Below, one piece after another: positions 1-64,000 of a stretch of DNA of 64,000 nucleotides. The DNA lies in NCBI GenBank assembly GCA_947498355.1, contig CANMKA010000019.1:10222-74221 (forward strand), given 5' to 3'. Within the stretch, counting starts at the first letter, position 1. Every line of letters starts with the position of its first letter. The stretch is from an uncultured Paraglaciecola sp. GTDB taxonomy: Bacteria; Pseudomonadota; Gammaproteobacteria; Enterobacterales; Alteromonadaceae. The translations under genes were made by a program, and so were the position numbers. The notes under the pieces are model-generated. The model was not told the origin of the DNA. It made no database searches and was given only the letters and a program-made list of their open reading frames with translations.

Positions 1-1186
1 ATGAATAAATAACCAGGGATAATAAAAATGACGGAGTTGCTGATGAAAATCACGAATGTCTTGCTCATAAGCAAATGCAGCCAAGGCATCTGTATTTGCC
101 AGACGGGTCATGTAGCGCTGAAATAAAATAGGAGGTGCAATCCATGCAAGGTACCCCGCTTTTTGATACATAGCGCTTGATGCGTCTCGATATTGCTCTG
201 ATAAGTCGGCCGCAGCTTGATCGCCCAATTGTTGAAAGGCGTAGTACCACTTCCAGTCAAACCCAACCACATCTGATTTATAGTCACTATACTCAGGGTG
301 AGTTTTAATAAAGGCCTGCATAGTGTCTGCAACGGGCAAGTCCCACGCATCATTTACTGATTCTCGTTGGGTCAACAAAATATCATTGCCTTTAGGCGAC
401 AGTATTTGCTGCTTAATCAACTTATCACCAACAATCGGAATAATGAATGCCACAGCAATCCACACCGCAATTAAACCAGAAGCAATGGTAGGTGCGTGAC
501 TTGAGTGGCGGCCAACGTACAGACTTAAAGCCGTCCAAAACGCCATATAAGCTGCGCATATAAGGGCGACTAATAGCCAGTTGGTTACCTCAGTTGCACT
601 GAGCAAGGCTCCCACTAAAAACGGCACAAATACGCATAAATACAAGGCTACAAACCGAACGCCGACTTTGGCTCCCCACAAGGCATTTACAGACTTGGCT
701 GTGGTAACCAATAAATCATGGCGACCGCTAGTGCGCTCATTCGCAATTAAATCGTGAAACAGTAAAAAGCGGGACTAAAGCACTCACCAAAAATGCAAAA
801 TCGATTTTCCCAACTTGGGCAAGTTCAGCATTTTGAGTGTCACTTTCGTATATCTGGCCTTCCAAGGCCAACATTCTAATTCGGTGTTTCCAGGGATATA
901 AGTCTCGTTCTCCCAACGCGGCAAACGCTAAATTAGAAGGTTCTGCGTAGGTTAAATGAAAACTGTAATAGGCCAAATAACCTGGGTCGTCGTATTTGGC
1001 CTGCATTTTACTGCGATCTTCAACGTCAGCTTGTTTCAAGCGCTCTATGGTTTGCCTTTGGCTACTCACCTCGTTTAGTCCAGTAAACACAGCAAAAACA
1101 GACAATAAGAAACTACACAGTAACAATGCTATAGCGTAATGCTGGGTTCTTAGAAAATGCCATTCACGCAGCAAGTGATGCTTCAT
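1..1186 (-). pseudogene. Second DUF3526-type ABC-2 membrane permease, interrupted by a frameshift (~737-775) and running off the left edge
   Basis: ORF 737..1237 likely starts at MKHHLLREW (~1186), giving an ATGA overlap with the upstream stop. It stops at 737. A different minus-strand frame is open from ~775 to position 1 and encodes TM-like sequence (FHDLIANERTSGRHDLL...VALYLCVFVPFLVGALL...). The two pieces together match the length and character of the paralogue at 1183..2631. Confidence 0.55.
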
Positions 1187-2631
1187 AAGGCTCTCCTCCC
1201 CGCCCATCTGATCAGGACAAGTAAAACCAGCACCCATAAGGTCAATTGCACAAGGCCTGTTTGGCCTCTAACTAAACGCGTTTTAACATTATCAATGGTG
1301 AACTCAAAGCCTTGGATCATCTGCCAGTTTGATGCATCGACACGGGCTTTTTGCCAGGCTTCGTCGCCCTTGTTGCGATTAATATCATCTTGATAACTAA
1401 GCTGCTCTACATGGGCTTGATTCAAAGATTGCACAAAGTTGAACCTCAACGCCTCAGTTTCCGTCAAAAATCTGTGATGAGTTTCTAAACTGGTACCCGA
1501 CAAAACCATAGATAAGGCATGCAATGCAACCTTAGGGGAGGCCCAACCAAATTGGCGAGCAATGCGTACTTGTTGTAATTCCTGAGTCATCTGCTGATGA
1601 GCAAAACGGTTCAAAACCTGAGTTAATTGTCCCTCACTTTGACTAGCCACCACGCCCCTGAAGTTGATAGGTAACGCTTCTACTTTGTCAACCTTGTACT
1701 TTTCAAGCAAAGACTGCTTGAGCTTTTTAAACGCTGGATCGTTTGCATTATGTCCGTCTCCTAGTTTGCGTAACTCATTGATAACCATAAAATCGGTTTC
1801 AAGTTTACCCACTGACGGCGCAACCGCAGATGCAGTGGTACTCGCAACGCGAGGCATAGCGACACACAGAATAATCCATGCAACAACTAGCAAGGTAAAA
1901 CTTGCCCTGCTGGTCGAAGCTAAGGTTGAGACGAGTAAACCTAGCAAGACCCAAAAACCAAGATAAAGCCCGTACGCCCCCACAAAAGAAAACGCGATAA
2001 CTAAGCTCTCTCCTTGAGACATAGCAAATAAAGCTGCACTGGCCAAAGGCAAAAGAATTAAACCAGCGACTGAACCCAATGCTAGGCCCTTGCCCAAAAT
2101 TAAGGTAAAAATTGAGGTGCCTTGTGCCACTAAAAACGCCAAGGTTTGAGACTCTCGCTCACGACTCATCATGCTGTAGCCAATCAATATCAGCATGAGT
2201 GGCGCCAAAACTTGCCCTATAAACGCAGGTGCTAAACTACCGAGTTTAGTTAAACCCGTGCTTTGCCTTTGCTCGGCAAAGGTCGCACTATTTTGTCTGT
2301 GCCCCTCTAGAAAAATAGCATTTCCGGTATAAGCATCAACGCCTGGATCGAGTAAACTTAATGGTGGGGGTGTTTTAAACGCATAATGTCCATAGTGCAC
2401 CATTCTGTGAGGATGCCTATCTGGTTGCTCTACAAACGCCTGCTCAGACGCATGCTGCATAGCATGACGCTGGTGAGCAAGATCATGCATATAAATGGCC
2501 GTCATCGCCACAGATGCGAAGGTTAACAGTGAGCCGATTGCTAATACCGTAATGGCCAACTTAGATCGCAACCAATATCGCCATTCGTCCTTAAAAACAC
2601 AGGTTACTTGAAAAGCACTGATCCCCCTCAT
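1183..2631 (-). CDS. ABC-2 family membrane permease (DUF3526-like)
   Basis: 482-aa ORF with several hydrophobic helices (LAPLMLILIGYSMM, GLILLPLASAALFAM, GLYLGFWVLLGLLVSTLA). ATGA overlaps with both neighbours. Family assignment by eye only. Confidence 0.7.
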   Translation of the reverse strand: MRGISAFQVTCVFKDEWRYWLRSKLAITVLAIGSLLTFASVAMTAIYMHDLAHQRHAMQHASEQAFVEQPDRHPHRMVHYGHYAFKTPPPLSLLDPGVDAYTGNAIFLEGHRQNSATFAEQRQSTGLTKLGSLAPAFIGQVLAPLMLILIGYSMMSRERESQTLAFLVAQGTSIFTLILGKGLALGSVAGLILLPLASAALFAMSQGESLVIAFSFVGAYGLYLGFWVLLGLLVSTLASTSRASFTLLVVAWIILCVAMPRVASTTASAVAPSVGKLETDFMVINELRKLGDGHNANDPAFKKLKQSLLEKYKVDKVEALPINFRGVVASQSEGQLTQVLNRFAHQQMTQELQQVRIARQFGWASPKVALHALSMVLSGTSLETHHRFLTETEALRFNFVQSLNQAHVEQLSYQDDINRNKGDEAWQKARVDASNWQMIQGFEFTIDNVKTRLVRGQTGLVQLTLWVLVLLVLIRWAGRRAL

Positions 2632-3392
2632 TTTGCCGTAACTCGCGTCTGAACTTGGGCAAATGCAGCATGCACAGCTTGGGTATCAATTTTTTCTGGT
2701 TGTTCGGCCTCAAACTCGCCAACTAATTCGCCATTTCGAAGCAAACCAATACGATTAGCGACCTGGCAAGCCCCATACACATCGTGGGTAACCATTAAAA
2801 TTGACGCACCGCTGCCAGCCAACTCTGACACCAGTTGATTAAACTCATCAATCGCTACTGGATCTAAACCAGAGGTTGGCTCATCAAGCAGAAAAATAGG
2901 CGCCGAGCGCAGCAATGCTAGGGCAATAGCAGTCTTTTGCCGCATACCTTTCGAATAAGAATCAAGAGGACGCCGCCAAGCAGCCGACTGCAACGCCACT
3001 CTCGTTAACGCCCCTTCTATTTCTTCATTAGACTTAGCAATTTCGGCTAACGACAAAAAGTATTCAATATTTTCTATGGCACTAAGGTGGGGGTAAAGGG
3101 TGGCGTTTTCGGGTAAATAAGCGGTCTTCTGACGAACTGTATCTAACTCGGAATACACGTCTTGCCCGTCTATTTTCAACTTACCTGAGCTAGGTACATG
3201 AAAACCTAATATGGTTTTTAACGTGGTAGATTTACCCGCACCGTTCCCCCCAAGTAAGGCATATATTTCGCCTCTAGCCACAGAAAAGCTTAACGACTTT
3301 AAAACGGAGGTTTGATTGATTTCGACACATAATGAATCGACTTCAATTACGTAAGAATTCTGAATTTTGTTTGCCACAGGCTTACCACTCAA
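2628..3392 (-). CDS. ABC transporter ATP-binding protein
   Basis: Walker A GGNGAGKST, signature-like YSKGMRQK, Walker B IFLLDEPTSGLD, H-loop VTHD. The start codon at 3392 is TTG, so the true start is uncertain. Confidence 0.92.
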   Translation of the reverse strand: MSGKPVANKIQNSYVIEVDSLCVEINQTSVLKSLSFSVARGEIYALLGGNGAGKSTTLKTILGFHVPSSGKLKIDGQDVYSELDTVRQKTAYLPENATLYPHLSAIENIEYFLSLAEIAKSNEEIEGALTRVALQSAAWRRPLDSYSKGMRQKTAIALALLRSAPIFLLDEPTSGLDPVAIDEFNQLVSELAGSGASILMVTHDVYGACQVANRIGLLRNGELVGEFEAEQPEKIDTQAVHAAFAQVQTRVTAK

Positions 3393-3584
3393 CGCTAGTT
3401 AACCGGAATTTTGGACAACAATTTACGTTCTAGTGGCCATTTTTCGTAATCACGGGGTGAGCTCAGCTGCAATCGACTCGCTAGTGATTTGCCATACTCT
3501 TAGAAAAAATTGCCGACTAGAACCTAATTGAGCACTTAAGCGTAACAATTGTATGTTAGCTAAGGTCTTATCCATCACTCAGGT

Positions 3585-3599
3585 TGTTATAATATAACA
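3585..3599. promoter_or_regulatory. Zur-box-like palindrome 1 (TGTTATAATATAACA)
   Basis: Perfect 7-1-7 inverted repeat. With flanks it matches ~19/23 positions of the gammaproteobacterial Zur consensus GAAATGTTATANTATAACATTTC (recalled from comparative-genomics literature). It contains a TATAAT hexamer. Confidence 0.65.
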
Positions 3600-3613
3600 T
3601 CTCAAAAAGAGCA

Positions 3614-3628
3614 TGTTATGTTATAACA
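3614..3628. promoter_or_regulatory. Zur-box-like palindrome 2 (TGTTATGTTATAACA)
   Basis: 7-1-7 inverted repeat with one mismatch, centred ~29 bp from box 1. It also contains the perfect 12-mer palindrome ATGTTATAACAT. Confidence 0.55.
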
Positions 3629-3834
3629 TCAGTAGAAAGCAAGCCTGATACTCAGTGTTCGTCTGACTTTGTACTACGAAAAACCACTTAACAGTGTAAA
3701 TATTTACTCATAATAAGATGGCGGCGCGGGCTTAGTTTATTTAAGAAACGACCTTAGTATCGTCACATTGATAAAACGCTACAATGAAAAGCCCCATGCT
3801 CAGGATATACCGGGAAGCATAGGATGCTTTCACA

Positions 3835-5502
3835 TTAAGGTAACTTGGGTAAACCCGTTGTTGGGTCAAGTTTAAAGGATTGCTTTGGGGGTAATTGCAA
3901 AGATAGGCTTTGAGGTAATGGGTCTGCGTTAGGTTTTTGCCCAAAATAATTAATGCCTTGCCTAACCCACTCATAGTGTAGTTTCACCATGTAATTAGGT
4001 AAGGCAAAATCGTAAAAGGCGACTTCGTCTATGGTGCCAGCATAAGCTTCACCATGATTATCAAGAGCATTAGGCGAGTTGCCTATATTAGCCGTCCCAG
4101 ACCCGCCACTCAGCATTTTTGAGCCTGGGGGGTATTGGTAGTGAGCCTGCATCACACCATTGATGTAAATTGCCTTTAATCCGGTTCTAACGTTGTACGT
4201 TGCGACTACATGGTGGCTATTTCCATCTTTCAATTGGGCTAAACTTGGCCGTCCATCTTTACCATCTAGGCTCATTTTCAGTTCGTTATAGCCTTGTCCA
4301 ACTAAATACAAACCAAAACCAAGGCTTGGGCCAAATTCACCCTCTGGTTTCAAAATCTTTTTACCGCTATCGTGTTGAAAACTAAGTAACATTCTTAATT
4401 TGTCGTCGGTTTGATCTTTGCGGAATATTTCATCAAGCTCCCCGTATTCTCCTGAATATTTGGGTTTAATCATGGCTTCTATGGTCACCCCATCGGTCAC
4501 CGCAAAGGTACCAGTAGCTGGAACGGTTCCTCCACCACTGCCCACGTTAATTCGTGCATTTAGGGTATTGTCAAAATCAAACGCCCCTTTACCCACTAAA
4601 CCCGATACGCGAGTGGCACCACTGTCTGCAATTCCATGGGCTTCACCAGCGAAATCAAGGGCACGATCTCCCCTCCCCTCAAATGACCAATAATGCTTAG
4701 GACGCCAGCGTTTCGGCATGAGTATAGTGTTTTCACCCGTTAAAACCGTGGGTTCTGTGGATGTTAAGTCTAAATCTAAGGCGCCACCTTCAGAAAAAAT
4801 AGTAAAATTCGAACCATCAATTTTAATTGAGTGAGAGGTATTGGGGTGCAAACGTAATTTACCTTGATAAAGGGCGAGTTCGGTTCGGTTAAATAACTTG
4901 AAGCGCGCACTCTCACTTAAGTAAATTTTGTCTCCGCCAAACAAAGATAGCTCGGCGTGGTTATCAACCTGATAGTCACCGGCAAATAAATAGTGATCAT
5001 CCAACTGCCCAACTTTACTTGCAGTTAAGTTGCCGGATTCAAGTTTTGCGTAATAATCCTGACTTAACAAGGACACTAAGTAATAGCCCATTACCATCAG
5101 AATAAACACTATGGCTGCCAAAAACCAATGCCCAGCCCTTAGTTTGAATGATTGCTCGGGGGCTTGATAATGACTGGTAATAGCAGCGCGTGGCTCTGGA
5201 ATATTATCTAAAGGACGCAAGCTCGGTTCTAGAGGCGCTGTGGTTAGATTAGCGGCCTGCCCAGATATTGGCCTGATGATGGTTTCGTCTATGTGCAAGC
5301 TGCGCCTTACAACTTCCATATTGGGCTCGATATCCGTTGTCAAATGTACATGCATACTGATGTAATCAAAATAGAACTGCTGTGCCCTTTGATTGCCTAA
5401 AAGCATTTTCTCAAGGGTTTTAACTTGCTCTGGAGTAACGGTTTCGTTGCAAACACAGTCTGCAATCTGCCTAATGGCATCAAATTCGTCGCTGCGACTC
5501 AA
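3835..5502 (-). CDS. Anti-sigma factor, FecR-like with C-terminal LamG/concanavalin-like domain
   Basis: 555 aa with a single TM (WFLAAIVFILMVMGYYLVSLL) and a FecR-like middle. The C-terminal ~200 aa carries LamG-like motifs (GNSHHVVATYN, IYINGV, GTIDEVAFYDFAL). TTGA overlap with the sigma gene. Confidence 0.7.
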   Translation of the reverse strand: MSRSDEFDAIRQIADCVCNETVTPEQVKTLEKMLLGNQRAQQFYFDYISMHVHLTTDIEPNMEVVRRSLHIDETIIRPISGQAANLTTAPLEPSLRPLDNIPEPRAAITSHYQAPEQSFKLRAGHWFLAAIVFILMVMGYYLVSLLSQDYYAKLESGNLTASKVGQLDDHYLFAGDYQVDNHAELSLFGGDKIYLSESARFKLFNRTELALYQGKLRLHPNTSHSIKIDGSNFTIFSEGGALDLDLTSTEPTVLTGENTILMPKRWRPKHYWSFEGRGDRALDFAGEAHGIADSGATRVSGLVGKGAFDFDNTLNARINVGSGGGTVPATGTFAVTDGVTIEAMIKPKYSGEYGELDEIFRKDQTDDKLRMLLSFQHDSGKKILKPEGEFGPSLGFGLYLVGQGYNELKMSLDGKDGRPSLAQLKDGNSHHVVATYNVRTGLKAIYINGVMQAHYQYPPGSKMLSGGSGTANIGNSPNALDNHGEAYAGTIDEVAFYDFALPNYMVKLHYEWVRQGINYFGQKPNADPLPQSLSLQLPPKQSFKLDPTTGLPKLP

Positions 5503-6155
5503 GAGGCTCCCCTTTGGCTATTTAGATCTACACAATCAAATAGTTTTTTTCTTAATTTGTGAATGACTTTACGGATCGCAAAAATTGAACGACCTGTGTG
5601 CTCGGCAATTTCCGCGGCTTTTTGATTATTCACATAAAACGCTTGATAGAGTTCAAACTCTGGCCCTTTTAGGCCAGACAAACACCGTTGAAGAATATCC
5701 CAACGTGTTGCAGACAAAGAAAGCTGATCCACACTGTCATCGATTTCTAGACTTAACTCTTCACTCAACCCCAAACTGTACTTTTTGTTGTCTCGACGAA
5801 ATACCCGAATTCGATTGAAGGCAATCCCGTTGGCCCATTTGGCAAAATCCGTATTGGGCTCAAATTTAGCAAACTCTTTCCACAACACCATACTGGTTTC
5901 TTGGAAGATATCGTCTGCCGCCGCTTTGCTCACAACGTAGGCATAGATATAGGCATACAAACGTCGCCTATCCGCCTCAAATAAGGTCATAAACAACTCA
6001 TCATTTGATTGAGTCAAGCTTGATTGATTATTGGTGGGTGAACTAGGAGGCTTCACAACCAGTTTCTTGTTTGGGTCAACATCAGAATCACGGCTAACAA
6101 TTCGATAAAAAACACTTAAATTAATACGGATGTATAGGGTATCGAATCTTATCAA
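5499..6155 (-). CDS. ECF-type RNA polymerase sigma-70 factor
   Basis: Region 2 (LYAYIYAYVVSKAAADDIFQETSMVLWKEF) and a region 4 HTH (QKAAEIAEHTGRSIFAIRKVIHKLRKKL). The true start is probably internal to the 218-aa ORF (for example near ATG 5990 or a little upstream). Confidence 0.85.
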   Translation of the reverse strand: MIRFDTLYIRINLSVFYRIVSRDSDVDPNKKLVVKPPSSPTNNQSSLTQSNDELFMTLFEADRRRLYAYIYAYVVSKAAADDIFQETSMVLWKEFAKFEPNTDFAKWANGIAFNRIRVFRRDNKKYSLGLSEELSLEIDDSVDQLSLSATRWDILQRCLSGLKGPEFELYQAFYVNNQKAAEIAEHTGRSIFAIRKVIHKLRKKLFDCVDLNSQRGAS

Positions 6156-6401
6156 CAGATGCTATTTAAGTAAGGTAATTTACAATAATTACTTATTCAT
6201 TAACGATTTTTACAAATTTATTCCCTCTCGATTTAACTAACGAACAAGGACACAGACCAAGCGGGAGTATAAATCTTGGTTAGCGTTCTGAGTTCTGATG
6301 CTTAATTTTTTATACTGATTGAGCTGTGTACTTAGGGAAATTATAAACTTGAAAAAGCAGCCGATAAAAGCCGGAGACTTGTCAGCGAATCAAAACCAAT
6401 G

Positions 6402-7313
6402 TCAGCTAGCCTCAGAGAAACCTTGGCGTAGGGTTGTTCTATTGCGCCCTTGGTTTTTAGAGTCGTAAAGGGCTTTGTCGGACCTATCGAGTAGTTGCTC
6501 AAAACGGCTAGGGTGTTCAAGATCACTGACGGCGACTCCTAGGCTGACTGTAATAGACAGGCTCTCAATGGGCTGCGCTGCAATTTTACGCCTGAGTCGC
6601 TCTGCAAATTCTAAGGCATGTTCTGCCGACAGTTCCGGAAGTAGCATAACGAACTCTTCGCCTCCTGTTCGGGCCACTAAATCATGGGCTCTGCGCTCAG
6701 AAGATAAGATTTGTGCCAAGTGCCTTAAGACCTTGTCGCCTATTTTGTGCCCATAGGTATCATTCACCCGTTTAAAAAAATCAATGTCGATTGATAGAAC
6801 TGCGTAAACAGATGAACCTCTTAGTAAATGACTAACCAATTTTTTGGCTTGTACAGCAAACGCCCGTCGATTCAACAAGCCGGTAAGTGAGTCTGTAGAC
6901 GCTAATAAAAGCAGTTCTTTAGACTGACTTTCTAAGATCTCCCTAGCCTTTATCAGTTCACCTTGTAATTTGTCTCGATTAGCGCATGTATATAACGACC
7001 AATAAGTGTTGCCATCTGCGGCCAATTTAATGTTGGCCGTGACAGGAATCGAATCGCCCTCCACACTAAGCCAGTTAATCTGGGTTTCTTGCACCAAAGA
7101 GTCAGAAAGCAAAAGTGGATAAATATAACTATCAATAAAAATATTTGACGCTTTAGTAAAATAACCAGACAAAGACGCACCAATTAGCTCTGAGCTTTCA
7201 GCCTGAGCGATCTGACAAATATACGTATTACAAAACACAATATTTCGATCTGAATCGACCACCAAGTGCCCAGAATGAAAGTCGTCAGGGCTAAGCGAAA
7301 TACTGTTACTCAT
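6402..7313 (-). CDS. PAS-GGDEF diguanylate cyclase
   Basis: N-terminal PAS-like region. GGEEF active site (ARTGGEEFVMLL) with an RxxD I-site (RAHD) 5 residues upstream. The ATG at 7313 overlaps the stop of the upstream hydrolase (ATGAGTAA). Confidence 0.88.
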   Translation of the reverse strand: MSNSISLSPDDFHSGHLVVDSDRNIVFCNTYICQIAQAESSELIGASLSGYFTKASNIFIDSYIYPLLLSDSLVQETQINWLSVEGDSIPVTANIKLAADGNTYWSLYTCANRDKLQGELIKAREILESQSKELLLLASTDSLTGLLNRRAFAVQAKKLVSHLLRGSSVYAVLSIDIDFFKRVNDTYGHKIGDKVLRHLAQILSSERRAHDLVARTGGEEFVMLLPELSAEHALEFAERLRRKIAAQPIESLSITVSLGVAVSDLEHPSRFEQLLDRSDKALYDSKNQGRNRTTLRQGFSEAS

Positions 7314-8121
7314 TACAATCCTGCTGGATAAAACTAACAACAATCGGCGAGATAGTTTCGGGGTTGGTCATATGCAGGCAATGGCCCTCAGCATCAATTA
7401 TTGCCAATTCTGACTGCGGCAATTGTTGTGCCATATACTTGCCAATTGAAACATCTGCGAGAGCATCAGATGAACTTTGCAACATCAAAACTGGGCAACT
7501 AATTTTAGGCAATAAGTGCCGATAGTCTGAGAAAAAGGTAGCATTCGCAAATGTCTTGGCCACTACAGGATCGGTACTACAAAAGCTACCAGACAATTCA
7601 CCAATCAGAGCTGGAGACTGTGAGCCGCCCATCACCAGCGGCGCCAAATATTCGGCCCAGCCAATGTAGTTTCTGTCCATTAGGCCAATCAATTCTTTTA
7701 AATCACCACGTTGAAACCCACCTTGATAATCAGGGGGAATATTCAAAAAACAAGGGGAAGGACACACCATAACGATGCGCTTTATAAGATCTGGCTTCGC
7801 CATAAATGCAATTGACCCAATCATAGCACTTACAGAGTGGCCCACTAAAGTCACGTCCTCTAACTGCAACTCATCGATGATATCGAGAATATCTTCTGCG
7901 TATCCTTCTAAACTCGAATATTTATCAACAGAGTAATCCGTCAATAAAGACTGCCCAGAGCCGACATAATCAAACAAAACGACTCGAAAATGTTTTTCGA
8001 GTTGGGGCAATATAAATCGCCACATAGTTTGGTCGCAGCCAAACCCATGAGCCAATATGACTGTTGGGCCGCTCTCTACGCCCGTAATTTTGACATTATT
8101 TCGAATTACTATTTGACCCAA
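7306..8121 (-). CDS. RsbQ/KAI2/D14-family alpha/beta hydrolase
   Basis: Alignable by eye along its length with B. subtilis RsbQ as I recall it: HGFGCDQ, LFDYVGSG, nucleophile elbow GHSVS, NYIGWA, FCSTDP, acid SSSDAL, histidine GHCLHM. Confidence 0.85.
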   Translation of the reverse strand: MGQIVIRNNVKITGVESGPTVILAHGFGCDQTMWRFILPQLEKHFRVVLFDYVGSGQSLLTDYSVDKYSSLEGYAEDILDIIDELQLEDVTLVGHSVSAMIGSIAFMAKPDLIKRIVMVCPSPCFLNIPPDYQGGFQRGDLKELIGLMDRNYIGWAEYLAPLVMGGSQSPALIGELSGSFCSTDPVVAKTFANATFFSDYRHLLPKISCPVLMLQSSSDALADVSIGKYMAQQLPQSELAIIDAEGHCLHMTNPETISPIVVSFIQQDCNE

Positions 8122-8290
8122 GCCGAGCTCCTACTGCCGCAGAACTAAAAACAATTTGTACTAAGTATACAGAGTAGAAGGTTTAAATGAAAAATTCCTA
8201 GTAGTTTTGTGTGGGTGAAACGTCGTATTATTAAATGCGATAAAATTTAACAACTTTGTTACCAAAATCGCACAAACCACGGACGTTAAT

Positions 8291-8896
8291 GTGAATCTAA
8301 ATAAACCTCAAGCGAGCACAGAATCTTCATCAGACACAGGCATTTTACATGCGTTTAATCGCTATAAATCCGCATTAAAATATTTTGTTTCAAGTTATTT
8401 AGTCAACTCTCAAGATGTTGAAGATGTGTGCCAAGAGACCTTCTTGCGTACTTATAAATCGTCATTAGAAAATGATGTGCTCAAGCCTAAGTCCTTTATG
8501 TTTCGGGTCGCAAAAAATTTAATCATTTCTGATTTTCGTAAAGCGTCAGTTCAACTTAACGATTATATAGATGATATAGATTTGGTTGATCCGCAAATCG
8601 AATTGGACAACATAGAAAACAACGCCCTCGCCCAAGAAAAACTAGGCATAATGTGTGAAGCTATAGCAGCTTTACCCAATAAATGTAGGCAAGTGGTGGT
8701 AATGCGAAAAGTCTATGGGCTAGCGACCAAAGACATTGCCAAGCGAATGAATATATCGCCCATCACAGTCAGTAACTACATAACCAAAGGCATGTGCGCC
8801 TATAATGATGCCTTGCAAAAATACAATCAAGAACACCATCAACCTACAAAGCCAAACGATTACACCCAGCCCATTAAAACGGGAGAGAGATTATGA
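8291..8896 (+). CDS. ECF sigma factor (FecI-like)
   Basis: Region 2 (DVEDVCQETFLRTY) and region 4 (QVVVMRKVYGLATKDIAKRMNISPITVSNYI). GTG start. 4-nt overlap with the FecR gene. Confidence 0.85.
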   Translation: MNLNKPQASTESSSDTGILHAFNRYKSALKYFVSSYLVNSQDVEDVCQETFLRTYKSSLENDVLKPKSFMFRVAKNLIISDFRKASVQLNDYIDDIDLVDPQIELDNIENNALAQEKLGIMCEAIAALPNKCRQVVVMRKVYGLATKDIAKRMNISPITVSNYITKGMCAYNDALQKYNQEHHQPTKPNDYTQPIKTGERL

Positions 8897-10053
8897 CCGA
8901 CAAAATCAAAGGCTTTACCAACACCAGTATGATTAACCAAGAGGCTGCCGCTTGGATTGTACTGATTGAAGATACCCCGCAACTATCGGCCCAACAAATT
9001 TCTGAGCTTAATGCTTGGGTCGCCACCAGTGAAGTTCACAAACAATGCTTAGAGCAGATGGCTCGCTCGTGGGGCGAGTTGGACTTGCTTGCGTCTGTGA
9101 TGTTACCCCAAGAAATGCGTCAACCTTCACCGTTTTCGCTGTTAGGCGCCAAAGTATTCTTTCCAGTTTTGGCCCTGTATGCGTTTATTTTAGCCTGTGT
9201 TAAGCAAAAACATTATTGGGGACGCGCAGCCTTGGCCACCGCTTTAATTAGCGTGTGCGTTGCTTGGTTAAACCATGATCCCGCCCCTCATATTCCTGAC
9301 GCAAATTACCTCGTTTTAAAAACAAAAATGGGGGAAAACACCCAGCACCTAATGCCAGATGGCAGCCTGCTATGGCTCAATAGCAGCAGTGAAATTGAAG
9401 TGTCTTACCAAGAGAGCTTACGCAAAATCAATCTGATTGAAGGCGAAGCACATTTTAAAGTTGCTAAAGATGCCGCAAGACCCTTCGAGGTTTACGTTGA
9501 TAATCGTTTAGTCCGTGCTATTGGTACAGCCTTTTCGGTGCATAAAGTAGAGGGCAAAATAGAAGTACTGGTGAGCGAAGGCACAGTTGAATTAGCGATA
9601 GTCGACCAGACACTTACAGTTACTCCTGATCAAGATGCGCCTATTGCTATCACTACAGCCCCCGCCTCAGCAATAACAGCTAACTCACTGGTACAACCCA
9701 AAAAAGTGCTTGGTAGATTATCCGCTGGCCAAAGGATCAGTATTCCCATCGAGTCTCCCAACATGGGCGACATAGATCAGCTAGACATTAGCGAAGTGAC
9801 GCGCTTTTTATCTTGGAAAGAAGGCAAATTAATTTTTGCTGGTGAATCGCTCGAAGAAGTCATTAAAGAAATCACCCGCCACACCCCAATTAAAATTGAC
9901 GTTGTCGATCCTGAGCTTAAAACCATGCGCATTGGCGGCCAGTTTAAAGTCGGCGAAACCGAAACCCTATTTTACGTATTAGAGTCGGGATTTGGCATTA
10001 GTGCTAACCGTCTGAATGCCAACCATGTCGAATTACGAGTCAAATCACACTAA
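8893..10053 (+). CDS. FecR-family transmembrane anti-sigma/sensor
   Basis: 386 aa with an N-terminal cytoplasmic part, one TM, and a FecR periplasmic domain (INLIEGEAHFKVAKD...FEVY...AIGTAFSV). Sits between the sigma gene and the STN receptor. Confidence 0.85.
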   Translation: MTDKIKGFTNTSMINQEAAAWIVLIEDTPQLSAQQISELNAWVATSEVHKQCLEQMARSWGELDLLASVMLPQEMRQPSPFSLLGAKVFFPVLALYAFILACVKQKHYWGRAALATALISVCVAWLNHDPAPHIPDANYLVLKTKMGENTQHLMPDGSLLWLNSSSEIEVSYQESLRKINLIEGEAHFKVAKDAARPFEVYVDNRLVRAIGTAFSVHKVEGKIEVLVSEGTVELAIVDQTLTVTPDQDAPIAITTAPASAITANSLVQPKKVLGRLSAGQRISIPIESPNMGDIDQLDISEVTRFLSWKEGKLIFAGESLEEVIKEITRHTPIKIDVVDPELKTMRIGGQFKVGETETLFYVLESGFGISANRLNANHVELRVKSH

Positions 10054-13000
10054 ATGCAAAAAATTAATAGTAGATTTACATTTTTGATACGTCCTATTAA
10101 CAGACAAGTCAGTAAGACGTTAATAGTGCTAAATTTATTATTCTACTGTTTAGTGTTATCCGAAGTAAAAGCAGCGGAAGCGGATCAGGTTAATGCAGAG
10201 TATGATTTTAATATTCCACAACAACCACTTAGTGTATCGCTAAATAAATTGTCTGATATTGGTAAAATATCATTCCTATTTCCTTATGACCTTGTTGTAA
10301 ACAAAACTGGTCGTTCAGTGAGAGGCCGCTTTACGGTTCAACAAGCACTCGATGTGCTTTTGGCCCAAAGTAACCTTAAAGGTGAACTGTCAGACAAACA
10401 GGCTTTTATTATTAAGCCCATGTCTGCGACTGATAACAAAAACAACTTAGGTAACACCAATATGACAACTAAGAAAACCCTTCTTGCTTCTATGATGGGC
10501 TTAATGTTTGCGTCTTCGGCAAATGCTCAAGCTCCCGAGTCAGCTAAAACAACAGAACAAGAACCCGAGCGCATTATTGTAACGGGTGTATTCAAATCAT
10601 CGAGTGAAGATGGCTCCGCAGTAGCCGTGTCGAGCATAGGCGAAGAGACCTTAAGACGCACGATTGCCGTGAGTACCGCAGATGTGTTGAAGGACATTCC
10701 TGGCGTGTTCGTCAATACCGCCCTAGGTGAAGTGCGCAACATTGTGTATTCACGAGGCATATCAGCGAACTCTCTTGATGGCAACAACGGCTACTTTTAT
10801 GTGTCTATGCAAGAAGATGGTTTGCCAGTGCAAAACGCCATCATGACAAATTTTGGTCCAGATTTGTTTTTTCGGGTCGATTTGATGACCAAACGTGTCG
10901 AAGCCGTAAGAGGCGGTGCTTCTGCGATTACCGGAGCTAACGCCCCCGGCGGCATATTTAACTATTTAACAAAAACCGGGGCATCTGATCCAGGTACCAT
11001 CATCAGTGCCAGACTAGGCAGCGAAGGGGGCGAATTTGGCAACCCTTATTACCGTACCGATTTCTATCATGGCAGGCAGATTAACGATAACTTGTCATTC
11101 GCAGTAGGTGGATTTTATCGAGATGGCACGGGCCCTAGAGATCCTGGCTACTCAACCAACCGAGGCGGCCAAATACGCGCTAACGTCTTGTACGAATATG
11201 ACAATGGCTCGATACAATTCAATTATAAAAACCTAAATGATCACAATATTTGGGATGAGTTTTTACCTGTTGAGGGTTTACGCAATCCACGTCCTTTGGG
11301 CCAGTTCGATTTTAATAGTTCGGTCAATCCCTCGCGTGTTCCTCATACATTTAGAGCCCTCGATAGCCGTCAATATTTGCCCGGCACCTTAACCGACACA
11401 GATCACTGGGATCCAAAGAATCTGATCCACAACACATCTCAAACTTACAGCGTAAGTATTCAACATGATCTGAACGACTCTTGGTCTATTGAGAATAAGT
11501 TCAAACGCTCAGAAAACAATTCGGACTGGAACACAGGTGCTGCAATCTTTGCCATGGGCATTGATGTAGCAGGAATATACGGGCCAGCTCCTTTTGGTAA
11601 TGGCATACTGGCTGTAGGCGTAACCGGTGAAAACGGCTTTGAACCATACGACGGAACCCTTTCGTTTAGCGACAATGCGGGCAACCAATTGGCCCAAGTC
11701 AGTGCGTTAAATGGTGAATACACTGTGTTATCTTCTAGCCTACCCGACGACCCAGCCCTTCCCAATGCAATACTGGTTCAAACCGCTTTTGCACCAGAAA
11801 CGGGTGCCGATGAATTTATTAACCAATTCACCCTAAGTAAAGAATTGGACGATATGGCATTTTATTTTGGTAATTTCTACTCCGAGTCCAAGCTTTATTG
11901 GCGCAGCGGTGAAGGCGGTACAGGGTTAAGCCAATTCACCCCTGAACGCGAAATGCTAAATATCACCATAGAACGACCCGATGGTACGGTACAACAAGTG
12001 ACATCTCCTGACGGCTTTGCTGGAGAAGGCCGTATTGGTGCATTTCAAAACTTTGCGAGCCTTGCAGAACAAGAGCAAATTTCATTCTTCTTCGGACATA
12101 CATGGGATATTTCAGAGCAATGGAACCTCAACTGGGGGCTGCGCAGCGAGCGGATCACAGTTGAAGGCAGTAACCAAGTTGCCAGCCAGTTTACCGACGA
12201 AACAGGTGGCATAGACGGCGATCCAAACACCTTATACGACAATACCATTCAGTCACTCGGCTTTCCGGTTCGATACAAACGTACCTTTAACTCTGTCGGC
12301 TTCTCTGGCGCCTTGACCTACAGATGGAATGACAACCAATCGACCTACTTCCGGTATTCAGACAGTGAAAAAGCCCCCAGTGTTGCAGCATTTGTCGACC
12401 CGGGTGCAGGCGTAAACGACGGCTTATTTGTGCCTCAGTCAGTGCTGCAAATTGAAGTTGGCCATACTATTTCGGCGAAAGACTATCGCCTTGTATTAAC
12501 GCCATTTTATACAGAACTAACCGACATAGGCGGCTTTGGTTCACCGGTACAATTTACCGATACCGATGGCACCACTTATCTGCCCCCTTCTCTGTTATCA
12601 GCAATTGAAACCTTCGGGATTGAAATCGAAGGACACTACAATCTAACAGACAAATTCAAACTTAATCTAAGCACTACGCTACAAGACTCCACCAGCACAG
12701 ATAATGCCGCTTGGCGTTCAACTGAGCCCGGACGAGCCGACGATTTCATTGAATTCTTTGAAGACGGAGATGCTGCTAATACCGCCAAATTCCAAGGTGC
12801 GTTGACGGGAACCTACACAGAGCAACAATGGAGCGCATTTGCCACCATTCGTCATTTAGGCGATCGTCCAGCCAATGCCAACAACACCTTCGATTTACAA
12901 GGTTTTACCACTATTGACATAGGTGCGACTTACTTCGTCAATGACAACGTAAGGCTCAACCTCAACGTTAATAATCTGACTAATGAACACGGTGTAATGA

Positions 13001-13125
13001 GTTGGCAAGGCGCCGGTGACTTTAGTGGTTTAGACCGCAGTATCAGTCCAAGAAACGAATTATGGAGTGTGGTGCAACAACAACCTAGATCTATATTCGT
13101 GACCGCAACCTATAGCTTCGAGTAA
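10054..13125 (+). CDS. TonB-dependent receptor with N-terminal STN signalling domain (FecA-type transducer)
   Basis: 1023 aa. STN-like segment at aa ~50-120 (FNIPQQPLSVSLNKLSDIGKISFLF...ALDVLLAQSNL), plug start ERIIVTG, long beta-barrel. Confidence 0.9.
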   Translation: MQKINSRFTFLIRPINRQVSKTLIVLNLLFYCLVLSEVKAAEADQVNAEYDFNIPQQPLSVSLNKLSDIGKISFLFPYDLVVNKTGRSVRGRFTVQQALDVLLAQSNLKGELSDKQAFIIKPMSATDNKNNLGNTNMTTKKTLLASMMGLMFASSANAQAPESAKTTEQEPERIIVTGVFKSSSEDGSAVAVSSIGEETLRRTIAVSTADVLKDIPGVFVNTALGEVRNIVYSRGISANSLDGNNGYFYVSMQEDGLPVQNAIMTNFGPDLFFRVDLMTKRVEAVRGGASAITGANAPGGIFNYLTKTGASDPGTIISARLGSEGGEFGNPYYRTDFYHGRQINDNLSFAVGGFYRDGTGPRDPGYSTNRGGQIRANVLYEYDNGSIQFNYKNLNDHNIWDEFLPVEGLRNPRPLGQFDFNSSVNPSRVPHTFRALDSRQYLPGTLTDTDHWDPKNLIHNTSQTYSVSIQHDLNDSWSIENKFKRSENNSDWNTGAAIFAMGIDVAGIYGPAPFGNGILAVGVTGENGFEPYDGTLSFSDNAGNQLAQVSALNGEYTVLSSSLPDDPALPNAILVQTAFAPETGADEFINQFTLSKELDDMAFYFGNFYSESKLYWRSGEGGTGLSQFTPEREMLNITIERPDGTVQQVTSPDGFAGEGRIGAFQNFASLAEQEQISFFFGHTWDISEQWNLNWGLRSERITVEGSNQVASQFTDETGGIDGDPNTLYDNTIQSLGFPVRYKRTFNSVGFSGALTYRWNDNQSTYFRYSDSEKAPSVAAFVDPGAGVNDGLFVPQSVLQIEVGHTISAKDYRLVLTPFYTELTDIGGFGSPVQFTDTDGTTYLPPSLLSAIETFGIEIEGHYNLTDKFKLNLSTTLQDSTSTDNAAWRSTEPGRADDFIEFFEDGDAANTAKFQGALTGTYTEQQWSAFATIRHLGDRPANANNTFDLQGFTTIDIGATYFVNDNVRLNLNVNNLTNEHGVMSWQGAGDFSGLDRSISPRNELWSVVQQQPRSIFVTATYSFE

Positions 13126-13155
13126 CCTGCTACGCGGTCAATCACGAAAATGAGC

Positions 13156-13187
13156 AAAAAGCCAAGGCCTAAACCTTGGCTTTTTTA
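13156..13187 (+). terminator. Rho-independent terminator after the receptor gene
   Basis: AAAAAGCCAAGG-cctaaa-CCTTGGCTTTTTT. Confidence 0.75.
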
Positions 13188-13427
13188 TTTATTCTGGGCC
13201 CATTACCTAAGCATTTAAATGCGAGTAATAAAAGCTGTCAAAATGCCCCAGCTTATGGAATTCTGATAACAACAGTGAGTCTGAAATAACCCTAGTATCA
13301 GGGCATATAATATTAATCTGGTCCACCAAAGTTGCTTGAACATGCTGTCTTTCTAGCAAGCTTTTCAGGGTAAATGCAACCCTTTCAATAGCTATTAACT
13401 TATCGATATCGATCCTATAAATAACTA

Positions 13428-16400
13428 TTACATCCCTCTGTTTTTCTTAAAGTTCTCTGCTTGTGCAAAAATCTCTTTATACACTTCGTCTCGGCTTACT
13501 GGAGGGTAGCCAAACCTGGCGAGTAACATAATTAAGTCAACTTTTAGTTCAGCTTTAATGTCGTCACGGTTATTCCAGTCTGTGTACTTAGCCTTATCGT
13601 CAACTACCTCTTTTACTGCTTGAGCAAGCTCAATTAATTTATCTTCTGGGTAAGTAAAGTCATACTTAACAGCTAACGATTTTAAAATATCGTAAAAGGC
13701 TTTTTCTTCAAAGCTAATACCCAAGTCATCGTTAGCGTCCATCTCGGATTTAAGGTCGGTAAACATATTGATAATTTCATCAGAGAAGTCTTCAAGCACG
13801 TCACTTACCAATACATCGTCTTCTTTGCGCTCGTTGTATTTATCAACTAACGCTTTAAAGCGTTTGGTAAAATCTATTCCCTGAGCAAGGTTGACCTTTT
13901 TCATTTCCTCAATGGCTTTAGCTAGCATTTTTTGCAATAGCATTATCTTGGTATTGGGCAGTTTTATCTTGCCGATTTTGGCAAGATAGTCTTCATCAAA
14001 AATATCAATCTCACCATCGTCATTGCCAAGTTTGAATATTTCCTCTACCCCATCACTTTTAAGCGCCTCTGCAATCATTTCTCGCACTTTTGCGTTCATT
14101 TGCGAAGTGTCAGGTGCTTCACCTTTGGTTAACTTGTAGATGATAGATCGCACAGCAAGGTAGAAGTGAATATAGTCGCGTTCTTGCTGAGATAGTTTCT
14201 CGCTGCCACAACAAACATCATAAGCCGCTTTTAAACGCTTAACTAAGGCCATAAAGCGTTTCTCAATTTTGCCAACAGATAATACAAATTCAGCCGCATT
14301 ATTTAAGCAATTTAACTGCGCTACTGGCTCGCCAGTGAAATAAGGCGAGGAATCGAATTGGTGGAAAATCCGAGAAAGTAAATCGAGGTGATCTTTAACC
14401 GCAATAACCGACTGATTGATATCTTCAAAGTTAGCTTCTTCTGACTTTGAGAACTGCGCTAGCGCTTTATTCATCGCCGTTTTAATACCGATGTAATCAA
14501 CCACTAAACCTTTATGCTTGCCTGAAAATTTACGGTTAACACGGGAAATAGTTTGAATAAGATTATGTTTTTGCAGTGGCTTATCAATGTAAATCGTATC
14601 AAGAAACGGCACATCAAAACCGGTAAGCCACATATCTACGACAATTGCGATTTTAAAATTAGATTGATCGTTCTTAAACTGCCTGTCTAAATCTTTACGA
14701 TACTCTTTAGTACCCAGTAAGTTATACAAGGCTTCTGGATCATCTTTGCCACGTGTCATAACCATTTTGACACGCTCCATCGGTTTGATTTTCTTCTTCT
14801 CTTGTTCGCTTAACGTAGAGCCTTTCTCGCATTCAAGCACCTCAAACCATTCGGGTCGAAGCTCTTCCAGCTCTTGATAAAACAAATATGCAATTTCACG
14901 AGAACTAGACACAAACATGGCTTTACCTTTTATGGTTGAGCCTTCATTAATGCGCGCTTCATAATGTTCAACAAAATCTTTCGCCAGTGTGCATATACGG
15001 TCAGGGTCGCCCAATATCGAGTTCATACTCGACGTGGCTTTTTTACTTTCTTCTATTTGATGCTCATTACTACCCGAATCTTCACATTGCTTGTAATAGG
15101 CTTCTATTTCTTCAAGCTTGGCATTGTTGAGTAATACTTTTGCCGCACGGCCTTCATAAACAATACGCACCGTTATTTCATCTTTAACCGACTCTGACAT
15201 GGTATAAGCATCAATAACCTTACCAAATACATCTAACGTGGCGTCAATAGGCGTACCCGTAAACCCCACAAAGGTCGCATTAGGTAATGAGTCATGTAAA
15301 TATTTTGCAAAGCCATAAGTGCGCCTTACGCCAGCATTAGGGCCCGTCTCGGTTATCACTACCTTTTGGTCTAAATTAACTTGGCTGCGGTGTGCCTCAT
15401 CTGAAATACAAATAACGTTAGTACGCTCAGTAAGTAGCTCAATATCTTCGGTAAATTTATGAATGGTTGTTAAAAATACACCACCACTTTGTCGGCCTTT
15501 AAGTAGTTGTCTTAGTTGTTCGCGGCTTTCAACACTAACAATATGGTCATCGCCAATATAGCTTTTAGCGTTAGAAAACTGCTGCGATAACTGATCATCT
15601 AAATCGGTTCTGTCGGTAATTAAAACAATGGTTGGGCTTTCAAACTCAACGCTTTTCATTAATAGCCGCGATAAAAACTGCATGGTAAAGCTTTTACCAC
15701 AGCCCGTTGCACCAAAATACGTTCCGCCTTTACCGCTGCCGCCCTCAATACGGCCATCAGCAGTAATTAACTTGCGCTCTTTTTTAATATTATTAAATAG
15801 TTTCCGCGCTGCGTAATACTGCGGGTATCGGCACACTATTTTCACTTCACCTTTTGATTTATCAGGGAAGTAAATAAAGTTACGAATAACATCACACAAA
15901 CGTTTTTTATCAAACAAGCCCTGCAACATAGTGTGTAAGCCATTAATGCCATCTTGCTCTATTGATTCATCACCCGAAATTTTTCGCCATGCATAATAAA
16001 AATCATAGGGCGCAAACACATTGCCCATTTTATTATTTACACCATCGCTAATAACGCACAGTGCGTTGAAAACAAATAACTGGGGAATATCGCGGCGGTA
16101 ACGAATGGTTAATTGTTCATAGGCATCATGCAGTGACGCTTGTTCTTCGCGAATAGCGCTTTTAAATTCAAACACCACAACAGGTAGGCCGTTAATGTAC
16201 AAAATACCGTCAGGAATACGTTTAGAGTTATCAGCCAGTGGGCTTTCAATCTCTAACTGGGTAACCATTTTAAAAATATTGTGCTGTGTTGTGGCAACAT
16301 AAGGGATGCTTGCCTCAGCGACCATAGGTAACGCTTCATCTAACTCTTGAGCAACGGCTACTTCTTCGCTGTTTACTTGGTCATAATTAATTAGCTGAAT

Positions 16401-16745
16401 ATATAAATCTTTTTTAGACGCTTCGCCCGGCTTACTGCCCGCTTCACGTTTTAATAAAAAGCCATCACTTAACCATTTACAAAAAGTTTTATTACTTTGG
16501 TATAAGTCACCTATAGGCAAGGTTTCGAGCTGTAAAATAATGCTATCTATTTCACCTGTGGTGATGTCATCAGCCGCGTAACGATTAGCTAAATAAGCGC
16601 GTAAGTCAGCTTTAATGAGCACTTGTTCTGGTGAACGAATTAGCTCAGCACCTGAGGCATACGGATACCCTTGCTCACCCAGTAACTCTATAATAGCTGC
16701 TTCTAATTGTGCTTCTGTAAACTTCACTATTCTATTACCTTCCAA
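13428..16745 (-). CDS. hsdR: Type I restriction enzyme R subunit
   Basis: 1105 aa. Walker A GATGCGKS, DEAH box (ISDEAHRSQ), helicase motifs, typical C-terminal helical domain. Confidence 0.95.
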   Translation of the reverse strand: MEGNRIVKFTEAQLEAAIIELLGEQGYPYASGAELIRSPEQVLIKADLRAYLANRYAADDITTGEIDSIILQLETLPIGDLYQSNKTFCKWLSDGFLLKREAGSKPGEASKKDLYIQLINYDQVNSEEVAVAQELDEALPMVAEASIPYVATTQHNIFKMVTQLEIESPLADNSKRIPDGILYINGLPVVVFEFKSAIREEQASLHDAYEQLTIRYRRDIPQLFVFNALCVISDGVNNKMGNVFAPYDFYYAWRKISGDESIEQDGINGLHTMLQGLFDKKRLCDVIRNFIYFPDKSKGEVKIVCRYPQYYAARKLFNNIKKERKLITADGRIEGGSGKGGTYFGATGCGKSFTMQFLSRLLMKSVEFESPTIVLITDRTDLDDQLSQQFSNAKSYIGDDHIVSVESREQLRQLLKGRQSGGVFLTTIHKFTEDIELLTERTNVICISDEAHRSQVNLDQKVVITETGPNAGVRRTYGFAKYLHDSLPNATFVGFTGTPIDATLDVFGKVIDAYTMSESVKDEITVRIVYEGRAAKVLLNNAKLEEIEAYYKQCEDSGSNEHQIEESKKATSSMNSILGDPDRICTLAKDFVEHYEARINEGSTIKGKAMFVSSSREIAYLFYQELEELRPEWFEVLECEKGSTLSEQEKKKIKPMERVKMVMTRGKDDPEALYNLLGTKEYRKDLDRQFKNDQSNFKIAIVVDMWLTGFDVPFLDTIYIDKPLQKHNLIQTISRVNRKFSGKHKGLVVDYIGIKTAMNKALAQFSKSEEANFEDINQSVIAVKDHLDLLSRIFHQFDSSPYFTGEPVAQLNCLNNAAEFVLSVGKIEKRFMALVKRLKAAYDVCCGSEKLSQQERDYIHFYLAVRSIIYKLTKGEAPDTSQMNAKVREMIAEALKSDGVEEIFKLGNDDGEIDIFDEDYLAKIGKIKLPNTKIMLLQKMLAKAIEEMKKVNLAQGIDFTKRFKALVDKYNERKEDDVLVSDVLEDFSDEIINMFTDLKSEMDANDDLGISFEEKAFYDILKSLAVKYDFTYPEDKLIELAQAVKEVVDDKAKYTDWNNRDDIKAELKVDLIMLLARFGYPPVSRDEVYKEIFAQAENFKKNRGM

Positions 16746-17734
16746 TGGCCTGTTTTGGCAGAGCCAACACGTTCAATATAGTTATTGTCTTTCAGTACTT
16801 TGATATGTCGTTCGATGGTTCGCAACGACTTTGTTAATTGCATTGCCAACGCTTGAATTGTAATGCTGGGGTGTTCTTGTATTTGTAACAAAATCGATTG
16901 CTGCAGTTTTGATTGTTTTACCCCGTCATTTATACCGACATTTACACCGACATTTACTCCGTCATTTTGACTTGAACTACTGGTGTTTATTGCATCAAAA
17001 ATCATTTGTAACATAAACTCAATAAATGGCGACGAATCCGTGCGTTCTGTACTTTTTCGAATGGCTAAATAATAGTCTGACTGGTGTTGGTGCACTACGC
17101 TTTCAACAGGAATATTAATAAACACATCATGCCATTTTGACAAGATCAAGGTTTGCCACAAACGCCCCATACGGCCATTGCCATCATCAAAAGGATGAAT
17201 AAATTCAAATTCGTAGTGGAACACACAACTTGCAATTAAAGGGTGAACATCTGTTTTTGTAAGCCAAGTCAATAATTGTGTAATTAACATGGGTACACGG
17301 TCTGCTTGTGGCGCCATATGTACAACTTTATCGCCCGACATAACCCCAGCCCCTTTACAACGAAACATCCCCGCTTGTGCAACCAAACCTGTCATTAATA
17401 CCCTGTGGGCGGCCAGTAAGTCGTCGGTTTTTGTTGGCTGCCACTGACGAATAACGTCATAAGCGGCAATTGCATTATGGGCTTCTTGCACTTCTTTTGG
17501 TGGAGCAATCACACGCTTGCCATCAAGTATTGCGGTGATCTGCTGTTCTGTCAGTGTATTTCCTTCAATCGCCAACGAGCCTTTTACCGTGCGCATGCGA
17601 TTTACTTTACGTAAAAGCAATAACTTTTCGTGCTCCGCTTGTACCGTTAAACGCCCAATCGCTTCGCTAATTTGAGCAACCAATGTTAAGGTTTTATTGG
17701 TTAGCGTAAATGGAGGAATATAATCACTTGTCAT
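16727..17734 (-). CDS. Fic-family protein (N-terminal Fic_N-like, Fic core, C-terminal winged HTH)
   Basis: Canonical Fic motif HPFDDGNGRMGR. Inhibitory-helix-type motif SLAIEGN ([ST]xxxE[GN]). C-terminal HTH (ITIQALAMQLTKSLRTIERHIKVLKDNNYIERV). 19-nt overlap with the hsdR start. Confidence 0.9.
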   Translation of the reverse strand: MTSDYIPPFTLTNKTLTLVAQISEAIGRLTVQAEHEKLLLLRKVNRMRTVKGSLAIEGNTLTEQQITAILDGKRVIAPPKEVQEAHNAIAAYDVIRQWQPTKTDDLLAAHRVLMTGLVAQAGMFRCKGAGVMSGDKVVHMAPQADRVPMLITQLLTWLTKTDVHPLIASCVFHYEFEFIHPFDDGNGRMGRLWQTLILSKWHDVFINIPVESVVHQHQSDYYLAIRKSTERTDSSPFIEFMLQMIFDAINTSSSSQNDGVNVGVNVGINDGVKQSKLQQSILLQIQEHPSITIQALAMQLTKSLRTIERHIKVLKDNNYIERVGSAKTGHWKVIE

Positions 17735-17744
17735 GTTATTACCC

Positions 17745-19178
17745 TTAAAAACACGCAGGGAAATGTGTTTTTAATAGCTTCATCATATTACGTTTGGCTT
17801 TATGTTGTTTGACGACTTGGTTTATCATCACCTGTAGCGCCTCGGTATGTGCATCTTGCAGTTTATTTTCTAGGCGTAGCAATAAATCAGTAGCCTGTTG
17901 ATAGGCTCGATTGTTACCTTGGCTAATGGTTGATAGCACAACACGCGCATATAAATCGATAGCTTCTTGTGGGTGTTCGCCAACAATTAAATCAGCTAAT
18001 TTAAGCAGCTTACTCGGTTCTGCTTTATGTGATTTTACCCATAAACGAGCTTGGGCTACTTGTTGATGATAAAGGTAAAAGCTTAATAGTGCATCCGCCT
18101 CTCGCACAATGCCCCCGTAGCTATTTTCGGCATAACATTGGGTAAAAATACGCTCGACTTTTTCTTTACATTTTTCATCAATTACCCCTGTTTTTTGTTC
18201 AAGTGTCATTAACGCTTTGTAACCCGAAAAACTAGGCGTTTGGCTAAAGAGTTGCCACGCCAACTGCCATGCTTGCTGATATTCTTTTAACGCAAGGCGC
18301 AACTCGACTTCAAATTTTCGACAGTTTATTTTATTAGCGTCTTTTTTTATCACGCTATAGGCTTTTTTTAACCAATATTCAGCGTCTAAGAGCTCACTGT
18401 GTTCAAGGCAAAGCTGCGCAATTTTAAGGTGATCGCTCTCGTCATAAGCTGACATGGCCATTAAATGGCATTGCGCGGGTAAGTCCTTGTTGTTTTTTGC
18501 CTGTTCAATTTGCGGCTTAAGCAAACGCTCAAAGGCATACTTTTCTTTCCACATACTCAAATCAAGCCCTTGCTTGAGGCGTTGTTGTGCCTCTGCTTGG
18601 CATAAACCGACAAAAATATCGGTCACGGACGCTGTTAAATTAAAGTCTTCTGGCACACTTGGAAAAACATCGTATTTATACGCTTTATAATGCTCAAATA
18701 TCCATTGAGCCTTTTCATCGTCAGACCAAGTTTGCTGATTAAACAAGATACTTAACCGACGGTTTAATTGCCTCTCTAAATCAAAACGGTAACCGCCAGA
18801 ATCATCTACATGCTCTAGCACGGTATTTAACCGAACAAGCGCATGTAAGGTCAGTTGCCATTGTTTATCAATCGGTAATTGTTCGATAGCCGTAAAAATA
18901 TCAACAAACATATTATCGCTGTGATGAAAGTAGGCGCGAGCCTCGGCATAACCCCAAACTTGCTTTTTTGGTAACGCTTTGGTGATCATTTTTTTGATTT
19001 CACCGCCACTTAACCCACCTTGATCGTTTAACATAGCAAGCTGCCAACGGCTTTGTTCATCGGCGGACTCACCAATATAATTTAGAATAATGTCGCTGAG
19101 CTCATCAACCGACTTTTGGTTAAACCAGATTTTTAGCTGGCTCATGATAGGGTGTTCATCGTCGTTATAAGTTTTCAT
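17745..19178 (-). CDS. Hypothetical 477-aa protein, predicted all-alpha / helical repeat, no family recognised
   Basis: Long uninterrupted ORF packed 17 nt after hsdS and 10 nt before the Fic gene. No catalytic motif recognised by eye. Confidence 0.75.
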   Translation of the reverse strand: MKTYNDDEHPIMSQLKIWFNQKSVDELSDIILNYIGESADEQSRWQLAMLNDQGGLSGGEIKKMITKALPKKQVWGYAEARAYFHHSDNMFVDIFTAIEQLPIDKQWQLTLHALVRLNTVLEHVDDSGGYRFDLERQLNRRLSILFNQQTWSDDEKAQWIFEHYKAYKYDVFPSVPEDFNLTASVTDIFVGLCQAEAQQRLKQGLDLSMWKEKYAFERLLKPQIEQAKNNKDLPAQCHLMAMSAYDESDHLKIAQLCLEHSELLDAEYWLKKAYSVIKKDANKINCRKFEVELRLALKEYQQAWQLAWQLFSQTPSFSGYKALMTLEQKTGVIDEKCKEKVERIFTQCYAENSYGGIVREADALLSFYLYHQQVAQARLWVKSHKAEPSKLLKLADLIVGEHPQEAIDLYARVVLSTISQGNNRAYQQATDLLLRLENKLQDAHTEALQVMINQVVKQHKAKRNMMKLLKTHFPACF

Positions 19179-19195
19179 GATAAAAATGCTTCTGC

Positions 19196-20683
19196 CTAGG
19201 CCTTAGTTTTATTGTGGTCAGCGGGCAAAGTTAATTCGCCTGAGATGAGTTTGGGTAATAAAACATCTCTAGTGTAAGTTAACGTATTACTTTGTTTTAT
19301 ATTGTCAGTTATTTTCTCATACTGAGTTTTGACAATGCTGGTGTAGTCATCAACAATTAGTTTGGTTGGAACAATCAGCTTAATACTTCTAAAAGTCTTC
19401 TTACTGATCTCTGAAAACGTTGTACCTCCTGAAATGCCCTTAATTTCATCCATCACAGAGTCTAAAAATTGTATAGTGTATTCGGGTGATAAAGTTTTCT
19501 TGCACAGTAAAGCAATATAACCTTGGTTAATTGCAACGGGAACTTTAGCTAAGGCTAAATAGCCAACAGGTGCTCTTGAAGACATTAACACCGTACCTAC
19601 TGGCAGCAAACCTGATGTAATTTTTGCTAAGCCTGCTTGAGTAATTTTACGGTTTGTATCTAACAATATTTTTGAGTCATTACCTGATAGATCTTTTGGT
19701 GATGTCCAGTATATTTCACCACCATCCCAAAAATCTGGATTTTTCGTACTAGGTGTTGAACCACCTTTAATCTGAAACTCATCACCAGTATTTGATAAAA
19801 CCCAACCTTTAGGTATCCAGCCGTTGATGCCGATTGATGGCTCGTCAGTTTGTTCAAATTCGCTTGGGAAGAGTTGGTGCCATTGTTCGCTTGCGTTAGC
19901 GGCTTGGGGGAGTGGTTTAGCTTCCGCTTTTTTATCGGCTGAGAGTTTTTTATGTGCTGAAGGCTCTTCATTAGCCATTTGTTGTTGCACTTGTAATCGT
20001 TGCGCGGCTTTTTTCTGTAAGGCTTCTGGGAAGTCGTTAACCGACATACCGCTAGCAAGGGCGTTGTCGAAAACAGGATCAAAATCGACAAACCAGCTTT
20101 TAAATAACGCTTGCGCCATGTGCTCTAGGGTTTGGTTAGTTTGACGGTTTAGTTCTATTTTTTCATCTAACCTCATTAAGATACCTGATATTCCCTTCTG
20201 CTCAGCAATATCAGGATATGAAATCGTTAAGCGACCAATCATCTCATTATTCAAGCTCGCACGAGTAGACATCGTTGAAAAAGATAGCATTTTCTGTCTA
20301 AATAAGGGACTTCTTAAATAATAGCCAACGTACTCAGGGTGCAATACTTTATCTGTCTCAATCTTTGGTCTTAGTCGCTTTGTAAAACCATTGAAAGTTG
20401 CTCCAGGATAATCTTTAAGTGCGACACTACTCATCCCTAGTTCATGCATTGTCTCACTTGTTCGGGTAATAAAAACATCTCCTTTTTTAACCGAACATTT
20501 AATTCGCTCTTTGTCCTCAGATTGAACCAACTGTTCTAGTTGACGAGGCAAAAATGTGTTTTTAAACACGTCTTTGAAAGACAAAAACGGATGTCCTTGC
20601 CCAAAAAACTTTGCCGACTTAGACAAGCCTGAGCTTACATCATAAAGCTTAAGTAATGACGTTTCAGACCAATTACTCCCCAT
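19196..20683 (-). CDS. hsdS: Type I R-M specificity subunit
   Basis: Two target-recognition halves separated by a conserved helix (LEHMAQALFKSWFVDFDPV). C-terminal conserved helix (RDVLLPKLISGEL). ATG overlaps the upstream ORF stop. Confidence 0.9.
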   Translation of the reverse strand: MGSNWSETSLLKLYDVSSGLSKSAKFFGQGHPFLSFKDVFKNTFLPRQLEQLVQSEDKERIKCSVKKGDVFITRTSETMHELGMSSVALKDYPGATFNGFTKRLRPKIETDKVLHPEYVGYYLRSPLFRQKMLSFSTMSTRASLNNEMIGRLTISYPDIAEQKGISGILMRLDEKIELNRQTNQTLEHMAQALFKSWFVDFDPVFDNALASGMSVNDFPEALQKKAAQRLQVQQQMANEEPSAHKKLSADKKAEAKPLPQAANASEQWHQLFPSEFEQTDEPSIGINGWIPKGWVLSNTGDEFQIKGGSTPSTKNPDFWDGGEIYWTSPKDLSGNDSKILLDTNRKITQAGLAKITSGLLPVGTVLMSSRAPVGYLALAKVPVAINQGYIALLCKKTLSPEYTIQFLDSVMDEIKGISGGTTFSEISKKTFRSIKLIVPTKLIVDDYTSIVKTQYEKITDNIKQSNTLTYTRDVLLPKLISGELTLPADHNKTKA

Positions 20684-21302
20684 AACCCAACACCTCCAAG
20701 TTTTGACGAATCGCTTTATCTAGCGTTTCTGCCTGCTCTACCTGACCGTACAACATTCGGTTTATGCAAAAAGGGTTACTCATAGTCGGCCGCCTTACTG
20801 GCTTTGTTTTTTGCTGTGCTTCTTGCTCAACTGGCTGTTTCTCTTTACTAGCGAGCAAGCGTTCATAGTAAAGCGTGCCTATTTGCCGCTCTAGTGCGCG
20901 TATACTCCAATTTTGTTGGTCTGCTTCTTTCATGTACCACAAACGGGCGTTTGGATTTGCAATGGTAATAAGCTTTGAATAGTGCGACCAACTCAATTTG
21001 GCAGACACTGTCTGCCATTTAGGAAAGGCGATATAAAAGGCGCGCATATTGCGTAAGTTTCTACTTGAAAAGCCTTTATCAAATTGTGTGCTTAATTGCT
21101 TAGAAAGTTGCTGTAATTGTGCCTTGCCGTATTCGGCTCTGCTTTTACCTTGTTGCTCATCTTCAACAATTAACTTTCCGATATGCCAATAGGCTTGCAC
21201 CATTTCGCTATTAACAGTTTGTTTTACCTGCCCTCTGGCTTGTTCAACAATTTGTTTTATGTCTAGTAATAATTGATGGTTAGCAGATAAATTATTTGCC
21301 AT
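20673..21302 (-). CDS. Truncated DUF1016/YhcG-like gene (N-terminal domain only) with a tail copied from hsdM
   Basis: aa 1-~165 look like the DUF1016 N-terminal domain (YWHIGKLIVEDEQ...LSWSHY...NWSIRALERQI). No PD-(D/E)xK nuclease half. The last ~25 aa (EQAETLDKAIRQNLEVLGYGE) duplicate the HsdM C-terminus. Confidence 0.6.
   Translation of the reverse strand: MANNLSANHQLLLDIKQIVEQARGQVKQTVNSEMVQAYWHIGKLIVEDEQQGKSRAEYGKAQLQQLSKQLSTQFDKGFSSRNLRNMRAFYIAFPKWQTVSAKLSWSHYSKLITIANPNARLWYMKEADQQNWSIRALERQIGTLYYERLLASKEKQPVEQEAQQKTKPVRRPTMSNPFCINRMLYGQVEQAETLDKAIRQNLEVLGYGE
20681..20745. repeat. Direct repeat copy A (hsdM 3'-end-like sequence abutting hsdS)
   Basis: CATAACCCAACACCTCCAAGTTTTGACGAATCGCTTTATCTA...TTCTGCCTG, about 80-85% identical by eye to 21301..21365. 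Confidence 0.8.
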
Positions 21303-22923
21303 AACCCAACACCTCTAAGTTTTGGCGAATGGCTTTATCTAATTCTTCTGCCTGTTCCATTTGGCTGTATAGGGTTTGGCTGAGTTCTTTCATTTTGACT
21401 TCAAACGGGATGCCGTCATCTTCAATTTCAGCTGCGCCCACGTAACGCCCTGGGGTTAGTACATAATCATTGGCTTTAATGTCATCAAGTGATGCGGATT
21501 TACTATAACCGGCTTTGTCTTGGTATATTGGGAGATTCCCGCCTTCGCGGGAATGGCTCGATGAAGAACGCCATGCGTGGTAAGTGCGAGCGATTTCGGC
21601 AATGTCATCGGTGGTGAGTTCTTTGTTGGTGCGGCTGATCATGGTGCCCATTTCGCGGGCATCAATAAATAGCGTTTCACCTTGGCGGTTACGGTATTGT
21701 GGCTGTCCTTCTTTTTTGTTTTTCCCGCTTTTATCTTTAGTCAAAAACCATAAACACACCGGAATTTGTGTGGTGTAGAAAAGCTGCCCCGGTAAGGCGA
21801 TCATACAATCGACTAAGTCTTGTTCGATAATTTTTTGGCGAATTGCGCCTTCACCGCCCGTATTTGAGCTCATAGAGCCATTGGCTAATACAAAACCTGC
21901 GGTGCCGTTTTCACTTAGCTTTGAGATCATGTGCATGATCCACGCGTAGTTAGCATTACCTGTTGGCGGCACATCAAACCCCGCCCAGCGGCCATCGTCT
22001 ACTAATTCGCTATCGCTACGCCATTGTTTTTGGTTAAACGGTGGATTCGCCATAATAAAATCGGCTTTTAAGTCTGGGTGTTGGTCTCTAAAGAAACTGT
22101 CACCAGCCACTTCACCTAAGTTGCCTGAAATACCCCGCACGGCTAGGTTCATTTTGGCTAGCTTGTAGGTGGTGTTGGTGTATTCCTGACCATAAATGGA
22201 AATGTCTTTACGGTTGCCTTTGTGGCTGTCGATAAACTTAAGCGACTGCACAAACATACCGCCTGAGCCACAACATGGGTCGTAAATTTTGCCTTTATAG
22301 GGTTCTATCATTTCGGCAATTAGGGCAACGACTGATTTTGGCGTATAGAATTCACCACCGCCTTTACCTTCGCTTGAGGCAAACTTACCTAAAAAGTATT
22401 CGTAAACACGACCCACTAAATCTTCTTCGGTCATTTCACATTCGCTAGCGGCGGTGTCGATGTTATTAATGGTATCGATAAGTGACGCAAGCTTACTAGT
22501 AACTAGCCCTAAACGGCTAAAGTAGTTTTCTGGCAACGCGCCTTTTAGTGATGGGTTGTTTTTTTCGACGGTGTGCAGTGCGGTATCAATTTTTACGGCA
22601 ATGTCGTCTTGCTTCATGTTTTTTTGAATAAACGACCAACGGGCATCGATTGGTAGGTAAAATACGTTGTCTTGCATGTAGAATTCTACTTGGTCAACAA
22701 AATCGCCCATACCACCATCAATCAAGGCTTGGCGTTTATCTTCAAACTTATCACTGATAAATTTTAAGAAGATAAGGCTTAATACCACATGTTTGTACTC
22801 AGACGATTCAACACTGCCACGCAGTTTATTTGCGGTATCCCATAGGGTTTCTTCAAAGTTGGTATTTGTTGTTTTGCTTTTTTTGGTTGCTGGTTTATTA
22901 GTAGCTGATTTGGGGCTTGCCAT
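21292..22923 (-). CDS. hsdM: Type I R-M N6-adenine DNA methyltransferase subunit
   Basis: 543 aa. N-terminal HsdM_N-like region, SAM motif (DPCCGSGGMF), catalytic NPPF (ANPPFNQKQW). Confidence 0.95.
   Translation of the reverse strand: MASPKSATNKPATKKSKTTNTNFEETLWDTANKLRGSVESSEYKHVVLSLIFLKFISDKFEDKRQALIDGGMGDFVDQVEFYMQDNVFYLPIDARWSFIQKNMKQDDIAVKIDTALHTVEKNNPSLKGALPENYFSRLGLVTSKLASLIDTINNIDTAASECEMTEEDLVGRVYEYFLGKFASSEGKGGGEFYTPKSVVALIAEMIEPYKGKIYDPCCGSGGMFVQSLKFIDSHKGNRKDISIYGQEYTNTTYKLAKMNLAVRGISGNLGEVAGDSFFRDQHPDLKADFIMANPPFNQKQWRSDSELVDDGRWAGFDVPPTGNANYAWIMHMISKLSENGTAGFVLANGSMSSNTGGEGAIRQKIIEQDLVDCMIALPGQLFYTTQIPVCLWFLTKDKSGKNKKEGQPQYRNRQGETLFIDAREMGTMISRTNKELTTDDIAEIARTYHAWRSSSSHSREGGNLPIYQDKAGYSKSASLDDIKANDYVLTPGRYVGAAEIEDDGIPFEVKMKELSQTLYSQMEQAEELDKAIRQNLEVLGYGK
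21301..21365. repeat. Direct repeat copy B (authentic hsdM 3' end)
   Basis: CATAACCCAACACCTCTAAGTTTTGGCGAATGGCTTTATCTA...TTCTGCCTG. Spaced ~620 bp from copy A. Confidence 0.8.
21535..21554. repeat. REP-type palindrome inside hsdM (ATTCCCGC-CTTC-GCGGGAAT)
   Basis: Perfect 8-bp stem with a 4-nt loop. Translated in frame as HSREGGN within AWRSSSSHSREGGNLPIYQ. Confidence 0.8.
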
Positions 22924-22946
22924 GCAAATTCGTCCTTTTAATATTC

Positions 22947-23819
22947 TTACTTTTCTAATTGATAACCCGGCGCTATTGCGAGGTTTTCAGCACCATATAA
23001 GGTTTGTGTATTGCGCAGGTGTAACTGGTACTCTGCCCCTTTTAGGCTGGCATCTTGTGTACAATCCACATTCCAACGTCTTAATAAATAGCCCGCCATT
23101 GCTGCTCGTACATTGATTTCAAGTACACCATTTTCCATACCAAAATCGAGCTCAATTGCTGTTGGGTGCTCTACATTGTTTGGATGGGGGATAACGTGTA
23201 ACGGCACCATGCGCATCCATTGGTGATCTTCTAACTTATCTTCTTCTGGTAGTCTTGTCTGTTTGAGAATGGTTACTTTGGTAATGCGGGTTAACACAAA
23301 GTCTCTGAATGACTTTGATTTGCGATCATACGCTCTTACATGCCAACGTAAGCCATTATCGACTATTGAATGAGGTACTAATTCTCTAGCACCCGAACCG
23401 CTGGTTAAAGACGTATATATCACGTTAATAGGTTTATGGTTGACAATTGCTTGAGATAGCTTAGCGATAATATCAATATCAGGTACGTTTAACGGGCTGG
23501 GCGATTCAATAGGGAATGATGTATCACCAATCGAATCAAAGCCATCGCTAATATTATTGGCTAACTTGATAAGAGTACGGCGAGCATCATGTTTAAATAT
23601 GGGCTTGAATTGCGTTGTGATGAAGTATTTTTTCTCTACGTTGTCATACGCCATATTCTCAGGAGCATTATCTTTGTAGAACTTTAAGTCTCTGGTTGCT
23701 GCTGCTAGGCCTAATTCGAAGTGGCTGACTATTTCGCTGCGCGTTACCATCCCAGTAAAATAGAGCTTAAAGTCGATATAAGCTAAGCGCTGCTTCTGTG
23801 CAAAACTGAATTCGTCCAT
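22947..23819 (-). CDS. WYL-domain transcriptional regulator (HTH-WYL-WCX, BrxR/CapW-like)
   Basis: 290 aa. N-terminal wHTH-like region (QRLAYIDFKLYFTGMVTRSEIVSHF). WYL-type core (VPHSIVDNGLRWHVRAYDRKSKSFRDFVLTRI). 23 nt upstream of hsdM on the same strand. Confidence 0.75.
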   Translation of the reverse strand: MDEFSFAQKQRLAYIDFKLYFTGMVTRSEIVSHFELGLAAATRDLKFYKDNAPENMAYDNVEKKYFITTQFKPIFKHDARRTLIKLANNISDGFDSIGDTSFPIESPSPLNVPDIDIIAKLSQAIVNHKPINVIYTSLTSGSGARELVPHSIVDNGLRWHVRAYDRKSKSFRDFVLTRITKVTILKQTRLPEEDKLEDHQWMRMVPLHVIPHPNNVEHPTAIELDFGMENGVLEINVRAAMAGYLLRRWNVDCTQDASLKGAEYQLHLRNTQTLYGAENLAIAPGYQLEK

Positions 23820-24039
23820 TCGATAATTCTGATCCTATTGACATGTTTCATTAGCGTTTAAAGACTATGTCTCATTATGAGTCTGACAGCAAATAAATTT
23901 TATGCTTTGGTGTTGATATAGGTCATTATTATTCAATGCGTTCAAGTTTATGTGGTGACTCAGGCGCTAAGTAAAAAGACATTTATCAGGCTTACTATGC
24001 CCATGGCTCCCCTTTCTCTAGACAAGAAAATGCGCCACA

Positions 24040-24345
24040 AGATTGGATTCCAGATCAAAAGCCCTCTGGAATGACGAGGTGTAGGGTTGTTAGTCATATA
24101 CTGCTGGAATGACGGGGGTTGGGATTATTAGTCTTTTACCACTGATAATGGCGGGAAAGGGACGCTTGACGGTTTTGCTTTTTGCTTGTCTTGCCCCTAT
24201 TCACTCTCCTATCCACTGTTTCTTTTTGCTCTTCTTGCTCCTATTTACTATCTCCTATCCACTGCTCTTACTGCTCTTATCTGCATTTACCCAAATATTA
24301 GGGCGGCACGCAACATGTCTATTCGCAATCTAGCGTGTTGCCCTA
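24040..24345. repeat. Composite REP-like element (hairpin module plus CT-rich tail), same family as the 46.4-47.3 kb array
   Basis: GGATTCCAGATCAAAAGCCCTCTGGAATGACGAGG...GTTAGTC, then a second CTGGAATGACGGGGG...TTAGTC, then CT-rich CTTGCCCCTATTCACT / CTCCTATTTACTATCTCC. Ends in a long imperfect hairpin at ~24298-24347. Confidence 0.75.
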
Positions 24346-24365
24346 ATTGTTTGAACTGCCAAAGG

Positions 24366-27300
24366 TTACATATCAATTAACCTAACTGGCCCTTTCAAGC
24401 CAGACGTTTGCAGTACTTTGGCCTTGTCTTTGGCAAAAAAGTTGTAGCCAGTAAAGGTTACTCGCTGACTTTTAGGTGGCGGCTGATTTGCGTTTAACCA
24501 AGGTACAGTATCACCTACCATGCTGTAACCACTCGTATCAGGCAGGGCTTCATCACCTATGAGTCGATTAACCCAATTGTTGGTAATTGCAATCTCAAGC
24601 TTATTCTCGCCTTCAACTATGGCTGAGCGTATATCCAATGCAAAAGGAGGCTTCCATAAGGTTGGGAAGGCCTTGCCATTGATTGTCACTTGGGCGACTT
24701 GCTGAACATCACCTAAGTCTAGGTACAAAGGCCCTTTCTTGGACGCTGCCCTAGGGGGTAAATTAAACGCTTTATGGTAAGTGGCCGTGCCCGAATAGTG
24801 CTTTATGGCTGGATTGGGATGATCGATCCAGTCTAAAAGTGAATCAAATTCGACTTGCTCTGGCCCTTGCCACTTAGGGTCAAACTTCACTTGCCAAGGG
24901 CCTTCTAGCTGCGTCCCTTGATTCGCATACACATGTTTTACCAGTTGAGAATGGGTGCCCGTGTACTCAGGCGGCTGACCATCACGTCGAATTAATACAA
25001 AACGTCCTGCGAAGGGTTCGAGGGCTAATTGGGTGAGCAGCCTGCTACCATCACGACGATAGCCAGACAATTGCTCTACGCTGCCATCATCTATATTCCA
25101 AATTTCGGGTTGGCCATCGCCATTTCGAATATCGACTTCTAGTTCGACAAATTCAGGTTGGTCGTTGTAAAAATAATACAAGTCATTGTCACCAATACGC
25201 CTATGAGCAAAGAACTTTGCCGGCTGCCCGTTTAATTTCAAATCAGCTTGATATGCCAATTTATCAATACTCTCAGTTAAGGACCAACTGCTAACCAAGC
25301 CCTTTTTATAGGGGCGTATTTGCGGCGAGCCATCAGCCCAAAGCGTATCGGCAATCTTGGCAAATTCGACCTTTTGAGACCACTCACTATACCCAATTAT
25401 ATGTTTAGGCTTGGCCCCAATAACGGTTGCTCCAGCTGCAACCAATTGTTCAATACGCTGCAAGGTTTTGAGATGTAAATATTCGGTTTTATTTAATTCT
25501 AACGCCCGATAACGGGTACCTTCGGGTAACACTAGCCAACCATCTTTTACACTAATTCGATTGAGCAGCACGTCTGTGTTGGTGTAGTCGTAGCCAAAGC
25601 CATCGGGTACACCCGTATTATTAGCATTCCCAACTCTAAGAGGTGCAACATCGCCAAGGTGAATCAAAAAATCAGCATCTGGCACGCCTTGCTGTAACAA
25701 ATACGAGCCACGCGCGAGATAGTCAAACCAAGCCACTCCGCTGTTATTCCACCAAGTTTGAGTACGATCGATATGCGAGCCAATGGAGTCCATTGTCATA
25801 CCGGGTTTAATATGGTTATTTGGCTGATGAGCAAAACGATGGAACATGGTTTCGTTAATACCACGGGCCCACATTTTATCACCATAATGTTTATAAAAGT
25901 AGGGGTGCCCGTACCAATTAACCGTGCGAATGGAGGTAAACGATTCGGCTGAGATTATCTTTTTGCCATAGATGTGGCCAGACGATATGGCGGCCGATAC
26001 CCGACCATTATAAACCTGATCTCGCACCCAAAATTCGCCCATTAAGCGGTCGGCCTGACCTCCCGCTTTTAGTTCGTCAAACGGCCCCCATCCATAAGGC
26101 TCAATATATGACTCCAAGCCATATTGTTTGGTCAGTCGAGTAAATTCAGCAAAATAATTATCGACCATTAAATCGGATAAATGTTGTCGATATTCCTGCA
26201 AAATAGCCCCTGTGTGGGCGGGAGACTCAATGACTCGGCCTGTTAATAAAGGCAACCAAGGAATAAAGTCATAATTAAACTTTTGCGCAAAGCTCTTATC
26301 TATATTTTGCGTCCAGTTTTGTCCACCGACTTCGTAACTATCAATTTCGGTGGTTTTAAACGACTTTATTCCTTCGGCTTGCACTTTTCGTAGGAGCTTG
26401 CCTACGTATTGTTCAAAATGGAACTGCAATGCTTTTGCATCAAACTTATCAACCTCTAAGCCTTCGCCTTCAACGGTTGCTGGTACGTTAAACGCGCCCG
26501 TACTGGTGTAACCAAACCGAAGTAATCTCCAATCGCCTTCAGGCACAGTAATGCCTGCCTTGGGCAGTGTTCCTCGGTTGAGAACCTTCACATCTTTGGC
26601 TTTAATTACAGCTTGCTCGGCAATGGTCGGCGCCATGCTCAACCTGCCTCGCTCCATTGAGTTCATTGATAACCAATGGTCCATTCTGGGCACAGACCAC
26701 AAATCAAAGCGCTTCAGAATAATCGGTTTATCAAACACAAAGCGGAAATACTTAGCAGTAAAACCGTCTTGTTGATCATTCACCAACTGGGGACTGAAGG
26801 CCCACATTCTTGCGCCAGTTCGAGGACGCCTTAACTTTTCGACCACAGTTGTAAAGGTTTCTCCATCGTTTGATATTTGCAGCGCGCCGTCGCCATGTCT
26901 GGTCGGCGTTTCTATTTGTAAACTGCGCAACGTTGTAGGCTTTTCTACTTCTACCTGGATCCAATATTGACCTTCACTGGCTTTACCTTTTTTAGGTTTG
27001 GCATCAAAACCACCTGTGGTGGCATCCTCTTTGCTCTGCGCCGTAAATAAAAACTCGGTATCCCAATCTTTATCCGCCAGCACATTGGCATTTAGCTCAG
27101 GGTTAGAAGAAGAAAACTTTGCGTTGGCAAACGCATTACTTTGATTATATTGATTAGCAGGTAGGGCGATCACAGCTACATCGTGATATAAACCCTCGGC
27201 GTAACCAGGTTGAGGTGGGAGCACTGTTTGTCCACCTTTGACCGCCAGCTCTGACCAAGTGATACGTTTCATCGACATCTCAGGTGTCACCCAAGGACCG

Positions 27301-27695
27301 CCACTTGAGGTCCAACCGTCTGAGTTATGAATGCCAAACTCAATGCCATTTTTATCTGCCTCGGCAGCAGCATGAACTAGATGGTCATAAAACGCGTCAC
27401 TGCCAAACCTTACCGGCCCGCGAGACGAATATGGCCAGTTCCTACGGTGAACGTGAAAGAAAATCGCGCCCCCTATCCCTGCGTCTTTCATTGCCTTGAA
27501 ATCTTCGGTAAAGCCGGGTTTACTTAAATTGCCGTTCATGGCGTGCATCCAAGTTTTGGGCAAATAATTACTGGGCGGCGAATTGAAATCTTCTACCGAT
27601 AAACTTTGTGCAAAGCTGTTTGCTATGCACCAGAGGCTGCCAGCAGTTATTGCAGAAACCTGCCCTGCACGCCTAATGATATGCTTAATTTTCAC
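24366..27695 (-). CDS. Secreted glycoside hydrolase, GH106-like (alpha-L-rhamnosidase family) with C-terminal jelly-roll domain
   Basis: 1109 aa with a signal peptide. N-terminal pattern FNSPPSNYLPKTWMHAMNG...MKDAGIGGAIFF. C-terminal HYSGTATYHKAF...LDLGDVQQVAQVTINGK. Family recalled by pattern, not searched. Confidence 0.65.
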   Translation of the reverse strand: MKIKHIIRRAGQVSAITAGSLWCIANSFAQSLSVEDFNSPPSNYLPKTWMHAMNGNLSKPGFTEDFKAMKDAGIGGAIFFHVHRRNWPYSSRGPVRFGSDAFYDHLVHAAAEADKNGIEFGIHNSDGWTSSGGPWVTPEMSMKRITWSELAVKGGQTVLPPQPGYAEGLYHDVAVIALPANQYNQSNAFANAKFSSSNPELNANVLADKDWDTEFLFTAQSKEDATTGGFDAKPKKGKASEGQYWIQVEVEKPTTLRSLQIETPTRHGDGALQISNDGETFTTVVEKLRRPRTGARMWAFSPQLVNDQQDGFTAKYFRFVFDKPIILKRFDLWSVPRMDHWLSMNSMERGRLSMAPTIAEQAVIKAKDVKVLNRGTLPKAGITVPEGDWRLLRFGYTSTGAFNVPATVEGEGLEVDKFDAKALQFHFEQYVGKLLRKVQAEGIKSFKTTEIDSYEVGGQNWTQNIDKSFAQKFNYDFIPWLPLLTGRVIESPAHTGAILQEYRQHLSDLMVDNYFAEFTRLTKQYGLESYIEPYGWGPFDELKAGGQADRLMGEFWVRDQVYNGRVSAAISSGHIYGKKIISAESFTSIRTVNWYGHPYFYKHYGDKMWARGINETMFHRFAHQPNNHIKPGMTMDSIGSHIDRTQTWWNNSGVAWFDYLARGSYLLQQGVPDADFLIHLGDVAPLRVGNANNTGVPDGFGYDYTNTDVLLNRISVKDGWLVLPEGTRYRALELNKTEYLHLKTLQRIEQLVAAGATVIGAKPKHIIGYSEWSQKVEFAKIADTLWADGSPQIRPYKKGLVSSWSLTESIDKLAYQADLKLNGQPAKFFAHRRIGDNDLYYFYNDQPEFVELEVDIRNGDGQPEIWNIDDGSVEQLSGYRRDGSRLLTQLALEPFAGRFVLIRRDGQPPEYTGTHSQLVKHVYANQGTQLEGPWQVKFDPKWQGPEQVEFDSLLDWIDHPNPAIKHYSGTATYHKAFNLPPRAASKKGPLYLDLGDVQQVAQVTINGKAFPTLWKPPFALDIRSAIVEGENKLEIAITNNWVNRLIGDEALPDTSGYSMVGDTVPWLNANQPPPKSQRVTFTGYNFFAKDKAKVLQTSGLKGPVRLIDM

Positions 27696-27712
27696 AATAA
27701 TTTCCGTCCGTT

Positions 27713-30574
27713 TTAATGCGTTAAGGTGATTACACCCGAGATTTGATAGTCTCCAGGGCCTAAAAGTGTGTTTGAGCTTAACTCGGCATTAGACTCGCCA
27801 ATTGAGCTCACGACTAACTTTTCAACTTTAGGCAACAACAATTCTGCTTGGGCGTTTTTAGGCACCCTTAAAGTCATAGATAAATTATTTTTATCGATGC
27901 GCCAGCTCACGTGTATATCACCTTGAGGTGTGGGTATGGCACCTGACAAGTTATTCAATTTACGAGTAAATTGAGGCGAGACAACAAACTGCTTGAAGCC
28001 TGGCACCCTAGATTTTATGCCCAACATACCCGTGTAAAACCACTCAGCTACGGCACCATAGGCATAGTGGTTAAGAGAGTTCATGTTGGCTTTGTTGTAA
28101 CCGTCTTGCAGTGAATAAGAATCCCAGCGCTCCCATGTGGTGGTGGCACCGTTATTGATAGAGTAAAACCAAGAGGGATAGGTCTCTTTAAGTAAAATAT
28201 CATACATTAATTCGCTATGGCCAAAGCGTTGCAATACCTTGTGCAGCATTGGAGTACCTAAGAAACCCGTGCGCAAATGGCGATCACTTCCCTCGAGTAA
28301 GGCTAGTAGTTTATTAACCGCCAACTGTTGCTCCTGCTCATCAAACAAGTTAAATGTTAGAGGTAACAAGTAACTTGTTTGAGTAGGAATAAGCGTAATC
28401 TCACTGGTTTTCGGGCGCTTTAAACGCTGACCTCTGTCTCGACGAATAGTTTTAATGGCCGTGCTAACAAGGTTTAAGTTTTCGTCAAAAAAGTAGTGCC
28501 TAAACTTGTCCTTAATACGAATGAATAAACGCTCGTATTGCTCTGCGTCGCGCTCAAAACCCAATAAACGCGCAGTTTTTGCTGCGATATCGACAGAATG
28601 AGCGTAATACGCTGTGGCAATTAAATCGGGATGAGTATCGCCTTTGGCGCGCCCGTTTTCAGAATAAGGCTGCAACCAATCACCATAGGTGCCCATATTA
28701 GAAATATAATCAAAACTGTGGAACTCAGTATAGTTAAGCCACTGTTGCATCATATTATAGTTTTCGGCTAGTACGTTTAGGTCCCCCGTGTACTGATACA
28801 ACTGCCAAGGGACTATAGTTGCCGCGTCTCCCCAAGCAGCAGCTGGACCATCGGTCAAAAACGGTCTAAATGGCACAAACTTGGGGATCATGCCATCTAT
28901 ACTTTGTTCTTCTCTTACGCTTTCTAACCAAGCTGCCCAAAATCTATAGACATCGGCTTTATACATAGAGGTGCTCACAAATACTTGCGCGTCACCTGTC
29001 CACCCTAGCCTTTCATCTCGTTGCGGACAATCCGTAGGAATATCTAAAAAGTTGCCTCTTAATCCCCAAGAGACGTTGTCGGATAGCTTATTTAGCTTAG
29101 GATGAGAACTTGAGAAATTGTCGTATACCGCAAAGTCTGAATGCACTACCTTGCCCTTTATCCAATCTAAACTGGGTTCGTGAGCTGAGTCGAAGCCACT
29201 GACTTCTACAAAACGGTATCCATGAAAGGTAAATGTTGGTTGATAGGTGATCATCCCGTCTTTACTCGGTATGTACAAATCAATATTCTTTGCCGAGCGC
29301 AAGTTTTTCACATAAAAATCCCCCATACTCAGAGCCTCAGAAAACCGTAGTTGAATGGTTTGGCCTTGCTTTGCCGGAATGGTAATTTCGGGTACGCCCA
29401 CCATGTTTTGCCCCATATCGTAAATCACTGCCCCATTTTTATTGCTGACAATACTGACGGCTGGGATGGTCATAGTCACTTTAGGCGCAGTATGACGTTT
29501 TGGTTTTAGCTGCACTTGGCTGTCAATAGGTTCGGCGTATGCTCCTTGCCAATTTTGGGGGGTAAAGTCGGGGGTGTTCCAGCCGGGCATTTCGTAATTT
29601 GCATCGTACTTTTCGCCATCATAGTTGCTCGCCGCACGAATTGGCCCCTGCTGAGTGGTTTGCCAAGATTCATCGGTGACTATAGTTTGTGTACTGCCAT
29701 CGGCAAATTGCACCTCTAGTTGAGCAAGTAATTGAATAGGTAGGGTACGTTGGGTAGGCGACGGATGGAATATTCGGCCACTGTACCAACCTTTAGCGAG
29801 TGATGCGCCTAAGGTATTCTGTCCTGTGTTAACTAAGTCAGTCACATCATAGGTAAGGGTTTCAATCCTTTTATGGTAAGGGGTCCAACCTGGAGTCATC
29901 AAATCATCACTAATTGCTTGCCCATTTATATACGGCTTAAAAACACCTTTTGAGGTGATATACAAGCGGGCTTTTACTGCTGTTTGGGCTACTTCAAAGG
30001 TTTTACGTAAATATTGAGGCCGATTGTAGGTATTCTCTACATTCGAAAAGTGGCTGTGTTTTGGGTCGGTTTCATCTTGGGTAGGGTGTCCAATCCATTT
30101 TGCCCGCCAATCATTGTTACTCAGTAATCCAAGTTCAATTGATTGAGTTTTACTCCAATTTGAGCTTTGGTCTTGACCGTCCCAGGTTTTAACGCGCCAG
30201 TATACTTGTTGTCTAGAGCTTAACTGAGAGCCTTGATATTGGATCCAAGCGTTATCGTTAGAGACAACCTTAGCACTATCCCAAAGTATGCTTGGCTCAG
30301 AAAAATTAGGATCTTCGGCCACCTGCAACTGGTAGCTAGTTTGTATTTGTTGTGCCGAGTCTGCAGGCAATTTCCAACTAAAACGAGGGGAAGATTCGTA
30401 GTAGCCTAAGGGTTCAACAAACCCCTCCCCCACTTTCAATTCTACTGGACCAGATATAACGCTGTTGATCTCGCTTTGAGACGCTGCTTTCGACTCAACA
30501 GAATCGCATGACACCATTATCCCCATTGCTAAGCCAATACTTAACGACTTAAAAACTGAATTAAAAAACTCCAT
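27713..30574 (-). CDS. Alpha-L-rhamnosidase (GH78), probable lipoprotein
   Basis: PRFSWKL and YWRVKTWD N-terminal signatures. A bacterial rhamnosidase N-domain and a six-hairpin catalytic region (DCPQRDERLGWTGD). Likely start is MEFFNSVF... at 30574, with a signal ending MVSC. Confidence 0.85.
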   Translation of the reverse strand: MEFFNSVFKSLSIGLAMGIMVSCDSVESKAASQSEINSVISGPVELKVGEGFVEPLGYYESSPRFSWKLPADSAQQIQTSYQLQVAEDPNFSEPSILWDSAKVVSNDNAWIQYQGSQLSSRQQVYWRVKTWDGQDQSSNWSKTQSIELGLLSNNDWRAKWIGHPTQDETDPKHSHFSNVENTYNRPQYLRKTFEVAQTAVKARLYITSKGVFKPYINGQAISDDLMTPGWTPYHKRIETLTYDVTDLVNTGQNTLGASLAKGWYSGRIFHPSPTQRTLPIQLLAQLEVQFADGSTQTIVTDESWQTTQQGPIRAASNYDGEKYDANYEMPGWNTPDFTPQNWQGAYAEPIDSQVQLKPKRHTAPKVTMTIPAVSIVSNKNGAVIYDMGQNMVGVPEITIPAKQGQTIQLRFSEALSMGDFYVKNLRSAKNIDLYIPSKDGMITYQPTFTFHGYRFVEVSGFDSAHEPSLDWIKGKVVHSDFAVYDNFSSSHPKLNKLSDNVSWGLRGNFLDIPTDCPQRDERLGWTGDAQVFVSTSMYKADVYRFWAAWLESVREEQSIDGMIPKFVPFRPFLTDGPAAAWGDAATIVPWQLYQYTGDLNVLAENYNMMQQWLNYTEFHSFDYISNMGTYGDWLQPYSENGRAKGDTHPDLIATAYYAHSVDIAAKTARLLGFERDAEQYERLFIRIKDKFRHYFFDENLNLVSTAIKTIRRDRGQRLKRPKTSEITLIPTQTSYLLPLTFNLFDEQEQQLAVNKLLALLEGSDRHLRTGFLGTPMLHKVLQRFGHSELMYDILLKETYPSWFYSINNGATTTWERWDSYSLQDGYNKANMNSLNHYAYGAVAEWFYTGMLGIKSRVPGFKQFVVSPQFTRKLNNLSGAIPTPQGDIHVSWRIDKNNLSMTLRVPKNAQAELLLPKVEKLVVSSIGESNAELSSNTLLGPGDYQISGVITLTH

Positions 30575-30744
30575 ACAAATTTTTGCCCTAATAGAAATCA
30601 AATCTCTTTCTTGAAAAGACAGGATGGCGCTAAATTGATACCTTAATTGCGTAATTAATTGAAACGTTACCCCAGCCAAGGTGAATTTTTGCTTCCCCCC
30701 AGCGAGGGGGACACCTCATAATGCCTTTCCCTACTCGGTATAAC

Positions 30745-30785
30745 AAAAAGCCCCTCTCAAACGTTAGTCTGAGAGGGGCTTTTTA
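30745..30785 (-). terminator. Rho-independent (bidirectional) terminator
   Basis: AAAAAGCCCCTCTCA-aacgttagtc-TGAGAGGGGCTTTTT, directly downstream of the 30796 stop. Confidence 0.8.
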
Positions 30786-30795
30786 TTTTCTTAGT

Positions 30796-32301
30796 CTATT
30801 TTTTCTTTTTATTCTTTTTGTATTCGGCATGGGCCTTTTTATATTGTCTTAGCTGCTCTTTGGTCTGTTTCGTTAAGATATTTGCAGACGCTTTATCTCG
30901 CTGAATAGGGCCATTGTCTCCAACTAAGTAAACACGTCGCCAGTCGTTGCCACGTAAACGCTCTGCCACTATCATTCGAGCGTCAGGGTGTGCATCTGTA
31001 ATGATTGAGCTTATCGCCCAAGAAGCATTAGGCCGACGTAACAGCTCTTTGCCTTTAGTAAAGGTTTTGCCGCCATCTTTACTGTTGTAATACCCTAATA
31101 TACCTTGGCCTTTCTCTCTATAGCCAAGGATAAAGCTCACGTCATTTGCAGACGTCACCATAAAATCACCTCGCGTATCCGTGCCGTCGATACGAGATTG
31201 AGTATAAACTGGTTCGCCACCTACCCACTCTTTGCCGGTCCAACGGTAATGGCTTGTTTGTTTAGGGCCGCCAGTTTTTTTGCCCAAATCTTTACCTATA
31301 TTTGTACCAATATGAGGATGGCCATGCTCATCTAAACGCACGGAGCCATTAAATGTCCAGTAGCCTGGACCACCTGTTCGAGCAACTAAGGTTTGTTCAT
31401 CAGCGACTTCACGAGTAAGGGGGATGGCTAATTTTTCACCTTTGACGTTAGTCCAAGTATTGTCTTTAGTGTTAAAGACCATGTAGTAGGCGTCGTGACG
31501 CTCAGTGGTGTGCCCACGTCCATTAACGCCTGCATTGCCGTTCCAGCAAACATGATAATCGTAAGACATCACTATATCGTCGTTCTCTCCCTTAGTAACA
31601 TACAAGTACCAACTATCGGTAGCGAGTATATCAGTGCGCTTCTTTCGCTTAAGAATAGAAACGGGATCTGCGAATGTACGACCGTGATCCGTCGATTTTT
31701 GGTATACCCAATCACTGCGGTGGGCACCATGGCGATAAAATACATAAATATCGCCATTATCCATCTTCACTGCTTGGTTATATGTGCCAAAAGGGGTAAT
31801 GGTATCTAGCTCTTGCCATTCTGTTATATCGTAAGGGCGCTTAGACACCACGTGTTTATTTGCCGCATAGTGGGTATTACCCTTAACGTTTTTACCGTGG
31901 CGCGCATCGCCACCGTGACCACCGAAAAATACGTGAATATGACCAAGATTATCAATCATCATGGTAGGCTTGCCATGGTTATCAATATTTTTTGGTTGTG
32001 TTAAATCTTTACCCAATTCACTGTCACCCGCTTTGAACGGCCCTTGCCAAGTTTTGGTTTTGTGATTGTAGGACGCAACATAAGGGTCTTCTAATGGGCC
32101 TTGGTAAGACACGTACGTGATGCCGTTTTTGTGGATCCCTGCTGGCTGTTGAACAACAGCTAAGGCATTCCCCAACGCATTATCTGCAAAGTGATCGACT
32201 TTAGCATCGGCTGCGGTTGCGCTTCCCACTCCACCTAGCGCTACCGAAGTCGACAACAGAGTAATAAACGATAAGTGAGTAAAGAGTTTTTTAATAATCA
32301 T
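30796..32301 (-). CDS. Secreted BNR_4-type beta-propeller protein, possible PL24/PL25-like polysaccharide (ulvan) lyase
   Basis: 501 aa with a signal peptide. Repeated blade-like segments (HVFFGGHG, IYVFYRHG, YDYHVCWNG, ERHDAYYMVF). Lys-rich tail KKNKKKK. The family link is from memory and needs an HMM check. Confidence 0.5.
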   Translation of the reverse strand: MIIKKLFTHLSFITLLSTSVALGGVGSATAADAKVDHFADNALGNALAVVQQPAGIHKNGITYVSYQGPLEDPYVASYNHKTKTWQGPFKAGDSELGKDLTQPKNIDNHGKPTMMIDNLGHIHVFFGGHGGDARHGKNVKGNTHYAANKHVVSKRPYDITEWQELDTITPFGTYNQAVKMDNGDIYVFYRHGAHRSDWVYQKSTDHGRTFADPVSILKRKKRTDILATDSWYLYVTKGENDDIVMSYDYHVCWNGNAGVNGRGHTTERHDAYYMVFNTKDNTWTNVKGEKLAIPLTREVADEQTLVARTGGPGYWTFNGSVRLDEHGHPHIGTNIGKDLGKKTGGPKQTSHYRWTGKEWVGGEPVYTQSRIDGTDTRGDFMVTSANDVSFILGYREKGQGILGYYNSKDGGKTFTKGKELLRRPNASWAISSIITDAHPDARMIVAERLRGNDWRRVYLVGDNGPIQRDKASANILTKQTKEQLRQYKKAHAEYKKNKKKK

Positions 32302-32736
32302 TAAGTGTCCTCAGGGTTTTCTAAAACATGCTACTGATGCATTTTCTGTGGGTGCTTTGCAGGCATTCCACGAAGAAAAGTAGCAAAGATGTAAATCAAG
32401 TATAACCGAAATGTATGCCATGGCGCCTAAGAATACAAACAAGATTGTTAACCTGTTCGTTCTCATAAAGTAGAAACACTAGATAACTAACCCCAAGCAT
32501 AACCGACTAAAGCAAAGCGTAAAGTTGAGCATACATTTTGTCATTTTTTGTAGTATAGTCAGGCTGTTATAATCCCGAATTGAATGAAGAAAGCATAAGA
32601 AAGATGAGTATGTTATTTCGCGCAACTTTGCATTCCTAAACTCAAAAAGGTAAATTTAAATACCAAAAATAAAACTAATTTCGCAAAGAAATCTAGTCGG
32701 AATAACACATTAGTACCGAAAGGAAGTACCGCGTAT

Positions 32737-33654
32737 ATGTTGTTACTTAGAAGTACATTAATTACGTTAGTTTGTTTATTTCTGGGCTCGCCTGCACATG
32801 GAAAAGACGATACAGTAGCGGTAATTTACCCTCGCGTTTCAGAGCCTTATAATCAAGTATTTTCGGCCATAATCGATGGTATAAAAAGTGAATTTGATAA
32901 CCGAGCGGTTACTCTAAAAACGTTAGAGAAATCCGATGACGACCAATCGTTTTCTACTTGGTTAAACCACGAAAACCCCGAAATGATCATTGCCTTGGGT
33001 AAACGTGGTTACCAGTATGCGAAAAATTTAACCAAACCCAAAGCGATAGTAATAGGGGCTTTACCCATAAAGCCCAATGGTATTTCTGGCGTTAGCCTTT
33101 TAGGTGACCCTAAAGTACTGTTTGAGTCTCTACAATTACTGGCTCCGCAAATTAAGCAAGTCAACGTTGTTTATAGTAAAAACAGTGAGTGGCTGATTGA
33201 TTTAGCCGAAGGTCACAGCCAAAACATGGGGTTGGTATTTAAAAAGATAAAGGTAGACAATATCAAAGACGCTGCGTCTGAATATGAAAAGCTGCTAAAT
33301 AACCTAGACGCAAAAACCGATGCCATTTGGCTCCCTCTTGATCCCCTTACGGCTAACGAGCAAGTTATTCTGCCAAATTTGCTAGAAAAATCTTGGCAAC
33401 AAAATTTTGTTTTATTTTCAAGCAAACCCGCCCATACCAAGAGGGGCGCCTTGTTTTCTATGTTCCCTAATCATTTCGAGTTAGGCCAACAATTGGCCGC
33501 TATGGTAGAAGGCATTCATTCTACACGCACTAAAGCCGGCGTCGTGCCCCTTAAAAGCAAGCATTTAGCCGTGAACTTACGGACTGCAAACCACTTAGGC
33601 TTTAAATATAACAATCAACAGAAAAAATCTTTTTATCTCACCTTTCCAAATTAG
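32737..33654 (+). CDS. Periplasmic ABC-substrate-binding-like protein (PF04392-like), no cognate permease or ATPase nearby
   Basis: 305 aa with a signal peptide (LFLGSPAHG). VAVIYPRVSEPYNQVFSAIIDGIKSEF pattern. Followed 17 nt later by a histidine kinase. Confidence 0.65.
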   Translation: MLLLRSTLITLVCLFLGSPAHGKDDTVAVIYPRVSEPYNQVFSAIIDGIKSEFDNRAVTLKTLEKSDDDQSFSTWLNHENPEMIIALGKRGYQYAKNLTKPKAIVIGALPIKPNGISGVSLLGDPKVLFESLQLLAPQIKQVNVVYSKNSEWLIDLAEGHSQNMGLVFKKIKVDNIKDAASEYEKLLNNLDAKTDAIWLPLDPLTANEQVILPNLLEKSWQQNFVLFSSKPAHTKRGALFSMFPNHFELGQQLAAMVEGIHSTRTKAGVVPLKSKHLAVNLRTANHLGFKYNNQQKKSFYLTFPN

Positions 33655-33671
33655 CCCAACCACTTATCCCG

Positions 33672-35225
33672 ATGAAAACCTTCAAACGTAAAGTCATTCA
33701 TACCAACGCACTAAGCATTAGGCATCTACTGTTACGCTCTTTACTGGTAAGCATAGTAATATTTCTATGTTTATTTAGCCTTGCCATTATTTGGCTGACC
33801 CAAAAAGGGGCCAGCACATTGATTGTTAGCAATGCCCAAGAAACAGTTCAAGTACTCGCAGAACAAGGCCGTTTAGCACTTCTAACTGACAGTCCAGAAA
33901 ATGCCAGTAATGCCTTAGAACAAGTCAATGCGTTTCCAGATGTGGTAGGTGCAGGGCTTATCTCCTCTAATGGCGAAATACTTATTTGGCAAGGCTCTGA
34001 AATAGGTGAAGTCCATTTCAAACAGCAAAATTGGCAAAATTATCAGGGTCTTGACCGCGTCAATGAAACGGATGACTACTGGCACATTAGCGCCAAAGTC
34101 ATCATCGCCTCTTCTTTCAATGACGACGAACAGCTTGATCTGTTCGAAACTTCAGAAGAACACTTAGGGTTTGCCGTCGTCTCATTTAGTAAAAATAGCC
34201 TGCAAAATATCAGCCGAGATTTATTCGTCACTATCTCGATTGCCAGCCTTTTTGTCATGATTGGCTTGCCTCTCGTTGTAATTTTGGTCACTCGCCGTTT
34301 ACTTTACCCTTTGCAATCTCTATCTGATGTTATGAGTAATAACCACCTCAAAGGGGAGCACCAAATTGCTGAGGTGCAAGGTGCGAAGGAAGTTCAACTT
34401 ATGGCATTGTCTTTTAATGCTCTGATGAAAACATTGGATAAACAAGATGAAAAGCTACGAAATCATAGAGATAGGCTTGAAGCTAAAGTCCAACTTAGAA
34501 CCCGAGAGCTCGTAACAGCAAGAGACGCAGCCCTAACCTCAAATCGGTATAAATCAGAGTTCTTAGCTAATGTGACTCATGAGCTGCGCTCACCTATCCA
34601 ATCGATCATGGGTTATGTTGAATTAGCCAAAGAAGAAGCTGAGAACGAAGGGCTTATCGATATATCGACAGACCTTGATAAAGTGACGCGAAATGCCGAA
34701 CGTTTGTATAATTTAATAAATAGCTTACTTGATCTGTCAAAAATTGAGGCAGGCCGTATGGAGCTAAAAAAACAAAAAGTTAACTTATCTTCACTTATCG
34801 TTAGTTTAGAAGAAACTACCGCTCCCCTTGCCAAGCCAAACAAAAATACGTTTACTATTGTTAATTCAGTTCAAGATATTGAGTTAACTATCGATACAGA
34901 AAAAACCTTACAAATCTTAATTAACTTAGTTGGAAATGCCCTTAAATTTACGGAAAACGGAAACGTAGAGCTTAATGTTTCTGCCAAAGATACAACTCTT
35001 ACCTTTAAAGTTATTGATACCGGAGTAGGTATCCCTGACGATCAACTCGATAGTATTTTTGAACAATTTCAGCAAGTTGATGGCAGTGAAGCAAGGAAGT
35101 TTGGCGGAACAGGATTAGGTTTAGCGATATCAAAACAATTATGTGACATGATGCAAGGACAAATATCTGTCACCAGTGAAGTGGGAAAAGGCTCTTGTTT
35201 TTGCCTAACACTTCCTTTGAATTAG
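33672..35225 (+). CDS. Membrane sensor histidine kinase (periplasmic domain-HAMP-HisKA-HATPase), no receiver
   Basis: H-box HELRSPIQSIMGY, N-box LVGNALKFT, G1 DTGVGI, G2 GGTGLGLAI. Two TM segments flank a ~150-aa periplasmic region. Confidence 0.9.
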   Translation: MKTFKRKVIHTNALSIRHLLLRSLLVSIVIFLCLFSLAIIWLTQKGASTLIVSNAQETVQVLAEQGRLALLTDSPENASNALEQVNAFPDVVGAGLISSNGEILIWQGSEIGEVHFKQQNWQNYQGLDRVNETDDYWHISAKVIIASSFNDDEQLDLFETSEEHLGFAVVSFSKNSLQNISRDLFVTISIASLFVMIGLPLVVILVTRRLLYPLQSLSDVMSNNHLKGEHQIAEVQGAKEVQLMALSFNALMKTLDKQDEKLRNHRDRLEAKVQLRTRELVTARDAALTSNRYKSEFLANVTHELRSPIQSIMGYVELAKEEAENEGLIDISTDLDKVTRNAERLYNLINSLLDLSKIEAGRMELKKQKVNLSSLIVSLEETTAPLAKPNKNTFTIVNSVQDIELTIDTEKTLQILINLVGNALKFTENGNVELNVSAKDTTLTFKVIDTGVGIPDDQLDSIFEQFQQVDGSEARKFGGTGLGLAISKQLCDMMQGQISVTSEVGKGSCFCLTLPLN

Positions 35226-35293
35226 ATGAATGTAATTGTTTTCAATTACTTGCTAATGTTACACAACCGTACTAATAACTAAATTAGTCGACA

Positions 35294-37423
35294 TTGAGTG
35301 CCCGAATGAAAAAAAATAAAAAATACATCGCCATCCCACTTTTACTTGCAACTAGTACATGTCTAGCATTTACAGATGGCGAATTTGACGACTCAGATGA
35401 ATTTGGTGATTTTTACTCAGACGCAGAATTCATAAGTATTGCTACGGGTACTAAAAAGCAATTGAGTCGTGCACCTTCTGTGGCAACAGTTATCACTGCA
35501 CAGCAAATAAAGTCAATTGGTGCAAACAATATTCATCAAGTGATTGAAACGGTAACAGGTATTCATGTCTACCCTTCTAACTTCAACAGAATGAACCCTT
35601 CATATTCAATTAGAGGCCTGCATACCAGCCAGAACCCTCAGGTACTTGTTTTAGTTAACGGCAACAGAGTGCATTCGAATTGGACTGGCGCCAAATGGGA
35701 TTTATTTGATACTGGGATTGAGATTGTAGAGCGAATTGAAATTATTAAAGGTCCCGGCTCAGCAGTACATGGCGCAGATGCATTTTCAGGCGTAATCAAC
35801 ATCATAACTAAAGGCTTTGATGGAACTAAAAGTCAAGACATAGGGGCAAGAGTCGGCTCATTTGGCACAAGAAGTATTTGGGGTAATCTCTCCACGAATA
35901 TAGACCAAACCCAATTATATTTTAATGGTCAATTAAAAAAAACTGATGGTGACAACAACAGATTAGTCGTTCAGGATGCGTTGTACGCAATGGGACTTAG
36001 TGCTATTTCAAATGCCCCAGCTCCATTGGATACTCGACTCGAAACGATTGATTTACACTTTGGGTTTAAAGCCCAATCATTGTATGGCGACCTATGGTAT
36101 TTAAGAAACGACGGGGGCAATGGAGCCGGTGTTGCGCAAGTATTATCAAATAACAACGACTATACAGATTCAAGATCTGTTACTGCAAAAATAGGATTTA
36201 AAGCCAATATAAATGACAAGGTTACAATAGACGCTTTCGCGTCTTATCAATCACTAGAGCAAGACAGCGTGTTTACAATATTTCCTGCGGGTATGACGCT
36301 ACCCAGAGCTTTTGATTCAGAAACTGGCGTTCCTACAGAATTTACTGTATTCCCTGATGGCGTAATTGGCCAGCCTATTCTGATCGACGACAACTATAAT
36401 ATAGAAGTTGTCACGCACTACTCGGGTTTTAAAAATCACAAGCTTAGAACCAGTTTTGGTTATCTTAGAAATGAAATGGAAGCTCAAGAGTTTAAGAACT
36501 TCGGACCACTTGCACAAACTTTTCTTGAAGACTTTCGAGATGGAACCCTAACCGATGTAACGGGCACGGATTTTGTATTCTCACCCAACAAAAATAGAGA
36601 CATATATTATGCGTCTTTTCAAGATGAGTGGGGTATTGCAAAAGATTGGGAGTTAACTGCTGGAGTCAGGTACGATAAATATTCAGACTTCGGAAGTACA
36701 ATTAATCCAAGAGCTGCGTTAGTGTGGCAAGCTCGCCATGATTTAACAGTAAAAACTTTGTATGGCGAGGCATTTAGAGCTCCGTCTATAGGTGAATTAT
36801 TTGCCATTAATAACCCCGTCCTTTTGGGTAATCCAAATTTAGACCCTGAAAAAATTAATACTTTCGAAGTCGCCTTTGATTATCGACCAAGTTTTGACTG
36901 GCACGTGTTGTTTAATGTCTTCAGTTATAAAGCTAAAAGCCTAATTATTTACACCGCTCAACCTGATGGTTCGAGCCAAGCAAATAATGCGGCGAAACAA
37001 AACGGTAAAGGCTTTGAGTTTGAGGCGGATTGGCAAGTAAACGGCCAGCTTGACCTAGCTATAGGTATAGCGATGCAAGACGCAACGAATGAAACGACTG
37101 GCCATGATATATCCGACGCACCGCAAAAGATGTTTGACGTAGCTCTTAATTGGGATGTTGCACGTGATTTTAAACTACATGTTAAGACCCATCTCATTAA
37201 AGATAGGGTAAGGCTTGCCAACGACCCAAGACCGTCAATAGACGACTACAGCTGGACCAATGCCACAGCAAATTACCTCTTGAACAATCAAGTAAGTCTG
37301 TCTCTATCCATACGAAACTTGTTTAACAAAGCCGCTTACGAACCCAGTGATGGGCAAATTCCAAATGACTATCCTTTGCAGGAGCGTGGCTACTGGCTAT
37401 CTGCAACTTATCGGTTTGAATAA
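35294..37423 (+). CDS. TonB-dependent outer-membrane receptor
   Basis: Signal peptide, plug (ISIATGTKKQLSRAPSVATVITAQQIKSIGA...ETVTGIHV), beta-barrel. Likely start is the MKKNKKY ATG at ~35306. Confidence 0.9.
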   Translation: MSARMKKNKKYIAIPLLLATSTCLAFTDGEFDDSDEFGDFYSDAEFISIATGTKKQLSRAPSVATVITAQQIKSIGANNIHQVIETVTGIHVYPSNFNRMNPSYSIRGLHTSQNPQVLVLVNGNRVHSNWTGAKWDLFDTGIEIVERIEIIKGPGSAVHGADAFSGVINIITKGFDGTKSQDIGARVGSFGTRSIWGNLSTNIDQTQLYFNGQLKKTDGDNNRLVVQDALYAMGLSAISNAPAPLDTRLETIDLHFGFKAQSLYGDLWYLRNDGGNGAGVAQVLSNNNDYTDSRSVTAKIGFKANINDKVTIDAFASYQSLEQDSVFTIFPAGMTLPRAFDSETGVPTEFTVFPDGVIGQPILIDDNYNIEVVTHYSGFKNHKLRTSFGYLRNEMEAQEFKNFGPLAQTFLEDFRDGTLTDVTGTDFVFSPNKNRDIYYASFQDEWGIAKDWELTAGVRYDKYSDFGSTINPRAALVWQARHDLTVKTLYGEAFRAPSIGELFAINNPVLLGNPNLDPEKINTFEVAFDYRPSFDWHVLFNVFSYKAKSLIIYTAQPDGSSQANNAAKQNGKGFEFEADWQVNGQLDLAIGIAMQDATNETTGHDISDAPQKMFDVALNWDVARDFKLHVKTHLIKDRVRLANDPRPSIDDYSWTNATANYLLNNQVSLSLSIRNLFNKAAYEPSDGQIPNDYPLQERGYWLSATYRFE

Positions 37424-37436
37424 CCCCACTAAAACC

Positions 37437-38243
37437 ATGAATAAAAATAAACAATCAGAACAAACCAAAGGGGATGCGTTTACTCAACGGGTCCCTACAA
37501 ATATTTGGAAAGAGCAAGGCAGTCCATCCAATCCATATATTGCAACAAAAGCGTATTGCTATGGTTACGACTTCGATGAGGTGATTGATCAACTCAGTTA
37601 CGTAGATTCCTTGTACTTGATGTTAACGGGAAACCTTCCCACATCAGAGCAATCAAGTTTGCTCGAACTATGCTTAAAATTATTTATGACACCGGGCCCA
37701 AGGCACCCTGCTACGCGAGCTGCTATGAATGCTGGAATCGGCCGCACCCACGTTACGCACATTTTACCTATTTCACTTAGCGTGCTATCAGCTGATTATT
37801 TAGGGAGCACCGAAGTAGGCAATGCTATGAAGTTTATCCAACAGCATAAAAATAAAGATGCGAAAACGTTTATCGAATCAGGTGAAATAGCAATCGATCA
37901 TAGTTCCCCGAATCCTATTCCCGGTTTTGGTACAATCTACAACGGCCTTGACCAAAGAACACTCAAATTTGTTAGTAAAGTACAATCACTAAATTGTGAG
38001 TTTAGCCATTTTAACTGGAGCCAATCGTTTGTCTTGGGTTTAGTTAAGTACAGGCTATCTTGGCTCCCTACTGGGTTGGCTGCCGCACTATTTCTTGATT
38101 TGCAGCTAGATTACCGAACCGGTACCTGCCTCTTTCAAATGATGCAGAGCCCAGGCTTAATTGCCCACGGTGTAGAAAAAGCAAACAAACCATTAACCGA
38201 TATGCCTTTTGTAAACGAAGATAATTATGTCATACAAAAATAA
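37437..38243 (+). CDS. Citrate-synthase-fold protein 1 (citryl-CoA-lyase-like size), catalytic residues apparently substituted
   Basis: YLMLTGNLPTSEQ matches the CS helix motif. GFGT replaces GFGH, PTGL replaces PNVD, and the C-terminal GLIAHGVEK resembles GWxAHxxE. The ATG at 37437 is 14 nt after the receptor stop. Confidence 0.55.
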   Translation: MNKNKQSEQTKGDAFTQRVPTNIWKEQGSPSNPYIATKAYCYGYDFDEVIDQLSYVDSLYLMLTGNLPTSEQSSLLELCLKLFMTPGPRHPATRAAMNAGIGRTHVTHILPISLSVLSADYLGSTEVGNAMKFIQQHKNKDAKTFIESGEIAIDHSSPNPIPGFGTIYNGLDQRTLKFVSKVQSLNCEFSHFNWSQSFVLGLVKYRLSWLPTGLAAALFLDLQLDYRTGTCLFQMMQSPGLIAHGVEKANKPLTDMPFVNEDNYVIQK

Positions 38244-39072
38244 AGACAACGTAGAACAATGGGATAGACTGCGTAATAAAATAGAGTCCAAGAAAGGAGG
38301 TTGGGTCATAGGTGATGCGGTGTATAACCATGGTTACCGCATGATGCAAGATTTAGTCGGCTCCTCTAGCTATTTCCAAGTATTGGTATTGAACATCACC
38401 GGAAGGCTTCCTTCCAAAAACATTACAAAGTGGTTAGAAGCTAGCTTTATTTGTTTAAGCTGGCCTGACCCTCGAATATGGTGTAACCAAATAGGTGCAT
38501 TGGCGGGAACAATCCAAGCATCTTGCCCATCCGCTGTTTCAGGAGGAATGTTAGCCGCTGACTCTAGAATGTATGGAGCGGGCACCATGCGAGCTTGCAT
38601 GGAGTTTATTGTTAAAGCAGGGCAACAAGCAAACAAAGGAAAAACAATCTCTGAAATAGTTGATAATGAATTAGCGTTAAAAGCCAAACAATTGAAATCT
38701 AAGCCCGTTATATCAGGATATGCACGGCCTATAGCCTCTGGTGATGAACGTGTTACCGCAATGCAACGAGTAGGTAGAGATCTAGGTTTCAGTGTTGGAC
38801 ATCATGAAAATATCGCCATACAAATTCATAATGAATTACATGAAAAGTATGACGACGGCATTAACGTTGCTGGATATTGTGCAGCTCTATTATCTGATTT
38901 TGGTTATACCCCACTAGAGAGTGAACGGATTTATGCGACATGGGTAAACTCTGGTATTCATGCTTGTTACGCTGAGGCAGCAGATAAACCGGAGCTTACT
39001 TTTCTACCCATGAGGTGCGATGACATTGATTACCATGGGCCTACAATCCGTAAACTCCCTAAATCACAGTAG
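38227..39072 (+). CDS. Citrate-synthase-fold protein 2, paralogue-like, catalytic residues apparently substituted
   Basis: 17-nt overlap with protein 1. ITGRLPSKN, GYARPI in place of GFGHRV, INVAGY in place of PNVDFY, GIHACYAE in place of GWxAHxxE. Confidence 0.55.
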   Translation: MSYKNKDNVEQWDRLRNKIESKKGGWVIGDAVYNHGYRMMQDLVGSSSYFQVLVLNITGRLPSKNITKWLEASFICLSWPDPRIWCNQIGALAGTIQASCPSAVSGGMLAADSRMYGAGTMRACMEFIVKAGQQANKGKTISEIVDNELALKAKQLKSKPVISGYARPIASGDERVTAMQRVGRDLGFSVGHHENIAIQIHNELHEKYDDGINVAGYCAALLSDFGYTPLESERIYATWVNSGIHACYAEAADKPELTFLPMRCDDIDYHGPTIRKLPKSQ

Positions 39073-39080
39073 GCTATACC

Positions 39081-40892
39081 CTAGCCTCCTGGCGTTGCAG
39101 ATTCACCATTCACCGCTATGCCTTTAATACGGTCTCCCATAGGCGGTACTTCTTCCTTATCAATTCTAAAATCAATCAAGGTGGGGCCTTTTTTCGCAAA
39201 TAAACGTTTGTAATTAACTTTCGCTAAATCTTGCATAGAGTTAACGACTATTCCCTCTACCCCCATGGCATCTGCCATTTGTGCAAAGTTGACTTGGCCT
39301 AGCTCAAAACCGGTTTCAGCAGCCCCGCCTAAGCGTTGACCATGCATTACCATACCCAAAACACTATCATTCAATATCATGTAAATAATCGGTAATTCGA
39401 GCTGCTTAGCAACAGTAAGCTCTTGGGCGCTCATCAAATAACTTCCATCACCAGTAATACAAATATGCGGCTCTTTGCCCTTTGATGCAGATGCAGAACC
39501 AATTACTGCACCAATAGCCCAAGCCATTGCACCTAAGCCCATAGCTAAATGAAACTTACCGTCATGCTCAGCTCGTTGATAATATTGAATACTCCACGCC
39601 CATGCGTTACCTGCATCCACAAAGACTCGAGTATCAATAGGCATAGCAAGGCTCAAATGGCTAAATAAGCGCTGAGGTTTAATTAATTGCTGGTCTTGAT
39701 CTGACTTACATTTATGTTCATCGTACAAACTAGTGCGGCAGCCATTAACGTTGACGCCGACTGGCTGCGGCGCACTCCCCCATTCTTTATTCCAATATCG
39801 CTGAGCACGATGCATTTTTTCATTGAGTATCCGAAAAATAGTGGGCAAATGTCCACAGACCTGAAGCCTTGCCATATGTGAACGCGTAAAATGCTCTAAC
39901 CTTGAATCCACATGAATGAGTTTTTCGTTGATGAGTTTGCTAGACCAGCCCCCCGTCCCCAATTCTCCTAAAGCTGCACCCACGGCAATCACAAGATCGA
40001 TTTCATTATTAGTGTCTTTTAGCAGTGCTTTAGCACTTTCATGCCCACCAAAACCAAACACACCTCGATAGAGAGGGTGCGTTTCATCCACCCACCTCTT
40101 ACCCATAGGGCCGGACACAAACTGGGCATTGATTTGCTCGGCAAAACGCATTATCTCGACGGACGCATCACGACAACCATTGCCTACGTAGAGCACAATA
40201 TTATCGACTCGCTGCAACTCCAATACCATTTGGTCAATAGCCCCTTGGTCAATCAAGGTATGCCTACTGCTTGATACCTTCTCAATAGATTGAGCTGGCA
40301 CCTTAGCTAAGGTCCGTAACACATCTGACGGGATACTAATATGTACAGGGCCTGCAGGTTCGGTTTGAGCCGTCATCAAGGCCGACACTAACTTATTTTC
40401 TAGTTGCTCAAAATGACTGACCATAGTGCTGTGTTTAGTGCAATGGTCGAACATTGCAACTGTATTGATTGAAGCGCAAGACGAATCCTGAAGGGCACGT
40501 TTGCCAAATTTAGGCAAAGGCGTTTGGGCGGTAATGACCAACATTGGCACATTATCGGCGTAAGCTCCTGCTACCCCAGTGATTAGATTGGTTGCACCTG
40601 GGCCAGTGGTCGAGCAACATACTCCCACTTTACCCGTCTCTCTGGCATAGCCATCGGCCATAAAGGCTGCACCAGACTCGTGACGCGCAACCACAGATTT
40701 AATACCACCCTGCTCTTCTCGCTTGTGCATAGCGTTATATAAGGGCTCAATTGCCCCGCCAGGTACACCAAAAATATACTCAATGCCTAATTGTTCCAAA
40801 TAATTGACAATGACATCGGCATATAAATCGGGTTGTTTTTGACTTTCTGTCTTCATGTTAATATCTGCTACAGACATCACTCTACCATCCAC
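39081..40892 (-). CDS. Thiamine-pyrophosphate-dependent enzyme (acetolactate synthase large-subunit-like)
   Basis: N-terminal TPP-Pyr domain (GIEYIFGVPGGAIEPLYNA...ARHESGAAFMADGYAR...TTGPGATNL). C-terminal TPP-binding motif (ITGDGSYLMSAQEL...LNDSVLGMV). Convergent with 38227..39072, only 8 nt apart. Confidence 0.85.
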   Translation of the reverse strand: MDGRVMSVADINMKTESQKQPDLYADVIVNYLEQLGIEYIFGVPGGAIEPLYNAMHKREEQGGIKSVVARHESGAAFMADGYARETGKVGVCCSTTGPGATNLITGVAGAYADNVPMLVITAQTPLPKFGKRALQDSSCASINTVAMFDHCTKHSTMVSHFEQLENKLVSALMTAQTEPAGPVHISIPSDVLRTLAKVPAQSIEKVSSSRHTLIDQGAIDQMVLELQRVDNIVLYVGNGCRDASVEIMRFAEQINAQFVSGPMGKRWVDETHPLYRGVFGFGGHESAKALLKDTNNEIDLVIAVGAALGELGTGGWSSKLINEKLIHVDSRLEHFTRSHMARLQVCGHLPTIFRILNEKMHRAQRYWNKEWGSAPQPVGVNVNGCRTSLYDEHKCKSDQDQQLIKPQRLFSHLSLAMPIDTRVFVDAGNAWAWSIQYYQRAEHDGKFHLAMGLGAMAWAIGAVIGSASASKGKEPHICITGDGSYLMSAQELTVAKQLELPIIYMILNDSVLGMVMHGQRLGGAAETGFELGQVNFAQMADAMGVEGIVVNSMQDLAKVNYKRLFAKKGPTLIDFRIDKEEVPPMGDRIKGIAVNGESATPGG

Positions 40893-41050
40893 TTAACGTA
40901 TTGATTTAAAAGAAGGTGCTAAGTAACAAAGAGGTCACAACGACAGGCACCGAGTATGAGTTAACTCTACAATGCCCTGAAAATTTAGGAAGGTTTTTTA
41001 AGAATGTAAAGACAGTGAAGGGTATTAAAAAAAATACTCAAATGAAAAAA

Positions 41051-43528
41051 CTAACGACTAGCCAGTTCTGTTACCGGCATCGGGCGACTAATATGATAGC
41101 CTTGCAAGTAATCCACACCTAATTGGCGAAGTTTAAGCAAAGTCTCTTCGTCTTCGACGAACTCCGCCACTGTGGTTTTATTCAAAGATTTAGCAATATC
41201 ACAAATAGCTTTAACTATTGCCAAATCAATCGAATTAGTCAGCATATCTTTGACAAATGAACCATCAATTTTTACGCAATTGGCTGGCAAGTCTTTTAAG
41301 TAACTAAAGGTACTAAAGCCCGTACCAAAGTCATCGATTGAAAATTCGCACCCTAGTTCCATAAGTTGATTTATCATTTTTTGCGTGGCATTGAGGTTAC
41401 TCATACTCGCACTTTCGGTCACTTCAAATATGATCTGTTCAGGGTTCACTTGGTACTGTTCGAGTTTTTGCTGAATAATCGGCATAAGCCTCTCATCGCC
41501 AAAGGCCTGGGCCGACAAGTTAATTGCAACCTTAGTGAGAATTGAATTTTGGCTAATCATGAAAATGGCTTTCGAGATCACCTGATGATCTAACAGTGTC
41601 ATGTCTTCGGCTCTTTCGAGGGCTGGAATAAATTCCCCAGGCATCACCAGTTTACCGTCAATTTGCAGCCTCACTAAAGCCTCGTAATATGCTATTTGAT
41701 TGCTAGAAGAGTCGATAACAGGCTGAAAATGTAACACCAATTGGTCATCAAAAATCGCCTCTTGCAACGTTCTTACCCAATTCACCGATGCTTGAAAATC
41801 TCCGCTTTCTCGGTCGTCTGGGGTATATACATGAACTAAATTTCGGCCTCGTTTCTTGGCTACGTATAAGGATATATCAGCTTGCTGCAGATACGTTTCT
41901 GGTTGAGTCGCAGAGCCGTTTATTTCGGATAAGCCAACACTCCCACTGATTTGAAAAACCGCTTCACCAAATTGATAATGGCCTTGATGCAATATATCGC
42001 AAACATTTTGGGCAATACGCACAGACGTTTCTTTCGGGGTATGGGGCAGCAATAAAGCAAACTCATCGCCACCTATCCGACAGATTATATCGTCGTCACG
42101 CTTAATACCATTAAGATTAGCTGCGACTTCTTTTAGTACGACATCGCCTTGATGATGCCCTTGAGTGTCATTAATAATTTTAAAGCGGTCTAAATCTAAA
42201 TACAGCAAGCTATGTACATGCTTGTGATCTAATGCCGAGTTAGCCAACTCAATGAGTTTTTCATCAAAATAATGCCGATTAAAAAGTCCTGTCAGGGTGT
42301 CGTGAGAGGCCAGATAATTTAACTCTAACTGAGCTTGCTTACGCTCGTTAATATTATCTATGGTTGCGGTTACCCCTACTACTCTGTCATTTAGGTTAAT
42401 GTCATCTAAAATCGCTTCGACCCAAATTAACTGACCTTGCTTATGCTTGATTTGAAATTCAATCCCTTGGGTAGCTGTTTGCTGGCGCATCACCAAATCA
42501 ATATTGTCGGTAAGCAATGTTGCATTTTGAGATCTCGAGCCCTCAATAAAATTGGTTAAACACTTACCTTGACTCTCTGCCTCTGAGTATCCCGTTAATT
42601 CTGTCCAAGCTTGATTAGCAAACAAGATGCGACCATTCGGATCGAGTTCCATAATCACAGTAGACAGATGTTCAAGTAGCCGATTGTGGGTTTCGTATAA
42701 TTGTCTGAATTTTTCTTTACTGCTTTCTATGGTTTGTACTTTCTCAGCAAACTGGGCATTACTGATTAAAAAGTTTTCTCTATGGGCAGCAATAGAGATA
42801 ACTTTTCGCAACTGTTCGGCCCTAAAAGGCTTAGAAATAAAATCAACCGCGCCTTGGCTCATTAGGTTACCCGCAAGATCCGTATCTCCGTGTGCCGTCA
42901 TGATAACCACTGCCTGTTTTGGATTTACTGCAATAATTTGCTCTAATACTTGAGCACCGCTTATTTCTGGGAGCTGAACATCCAGCAACACAATATCAAA
43001 TAGCCCTTTTTGATACATATCAACGGCTTGTTGGCCATCTGTCGCTAGTTGAATCTGATAATGCTTAGACAAAATTCGCTGAATGAGCTCAGCAATATCA
43101 GGCTCATCTTCAACGATCAACAAAGACAACATTCCCCTGCTAGTCTCTCTATTATGTACCGCATTCAACACTGTATTAGCGAGATGGTCTAGTTGATTTT
43201 GTGGCAGTACCTTGTCAATATCGAAAGCCGATGCAGTGGTATCGGCTAAGTGTTCACAATGAGTATCAGCAATTAAAATGAAGGGAGTATCGCTAGAGCA
43301 CTTGAATAAATTCGCACGTATCATACGTGCAAGTCGCCAACCGTCTAATTGGTCTATGTCATCGTCAGACACTATTACATCTAGCTCAACATCCTTTAAA
43401 ATAGTAAGAGCTTGTTGACTATCGCTTGCCTTGAATAGGGTGACATCTGTATTTGCTAGCAATTTTTCAACTTTTACAAACCTAGACGGCTCTAAGGTGA
43501 TGACTAAGACTGATATACTTGACGACAA
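41051..43528 (-). CDS. REC-REC-PAS-GGDEF-EAL c-di-GMP turnover response regulator
   Basis: The second receiver is canonical (LLIVEDEPD...IVLLDVQLPEISG). PAS, GGDEF (RIGGDEFALLL), EAL (YYEALVRL, DDFGTGFS, KIDGSF). TTG start. Confidence 0.9.
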   Translation of the reverse strand: MSSSISVLVITLEPSRFVKVEKLLANTDVTLFKASDSQQALTILKDVELDVIVSDDDIDQLDGWRLARMIRANLFKCSSDTPFILIADTHCEHLADTTASAFDIDKVLPQNQLDHLANTVLNAVHNRETSRGMLSLLIVEDEPDIAELIQRILSKHYQIQLATDGQQAVDMYQKGLFDIVLLDVQLPEISGAQVLEQIIAVNPKQAVVIMTAHGDTDLAGNLMSQGAVDFISKPFRAEQLRKVISIAAHRENFLISNAQFAEKVQTIESSKEKFRQLYETHNRLLEHLSTVIMELDPNGRILFANQAWTELTGYSEAESQGKCLTNFIEGSRSQNATLLTDNIDLVMRQQTATQGIEFQIKHKQGQLIWVEAILDDINLNDRVVGVTATIDNINERKQAQLELNYLASHDTLTGLFNRHYFDEKLIELANSALDHKHVHSLLYLDLDRFKIINDTQGHHQGDVVLKEVAANLNGIKRDDDIICRIGGDEFALLLPHTPKETSVRIAQNVCDILHQGHYQFGEAVFQISGSVGLSEINGSATQPETYLQQADISLYVAKKRGRNLVHVYTPDDRESGDFQASVNWVRTLQEAIFDDQLVLHFQPVIDSSSNQIAYYEALVRLQIDGKLVMPGEFIPALERAEDMTLLDHQVISKAIFMISQNSILTKVAINLSAQAFGDERLMPIIQQKLEQYQVNPEQIIFEVTESASMSNLNATQKMINQLMELGCEFSIDDFGTGFSTFSYLKDLPANCVKIDGSFVKDMLTNSIDLAIVKAICDIAKSLNKTTVAEFVEDEETLLKLRQLGVDYLQGYHISRPMPVTELASR

Positions 43529-43840
43529 AAGCTTTTGGCAACCATGTTGTTAATTAATGGTTAAACACTCTACCTGTTAATAACGCAGACAACAATCCGC
43601 TTCATAAAAATTTCACCAAAAATCTAAAGTATTCATATTATTCATATAGTTACGTAGAAAAAACAAACAATAAACAGACAAAAACATATAGATAAGCCAT
43701 TCCAACTCGTAGATTTGCGACTAAAGTATTAGATTCATACAAAAGTCAAATAAAGGCATATTTATCAATGAATTATAAAAACCTGTAGCGTACGCCGTGC
43801 CTCCTATCTAAAATTTGCATGTTGCATGCCTAATCATAAT

Positions 43841-44410
43841 TTATTGAATAGGGGTTAAATCACATTGATACCAAGCCTGCTTTAGATCCCAAAACTCAGC
43901 ACCTACTTTCAACATTATACCCCTTGCTATTGGCGGGCTACGCAGATAAGGCATCCACCGCAGTAGATTGTCATTTTGGGTGTACCAACCCGTAGTTTTA
44001 ATCTTGAACTTTTTTTGATCGTGAGATAGAGCAACAATGAGACCTTGCCCTTGCACTTTGGCTGGAAAACTTCCTCTAACACCGTCAGAGTCGGTCACAT
44101 AGTATGTCACCTCGATATTGTCTTTACAGACCTGCTTGTTCAGAAGTGGGGAATCATTCTTAGGGTGCTTAGACATGTTAACAGGTGCATTGGGAGGTAC
44201 AACAGTCGAAGTAAAATCATCAGCTTTGAGGTCAACTTTAGTCGGATGTGGAGCAAAGTCCTCAAAAGCTTCGGCCTCAATCGTTGTTTTTGGTAGTTGA
44301 GGAACTATTGTAGGTACATTCAGCACCTTTGGCTCTTGTTGCACGATTTCTGTGGTAGATTGACAACCACTTAACGCGACTACCCCAACGCTCCAAAGAG
44401 CAAATTTCAT
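43841..44410 (-). CDS. Hypothetical lipoprotein
   Basis: MKFALWSVGVVALSGC lipobox from the internal ATG at 44410. No recognised domain. Confidence 0.55.
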   Translation of the reverse strand: MKFALWSVGVVALSGCQSTTEIVQQEPKVLNVPTIVPQLPKTTIEAEAFEDFAPHPTKVDLKADDFTSTVVPPNAPVNMSKHPKNDSPLLNKQVCKDNIEVTYYVTDSDGVRGSFPAKVQGQGLIVALSHDQKKFKIKTTGWYTQNDNLLRWMPYLRSPPIARGIMLKVGAEFWDLKQAWYQCDLTPIQ

Positions 44411-44584
44411 CCTCTTGGCTTTTAAACCATATTCAGCCATCTCAATTCCTTGTGCAAGCTCGTATATTAGCCAGTAATGCTATCATCGCACTTCTGAAAA
44501 GTATTACGTTTTCAAGCACTAAGAAACGCCGAGCGAAAGTAGTTTCATATTGTATATCAAACCGTTTGAAAAATGCTCACCCAC

Positions 44585-44956
44585 TTAGTCAAAAACGTAG
44601 GGGCAGCCACTGTATTCATTAAAAGCATCGTGCCAACGCTGAACGTCATTTGCACGCCGCCACCTTGAGTGAAAAAACTGCATCAAACAATGGCCCTTGC
44701 CTACCTGCACTAAAAAGGTATCGAATTCTTCAACATCACTGTAAGTGGGATAAACCTCAGATTTACCCCAATATTTAGCATCATTCGTCTTAGCAAAGTC
44801 ATGCCAAAATACCTTCATACTCACCCATTCTTTTTTGCTTGCACTCCACGCGAGGTAAGAGCCACCAGCCCCTGCTTTCACAAAACCGTTATTATGTTCC
44901 TCAGCTTGAACCTGCCCAATGAGCAACAACAAAAATATGCATACAAGTACCTTCAT
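44585..44956 (-). CDS. Hypothetical small secreted protein
   Basis: 123 aa with a signal peptide (MKVLVCIFLLLLIGQVQA). Confidence 0.5.
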   Translation of the reverse strand: MKVLVCIFLLLLIGQVQAEEHNNGFVKAGAGGSYLAWSASKKEWVSMKVFWHDFAKTNDAKYWGKSEVYPTYSDVEEFDTFLVQVGKGHCLMQFFHSRWRRANDVQRWHDAFNEYSGCPYVFD

Positions 44957-45050
44957 GGTGCCTCCAAATATGGGCCTCGCCCGTATTTAATTCTAAAATG
45001 TGCAGTAAAAAACCGCTTACAGCCTCTCAACAACCATACTATGTCACAAC

Positions 45051-45740
45051 TTACGTTCGTACCCCATAGACAAAGCTGCAATTTGGAAAAACATGATGAG
45101 AGCTTAACGGCTTTAGCTCTAGCAAAGCCACCTTTCCAATGATATCAGTGAGATGACTTTCATGAATTTCAAAATAGAAATTCCACTTGTTATTTGAAGA
45201 AACTAATTGAACATAGGGGTAGCCCGTCAACGCCCAATGGCCAGTTTTATGCTGGGATTTAGTGTTAGGCTCATTTTTGTAGGTTATCTGGTAAGTATTA
45301 TCTGGGTTAAGTTTCAATTTGGCAGATAATTCACACTTGTCACTTGTGTATTGGTTAGCCAAGTCTTGAATGCCCACCCTGTTACTTCTCTCCACTCCCT
45401 TAGACATCAAAAACAAGCCAACGCTGTTCTTCGAATACCAGTGATTGCCCTTAAACAAAAGCTGTACATCGATATCTGGCCACCCTAGTTCACCGGTTGC
45501 ACTTACAAGATTGGTAAGACTAGCTTCATCTTGGATAAGAGGCGAATAAATTACCGTAGGGTGTTGTATTTCTGTTGGAAAATCTAGTGTATTGTCCTCC
45601 ACGTCATACCCCAAGGTTTCCAGTTTTTGGGTGATTAAAAGTACGTCATCATCTGATAAGTACCGCTTATACAAATGTACTTTTGTTGTAGAGCAGCCAC
45701 ATAAAAAAACCAAAAATAAAGTCGCACTGATGCATTTCAA
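45051..45740 (-). CDS. Hypothetical lipoprotein
   Basis: 229 aa with lipobox LVFLCGC. Confidence 0.55.
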   Translation of the reverse strand: MKCISATLFLVFLCGCSTTKVHLYKRYLSDDDVLLITQKLETLGYDVEDNTLDFPTEIQHPTVIYSPLIQDEASLTNLVSATGELGWPDIDVQLLFKGNHWYSKNSVGLFLMSKGVERSNRVGIQDLANQYTSDKCELSAKLKLNPDNTYQITYKNEPNTKSQHKTGHWALTGYPYVQLVSSNNKWNFYFEIHESHLTDIIGKVALLELKPLSSHHVFPNCSFVYGVRT

Positions 45741-46007
45741 ATTATCACTATCCTGGTTTATACCGTTATTGCCACAAAGATCCCTAGAGTGGGCTGGTAA
45801 AAAGAGACCAACTAAGATTCGCTCAACGAACGATAAAGTAAATTACAACGACTGCCACTACGAGACTATTTACAGCATCGCTTTTCTTTAAATTTAATTG
45901 CCTATAACTTTGCCTTGAACTAATAAATCTTGTGAAGTTTTTTGCACCCCCTGTTGATTTTCCAGTTTTTGGCTTTTAACTGGCTGAATGGGTCTGTAAT
46001 ATGCCGA

Positions 46008-46280
46008 TTACTCTGCAAACTTTACGTTCGCATTTGCCATATTCAACGCGGATAATAAACCTAGCACGTTACATGATGTATCAATAGATATTTCAACTAT
46101 GCCATTTGCTAACAAGTTATCAGATATTACTTTTAACTCTCTAAGATATACCAACGTATTTAAATTAATCGCTTTACTCATTGCGACTTTATTCACGTTT
46201 TCAAAACCTTCGATGACAATTTTAGGTATTAACTTTCCTAGCATATAACAACTTAGTGTTTTAACGAGCCCGGTGTTCAA
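46008..46280 (-). CDS. Hypothetical 90-aa protein (weak STAS-like look)
   Basis: ORF only. The IDTSCNVLGLL segment is faintly STAS-like. May not be a real gene. Confidence 0.3.
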   Translation of the reverse strand: MNTGLVKTLSCYMLGKLIPKIVIEGFENVNKVAMSKAINLNTLVYLRELKVISDNLLANGIVEISIDTSCNVLGLLSALNMANANVKFAE

Positions 46281-46379
46281 CCCGCGTTAAATAGCCCGTT
46301 CAACGCGATTAATTTGGTATGACTGATGCTAATGGAATTTGTATTTTTTAGGAAGAGCCAATGGGTAACTTAATTCATT

Positions 46380-47260
46380 GCCTCTGTGAACTCAATGTCC
46401 TCTGTGGTTCAAAGCTTTTACTTTTGGTCTCTTCAAAATGCGTTAAAAGATTAGATTCCAGCTCAAAAGCCTGCTGGAATGACGAGGTATGGGGTGTTGT
46501 TTGTCTCTTCTCTCTTTTGCTATTCACTATCTTCTAGCTACTTTCCCCTGCTCTTGCCTACTTTCCTCTGTGCGCTCCGTGTCCTCTGTGGTTCAAAGCT
46601 TTTGCTCTTTCTTGCCCCTATTTACTAGCTACTATTTACTGCTTTGAGCCTTTGGATTCCAGATCAAAAGACTTCTGGAATGACGAAAGTGGGGGCTCGT
46701 TAGTCTGGGCTCTTAGGGCTTTTTCTTTGCTCTTCCTATCTACTATCTACTATTTTCTAGATACCATTTACTAGCTACTTTCCCCTGCTCTTGCCTACTC
46801 TCCTCTGTGCGCTCAGTGTCCTCTGTGATTCAAAGCTTTTGCTCTTTCTTGCCCCTATTTACTAGCTACTATTTACTGCTTTGGGCCTTTGGATTCCAGA
46901 TCAAAAGACCTCTGGAATGACGAAAGGGAGCTCGTTAGTCTGGGCTCTTAGGGCTTTTTCTTTGCTCTTCCTATCTACTATTTTCTAGATACCATTTACT
47001 AGCTACTTTCCCCTGCTCTTGCCTACTTTCCTCTGTGCGCTCCGTGTCCTCTGTGGTTCAAAGCTTTTGCTCTCTCTTGCCCCTATTTACTAGCTACTAT
47101 TTACTGCTTTGAGCCTTTGGATTCCAGATCAAAAGACTTCTGGAATGACGAAAGTGGGGGTATGTCTCTGCTCTTTTTGTCGCTATCTACTATCTCCCAC
47201 GTCCTACCTACTTTTACTGTCTCCCCTCTGCCGCTTTTACCTTTTTTGTCGCAAACATAA
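46380..47260. repeat. Tandem array of a composite REP-like element: units of ~200, 237 and 228 bp plus a partial fourth
   Basis: The hairpin module GGATTCCAGATCAAAAGACTTCTGGAATGACGAAAG recurs at ~46454, 46654, 46891 and 47119. Units 2 and 3 are near-identical apart from a 9-bp indel. The plus strand is strongly pyrimidine-rich. Confidence 0.9.
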
Positions 47261-47286
47261 AAAAGCCCGCTTTGTGGGCGGGCTAA
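47258..47286 (-). terminator. Rho-independent terminator of lysS
   Basis: Minus strand reads AGCCCGC-CCACAAA-GCGGGCTTTTTTATG. Confidence 0.8.
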
Positions 47287-47332
47287 GTGTTTTTTTATGA
47301 CTATTCGAAAATAGACTTAGAGCGAGATTGAT

Positions 47333-48877
47333 TTACTCCGCTGGTGCTTCTGGCTTCATGTGCGGGAATAAAATCACATCTTTAATCGTTGGGCTATCGG
47401 TGAACAGCATGACCAAACGATCGATTCCAATACCTTCTCCTGCCGTTGGGGGCAAGCCGTACTCTAGGGCACGGATATAATCTTCGTCGAAATGCATGGC
47501 TTCGTCATCACCTGCGTCTTTTTCTTCCACTTGCTTACGGAAGCGCTCTGCTTGGTCTTCTGGGTCATTTAACTCGGAGAACCCATTGGCTAACTCGCGG
47601 CCACCCACGAAAAATTCAAAGCGGTCTGTAACAAAACCATTGTCGTCGTTTCTGCGTGCCAGCGGCGACACTTCCCACGGGTAGGCCGTGATAAAAGTGG
47701 GCTGGTCGAGTTTTTCTTCAGCGGTAGCCTCAAAAATTTCACACAAATATTTTCCAGGCCCCCAAATTCCATCAACTTCTGGCTCTTTGATATGCAGTTG
47801 TTTGGCCATGGCTTTGAGTTCAGGTAAGTGATTTTCTGGATCGTTAATCGCTTCTGCGTTGGCTTCGGGCCAATACTTTAATACGGCTTCGTTCATAGTC
47901 AAACGAGCAAAAGGTTGACCAAAGTCGTAGGTAACTTCATCAACAATGTTTCCTTCCGCGTCTTTCGTGGTATTTTTAATCAGTACCGTACCCAATACAT
48001 CTTGAGCAACTTTACGCAACATTTCTTCGGTTAAGTTCATCAAGTCATGGTAATCAGCGTATGACTGATAGAACTCTAGCATAGTAAATTCTGGGTTATG
48101 ACGGGTCGATAACCCTTCGTTTCTGAAGTTACGGTTAATTTCGAATACACGCTCAAAGCCACCTACCACTAAACGCTTAAGATACAATTCTGGCGCGATA
48201 CGTAGGTACATATCAATATCAAGGGCATTGTGATGGGTTACAAAAGGCTTAGCCGTGGCGCCACCTGGAATGACCTGCAGCATAGGCGTTTCAACTTCCA
48301 TGTAATTCCGTTCTGTTAGGAAGTTACGGATACCATTTACCACTTTGCTACGAATTAAAAAGGTATCGCGGGTGTCTTGGTTTGTGATTAAGTCAACATA
48401 ACGCTGACGGTACTTAGTTTCTTGATCAGCAAGGCCGTGAAATTTTTCTGGTAACGGACGTAATGATTTAGTCAATAACTGGTATTCAGTCATGTTAACG
48501 TACAAATCACCTTTGCCAGACTTATGAAGCTCACCTTTAACCCCTATGATGTCACCAATATCTAAGCTGCCATAACGGGCTTTGATATCTTTTTGGGTGT
48601 CTTTTGCGGCATAACTCTGAATACGTCCAGTCATATCTTGCAACAACAAAAAAGGCCCTCGTTTGGCCAATACACGTCCAGCAATACTAACTACTTTACC
48701 TAATGCTTCTAATTCAGCTTTGTCTAACTCACCAAATTCTTGTTGCAATTCGTCACTGTAAAACTCTCGACGAAAGGTATTGGGAAAGCCGTTTGATTTA
48801 CAGTTTTCTCTAATCTGAGAAAGCTTGGCACGTCGCTCTGCAATCAATTTATTTTCGTCTTGCTGATTATCTGTCAT
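47333..48877 (-). CDS. lysS: Lysine--tRNA ligase (class II)
   Basis: 514 aa. OB-fold N-domain and class II motifs ([22 protein letters not shown]). Immediately downstream of prfB, as in many gammaproteobacteria. Confidence 0.97.
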
Positions 48878-48914
48878 CGGTGTTCCTGATTACTGTTCAA
48901 TATTGAGTATAAAA

Positions 48915-50013
48915 TTACAAACCAGACTTTAAGCTGGCTTCGATAAATTTGTCTAAGTCGCCATCTAATACGGCTTGGGTGTTACGGGTTTCAACGCCAG
49001 TACGTAAGTCTTTTATCCGTGAGTCGTCTAATACGTAAGAGCGTATTTGACTGCCCCACCCTATATCAGACTTGCCGTCTTCCATGCTTTGCTTTTCTTC
49101 ATTTTGCTTAAGCATTTCGTGCTCATAAAGCTTGGCTTTTAATTGCTTCATGGCTTGGGCTTTGTTTTTATGTTGGGAACGATCGTTTTGACACTGCACC
49201 ACTATATTAGTCGGCTCATGGGTAATACGCACTGCTGAATCTGTACGGTTTACGTGTTGACCACCGGCCCCAGATGCCCGATAAGTATCAATACGCAGGT
49301 CAGATGGATCAATGTCTATTTCAATGTCGTCATCCACTTCTGGATAGGCAAAAGCCGAAGCAAACGATGTATGACGCCTATTCCCCGAATCAAATGGCGA
49401 TTTTCTCACTAATCTATGTACGCCGGTCTCGGTGCGCAACCAACCAAAAGCATACTCACCACTAAAGCGTATGGTCGCACTTTTTATACCCGCTACATCG
49501 CCATCGGATACTTCAATAAGCTCTGTTTTAAAGCCATGGGCTTCGCCCCAGCGTAAATACATACGTAGTAGCATATTGGCCCAATCTTGCGCTTCGGTGC
49601 CGCCCGATCCCGATTGAATATCGATGTAGCCATCGTTACTGTCATTAGGTCCAGAAAACATACGTCGAAACTCGAGTTTTTCGAGTTTTTTGACTAAGTC
49701 TTGTAACTCGCCCTCTGCTTCATCTAGGGTGTCTTGATCATCGGCTTCAACGGCTAATTCAACTAGGCCTTCAATATCTTCAGCGCCTGCTTCAAGCTGA
49801 TCTATGGTTTCTACGACTAACTCCAAAGCCACCTTTTCTTTACCTAAGGTTTGAGCTCGCTCTGGTTCGTTCCATACATCAGGGCTTTCTAGTTCTAAAT
49901 TGACTTCTTCGAGTCGTTCTTTTTTCTGATCATAGTCAAAGGTACCCCCGAAGCGAATCAGCTCGTTGTCTGATGTCAGCAATGGCGTTATTGATGGGGT
50001 TGATTTCTAACAT
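48915..50013 (-). CDS. prfB: Peptide chain release factor 2, expressed via programmed +1 frameshift
   Basis: Frame 0 is [25 protein letters not shown] followed by TGA. The +1 frame continues [12 protein letters not shown]... SPF and GGQ (SGAGGQHVN) motifs are present. Confidence 0.95.
49935..49941 (-). promoter_or_regulatory. RF2 autoregulatory +1 frameshift site CTT TGA C with upstream SD-like GGGGG
   Basis: Minus strand reads CGG GGG TAC CTT TGA C, matching E. coli AGG GGG TAT CTT TGA C. Confidence 0.95.
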
Positions 50014-50242
50014 AATAAAACCCAAATAGGCGCGGAAATAATGGTCGCGGATTCTAACTAAATTAGGCGGTTTTTAACAGCCAATGGCCGAAAATCTTAT
50101 AAATTGACTGTGTTTGTTGTCACTCTAGACACATATCAGGAAATTTAAACGAAAATAAACCAAATCAATACACGTTGGCCTTGAGTAATTATCCGAGCAA
50201 TCCCCTAACGCCTTTTTCACATTATGGTTATACCAACCAGCC

Positions 50243-51079
50243 CTAATCTTCCTCATTAACGCACAGTGGACGATTTGCATACCAATGCTGCATAAAGTCT
50301 TTAACGATTACTTGCTCCATTTCAATAGCCAATTCGGTTGGACAGAACAAGGTAATTTCGATTTGCGTATCACCCAACTCTGTCGTCGAAATCTTAAACT
50401 GAGGGTCTGGCCCTGCGATGGGCACGTCTAATCGCCTTTCTAACATTTGGTTGTATCGAGTTGCCACCTCGTAAAAGTCTTTGCTGTATTGCTTGGCGTT
50501 ATCAATCACAGTTTCGATGAATAAATAGGGGTTAACACTTTGGTCACGAACAATTGAAAACTTGTGGGTTGCGTAACGCTTCAAAAAGTTTAAGTTTTTG
50601 ATTGGGCTAGATATCAACTTATTATTTGGAATAAACAACGTCTTGCCTGTGTATTGGTATGTCGTGATATCGACTTCAAGTAAGGTACTTTTGATCCAAT
50701 CAGTTGCCGACACTTCGCCAACAAAATTTTCCACTTCAATCCAGTCTCCAATTCTAAATGGACGTGTAGACATCAAGTAGAAAAAACCAATAATACATTG
50801 AATGAATTCCCGCGTAGCCAATACAATCGCAACTGAAAAGGCAGCAATGGAAAACGCAAATTTTTGAATCTCATTTGACCAAAGGCTTAACAGCAAGATG
50901 ACCATGACAAAATTAACTACGTTCTTAACATTATTGATGACGTCTCTGCGGTCCTCTCCTTTACTCGCCGCGCGGCGCCTTACAAATTTAACCAGCAGAT
51001 ATTTGAGCAAGAGCCCCACAGAGACAACTATGCTAGCGACTAGGGTTTGGCTCTGCACAAGTTCCGTTAAATTCTGCAT
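50243..51079 (-). CDS. Small-conductance mechanosensitive channel family protein (MscS-like)
   Basis: 278 aa with three N-terminal TM helices, then an MscS beta-domain pattern (RPFRIGDWIEVENFVGEV). Confidence 0.8.
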   Translation of the reverse strand: MQNLTELVQSQTLVASIVVSVGLLLKYLLVKFVRRRAASKGEDRRDVINNVKNVVNFVMVILLLSLWSNEIQKFAFSIAAFSVAIVLATREFIQCIIGFFYLMSTRPFRIGDWIEVENFVGEVSATDWIKSTLLEVDITTYQYTGKTLFIPNNKLISSPIKNLNFLKRYATHKFSIVRDQSVNPYLFIETVIDNAKQYSKDFYEVATRYNQMLERRLDVPIAGPDPQFKISTTELGDTQIEITLFCPTELAIEMEQVIVKDFMQHWYANRPLCVNEED

Positions 51080-51229
51080 CTAAATGGCTTTCCTCACGAT
51101 CAATCAAGATAAAGGTTAATTACAGCATACTCTGCGAAAAATCTCGTATAAATATTTGAAATAACAATAGCTTTTATAAATAAACTGGGACTACACTTGG
51201 CCCATTAACCCTTCTCTGGACATTTTATA

Positions 51230-52135
51230 ATGCGTATTGCGATCCTATCGCGTAATCCTAAACTTTACTCCACTCGCCGACTCGTAGAAGCAGGGCAAGA
51301 ACTTGGCCACCAAGTAGACGTAATTGATACTATGCATTGCTACATGGATATCACCAGCAGCAAACCGTCGGTTAGATATAAAGGTAAGCCTCTGCCTTAT
51401 TACGACGCAGTGATCCCGCGCATTGGCGCGTCTGTCACCTTTTACGGCACATCTGTCGTACGCCAATTCGAGATGATGGGTACCTACAGTATCAACGAGT
51501 CTGTGGCTATCAGCCGTAGCCGCGATAAGCTTAGATCCCTGCAATTACTGTCACGTAAAGGTATAGGCATGCCTAGAACGGGCTTTGCTAATCGCCCAGA
51601 CAATGTATCTGACTTAATTAAAAATGTCGGCGGCGCCCCAGTGGTGATTAAATTATTAGAAGGCACCCAAGGCATAGGTGTGGTTTTAGCAGATACTGAG
51701 AAGACCGCAGAAGCGATTATCGAGGCCTTTATGGGGCTAGATGCCAATATATTGGTACAAGAGTACATAAAAGAGGCCGGAGGCGCAGACATACGCTGTC
51801 TGGTGGTGGGTGATAAAGTCGTCGCTGCGATGAAACGCCAAGCCGCACCGGGGGAATTTAGATCAAATTTACACAGGGGCGGCTCGGCCAGTGTTGTCCG
51901 TTTATCACCGGCTGAACGAAAAACTGCGGTCGATGCTGCCAAAACCATGGGCTTAAATATGTGCGGGGTAGACATACTGCGTGCAAACAGTGGCCCTGTG
52001 GTTATGGAAGTTAACTCATCACCAGGTTTAGAAGGCATTGAAAATGCAACAGGTAAGGATGTCGCAAAAATCGTCATCCAGTGTCTCGAAAAAAACGCTA
52101 AACCCTTCTCCAACAAAACCAAAGGCAAAGGCTAA
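51230..52135 (+). CDS. rimK: Ribosomal protein S6 L-glutamate ligase
   Basis: 301 aa. ATP-grasp protein with very typical RimK sequence ([22 protein letters not shown]...[12 protein letters not shown]). Confidence 0.95.
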
Positions 52136-53160
52136 TGGATAGTATCACCATAGGCGGTCACAGCATAAATCCGGGTGAAACCAAGCATATTGAACTCCCT
52201 ATGCCTCCCCTTTACACAGATACCCACATGGCAATGCCTGTTTATGTGCAAAGAGGGAGACGTCCCGGCCCTACTCTATTTATTAGTGCTGCGATCCATG
52301 GTGACGAGTTAAATGGTACAGAAATCATAGGTCGGTTAATCAAAAGTAAATCTCTAAAAAGTCTCAAAGGCACACTTATCGCGGTCCCTATAGTGAATGT
52401 ATATGGTGTGCTGAATCAAAGCCGTTATTTGCCTGATCGCCGTGATTTAAACCGAAGTTTTCCCGGCAGTAAAAAAGGCTCACTCGCTGGGCGTTTGGCC
52501 AATTTATTCTATTCTGAGATTGTCTCTAAATGCGACTACGGAATTGATTTACACACAGGAGCAATTCATCGCAGTAATTTACCGCAAATTCGTGCAAATC
52601 TAGATGACGAAGAAACCTTACAATTAGCCCATGCATTTGGAATGCCTGTATTATTAAATGCAGACCTTAGGCCAGGCTCATTAAGAGAGGCCGCAGCGCA
52701 AACAGGAACTAAAGTGCTGCTTTATGAAGCAGGCGAAGCTTTGCGGTACGATGAGTTTTCAATTCGTGCTGGTGTAAAGGGTATTATCAATGTAATGCGT
52801 GAAATTGGTATGCTCACTAAACGTAAAAAGCAAGGCCATACCATTACTCAATACATTGCACGTCAAAGTGGTTGGGTAAGAGCAACAGAAAGTGGTTTTG
52901 TTAGCCATAAGGCCCAACTGGGCGATCATGTCAGTAAAGGAGACATTTTGGCATCAATCGCCGATCCTTTTGGCACTGAACTGGATACAGTAATCAGCCC
53001 AGAAGAAGGAGTAATTATTGGCAAACAGAACATTCCTCTTGCCCAAGAGGGAGAAGCCATGTACCACATTGCTTATTTTAGAAAGCCCGATTCAGTGACC
53101 GAAAATATGGAGTTACTGCAAGATAATTTAATTTTAGATGAACCTTCAATCGTGTATTAA
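52135..53160 (+). CDS. Succinylglutamate desuccinylase/aspartoacylase-family zinc hydrolase
   Basis: AIHGDELNG zinc motif, DLNRSFPG, DLHTG. TAATG overlap with rimK. Confidence 0.8.
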   Translation: MDSITIGGHSINPGETKHIELPMPPLYTDTHMAMPVYVQRGRRPGPTLFISAAIHGDELNGTEIIGRLIKSKSLKSLKGTLIAVPIVNVYGVLNQSRYLPDRRDLNRSFPGSKKGSLAGRLANLFYSEIVSKCDYGIDLHTGAIHRSNLPQIRANLDDEETLQLAHAFGMPVLLNADLRPGSLREAAAQTGTKVLLYEAGEALRYDEFSIRAGVKGIINVMREIGMLTKRKKQGHTITQYIARQSGWVRATESGFVSHKAQLGDHVSKGDILASIADPFGTELDTVISPEEGVIIGKQNIPLAQEGEAMYHIAYFRKPDSVTENMELLQDNLILDEPSIVY

Positions 53161-53164
53161 AACT

Positions 53165-53602
53165 ATGCAAAACAAACAAACCAAACACCTAGTTGGCGCC
53201 TTAGAGTTGTGTGATTTACCCGAACTCACACTATCTGGACTAGAGGTACGGGTAGACACTGGAGCCAAGACTTCGTCACTCCATGTTGATAACATTCATG
53301 AGTTTGAAAAAAATCAACAGCCTTGGATCAGTTTCGAGATCCACCCAGACGTTCATGACGTATCAAAGCTCCTCAAGCGTGAAGCCAAAGTGAAAAGCCT
53401 ACGCAAAATTAAAAGCTCAAATGGTACGTTAGAGCGCAGGTACGTGATCGAAACCGATATTCGCATTGCCGATAGTCAATGGTGTATCGAACTCACATTA
53501 ACCGACCGTTCAAGTATGAAATACCTAATGTTGCTTGGCCGTGAAGCCATGACGGGGCGAATTATTGTTGACCCAGAACATGAGTTTTTACTCGGAAAGT
53601 AA
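53165..53602 (+). CDS. Retropepsin-like aspartic protease (RimK-associated, COG4067-like)
   Basis: VDTGAKTSSLH aspartic-protease signature. The likely ATG at 53165 lies 2 nt after the upstream stop. Confidence 0.75.
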   Translation: MQNKQTKHLVGALELCDLPELTLSGLEVRVDTGAKTSSLHVDNIHEFEKNQQPWISFEIHPDVHDVSKLLKREAKVKSLRKIKSSNGTLERRYVIETDIRIADSQWCIELTLTDRSSMKYLMLLGREAMTGRIIVDPEHEFLLGK

Positions 53603-53747
53603 CGTTTAACCAGATTCATTCAGGTGTTGTAACGACTGAGTATTAGGCTAAGTATTGGCATGCACCTCTAGTGTACTGTTATAAACGTTAGCTTGCTTAA
53701 ACGCATACCTGTTTGCACATAACCAAACGAAAAATTAAGGAACAATT

Positions 53748-55586
53748 TTGAACGACCCAACCCTATCCCTAGTATTAGTTGGACTTATCTCGATTATTTG
53801 TCAGTTTGTCGCATTTAAAATCAAACTTCCGGCAATTTTGCCTTTATTAGTGGCTGGTGTGGTTGCTGGCCCAGTGACTGGGATTATCGACCCAGATCAA
53901 CTCTTTGGGGATTTACTTTTTCCGGTAGTGTCACTGTCTGTAGCGATTATTTTATTTGAAGGCTCTTTAACCCTTAGATTTAAAGATTTAAGCGGTCATG
54001 GGTCAATGGTACGTAATTTATGTACTTATGGTGCGTTGGTGACTTGGGTTATTGCCGCGCCTTTTGCACATTTTGCCCTTGGTATGAGCTGGGAAATGGC
54101 CTTTTTGTTTGGCGCCATTGTTACGGTAACCGGCCCTACTGTTATTGTACCTATGTTACGTACCGTGCGTCCTAGCAGTAAAATTGGCAATATATTGCGC
54201 TGGGAAGGCATTATCATCGATCCTGTAGGAGCCTTGCTCGCTGTTTTAGTGTTCGAATATATTATTTCTACCCAAGATGCTTTGAGTCACACCTTGTGGG
54301 CGTTTTCGTTGAGTGTAGGCGTGGGCGTGGGCTTTGGGGCCTTCTTCGGCTACATACTTGGACTATTACTACGTAAAAATATCATTCCTCATTACCTAAT
54401 CAATACCGCGGTATTAACCGTTATGCTAGGTGCGTTTGCTGGCTCTAACGTCATTGCTCATGAGTCTGGCTTACTTACGGTAACCATAATGGGCATGTGG
54501 TTAGCCAACATGAAAGGCGTGGAAGTAGAGGACATCATTGAATTTAAAGAAACCTTAAGTGTGCTACTCATCTCTGGGTTGTTTATTTTGCTTGCCTCGC
54601 GTATTGAACTAAATGCTATTTTAAACCTAGGTTGGGGGGCAATTATCGTGCTACTAGGCATTATGTTCGTAGCCCGACCAATCTCAGTAGCATTGTCTTC
54701 AATTGGAACTGGGCTATCATTTAAAGAAATCGCCTTACTGAGCTGGATTGCGCCGCGGGGTATAGTGGCTGCTGCTGTGTCTGCTTTATTTGCTTTAAAG
54801 CTCGAAGCATTAGACTACGCCCAAGTCGAATTGCTGGTTCCTATGGTTTTTCTCGTCATAGTTGCAACTGTCGTCATTCAAAGCTTGAGTTCAGTTCATG
54901 TTGCCAAATATTTAGGATTGCGCGCCCCTGCTCCCTTCGGTTTTTTAATTTTTGGTGGCGGTAAATTTGCCCGCTTATTTTCCAAAGAGTTAATTAATCA
55001 AGGGGTCACTGTCACTATTGCTGACACCAACTGGGAAACCATAAGCAACGCCAGAATGGAAGGTATTCCCGCATACTTTGGCAACCCTATGTCTGACCAT
55101 GCATCGCGTAATCTAGACTTTTCTTTATTTGGCAAGGTGCTGGTAATGTCACCCTACAAACAGTTAAATCCCCTTGTTACTTATCATTTTTCTCACCAAA
55201 TGGGTAAAGGTTCGGTGCTGGGCTTGAGTGAAAATGAACGCAAAAAATTACAGAGCCACAAAGTCTCGGAGTCTTACGCCAAAAAGCTTGGCCTATTTGA
55301 CGATTGTATTACTTATGGTCATTTAACTACATTAGTGAACAATGGAGCGGTAATAAAAACCACAAGAGTCTCTGAAGAATTTACCTTTGCTGATTACAAG
55401 CAAGAATACAACGGACGTTTGCTGCCTCTTTGCGCCATTGAGCCAAAAGGTAAAGTACATTTATTTACTAATCAAACGACTATCGATCCCAAGCCTGAAT
55501 GGAAAATCATCAGTTTAATTAAACACCAAGACAGTGAACTTAGTCAGCAAACTGGTGCGAGTTCGCTTGATACGCTTGATAGCTAG
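53748..55586 (+). CDS. Na+/H+ (cation/proton) antiporter, CPA1-like, with C-terminal soluble domain
   Basis: 612 aa with ~12 TM helices. TTG start preceded by AAGGA. Confidence 0.85.
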   Translation: MNDPTLSLVLVGLISIICQFVAFKIKLPAILPLLVAGVVAGPVTGIIDPDQLFGDLLFPVVSLSVAIILFEGSLTLRFKDLSGHGSMVRNLCTYGALVTWVIAAPFAHFALGMSWEMAFLFGAIVTVTGPTVIVPMLRTVRPSSKIGNILRWEGIIIDPVGALLAVLVFEYIISTQDALSHTLWAFSLSVGVGVGFGAFFGYILGLLLRKNIIPHYLINTAVLTVMLGAFAGSNVIAHESGLLTVTIMGMWLANMKGVEVEDIIEFKETLSVLLISGLFILLASRIELNAILNLGWGAIIVLLGIMFVARPISVALSSIGTGLSFKEIALLSWIAPRGIVAAAVSALFALKLEALDYAQVELLVPMVFLVIVATVVIQSLSSVHVAKYLGLRAPAPFGFLIFGGGKFARLFSKELINQGVTVTIADTNWETISNARMEGIPAYFGNPMSDHASRNLDFSLFGKVLVMSPYKQLNPLVTYHFSHQMGKGSVLGLSENERKKLQSHKVSESYAKKLGLFDDCITYGHLTTLVNNGAVIKTTRVSEEFTFADYKQEYNGRLLPLCAIEPKGKVHLFTNQTTIDPKPEWKIISLIKHQDSELSQQTGASSLDTLDS

Positions 55587-55617
55587 GCCAACCGAAAATA
55601 GCTAAAAAGGTGGAAAA

Positions 55618-55650
55618 ATCGGCTAGCGTTTTTTTAAACGGCTAGCCGAT
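55618..55650 (+). terminator. Terminator-like hairpin after the antiporter
   Basis: ATCGGCTAGC-13 nt loop-GCTAGCCGAT followed by TATTCTT. Confidence 0.5.
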
Positions 55651-55809
55651 TATTCTTGTCCATCAAAGCCGTGAAAAAACGCAGGGTCTTTGCTGGGCGC
55701 ATTTTTAATACAGATTTCTTTGCGGTTGGTTTTGTCGCAAATGTGCTCTAAGAGAATTTAGCAGTATGATTGATATAAAAACTAAAGCTGGGTATAAAAC
55801 CCAATCTTG

Positions 55810-56064
55810 TTAGTTTACTTGAGGGGGAAAGGTTTTCGTTCGAAAGTGAGGGTTAGGTGTCAAGACCTCTAGCTTACAGATAGTCGTCAACACAACCCAT
55901 TGCTTAACATCATCTACTAAAAGTTCGAGACATTCCTGTCTGGCCTGATTAATTCCAATCGTAATAGCCTTGCCCGTTACCTCTTGCCCATTTACTAGGC
56001 TTAAGGTTAACTCAAAGCCGTAAACACAAGCCAATTCAAGGTAATCGTAATCACTACACTTCAT
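55810..56064 (-). CDS. rof: Rho-binding antiterminator (Rof family)
   Basis: 84 aa. CSDYDYLELACVYGFELTLSL...G pattern typical of Rof/YaeO. Confidence 0.7.
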   Translation of the reverse strand: MKCSDYDYLELACVYGFELTLSLVNGQEVTGKAITIGINQARQECLELLVDDVKQWVVLTTICKLEVLTPNPHFRTKTFPPQVN

Positions 56065-56075
56065 TGCCAGCGACT

Positions 56076-56645
56076 CTACCAGGAAAGGTCATCGGGTATC
56101 TCGTAGTCCGCATACCAATCGTCTTCTTCGCTACTTTTTACATCTTGCTCACTGATGTTATCAGCCCGATAAACCACAGATTCGGGGTTGCGCTCTGCAA
56201 TTTTTTCAGCAACAGGCATAGGCACTAGTTCATAGCCATCATCTAGTTTGACAACGGCTAGTTTTCCTTGAGAGATTTGCTTCTGAGTAAGTGTACTCAC
56301 GTACATGCGTTTAATCAGGGTACCATCGGTGAAGTTACAGACGACTTCTTCTTGTTTGCCACCACCAGCAAACTTAGGTTGCTTATTCGTTTCAATCAAT
56401 TGTTTAATTTGGGCTGCCACTGCCTTTTTTTCTGCCAACTCTTTGGCTTGTTGATTTAGGGCGCGGTCTTTGTCTTTTTTAGCTTGAGCGCTTTGCTCTG
56501 CGGCCAGTTTTGCCTCATTTTCTTCAACTTGTTTGTGTTTTTGTTTCGCTTTGGCTTGTTTATGCTTTTGCTGGCGAACTTGCTTGGCTTTCTTTTTGTC
56601 TGCTAAGCCCGCTTTCAGTAATTGTTCTTGAAGAGATAGTGCCAT
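56076..56645 (-). CDS. DUF2058 (YaiL-like) protein
   Basis: 189 aa. N-terminal LQEQLLKAGL, Lys-rich coiled middle, acidic C-terminal end. Confidence 0.7.
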   Translation of the reverse strand: MALSLQEQLLKAGLADKKKAKQVRQQKHKQAKAKQKHKQVEENEAKLAAEQSAQAKKDKDRALNQQAKELAEKKAVAAQIKQLIETNKQPKFAGGGKQEEVVCNFTDGTLIKRMYVSTLTQKQISQGKLAVVKLDDGYELVPMPVAEKIAERNPESVVYRADNISEQDVKSSEEDDWYADYEIPDDLSW

Positions 56646-56715
56646 GTTTGTTTACCAATTTTTAAAGTTAACCCTAGGGCGTGCCCACTGTATTATCTAC
56701 AGGATTAAAGCAATA

Positions 56716-56735
56716 ACGGCAGCCTAGGCTGCCGT
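56716..56735 (-). terminator. Perfect 20-nt palindrome downstream of topA
   Basis: ACGGCAGCCTAGGCTGCCGT, 21 nt after the topA stop, with T-rich flanks on both strands. Confidence 0.5.
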
Positions 56736-56756
56736 GTATTTTGTTGATAAAAAGCC

Positions 56757-59396
56757 TTATTTAGCTTTCTTTCTTTTGTCTTCAACCTGCCACTTATTAT
56801 TGCTGTACCAAGCTGACCAGCCCGAGGCCTTACCGTCCTCTTTTTCAGACATCACATATTGCTGCTTTGTCTTACGGCTGTATCTCACGATAGTCGGATT
56901 ACCATCAGGATCCGCTTGCGGCGCATCCGCTAAATAATAAAACTTAGGCGATATCCTATCTCTAAATCTGGCTAGCTCAGCAACCAAGGGCGCGCGAGTC
57001 TCGCGAGATTTAGGGAAATTATGCGCAGCCATAAATATACCTGATGCGCCATCTCTTAACATAAAGTGTGCATCTGACTTGGTGCAAGGTAATTCAGGCA
57101 AATCGACTGGGTCTTCTTTAGGTGGAGCTGGCTCACCGTTTCGTAATAGCTTGCGCGTATTCTTACATTCTTCGTTAGTACAACCAAAATACTTACCGAA
57201 ACGCCCGCTTTTTAGCTCCATGTTCGACGAGCACTTATCACACTCTAAAATGGGGCCTTCGTACCCCTTAATTTTAAAGGTGCCTGTTTCGACATAAACG
57301 CCCTCACAAGTCGGTGTATTACCACAAACATGCAGCTTACGTGTTTCGTCAACCAAGTAGCTGTCCATGGCAGTTCCGCATTTGTCACAGCGGCGTTTAG
57401 AGCGAAGCAATTCAGTTTCTAGTTCTTCTTCGTCATCCACTTTGACCACCTCGTCACCCGAGGTCAAATTCATGGTACCAGTACAACGCTCTTTTGGTGG
57501 TAAGTTGTAACCTGAACAGCCCAAAAATACCCCAGTGCTAGCCGTGCGTACATTCATAGGACGACTACAGGTTCCACATTCGATATCCGTAGGCACTGCT
57601 TGATTTAAGCGCATACCACCGTCTTCAGGTGGTTTTTCGGCTTGCTGTAACTTTTGCTCAAAATCAGCATAAAATTCGTTTAGCACTTGCTTCCAAGATG
57701 CGGTACCACCGGCTATTTCATCGAGCTTCTGCTCCATGTTCGCAGTAAAGTCATAGCTGATTAAATCATCAAAATTCTCGAGTAAGCGGTCGTTTACGAT
57801 TTCGCCCATTTTCTCAGCATAAAAACGTTTATTCTCGATGCGGGCATAGCCTCTGTCTTGAATAGTTGAGATAATACTTGCGTAAGTCGACGGTCGACCG
57901 ATGCCACGTTTTTCTAGCTCTTTTACCAAAGACGCTTCGTTAAATCGGGCAATAGGTTTAGTAAAGTGCTGCTTGGGATCCAAGGCTTTAAGGCTAAGGG
58001 TTTCGCCTTCTTTCACATCAGGCAACAATAAATCTTCGTCGCCTTTTTTGCGCTGTGGATTTTGTACTTTAGTCCAACCATCAAATTTAAGTACTCGGCC
58101 TTTGGCGGTGAGCTCAAACTGTTCAGCTTGAACCCGAATAGTGCTGGCATCATATTTTGCGTTAGTCATTTGGCATGCCACAAATTGACGCCAAATAAGC
58201 TCGTACAAACGCTGGGCATCTCGCTCAACTTCTGTCAGAGATTCAGATTTAACCATCACATTAGACGGACGGATCGCTTCGTGGGCCTCTTGTGCACCGT
58301 CTTTGCTACCATAAACAATTGGCGCTTTAGGCAAGTATTGAGTACCAAAATTATCGTCAATATAATCGCGGCAGCTGTTCACCGCTTCTTGGCTTAAATT
58401 CGTTGAATCGGTACGCATATAGGTAATATGACCAGCTTCGTATAAACGCTGGGCCATCATCATGGTTTTCTTTACGCCAAACCCGAGGCGGGTACTCGCA
58501 GCCTGTTGCAGGGTGGAGGTAATAAACGGCGCAGACGGTTTGCTTTGGGTCGGCCTAGACTCGCGGCTCACCACTTGATAATCGGCTTTGTTCAGAATTC
58601 CTAAGGCTTTATCTGTGTCTGCTTTGTTAGTGGGCTTGAAGGCCTTGCCGTTTTCTTTGGCGACTAACATTTTGAGTGACACTTTGCCTGCTGTGTCTAG
58701 ATTAGCGTGTACATCCCAGAATTCCTCTGGAACAAACGCTTTGATTTCGCGCTCTCGCTCAACTACTAGCCTCACAGCAACAGACTGCACTCGACCTGCT
58801 GACAAGCCCCGTGCAACCTTTTTCCAAAGTAAGGGCGATACCATAAAGCCCACAACTCGGTCTAAAAAGCGCCTTGCTTGTTGGGCATTAACCCGTTCAA
58901 TGTTCAGCTCGGTAGGTTTTGAAAACGCATCTTGAATGGCGTTTTTGGTGATCTCATTAAAAACCACCCGTTGGAATTCTTTGCCCGGCTCATCAATTAA
59001 CTCTCGCAAATGCCAAGCAATGGCTTCTCCTTCTCTATCCAAATCCGTTGCGAGGTAAACCGTGTCGGCATTTTTAGCTAATTTTTTTAGCTCGTTAACG
59101 ACCTTTTCTTTGCCAGTGAGGACATCGTAATGGGCTTGCCAATCGTTTTTAGGGTCAATACCCATCCTATCTACGAGTTTTTTATATTCATGTTCACGCA
59201 AATACTTTTCGCGTTTATTGTCGGATAAAAGCTTAAGCTCTTTTGCCGGCTTTTTAGGCGGCACTTTGCCCAACGCTTTATGTGGCAAATCGCGAACATG
59301 ACCAACACTAGACTTAACAACAAAGTTTTTGCCTAAGTATTTATTAATAGTTTTCGCCTTTGCCGGGGACTCGACAATGACCAGTGATTTTCCCAT
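56757..59396 (-). CDS. topA: DNA topoisomerase I
   Basis: 879 aa. TOPRIM ([13 protein letters not shown]), the active-site Tyr region ([10 protein letters not shown]), C-terminal zinc ribbons (CGTC, CDKC). Confidence 0.97.
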
Positions 59397-59791
59397 AGAT
59401 TGGTTTTAACCTTCGAATAATAGAAATTATTAGTGAGCAAATAACCACAACAAAGGCGGCCAGATACTCATTGCTTTTTTACATATATCTACAAAATGAC
59501 GAGAAAACAAGTTCTTATTCATACTTATCGAGTATTCAATATTTGGCTTTTCACAAACTTGGTGCAGTTTTTAAACAATACACTGGTTTAGAATTGCTGG
59601 TATTGGTAACTAAATAAATAAAACTCAAAAAATGCCATGAGTGCTGCTTCTAATCGATAAAAATCAGATAGCTAACATTGGGTATTACCCGACCAAGTTA
59701 CGGCCAACGCCGTACTGCTAAGAGCGGGTTAGCTCTATTAGTGATGGGTAACCCATATCAAACTAGTACAAATTCATAAATACTCACCAAT

Positions 59792-59826
59792 AAAAAACAA
59801 AACGTCCATAATTTGGACGTTTTTGT
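59792..59826 (-). terminator. Rho-independent (bidirectional) terminator
   Basis: AAAACGTCCA-taatt-TGGACGTTTT with T and A runs on both sides. Confidence 0.8.
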
Positions 59827-59830
59827 TCTA

Positions 59831-59879
59831 GTTTAGAGTTTAGAGTTTAGAGTTTAAAGTTTAGAGTTTAGAGTTTAGA
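59831..59879. repeat. Heptanucleotide tandem repeat (GTTTAGA)x7, one variant GTTTAAA
   Basis: Read directly. Lies between the stop of 59891..62086 and its terminator. Confidence 0.95.
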
Positions 59880-59890
59880 AAATACTCAGC

Positions 59891-62086
59891 TCAATTCGCG
59901 TCATTACAATTCATGCTTTGTCCGTAAGGACTATTCGGCGGCGGAGAGCCTTCAACTTGTAAATCTGCTGCCAGTACTTGTAGGCTGAATTGTTGGCTCT
60001 CTTCGGATTCACTTCCAGCCGATTCGCCTTGAACATGAATATCGACTTCTGCCCATCCACCAAACTGGATGGCATACAGTACGTCGATTAAGGCTTGGCC
60101 ATTGTCGTCTGTTATGGCTGAAGACGGAATAGAGACCACATTGCCCGGCGTAAGTTGACCGTCACCATTAACATCTTCTCCCTCATTCAAAATACCGTCA
60201 CCATTGATGTCTTCATTGGGGCACGTTACCGTGATGTTTTGAACCCATGCGTCCAAAATCGGATCCCAAAGCCAATTCCCCTTGTGATAAACCCCGCCTT
60301 GAATAAAAGCGACTGGCGGCGCGGCAAAGGTTAAATTCGCATTAGGTACAGGATTAGAGTCAGGGTCGGTCACAAATATCGAAAACTGTTTCGAATAAGA
60401 AGACGCTTGAGGCGCTTCTAATAAACGCCCTGTACCTATCGAAATATCAAAAGCTCTGTTTCCTACTGTGAGTAAAGTTGAGTCAGTTACCACTGGAGTA
60501 TCTGATACTGTGGCTTGCACTTCAACGGCTTCAAAACTGCTCACAGCATTAGATGTGTACACAGTAGATGCGATGCCACTGCGATCTGTAGTGCCTTGAT
60601 TTACCGATATACTGCCGCCACTCACATCATCGACCACAAAATTTACGACTTTTCCTTTAACCAAATTGCCGTTTGGATCTCTCACTACTGCGCTAATGGT
60701 AGCAGTTTGCCCGCTAGGCCCAATCGAATCAGGGGTAGCATCAACGATAATACTATGGGCTTGGGTTGCAACAAATTCAATTTGAGTACGAGCACTGACT
60801 AGCTCTCCATCGTTGTCGATACCAGTAGCCGAAACAGATGCAAACCCCGCATTGTCTGCCCGAATAGTAAATGACACCTGCCCCAAAGCGTCTGTCTGAG
60901 CACTTGCTTGGGCAATATCTCCTCTTGAAGCTGTCAAAGTAACATTACCATTGGCGAAAGGCTGGTTATCTTTAAGCCAAGTAAGGGTTAATCTTGCATC
61001 TTGCCCGAGGGCAATCGCATTATCGGGTATGGCACTAAATCCAAAGTCATCTTCTTGTACAACCAGTTCAAATTGCCCTGACACATTTAATGCACTAGCA
61101 GTAATGACATCCTCTCCCGCCGCACTAGCAGTATAATTAATCGTCACTTGGCCTGACTCTGTGGTAATTGGACGAATATTACTCAATGTGCCACTTGCAG
61201 CCGATACCGTTAAGACTTGGTTGGCAATGCCATTACCATCTGAGTCGGTCACGCTTAGCGTAATAGGCGCAGGATCATTGATAATTACCGAAGACGCGCC
61301 ATCTAGGGTAACTTGAGTTCCTACCACTTGGATATCCAAACTCTGACTCTCGAGTAAACCTGTAGCACTGACGTTAACCCGAATAACACGGTTTTCAGGT
61401 TGATTTAAGGTATTTAAGAACGCTCTAGCAATACCATCTGGGCCAGTTACGGCAACGTTACCGCCATTTGGCAGTTGTAAGTTGGCACCTTGATCTGCCG
61501 CAAAGGTCACATTGATATTTTCTAGGATGACGTTATTTCGATCTTTAACTAACGCCATTAACTCTATTTGGTCTGATCCACTCGATGCGAGTTGTAATGA
61601 ACTAGACAACAATTGCAAAGACGCAGGCCGAGCATTTTGTTGGGTAGTTCCCGTTGAGTCGAATGTCGTATTAGCCGTTTCTCCCGAGCTTAAGGTAGCA
61701 GTAATTTGCCCCGCGCCAGAATTCTCCCCAACCAGTAAATCTATACTTGCCGTACCCGTTGCGTTGGTGCGCGCTGTGCCTGAGTCATTACCAAAAACAG
61801 CTAAACCTTCTGGCTGCAAGGTAAAGGTGACTAGGGTATCGGCAATGGCTTGCCCTTGAGAATTGGTCGCTGTGACTGTGAGTCGTAAGGGACTTTGTTC
61901 AGACACTTGAGTCGCAACCATTCCATCTGAGACTTGAGTTAAGGTTAACCCTACACTGGTGGTCACGGGTTGGCTCGGGCTGGGGGTTGCATCAGTCCCT
62001 TCTCGCTCAATTCCCCCACCGCCACCGCCGCAGCTGGCTAACACAAATAAACACATCACAAAGACTGATTGACGACCAAAACTCAT
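59891..62086 (-). CDS. Surface lipoprotein with tandem bacterial Ig-like (Big_1/invasin-type) domains and C-terminal Ca-binding-type repeats
   Basis: Lipobox LASCGGGGGG. Repeated ~90-aa segments (G.A.a.l.s...G...vta). DINGDGILNEGEDVNGDGQ motif. Confidence 0.75.
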   Translation of the reverse strand: MSFGRQSVFVMCLFVLASCGGGGGGIEREGTDATPSPSQPVTTSVGLTLTQVSDGMVATQVSEQSPLRLTVTATNSQGQAIADTLVTFTLQPEGLAVFGNDSGTARTNATGTASIDLLVGENSGAGQITATLSSGETANTTFDSTGTTQQNARPASLQLLSSSLQLASSGSDQIELMALVKDRNNVILENINVTFAADQGANLQLPNGGNVAVTGPDGIARAFLNTLNQPENRVIRVNVSATGLLESQSLDIQVVGTQVTLDGASSVIINDPAPITLSVTDSDGNGIANQVLTVSAASGTLSNIRPITTESGQVTINYTASAAGEDVITASALNVSGQFELVVQEDDFGFSAIPDNAIALGQDARLTLTWLKDNQPFANGNVTLTASRGDIAQASAQTDALGQVSFTIRADNAGFASVSATGIDNDGELVSARTQIEFVATQAHSIIVDATPDSIGPSGQTATISAVVRDPNGNLVKGKVVNFVVDDVSGGSISVNQGTTDRSGIASTVYTSNAVSSFEAVEVQATVSDTPVVTDSTLLTVGNRAFDISIGTGRLLEAPQASSYSKQFSIFVTDPDSNPVPNANLTFAAPPVAFIQGGVYHKGNWLWDPILDAWVQNITVTCPNEDINGDGILNEGEDVNGDGQLTPGNVVSIPSSAITDDNGQALIDVLYAIQFGGWAEVDIHVQGESAGSESEESQQFSLQVLAADLQVEGSPPPNSPYGQSMNCNDAN

Positions 62087-62236
62087 AGTTTATTCCTTAA
62101 AAAAACCTTGTTACATCAAGGCAGACACCTATTTTAACAGTTTAGCTTAGGAGGCAATCTTGATACTCTAATTCCAAATACCCAGTGGTTACGCTATGTT
62201 AACCACAGAACAAAGACGTTGACCTTTAGGAACCCT

Positions 62237-63598
62237 ATGACTCAAGCCGATAAAAAGCCTCATTCAAGTCCAGCCAAATTAGGATTAACCGCTAGAATAT
62301 TCATCAGCATGATTGCTGGCATTGCCCTTGGCGTTGCACTCCAATTTGTCTTTGATGATAGCGGAGATTTCTTGTTTAGTGTATTTGGCATAGAAGTTTC
62401 GACGTATGCTGTTTTAGTCGATGGTATATTTAACGTAATCGGTAGTATTTTTATTGCCAGCTTAAAAATGCTAGTGGTACCTCTAGTATTCGTCTCTTTG
62501 GTGTGTGGGACCTCGAGTTTATCTGATCCATCCAAGCTTGGGCGACTCGGCGGAAAATCTATTTTGTTGTATATAGGTACAACCGCCATTGCTATCAGTT
62601 TAGCCGTTACCTTTGCCTTGCTAGTAGGCCCGGGTGAAGGCCTTAACCTCCCCTCAGAAAACACTTACCAAGCCAAGCAAGCCCCATCTCTTGGCCAAGT
62701 CATAATTAACATGATGCCAACCAACCCTATTAACGCCATGGCTGAAGGCAACATGCTGCAAATTATTGTGTTTTCTGTACTGTTTGGCGTTGCCATGTCT
62801 ATGACAGGTAGCGCAGGAAAAAGACTATCTGCGGTATTTGATGACTTAAGTGCCGTTATAATGAAACTCGTCACCATTTTAATGAACTTGGCCCCTTATG
62901 GCGTATTTGTTTTAATGGCTAAACTGTTTGCGACCATAGAGTTTTTAACTATACGTGCACTATTAACCTACTTCTTTTTGGTGTTGTTTGTACTGTTTGT
63001 ACACGCTCTGGTGTCTTACCCGATTATATTAAAAACCTTGAGTGGCTTAAACCCGCTGATATTACTCGTAAAAATGCGTGACGCCGCACTTTTTGCCTTT
63101 AGCACATCCAGTAGTAGCGCAACCTTACCGGTCACAATGGAAACCGCTACCAAAAAGTTGGGCGTCAAGTCCAGCGTTGCTTCTTTCACTGTCCCCTTAG
63201 GTTCAACCATCAACATGGATGGTACCGCCATCATGCAAGGCGTTGCTACGGTTTTTATTGCACAAGTCTATGCAGTGGATCTGACCCTCAGCGATTATCT
63301 AGTGGTAATAATGACAGCCACCCTTGCATCGATTGGCACGGCGGGCGTTCCAGGAGTAGGGTTAATTATGTTGGCTATGGTCTTACAGCAAGTTAACTTA
63401 CCTGTAGAAGGTATTGCCTTAATTATTGGGGTTGATCGCTTACTTGATATGACACGCACAGCCGTTAACGTGACAGGAGATTGTATGGTGGCTTGTATCG
63501 TTGGCAAGAGTGAAGGTGAGTTTGACGCAAAAACCTACGCAGATTTGGATGCAGGCAAAAAAAACGAAGAGCTCGACCTTAAAAAGACAAAAGAATAA
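62237..63598 (+). CDS. Dicarboxylate/amino acid:cation symporter (DAACS family)
   Basis: 453 aa from the ATG at 62237. Typical motifs (SSSATLP, NMDGTA, GVPG..., DRxxDMxRT). Confidence 0.88.
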   Translation: MTQADKKPHSSPAKLGLTARIFISMIAGIALGVALQFVFDDSGDFLFSVFGIEVSTYAVLVDGIFNVIGSIFIASLKMLVVPLVFVSLVCGTSSLSDPSKLGRLGGKSILLYIGTTAIAISLAVTFALLVGPGEGLNLPSENTYQAKQAPSLGQVIINMMPTNPINAMAEGNMLQIIVFSVLFGVAMSMTGSAGKRLSAVFDDLSAVIMKLVTILMNLAPYGVFVLMAKLFATIEFLTIRALLTYFFLVLFVLFVHALVSYPIILKTLSGLNPLILLVKMRDAALFAFSTSSSSATLPVTMETATKKLGVKSSVASFTVPLGSTINMDGTAIMQGVATVFIAQVYAVDLTLSDYLVVIMTATLASIGTAGVPGVGLIMLAMVLQQVNLPVEGIALIIGVDRLLDMTRTAVNVTGDCMVACIVGKSEGEFDAKTYADLDAGKKNEELDLKKTKE

Positions 63599-63752
63599 GC
63601 CAGTGCTGCAGTTGTAATCACTTTGACGGTAATGCCATCAACTAAAAAAAATCTAGATTAGAACAGCCAATATGTAATTCTGGTTTAACTCCAAAAAGGG
63701 CAGGCATAAATAATATCAATCTGTATAAGCTTGCCCTTTTTTGCCCCTCAGT

Positions 63753-64000
63753 TTAATGACCCAAGACGTTTGCTGGATTAATTCTGGCAGCCTTTATTGA
63801 GGGATACAAAGTCGCTAGCACACTTAAACCTAGGGCAATAGCTGCTGTAACATACACTTCATGCCAAACGAGTTGTGACGGTAAAAAGTCAATAAAGTAA
63901 ATATCACCTGATAAAAATTGAGTGCCTAGCAGGCCCTCAAGTGCCCGTGCGATATCGGCTAGATACAGAGCAGTAACAACACCTAAAATGACCCCGACAC
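63753..64000 (-). CDS. Lipoprotein-releasing ABC permease LolC/LolE family, C-terminal fragment (5' end beyond the window)
   Basis: Manual translation gives ...LEGLLGTQFLSGDIYFIDFLPSQLVWHEVYVTAAIALGLSVLATLYPSIKAARINPANVLGH*. It closely resembles the E. coli LolE C-terminus as I recall it. Confidence 0.7.
   Translation of the reverse strand, partial: VGVILGVVTALYLADIARALEGLLGTQFLSGDIYFIDFLPSQLVWHEVYVTAAIALGLSVLATLYPSIKAARINPANVLGH

Follow-up and report, generated by a model that had tools for sequence, protein, structure and literature searches.

Possible partnership of a helical PDC-S62 protein and a class II Fic enzyme within a BrxR-headed type I restriction-modification operon

The window analysed here is a 64,000-nucleotide stretch of DNA from an uncultured Paraglaciecola sp. 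(GCA_947498355.1 CANMKA010000019.1:10222-74221), in which a type I restriction-modification (R-M) operon is placed entirely on the minus strand (Table 1). The gene order is a BrxR/WYL regulator, hsdM, a DUF1016 remnant, hsdS, a gene coding for a 477-aa protein designated here X, a Fic gene, and hsdR. No strong terminator was found inside the operon. In the locus L161, which belongs to a 98%-identical relative, the orthologue of the regulator displays the architecture WHD_BrxR+WYL+BrxR_CTD. The operon resembles the BrxR/WYL-regulated defence islands in presenting a WYL regulator with BrxR-type domains at its head, but what this regulator heads is a type I R-M operon in which cargo is embedded, and not a BREX locus.

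It was proposed in the initial annotation that two genes were inserted between hsdS and hsdR, in the slot known for PrrC, and both the ORFs and their position were recovered as described, together with the 17 nt that separate the hsdS stop from the X start and the 10-nt gap between X and Fic, in which the Fic ATG is preceded by AAGGG. However, the pair does not comprise the only extra genes of the operon, since a third one, the DUF1016_N remnant, is found between hsdM and hsdS. The junction between Fic and hsdR is tight under either hsdR start, although the 19-nt overlap formerly reported holds only if TTG is taken as the start codon. Because the Catenovulum HsdR homologue begins with MKFTEAQLE, matching the GTG at 16727-16725 in this sequence, hsdR probably starts at this GTG (16727), and the overlap would be of 1 nt (aTAGTG).

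Table 1. Features of the R-M operon and its embedded genes (positions in the window).
Feature	Position	Strand	Evidence
Bidirectional intrinsic terminator, operon end after hsdR	13156..13185	.	13-pair stem, then T run
hsdR	13428..16745	-	Pfam HSDR_N, SWI2_SNF2, T1R_D3-like, T1RH-like_C; PADLOC REase_I 1317 bits
Class II Fic AMP-transferase, C-terminal wHTH	16727..17734	-	Pfam Fic 2.9e-19; PADLOC SoFic 3.7e-47; PDB 4rgl 1.4e-90
Fic wHTH (residues 276-324)	16763..16909	-	Pfam HTH_24 (1.1e-06, residues 276-321), MarR, HTH_11
Fic catalytic motif HPFDDGNGRMGR (residues 180-191)	17162..17197	-	fits HxFx[DE]GN[GK]RxxR
Inhibitory-helix motif SLAIEG (residues 53-58)	17561..17578	-	fits [ST]xxxE[GN]; aligned with the same motif in 4rgl
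X, 477 aa, SWIM-less SWIM+DUF6880 member (PADLOC PDC-S62)	17745..19178	-	PDC-S62 E = 5.8e-173
DDSGGYRF, best-conserved X motif (residues 125-132)	18783..18806	-	invariant/near-invariant columns
hsdS specificity subunit	19196..20683	-	Pfam Methylase_S 3.4e-32, two stretches
86-nt direct repeat, copy 1	20665..20750	.	duplicates hsdM 3' end; 79% identity to 21284-21369, spacing 619
DUF1016_N-only remnant (209 aa; PADLOC PDC-S02)	20673..21302	-	Pfam DUF1016_N 6.6e-48; PDC-S02 2.6e-63
86-nt direct repeat, copy 2	21284..21369	.	genuine hsdM 3' end
hsdM, type I methyltransferase	21292..22923	-	Pfam N6_Mtase 5.4e-109, HsdM_N; PADLOC MTase_I 2.5e-183
BrxR-type WYL transcriptional regulator, first gene of the operon	22947..23819	-	Pfam WYL 1.1e-11; PADLOC WYL 7.6e-17

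No sequence match for X was obtained in Pfam (E <= 0.01), NCBIfam, PHROG or PDB, which agrees with the earlier statement that this protein holds no assignable motif. However, X is not unassignable, as it matched the PADLOC PDC-S62 model PDLC05053 with 574 bits, its residues 6-477 falling on profile positions 99-566 of 566, and distant X relatives also matched this model. Homologues with ~51% identity to X scored 35.1 and 27.9 bits against DUF6880 (PF21810; cut-off 27.3), and longer homologues presented both a SWIM domain (PF04434) and DUF6880. The SWIM finger (CxC...CxH) was confined in the alignment to homologues of 560-600 aa, within the N-terminal ~98 profile positions. X lacks this zinc finger, for which there is no room upstream because its ORF begins immediately after hsdS; in a family that usually combines SWIM and DUF6880, X is a member that has lost the SWIM finger.

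It was also anticipated that X would be all-alpha, and the AlphaFold2 model (mean pLDDT 86.8) is indeed entirely helical, with 24 helices arranged as an all-alpha solenoid. Foldseek returned generic TPR/HAT solenoids as the sole matches, and no structural neighbour was found at E < 0.4 for the N-domain, modelled with a pLDDT of 94.9. In this model, the motif DDSGGYRF corresponds to an inter-helix loop close to the conserved ITKALP (residues 65-70, 18969-18986). X is thus predicted to be a non-enzymatic alpha-solenoid with no catalytic fold and, therefore, an enzymatic output would need an effector partner.

PDC-S62 was nominated by "guilt-by-embedding" in BREX, DISARM or type I R-M loci and predicted without assay (Payne et al., bioRxiv 10.1101/2024.01.29.577857), being one of ~145 catalogued R-M-embedded candidates without predicted activity, and no paper naming PDC-S62 or DUF6880 was found in a literature search. 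X shares with the catalogued family the same model and the type I R-M embedding on which the nomination was based, but nothing in it corresponds to the first ~98 positions of the profile, in which the SWIM finger is located. Moreover, PDC-S62 is catalogued as a single-gene system, whereas a Fic gene accompanies it here and in ~12% of the loci.

The features previously attributed to the Fic protein were all confirmed, namely the intact catalytic motif, the inhibitory-helix motif, which is found in cis and N-terminal to the Fic core, and the C-terminal wHTH. On the evidence of these motifs, Fic is an intact class II enzyme whose active site is obstructed in cis by the inhibitory helix. The PADLOC SoFic match spans residues 7-324, and the score with the NCBIfam SoFic equivalog NF046030 was 63 bits, well below its cut-off of 550. 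The S. oneidensis SoFic deposited in the PDB is a distant match (E = 5e-12, residues 137-327), while 4RGL is ~60% identical. The enzyme shares with SoFic and other class II Fic AMPylases (PDB 3EQX, 4RGL) the HPFx[DE]GNGRxxR core, the N-terminal cis helix and a C-terminal wHTH-type domain. It differs from SoFic in its location behind X within an R-M operon and in the absence of a small AS1-like ORF downstream, for which no place is left by an hsdR start that coincides with or precedes the Fic stop codon. SoFic-type enzymes were described as toxic despite the cis helix, with a separate neutralising partner, AS1, in E. coli (PMC12249575). Class I Fic toxin-antitoxin modules (FicT/FicA, VbhT/VbhA) and Doc/Phd likewise combine a Fic-fold toxin with a neighbouring gene that may control it; however, the inhibitory glutamate helix is carried here in cis and not by a separate small antitoxin, and X, with its 477 aa and no [ST]xxxE[GN] motif, is not a small antitoxin. 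Both X and Fic are members of catalogued families, and neither represents an unknown one.

The conservation of this arrangement was assessed in ~160 related loci (~105 non-redundant), gathered via two conserved peptide patterns. The idea that X and Fic are co-conserved as a fixed pair did not survive this survey. The exact pair was restricted to three or four close relatives, and other close relatives presented X alone in the same hsd slot (L002, L004, L013 and L014), X followed by DUF1016 or DUF6933, or an intact X beside which Fic had been lost by deletion (Marinomonas, L005). Some 88% of X relatives lack a Fic gene next to them, none of the six actinobacterial relatives sampled has a Fic neighbour, and fusions between the X and Fic families were not observed. 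The X-Fic partnership is facultative, either family being also found without the other.

What is new in this locus and its relatives is that the X family occurs beside Fic far above chance, and that X may be the regulator of Fic. With loci collapsed at 85% X identity, Fic occupied 10 of 176 positions flanking X versus 5 of 800 positions at least three genes away (odds ratio 9.6, Fisher p = 3.8e-5, with kinship among loci only partly corrected). Among the neighbours of the family other than R-M genes, Fic ranks first, accounting for nine of 92 non-redundant same-strand flanking genes, after Methylase_S with 16 and before all others with at most five each. Adjacent pairs were on the same strand in nine of ten cases, with gaps of 3-108 nt in seven of these, and were distributed over seven of 26 X clades (defined at ~40% identity). 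Five or more architectures are represented among the Fic partners (4rgl-like+wHTH, RhuM-Fic, DUF4172-Fic, Fic_N-Fic and a short one of 281 aa). The in-cis [ST]xxxEG helix is present in most of these partners, and their diversity looks like non-orthologous replacement in which the arrangement was kept.

The association of X with hsd genes, also put forward in the initial annotation, was substantiated, as members of the family were embedded in type I R-M operons in ~25 of the ~105 non-redundant loci, comprising two R-M families and two phyla. The commonest place of X relatives in the ~160 loci is behind hsdS. The gammaproteobacterial order is hsdM-hsdS-X-...-hsdR, with an HsdR that contains T1RH-like_C, and the actinobacterial order is hsdR(EcoEI_R_C)-hsdS-X-hsdM, in which hsdS and X overlap by 4 nt and the gap between X and hsdM is of 0-1 nt. 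In the Catenovulum locus L001, the block formed by hsdS-3' (65 nt), X, Fic and hsdR-5' (650 nt) is kept at 89% identity, with dN/dS of 0.22 for X and 0.11 for Fic. For the suggestion in the initial annotation that the pair may be controlled by the R-M complex, or may back it up, no support was obtained. The L001 locus argues against a strict dependence of X-Fic on its own R-M system, since the two genes are under purifying selection while the flanking hsdS and hsdR are truncated.

The BrxR-headed type I R-M operon thus has a cargo slot that holds a 2.4-kb two-gene cassette, and the explanation favoured here, tentatively and with a probability of about 0.4, is that of a mobile X-Fic cassette in which X would regulate or target the Fic toxin. 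Considering the SoFic literature, Fic would act as an AMPylating effector that arrests growth, as in abortive infection, and X would be its protein-binding partner, a putative sensor or adaptor that keeps Fic inactive, or that releases or targets it upon a phage cue. The cassette would move among hsd operons as one block, by recombination via the conserved hsdS-3' and hsdR-5' ends, and its co-transcription with the R-M genes would provide a second defence layer, one that would not strictly rely on its own R-M complex. If the pairing is real, X constitutes a concrete partner for in vitro study of Fic, and if it is also specific and repeatedly re-invented, two orphan observations would turn into one two-component system composed of a non-enzymatic binder and an AMPylating toxin.

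It is also quite possible that X and the SoFic-like Fic are separate single-gene defence or addiction modules gathered in one recombination-prone R-M slot, their adjacency reflecting only the frequency with which type I R-M loci and defence islands harbour either family as cargo; the locus would then be one more R-M operon with catalogued passengers. PADLOC lists both families as single-gene systems (bioRxiv 10.1101/2024.01.29.577857), and SoFic was reported to be sufficient for protection as a single gene (Millman et al., bioRxiv 10.1101/2022.05.11.491447), a sufficiency that X, with no enzymatic domain for acting alone, would hardly share. Most close relatives of this Fic stand by themselves in other islands, beside a retron, TacAT or an integrase, and some come after an unrelated 431-aa protein within an hsd operon. 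The gene following X in the hsd slot is itself variable (none, DUF1016, DUF6933, RhuM-Fic or Fic), Fic may be present or absent among near-identical loci, as in L090, which has it, and the otherwise identical L091, which does not, as well as in L005, and the scars described below are those of a piecemeal accretion. However, mere co-residence does not account easily for an enrichment that is Fic-specific and peaks sharply at the immediate neighbour (18 of 29 Fic matches at +-1), when no other defence family recurs beside X, nor for the X-Fic pairs found away from R-M genes as two-gene islets among housekeeping genes (acetyl-CoA carboxylase, peptidase M20, TetR, Fe-ADH).

It is rather unlikely that X serves the type I R-M enzyme as an accessory, the PrrC-like idea of the initial annotation. 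X would then bind HsdS/HsdM or HsdR, perhaps as a guard sensing anti-restriction proteins, and its output could, but need not, be Fic. Such a role would fit the fact that X relatives come immediately behind hsdS in two type I families that are unrelated and differ in gene order, HsdS being its commonest neighbour overall (16 of 92), as well as the slot identical to that of PrrC; however, the ends of hsdS are recombination hot spots, as the swapped recognition domains described below illustrate, and could by themselves explain this position, hsd genes are absent from the 7-10 kb around most members of the X family, some X clades are found in conserved housekeeping synteny, and in L001 X-Fic is maintained beside its truncated hsd genes. 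The SWIM finger of the full-length family, which recurs in a weak match at the N-terminus of the helicase DpdE, also points to this role, but it is missing from this copy of X. That X is a scaffold with a housekeeping or regulatory function, has no part in defence and hitch-hikes in R-M operons seems improbable. Distant relatives in Glaciecola and related genera do occur in a conserved gene neighbourhood that includes isocitrate dehydrogenase, GH81, peptidase S9 and CheR/CheB, and 9,483 representatives at E <= 1e-3 make up a large family, nearly absent from plasmids and viral contigs, but its tight embedding in R-M operons recurs in two phyla, its neighbours include AbiE, PIN-Phd, RloB/AAA_21, MNT-HepT and an OLD-like ATPase, as in defence islands, and its occurrence among close relatives is patchy, as is typical of accessory genes.

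Type I R-M loci can carry between hsdS and hsdR the gene for PrrC, in which an ABC-type NTPase and an anticodon nuclease are fused, as in the EcoprrI locus; the R-M complex keeps PrrC latent until a phage anti-restriction factor releases it. The X-Fic cassette shares with PrrC this position and the idea of a latent toxic effector co-expressed with R-M, but there is no kinship of sequence or fold between an alpha-solenoid with a Fic AMP-transferase and PrrC, and no ABC-ATPase-like or anticodon-nuclease domain was matched in X or Fic in Pfam, NCBIfam or PADLOC. PrrC is mentioned in the same preprint that catalogued PDC-S62 (bioRxiv 10.1101/2024.01.29.577857). Because X genes directly follow hsdS in two unrelated R-M families, it could be speculated, with little likelihood, that PDC-S62 solenoids are sensors or adaptors that dock on the methyltransferase core and activate the class II Fic when a phage disables restriction. 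If this were true, a PrrC-like restriction guard would have been built from entirely different parts, and the missing activation mechanism for SoFic-type enzymes would be supplied.

The entry of cargo into type I R-M operons is visible at nucleotide resolution in this locus and its relatives, in which duplications of hsdM-3' or hsdR-5' flank the cassettes. The DUF1016 insertion is flanked by the two 86-nt repeat copies, its YhcG_C nuclease domain was deleted, and its product ends in a duplicate of the HsdM C-terminus; in L161, both DUF1016_N and YhcG_C are present, ~517 bp of this gene being missing here. In L076, a duplicated hsdR-5' fragment precedes X-Fic. Recognition domains of hsdS were also swapped among 98%-identical strains, as those encoded here differ from L161, with no match at 19284-19802 and 20171-20680.

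Seven minus-strand open reading frames (ORFs), running from a WYL regulator to hsdR, formed a single tightly packed operon, in which a gene for a 477-aa protein (hereafter X) and a class II Fic AMP-transferase gene (hereafter Fic) are placed between hsdS and hsdR. This anatomy was established from the ORFs and domain searches collected in the table. No convincing terminator was found inside the operon, a 13-pair hairpin was located downstream of hsdR (13156-13185), and an Rfam scan of window positions 12000-25000 returned no RNA family. The intergenic spacings described in the initial annotation were correct as given. For the junction between the Fic stop and the hsdR start, described there as a 19-nt overlap, the start codon matters: since the N-terminus of the Catenovulum HsdR homologue, MKFTEAQLE, corresponds to a window GTG codon overlapping the Fic stop by one base (aTAGTG), an overlap of 1 nt is more likely.

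Genes of the type I R-M operon, listed from the WYL regulator to hsdR (window coordinates)
Feature	Position	Strand	Basis
WYL regulator	22947-23819	-	ORF
hsdM	21292-22923	-	ORF; Pfam, PADLOC and NCBIfam agree on R-M subunits
DUF1016, N-terminal domain only, 209 aa	20673-21302	-	ORF and domain searches
hsdS	19196-20683	-	ORF; Pfam, PADLOC and NCBIfam agree on R-M subunits
X, 477 aa	17745-19178	-	ORF
Fic	16727-17734	-	ORF
hsdR (HSDR_N, SWI2_SNF2, T1R_D3-like, T1RH-like_C)	13428-16745	-	ORF; Pfam, PADLOC, NCBIfam

X had been described as bearing no assignable motif, and sequence and profile searches in Pfam, NCBIfam, PHROGs and PDB indeed returned nothing useful, but PADLOC assigned it to the candidate phage-defence family PDC-S62 (E = 5.8e-173, spanning profile positions 99-566 of 566). 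This family originates from the 'guilt-by-embedding' study, in which 145 candidates were nominated, as predictions, in BREX, DISARM and type I R-M loci. Literature searches on the names PDC-S62 and DUF6880 found no mention, and a search on SWIM zinc finger proteins with Fic, R-M or anti-phage defence found nothing relevant; the paper on Marinomonas Mme2I deals with other embedded genes. The homologues of X fell into two length classes, one of 465-490 aa, to which X belongs, and one of 560-600 aa, whose members carry an extra N-terminal SWIM zinc finger (PF04434) and match Pfam DUF6880 (PF21810). Because hsdS ends only 17 nt upstream, no hidden SWIM finger is possible in the window protein. Clustered at 50% identity, the family comprised 9,483 representatives with E <= 1e-3, of which 506 reached E <= 1e-30, with a usual length of 560-590 aa, and its matches on mobile DNA were so few and weak (two viral contigs and two Burkholderia plasmids) that it is not phage- or plasmid-borne.

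The AlphaFold2 model of X (pLDDT 86.8) consisted of 24 helices, bearing out the all-alpha character proposed from the sequence, and the fold was established as non-catalytic. Foldseek with the whole model retrieved generic TPR/HAT solenoids alone (TM 0.2-0.35). The best-conserved stretch, residues 55-235, contained the motifs ITKALP and RLNxxLExxDDSGGxRF together with a group of charged residues that are invariant; modelled alone, it reached a pLDDT of 94.9 and had no structural neighbours below E = 0.4. On these models, neither an enzymatic nor a known binding fold can be claimed for X, and taken together, the fold searches and conservation make it a helical scaffold that is non-enzymatic and bears a strongly conserved patch on its surface. 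A role as a FicA-like antitoxin was ruled out because X has no [ST]xxxE[GN] motif. The notion of SWIM proteins as partners of SNF2 helicases was rejected as a general rule, since the large genes beside X relatives were mostly housekeeping; those found there included GH81, CheB/CheR, AcrB, formate dehydrogenase-like and WS/DGAT genes, and a helicase occurred at only two loci, L006 (SNF2) and L064 (ResIII). The SWIM regions (N-terminal ~90 residues) of two X relatives, L029 and L054, gave weak PADLOC matches (E = 2e-8 and 3e-7) to the N-terminal end of DpdE, the helicase of the Dpd system. Paralogues of the X family were also observed together, side by side at L021 (9647-13102; 592 and 494 aa, followed by a YhgA-type transposase) and less than 5 kb apart in an AbiE/PIN-Phd island at L168 (4001-9743).

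The Fic protein harbored a Fic domain (Pfam, 2.9e-19), the catalytic motif HPFDDGNGRMGR (residues 180-191) and a C-terminal wHTH (HTH_24, residues 276-321). Its inhibitory motif SLAIEG (residues 53-58) lies N-terminal to the core, which establishes it as a class II Fic. The closest solved relative was 4RGL (E = 1.4e-90, ~60% identity over residues 3-262), followed by FICD, with S. oneidensis SoFic matching only at 5e-12. In PADLOC, the protein matched the SoFic model at 3.7e-47 and also PDC-S04, Fic candidates embedded in R-M loci, and its score of 63 bits against the NCBIfam SoFic equivalog was below the cut-off of 550; its subfamily comprised at least 8,000 clusters at E <= 1e-30. One study reported that SoFic on its own acts as an anti-phage system (bioRxiv 10.1101/2022.05.11.491447). 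The E. coli SoFic is toxic in spite of its cis helix, and a small protein encoded downstream, AS1, neutralises it (PMC12249575); an AS1-like small ORF is absent at the window locus. By analogy with SoFic, the window Fic would be an abortive-infection-type AMPylating toxin.

Cassette scars were found in the window and in several related loci. An 86-nt direct repeat (79% identity), a duplication of the hsdM 3' end, was placed on both sides of the DUF1016 remnant (window 20665-21369), so that the C-terminus of the remnant repeats that of HsdM. In L161, a 98%-identical relative (GCA_947487775.1), DUF1016 is complete (N and YhcG_C), and the ~517 bp deleted in the window correspond to the nuclease domain. 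The two loci shared 98.4% identity over 11.5 kb outside the hsdS target-recognition regions; these regions (window 19284-19802 and 20171-20680) had no match in L161, a difference suggestive of a recent exchange of specificity among strains. Copies of hsdM-3' and hsdR-5' segments preceded every inserted gene in a Marinomonas locus (L005). In the metagenome contig Ga0316204_10008598 (L076, 169-12796), a duplicated hsdR 5' fragment preceded each unit of a multi-cassette type I operon whose cargo included DUF6119, Fic fragments, an Hsp90-like HATPase protein, X and a second Fic subtype; hsdR was broken into three ORFs, and one hsdR-5' fragment lay directly before the X-Fic unit, whose Fic is of a different subtype (TAVIEG). 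Catenovulum maritimum (L001, NZ_KQ130482.1, 9918-13101) carried a 3.2-kb block, 89% identical, composed of hsdS-3' (65 nt), X, Fic and hsdR-5' (650 nt), in which hsdS and hsdR were truncated, the 650-nt hsdR stump being frameshifted, and X and Fic were intact, with dN/dS of 0.22 and 0.11, respectively. Immediately beyond this block came another operon, XRE-WYL-hsdM-hsdS, whose additional cargo had products of 351 aa and at least 842 aa. The duplicated segments, the L001 block and the hsdS swap thus indicate that cargo is exchanged via recombination through conserved operon junctions. In the window clade, these sequence comparisons suggest that X-Fic moves as a unit and is maintained without an R-M system of its own.

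The genomic contexts of X relatives were surveyed in 72 genome loci, 80 metagenome loci and nine further places from an actinobacterial clade, by mechanical ORF calling, the ORFs being labelled by means of a small Fic profile and the proteins of the window; the loci were ascertained via two conserved peptide patterns, and the ORF calls are crude. The embedding of the X family in R-M operons is real and recurrent. The order hsdM-(cargo)-hsdS-X-(cargo)-hsdR, with the same HsdR family, was found in Catenovulum, Pseudoalteromonas, Psychrobium, Marinomonas, Colwellia, Psychromonas, Shewanella and Tolumonas. Actinobacteria presented another type I family (EcoEI_R_C HsdR) in the order hsdR-hsdS-X-hsdM, with hsdS/X overlaps of 4 nt and X/hsdM gaps of 0-1 nt (metagenome contigs L162, L163 and L166/L167), so that both phyla and both operon architectures have X placed behind hsdS. 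Many X relatives had no hsd gene nearby, and within two genes of X, hsd was found in 3 of 26 X clades and Fic in 7 of the same sample. A role of X as an R-M accessory or guard is unlikely. A non-defence scaffold is a very improbable reading, weighed against this embedding and against the defence or toxin-antitoxin islands (OLD-like ATPase, AbiE, PIN-Phd, RloB/AAA_21, MNT-HepT) in which some hsd-less relatives reside; the Glaciecola-type relatives, which lie in conserved housekeeping synteny, speak for it. The gene after X in hsd operons was variable: nothing, DUF1016, DUF6933, RhuM-Fic or Fic. The DUF6933 family matched PADLOC PDC-S63 in L155, a BrxR-DUF6933-hsdM-hsdS-...-Fic-hsdR operon in which a 431-aa protein without family and a 63-aa PDC-S11 fragment replace X (5527-7001). 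The 431-aa protein was rejected as a diverged X (BLASTP E = 0.31, no PADLOC match).

This variable slot bears on whether X and Fic are partners or two independent passengers of the operon. The exact combination of X and a 4rgl-like Fic was found in few places, namely the window, L161 and L001, and in L005 the Fic partner was reduced to an 83-aa remnant; P0009 (X homologue) and P0071 (Fic homologue), for each of which the longest contig is 13,944 nt, probably represent a further pair on one JGI contig. No X-Fic fusion ('Rosetta stone') occurred in a set of 120 Fic homologues, and the 150 best-scoring X-family representatives contained no fusions. The expected co-conservation was seen in part: the X family recurs beside hsdS, but the X-Fic pair is not fixed. 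On the side of partnership, Fic was the commonest non-R-M neighbour of the X family, which is statistically associated with both hsdS and Fic: the 92 non-redundant same-strand flanking genes included Methylase_S (16), Fic (9), ResIII (5), HSDR_N (4) and DUF1016_N (3), all other Pfam families counting at most 2 each. When loci were grouped at 85% X identity (97 groups) and Fic was counted if at least 150 aa long, it occupied 10 of 176 positions adjoining X versus 5 of 800 positions at least three genes away (odds ratio 9.6, Fisher p = 3.8e-5, shared ancestry being partly corrected); before collapsing, 18 of 29 Fic matches were at +-1 from X. Nine of the ten pairs were on the same strand, with gaps of 3-108 nt in seven and of 164 and 255 nt in the other two. 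At least five kinds of Fic partner were observed (4rgl-like with wHTH, RhuM-Fic, DUF4172-Fic, Fic_N-Fic, which matched PADLOC SoFic at 3.5e-72, and a 281-aa form), most of them with the in-cis SxxxEG helix. The pairs at L054, L058 and L029 are two-gene islets outside any R-M locus, as judged from their flanking acetyl-CoA carboxylase, peptidase M20, TetR and Fe-alcohol dehydrogenase genes. X is regarded as a putative binding partner of Fic, and the two genes may tentatively be read as a facultative sensor/regulator-effector cassette (probability about 0.42). Independent passengers are a possible and only slightly less probable reading. The full proposal of the initial annotation, an R-M-associated effector module requiring both the X-Fic pair and an R-M link, is quite unlikely, more so than the accessory or guard role.

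Prior descriptions exist of the PDC-S62 family, of Fic defence of the SoFic type and of type I R-M operons that carry embedded defence genes. The SWIM-less PDC-S62 form, the evidence for preferential pairing of PDC-S62 with class II Fic enzymes within and outside R-M loci, and the finding that PDC-S62 genes consistently come right behind hsdS, in each of two unrelated type I families, are new here.

Around the operon, a FecR-like sensor (386 aa) and a TonB-dependent receptor (1023 aa) at window 8893-13125 are convergent with hsdR and have a terminator in common with it; they are ordinary flanking genes, kept in L161, where an ECF sigma factor is also present. An intergenic repeat family was observed at 24039-24291 and 46369-47154, with related copies immediately upstream of the operon. 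It forms a tandem array at 46534-47154 (228 nt, 2.7 copies, 94% matches) and occurs in tandem in L161 at positions 919-1592.

Follow-up and report, generated by a model that had tools for sequence, protein, structure and literature searches.

Organization of the locus

Within the window, by which we mean the whole 64,000-nt stretch of Paraglaciecola DNA that was analysed, two small genes follow directly behind that of a TonB-dependent outer-membrane receptor (35294–37423, plus strand). Subunit A (37437–38243, plus strand) is a 268-residue protein of the citryl-CoA lyase (CCL)/citrate-synthase fold that has no catalytic triad, and subunit B (38227–39072, plus strand) is its distant paralogue (281 residues, 21% identity), likewise triad-less. 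The first-pass annotation had described two ORFs of ~270–280 aa that overlap by 17 nt, the first starting 14 nt after the receptor stop, and this geometry is correct, with the receptor ending at 37423 and the ATG of A at 37437, which leaves 13 nt between the two genes. In-frame starts are also present upstream of A (GTG at 37347, ATG at 37365), but over these longer alternatives homologues favour the ATG at 37437.

The arrangement recurs in related loci, where A is the gene immediately preceding B in 81 of 82 cases and the two ORFs overlap in 77 of 81; the window pair, with A upstream and 17 nt shared, has the same layout. Where the receptor gene precedes the pair, the median gap is 11 nt, and from such very short gaps the receptor, A and B are predicted to be co-transcribed. 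Scans for promoters and terminators gave no signal above that of shuffled controls. The locus can be found in sequencing runs that are either DNA or untyped, from seawater and macroalgae metagenomes and from three coded organisms, none of which is labelled RNA.

A and B are predicted to share the citryl-CoA lyase fold

A citrate-synthase fold had been proposed for both proteins from their sequence landmarks, and AlphaFold2 models (pLDDT 83 for A and 85 for B) searched with Foldseek confirm the CCL fold in each case. The top match for both is 6HXP (TM 0.70–0.76), with target TM-scores of 0.74 and 0.76 that place A and B with this short CCL fold of ~260 aa; the CCL modules of ATP-citrate lyases rank next, and then citrate synthases. 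Against citrate and methylcitrate synthases the Foldseek probability is 1.00 at a query TM of ~0.55–0.61, as for a common helical fold. The best sequence match is also 6HXP (phmmer, E 4e-16 for A and 2e-8 for B).

Searches of Pfam, NCBIfam and PDB sequences returned only weak CCL/citrate-synthase similarity and leave A and B outside every curated family. Pfam PF00285 scores A at 26 bits, against a gathering threshold of 27 and over residues 40–122 only, and does not match B, while the best scores with the NCBIfam PRK06224 models are 70 bits for A and 66 bits for B, below cutoffs of 193–409. That the pair might belong to a characterised family, a concern of the first-pass annotation, is thus answered in the negative for the curated families of Pfam and NCBIfam. 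The genome encodes a separate, normal GltA with all of its motifs intact.

The canonical catalytic triad is absent and new motifs are conserved

The motifs originally quoted for the two proteins (YLMLTGNLPTSEQ and GLIAHGVE/GIHACYAE) are all there, as are the substitutions read off by eye (GFGT/GYAR, LPTG/INVA and GPRHP/WPDPRIW), and the conclusion drawn from them, that the catalytic His and Asp have been replaced, agrees with proper alignments made with phmmer against 6HXP and with MAFFT. The MAFFT alignment placed 33 sequences each of A and B beside 6HXP and the GltA of this genome, and is described here in pig citrate synthase numbering; GltA and 6HXP each carry all three catalytic residues, although the first His of 6HXP is shifted by one column. 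The triad of His274, His320 and Asp375 is absent from 33 of 33 A and 33 of 33 B sequences. At the His274-equivalent position A has Leu, Ala or Gln and B has Tyr or Phe; at that of His320, A has Ser, Lys or Thr and B has Arg in all 33; and at that of Asp375, A has Thr, Pro or Ser and B has Ala, Gly, Val or Asn. None of the oxaloacetate-binding arginines (Arg329, Arg401 and Arg421') is found in A, and only the Arg329-equivalent, within GDER, is found in B (33/33), the Arg401-equivalent being Ser, Gly or Gln in A and Val or Ile in B.

Each family has hallmark motifs of its own that are invariant or nearly so in the family alignments (A1 and A2). Those of A are NPGPRHPATRAAMNAG, PGFG, W..TG and APGLxAHGxExxNKP, of which the defining ones, NPGPRHPATRA and PGFG, are present in the window protein (P0001); those of B are SWPDxRIWCNQ, GYARPxxxGDER, N..GY, SGxxAC and CxDIxYxG..R, again present in the window protein (P0002), and the invariant residues of B include Cys86, Arg167, Asp173, Glu174, Arg175, Cys247 and Cys264. 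Mean column identity is 57–58% in both alignments, whose hosts range over Gamma- and Betaproteobacteria, Desulfobacterota, Nitrospirota and Magnetococcia. Nowhere is B better conserved than in the former active-site loops, with a conservation of 0.81 in the canonical loop columns versus 0.66 in random windows (p = 0.005); for A the corresponding values are 0.70 and 0.61, a marginal result (p = 0.09). This pattern suggests that both proteins are under purifying selection, with new motifs, and that the pair may represent a conserved heteromeric branch in which a different polar site has been rebuilt in the same cleft.

Partners of A and B

As citrate synthase is a homodimer, A and B had been suggested to form a heterodimer; what can be retained is a predicted heteromer, which adjacency, distance correlation and gene fusions support indirectly. 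The distance matrices of A and B correlate with r = 0.835, the highest value among all gene pairs of the module, and at least seven independent natural proteins are fusions in the order A-to-B (P0243, P0244, P0292, P0301, P0310, P0383 and P0384), with P0244 located in a full module. Adjacency, fusions and correlated evolution together suggest that the heteromer is an obligate one.

On the opposite strand beyond B lies a gene for an acetolactate-synthase-like ThDP enzyme (39081–40892, minus strand; Pfam TPP_enzyme_N/M/C), which retains the catalytic Glu and the GDGS...ND ThDP motif. Its best PDB matches are BbmA (8X3X, E ~1e-84) and CsmA (8X3Z, ~1e-77), followed by acetolactate synthases; the literature searched yielded nothing on BbmA or CsmA. 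This enzyme is the obligate genomic partner of A/B, with an almost perfect co-occurrence: among 151 genomes of the same family, 31 have both B and the ThDP enzyme, one has B only, two have the ThDP enzyme only and 117 have neither (Fisher p = 1e-28), so that an ortholog accompanies B in 31 of 32 family genomes, and where A/B genomes have no linked ThDP copy an ortholog is found elsewhere in 8 of 8. Distance correlations with the ThDP enzyme (0.43 for A, 0.58 for B) are below the A–B value. A further enzyme is associated in some lineages, where B is fused to a short-chain dehydrogenase (SDR; P0246–P0248), and a free SDR gene is found in 19 loci.

The receptor and the sensing arm

The receptor consists of a Plug and a 22-strand barrel (Pfam Plug and TonB_dep_Rec_b-barrel), with no STN signalling extension, and among PDB entries it resembles CirA and BtuB, only over the plug. 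In 77 of 82 loci a TonB-dependent receptor of the same family is encoded no more than 10 kb from A/B. The synteny of pair and receptor in other genomes, on which the first-pass annotation had made its proposal depend, therefore holds, and the connection it drew with uptake across the outer membrane and with a sensor kinase is borne out and conserved in related loci. The receptor family also includes extra paralogues as well as copies in genomes without A/B. An Rfam search of the window and seven related loci detected no riboswitch near the receptor, and a Fur-box search allowing up to three mismatches found nothing in the window. One TPP riboswitch, probably unrelated, lies ~8 kb off in a related locus (L015).

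Upstream of the receptor are genes for a periplasmic solute-binding protein (32737–33654, plus strand; PF04392, ABC_sub_bind, 44.8 bits in Pfam) with a Sec signal peptide, MLLLRSTLITLVCLFLGSPAHG, and for a membrane histidine kinase (33672–35225, plus strand; Pfam HisKA and HATPase_c). No ABC permease or ATPase is encoded near the PF04392 gene, an ortholog of which is present in 40 of 82 related loci, and its product is probably the ligand sensor for the kinase. The kinase has two TM segments, a periplasmic domain of ~140 aa, and HisKA and HATPase domains, with no receiver domain; its best NCBIfam similarities are to TorS/LuxQ-type kinases, all below cutoff. Its presumed output is a REC-REC-PAS-GGDEF-EAL response regulator (41051–43528, minus strand, from Pfam; GGDEF and EAL motifs intact), whose gene shares the strand of the ThDP gene and lies upstream of it. 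A homologue of this GGDEF-EAL protein, matched over at least half its length, occurs in 43 of 82 loci, and the c-di-GMP parts are missing in many Desulfobulbales-type loci, so the sensing arm is variable. A main role of A/B as a c-di-GMP effector was considered and rejected, as GGDEF/EAL genes are absent from many loci that do contain A, B and the receptor.

The converse is also seen: in sensor-only loci the genes for the binding protein, the kinase, the receptor and the c-di-GMP regulator are present, and those for A, B and the ThDP enzyme are missing. Two of these (L114 and L103) are in genomes that have no B or ThDP ortholog, and L104 is likewise sensor-only. The sensing unit can therefore be separated from the unit made up of A, B and the ThDP enzyme, much as listeners are from producers.

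Discussion

The reading we prefer, which we consider plausible though still short of probable, is that A/B is a non-canonical partner of a ThDP carboligase and that together they make a small anionic compound sensed by the receptor and the sensor. A and B would form a heteromer on the CCL/citrate-synthase fold from which the acetyl-CoA/oxaloacetate chemistry has been removed, and which would hold in the same cleft a strictly conserved polar site, richest in B (Arg, Asp, Glu, Cys and Trp). It would work outside the TCA cycle with the co-inherited ThDP carboligase and, in many lineages, also with the SDR, these enzymes making or finishing a small anionic metabolite from 2-oxo acids. That metabolite, or a complex of it, would be the cargo of the co-transcribed TonB-dependent receptor and would be read in the periplasm by the PF04392 protein and the histidine kinase, the latter setting c-di-GMP through the REC-PAS-GGDEF-EAL regulator.

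The evidence from B loop conservation, B–SDR fusions and the ThDP partner leans towards a working site in a metabolic pathway, and we infer that A/B catalyses a reaction instead of just binding a ligand, as part of a biosynthetic pathway whose product is bound by receptor and sensor. No inner-membrane transporter is conserved in the module across the 82 loci, which fits periplasmic sensing better than catabolism; no exporter is conserved in the module either, and secretion of the product is therefore assumed. Against this reading, a non-catalytic regulatory subunit would likewise show the loss of every canonical catalytic residue, the active-site loops of A are barely more conserved than the remainder of the protein, and the sensor-only loci also agree with a cue that is a nutrient from the environment, consumed by A, B and the ThDP enzyme.

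Such consumption is the core of one alternative, which we regard as unlikely: the receptor would import a compound from outside, which A/B would convert or degrade in the cytoplasm together with the ThDP enzyme and the SDR, and the binding protein and kinase would report its availability. The predicted co-transcription of receptor, A and B across very short gaps would suit such a role, as would the receptor paralogues and the copies in genomes without A/B, which are also seen with nutrient receptors, and the ThDP superfamily does include lyases, such as 2-hydroxyacyl-CoA lyase and benzaldehyde lyase, among the more distant PDB matches. However, the nearest structures are of the carboligase type (BbmA, CsmA and the acetolactate synthases) rather than lyases, the output of the module is c-di-GMP rather than a transcription factor of a catabolic operon, and further catabolic genes are not conserved; nor is an inner-membrane transporter, so the cargo would have no evident route to cytoplasmic enzymes.

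A second alternative, to which we give a similarly small chance, is that A/B serves the ThDP enzyme as a regulatory or scaffold subunit, in place of the ACT-domain small subunit known from acetohydroxy-acid synthases, and binds a metabolite in its remodelled cleft without turning it over. The disappearance of all canonical catalytic residues from both families would be expected of such a pseudoenzyme, the acetolactate-synthase-like catalytic subunit has no adjoining small-subunit gene, and the co-occurrence of A/B with the ThDP gene is nearly complete; moreover, an allosteric role has been argued by one group for the citrate-synthase-homology module of ATP-citrate lyase (PMC10115795). Yet invariant Cys, Asp, Glu and Arg residues are found in the B cleft, whose loops exceed the rest of the protein in conservation, the enzyme to which B is fused is the SDR and not the ThDP enzyme, translational coupling of A/B is more often to the receptor than to the ThDP gene, and the A and B distances track those of the ThDP enzyme less well than each other's.

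It is more doubtful still that the product of A/B, the ThDP enzyme and the SDR is a metallophore of the hydroxy-carboxylate or acyloin type, whose metal complex returns through the receptor. In the classic layout of siderophore loci a TonB receptor gene adjoins biosynthesis genes, many of the hosts inhabit redox interfaces (Gallionellaceae, cable bacteria, Desulfuromonadales and Magnetococcia), and receptor paralogues outnumber producers, as with xenosiderophore receptors. Set against this, neither a Fur-box-like site in the window nor a riboswitch near the receptor was found, a periplasm-to-cytoplasm ABC importer, a reductase and an exporter are not conserved, and what accompanies the binding protein is a kinase or a GGDEF-EAL protein rather than a permease. 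Finally, that A and B are decaying citryl-CoA lyase duplicates or mis-called ORFs with no function, as lost catalytic residues and sub-threshold Pfam and NCBIfam scores might imply, has a negligible likelihood and is refuted by the conservation data: the frames stay open at 40–73% identity over several phyla and carry invariant new motifs, confidence in the structure models is high, synteny is kept and fusions occur.

Returning to A/B as partner of a ThDP carboligase, one may speculate further, though we think it somewhat unlikely, that the module is a new extracellular-cue circuit in which the carboligase and the reinvented heteromer make a new class of small molecule, the TonB receptor admits it to the periplasm, the transporter-less binding protein reads it and drives c-di-GMP signalling and sensor-only genomes eavesdrop. 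The citrate-synthase/CCL fold is known for one Claisen-type chemistry on a His/His/Asp triad, and A/B would be either a new chemistry on this textbook fold or its dedicated pseudoenzyme, which to our knowledge would be the first. The association spans hundreds of species, among them marine heterotrophs, iron and sulfur oxidisers, cable bacteria and metal reducers; Neptuniibacter marinus, Colwellia maritima, Litorilituus sediminis and Malonomonas rubra DSM 5091 are carriers that can be cultured. In the literature searched we found no description of the module of A/B, ThDP enzyme, receptor and sensor, and we know of no pathway that explains the combination of A/B, a ThDP carboligase, a TonB receptor and a c-di-GMP switch. 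Solving it could reveal a new small-molecule signal or chelator, and could show how decisions on biofilm and motility come under second-messenger control by way of uptake through the outer membrane.

Comparison with known systems

The closest structural relatives, the Hydrogenobacter thermophilus citryl-CoA lyase (6HXP) and the CCL module of ATP-citrate lyase, have in common with A/B a short all-helical fold of ~260–280 aa, the YLxLxGxLPT helix and the PGLxAH helix. However, 6HXP has His, His and Asp at the canonical sites (AHGG, GYGH and NVD), and A and B have none of these; unlike CCL, A/B are two diverged paralogues, encoded by paired genes or fused, and they are accompanied by a ThDP enzyme, a TonB receptor and sensors. 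Their NCBIfam scores of 50–70 bits also fall well short of cutoffs of 193–261. No citryl-CoA synthetase (succinyl-CoA-synthetase-like) genes are among the neighbours in the window or in annotated related loci. Citrate and 2-methylcitrate synthases (PF00285, for example the genome's own GltA) belong to the same superfamily and share the domain core, and their active-site loops align at positions equivalent to those of A/B, but these are proteins of 380–430 aa whose N-terminal and inserted helices are missing from A/B.

In the acetohydroxy-acid synthase holoenzyme, as here, a ThDP catalytic subunit is always accompanied by small partner proteins. Those partners are ACT domains, whereas the presumed partners here have the CCL fold, and BbmA and CsmA are nearer relatives of the window ThDP enzyme than the biosynthetic acetolactate synthases are. 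For the sensing arm the nearest parallels are TorT-TorS and LuxP-LuxQ, in which a transporter-less periplasmic binding protein likewise adjoins a membrane histidine kinase, a likeness that may extend to the mechanism. Here, by contrast, the binding protein is of a different family, PF04392, and a dedicated TonB receptor, a GGDEF-EAL output and biosynthetic-type enzymes are encoded together with it.

Organization of the A/B locus

A and B, two overlapping genes of the citrate-synthase / citryl-CoA-lyase (CCL) fold, are the last of five tightly packed genes on the plus strand, preceded by a PF04392 solute-binding protein with a Sec signal peptide (32737-33654), a histidine kinase that has no receiver domain and carries two membrane segments flanking a periplasmic domain of ~140 residues (33672-35225), and a TonB-dependent receptor (35294-37423). 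The ATG of A (37437-38243, 268 aa) lies 14 nt beyond the receptor stop, and A overlaps B (38227-39072, 281 aa) by 17 nt. Convergent toward B on the minus strand are the genes for an acetolactate-synthase-like ThDP enzyme that keeps the catalytic Glu and the GDGS...ND cofactor motif (39081-40892) and for a REC-REC-PAS-GGDEF-EAL regulator with intact GGDEF and EAL motifs (41051-43528). Longer in-frame starts for A at GTG 37347 and ATG 37365 (region 37347-37436) reach back into the 3' part of the receptor gene, and public sequence data include a 292-aa version (P0003); the N-termini of homologues match the 268-aa start at ATG 37437. Just upstream on the minus strand (27713-32301), a GH78 alpha-L-rhamnosidase (988 aa) and a BNR_4 propeller protein (501 aa) form a rhamnose-glycan degradation cluster with no relation to the A/B module.

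A conserved fold without its catalytic triad

Profile searches place A and B at the margin of known families: A has a sub-threshold Pfam match to Citrate_synt (26 bits; cutoff 27), B has no Pfam match, and both score 40-70 bits to the NCBIfam 'citryl-CoA lyase' PRK06224 models, for which the cutoffs are 193-409 bits. Their sole significant solved relative by sequence is 6HXP, the citryl-CoA lyase of Hydrogenobacter thermophilus (E 4e-16 for A and 1.6e-8 for B). AlphaFold2 models computed from 33-sequence alignments are confident (pLDDT 83.3 for A, 84.7 for B), and Foldseek ranks 6HXP first for each (TM 0.70-0.76), followed by the CCL modules of ATP-citrate lyase and then by citrate and methylcitrate synthases, which bears out the proposed citrate-synthase-like fold.

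The first-pass annotation, whose quoted motifs are all found in the sequence, had judged by eye that the canonical catalytic residues are missing. A joint alignment of the genome's GltA, 6HXP, 33 A-family and 33 B-family sequences upholds this and extends it beyond the window genome to both families, as the His274/His320/Asp375 triad (pig numbering) occurs in 0/33 sequences of A and 0/33 of B. The His274-equivalent is L/A/Q in A and Y (32) or F (1) in B; that of His320 is S/K/T/L/R in A and Arg in 33/33 of B, followed by Pro in 33/33; Arg329 corresponds to L/M in A and to Arg in 33/33 of B; Asp375 to T (25), P, S or A in A and to A/G/V/N/L in B; and Arg401 to S/G/Q/N in A and V/I in B. An ordinary GltA, encoded once in the genome, retains every one of the motifs LHADHE, GPAHGG, GFGHRVY..DPR, PNVD, ARTVGW and GRPRQ.

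By hhalign, A and B are related to each other as distant paralogues (probability 97.9%, 21% identity), and each family has a mean column identity of 57-58% over several phyla, with new motifs that are invariant: NPGPRHPATRAAMNAG, PGFG, W..TG and APGLxAHGxExxNKP in A, and SWPDxRIWCNQ, GYARPxxxGDER, N..GY, SGxxAC and CxDIxYxG..R in B. These motifs map to the loops that form the citrate synthase active site. When columns within 3 residues of six canonical positions were compared with random windows, mean conservation was 0.81 versus 0.66 in B (p = 0.005) and 0.70 versus 0.61 in A (p = 0.09), indicating that the cleft is still under selection with changed residues, most clearly in B. Gene decay is rejected as virtually inconceivable, given the invariant new motifs and the identity retained over several phyla. 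Single in-frame stop codons do occur in three family genomes, in B (G131, G140) and in the ThDP enzyme gene (G132), and may mark decay of the module in some lineages or sequencing errors.

Among 90%-identity clusters A has 584 relatives and B 1031, mostly without a label or called 'citrate synthase' or 'hypothetical'. The B family is small, since its profile recovers 111 proteins at E <= 1e-30 and 639 at E <= 1e-3 from 1.84 billion 50%-identity representatives.

Pairing of A with B

B is immediately preceded by A in 81 of 82 related loci, the remaining one being truncated by a contig end, and the two genes overlap in 77/81. Their pairwise distance matrices correlate at r = 0.835, above the values with the receptor (A 0.62, B 0.64) or the ThDP enzyme (A 0.43, B 0.58). 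A search with the concatenated A+B sequence, after which all lengths were read in the representative library, yielded natural single-chain A-to-B fusions (P0243, P0244, P0292, P0301, P0310, P0383 and P0384). The P0244 locus is a complete module in which regulator, ThDP enzyme and fused A-B share one strand and face receptor, SDR (short-chain dehydrogenase), kinase and binding protein on the opposite strand. Among the lines of evidence, the fusions speak most strongly for a physical complex of the two proteins, and by these genomic measures A and B appear to function as a pair. Other B-like architectures include a B-B tandem (P0255, 523 aa), a chain combining B with a Polyketide_cyc2/SRPBCC ligand-binding domain (P0349, 428 aa) and B with an unassigned C-terminal domain of ~130 aa (P0312, 425 aa).

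Enzymatic partners

B is also fused to an SDR, in three clusters (P0246, P0247 and P0248, with 18, 1 and 15 member sequences) whose SDR part is a classical short-chain dehydrogenase with TGGxSGIG and YxxxK. One of these fusions sits in a full module, and 19 loci carry an SDR as a separate gene. At one B-SDR fusion locus (L088, 4402-6759) the place of the PF04392 protein and kinase is taken by a hybrid kinase that carries a fused DUF4154 (YfiR-like) periplasmic domain, and an NMT1_2-type ABC transporter adjoins the ThDP gene.

The ThDP enzyme gene lies within 10 kb of A/B in 64/82 loci, and genomes without a linked copy have a clear ortholog elsewhere in 8/8 cases (437-552 bits, 41-48% identity; housekeeping acetolactate synthases score about 200 bits), in one case flanked by genes for a kinase and a GGDEF protein. 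Across 151 genomes of the window's family, B is present in 32 (22/59 genera; 0/4 other genomes of the window's genus) and the ThDP ortholog in 33, with 31 having both, 1 only B, 2 only the ThDP enzyme and 117 neither (odds ratio ~1800, Fisher p = 1e-28); the genome with B only is 80% complete. A and B thus probably belong to a metabolic unit with this enzyme, of which the closest solved relatives are BbmA (8X3X) and CsmA (8X3Z), followed by acetolactate synthases; the literature searched gave no account of BbmA or CsmA function.

Receptor and sensing genes

Counting genes within 10 kb of the pair, the receptor linkage seen in the window holds across genomes: a TonB receptor of the same family is present at 77/82 loci (50/52 of those with full flanks), the PF04392 protein at 40/82 (30/52) and a GGDEF-EAL output protein, matched over at least half its length, at 43/82 (35/52). 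The parts are kept while gene order differs between lineages. Gammaproteobacteria have the layout of the window; Gallionellaceae have ThDP-A-B-receptor beside a PF04392 protein whose immediate partner is a membrane HAMP-PAS-GGDEF-EAL protein; and Desulfobulbaceae have two binding proteins, receptor, A, B, two uncharacterised genes, ThDP enzyme and kinases. In one such locus (L018, 11011-12264) the two genes between B and the ThDP gene encode proteins of 185 and 231 aa that match no Pfam family. One Desulfobacterales contig reads KASIII-SDR-receptor-A-B-aminotransferase-acetyltransferase; the stretch recovered there, ~10 kb on the upstream side of B and 6 kb on its downstream side, has no ThDP gene. 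An Aestuariibacter sp. MAG, the closest relative with a name, has its receptor split between two gene calls, a plug of 142 aa and a barrel of 572 aa (L001, 7889-10028), which suggests a frameshift or assembly error.

Receptor homologues occur in 41/151 family genomes, 10 of the 41 without B and several with two to five copies; the 19 such loci inspected are mostly lone receptor paralogues. In L114 (3613-11037), from a genome without B and the ThDP ortholog, binding protein, kinase and receptor face the GGDEF-EAL regulator with 18 nt between the two stop codons, at the very position that would otherwise be taken by A, B and the ThDP gene. A 100%-complete genome that also lacks B and the ThDP ortholog has two receptors beside kinase and binding protein (L103, 1-6675), and L104 is a second, enzyme-free sensing set in a genome holding the full module; such sensor-only versions occur with or without the regulator. 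In the reverse case, ThDP-A-B stands without a receptor in a few loci (L004, L005, L065). Because both kinds of locus exist, A/B/ThDP and receptor/binding-protein/kinase are two separable units that mostly travel together.

Discussion

We favour, with confidence just short of even, a biosynthetic role for the A/B/ThDP module. The ThDP enzyme would act as a carboligase joining units derived from 2-oxo acids, and an A/B heteromer would carry out, or help with, a subsequent conversion of an anionic intermediate, in a rebuilt cleft where Arg, Asp, Glu, Cys and Trp may replace the His/His/Asp triad; the SDR would reduce a keto group. The product may be both the cargo let in by the receptor and the signal that the binding protein and its kinase detect to set c-di-GMP. 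Of this picture, the data establish the fold, the missing triad and the newly conserved site, the pairing and fusions, the association with ThDP enzyme and SDR, the receptor linkage and the separable units, while A/B catalysis, the pathway's direction and what the product and ligand are have been inferred.

A rather unlikely alternative is that an external compound is taken up and processed, which would also account for the receptor linkage; the 82 related loci contain no conserved inner-membrane importer. Just as doubtful is that A and B regulate the ThDP enzyme as a non-catalytic subunit, a reading that would take in the missing triad and the co-occurrence and has to be set beside the conserved active-site loops. 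A metallophore system, which might also use a TonB receptor, is quite improbable; the related loci have no conserved exporter, no Fur box was found in the window, and no riboswitch near the receptor in the window and seven related loci. In a Candidatus Electrothrix MAG, a TPP riboswitch (L015, 18566-18671; 80 bits) follows the module at a distance of ~8 kb and is probably unrelated to it.

For the A/B family or the module there is no Pfam or NCBIfam model, PDB entry or description in the literature searched, and in our view A and B are a new variant within a known fold family; should the biosynthetic circuit proposed here prove true, the whole module could be a new kind of system. Despite the common fold, A and B fail the defining tests of citryl-CoA lyase and citrate synthase, from which they differ in having neither the catalytic residues nor the expected partner genes and in scoring below curated cutoffs. 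At the level of the module, the separable A/B/ThDP and sensing units look similar to producer-plus-listener systems, and are equally compatible with nutrient sensing.
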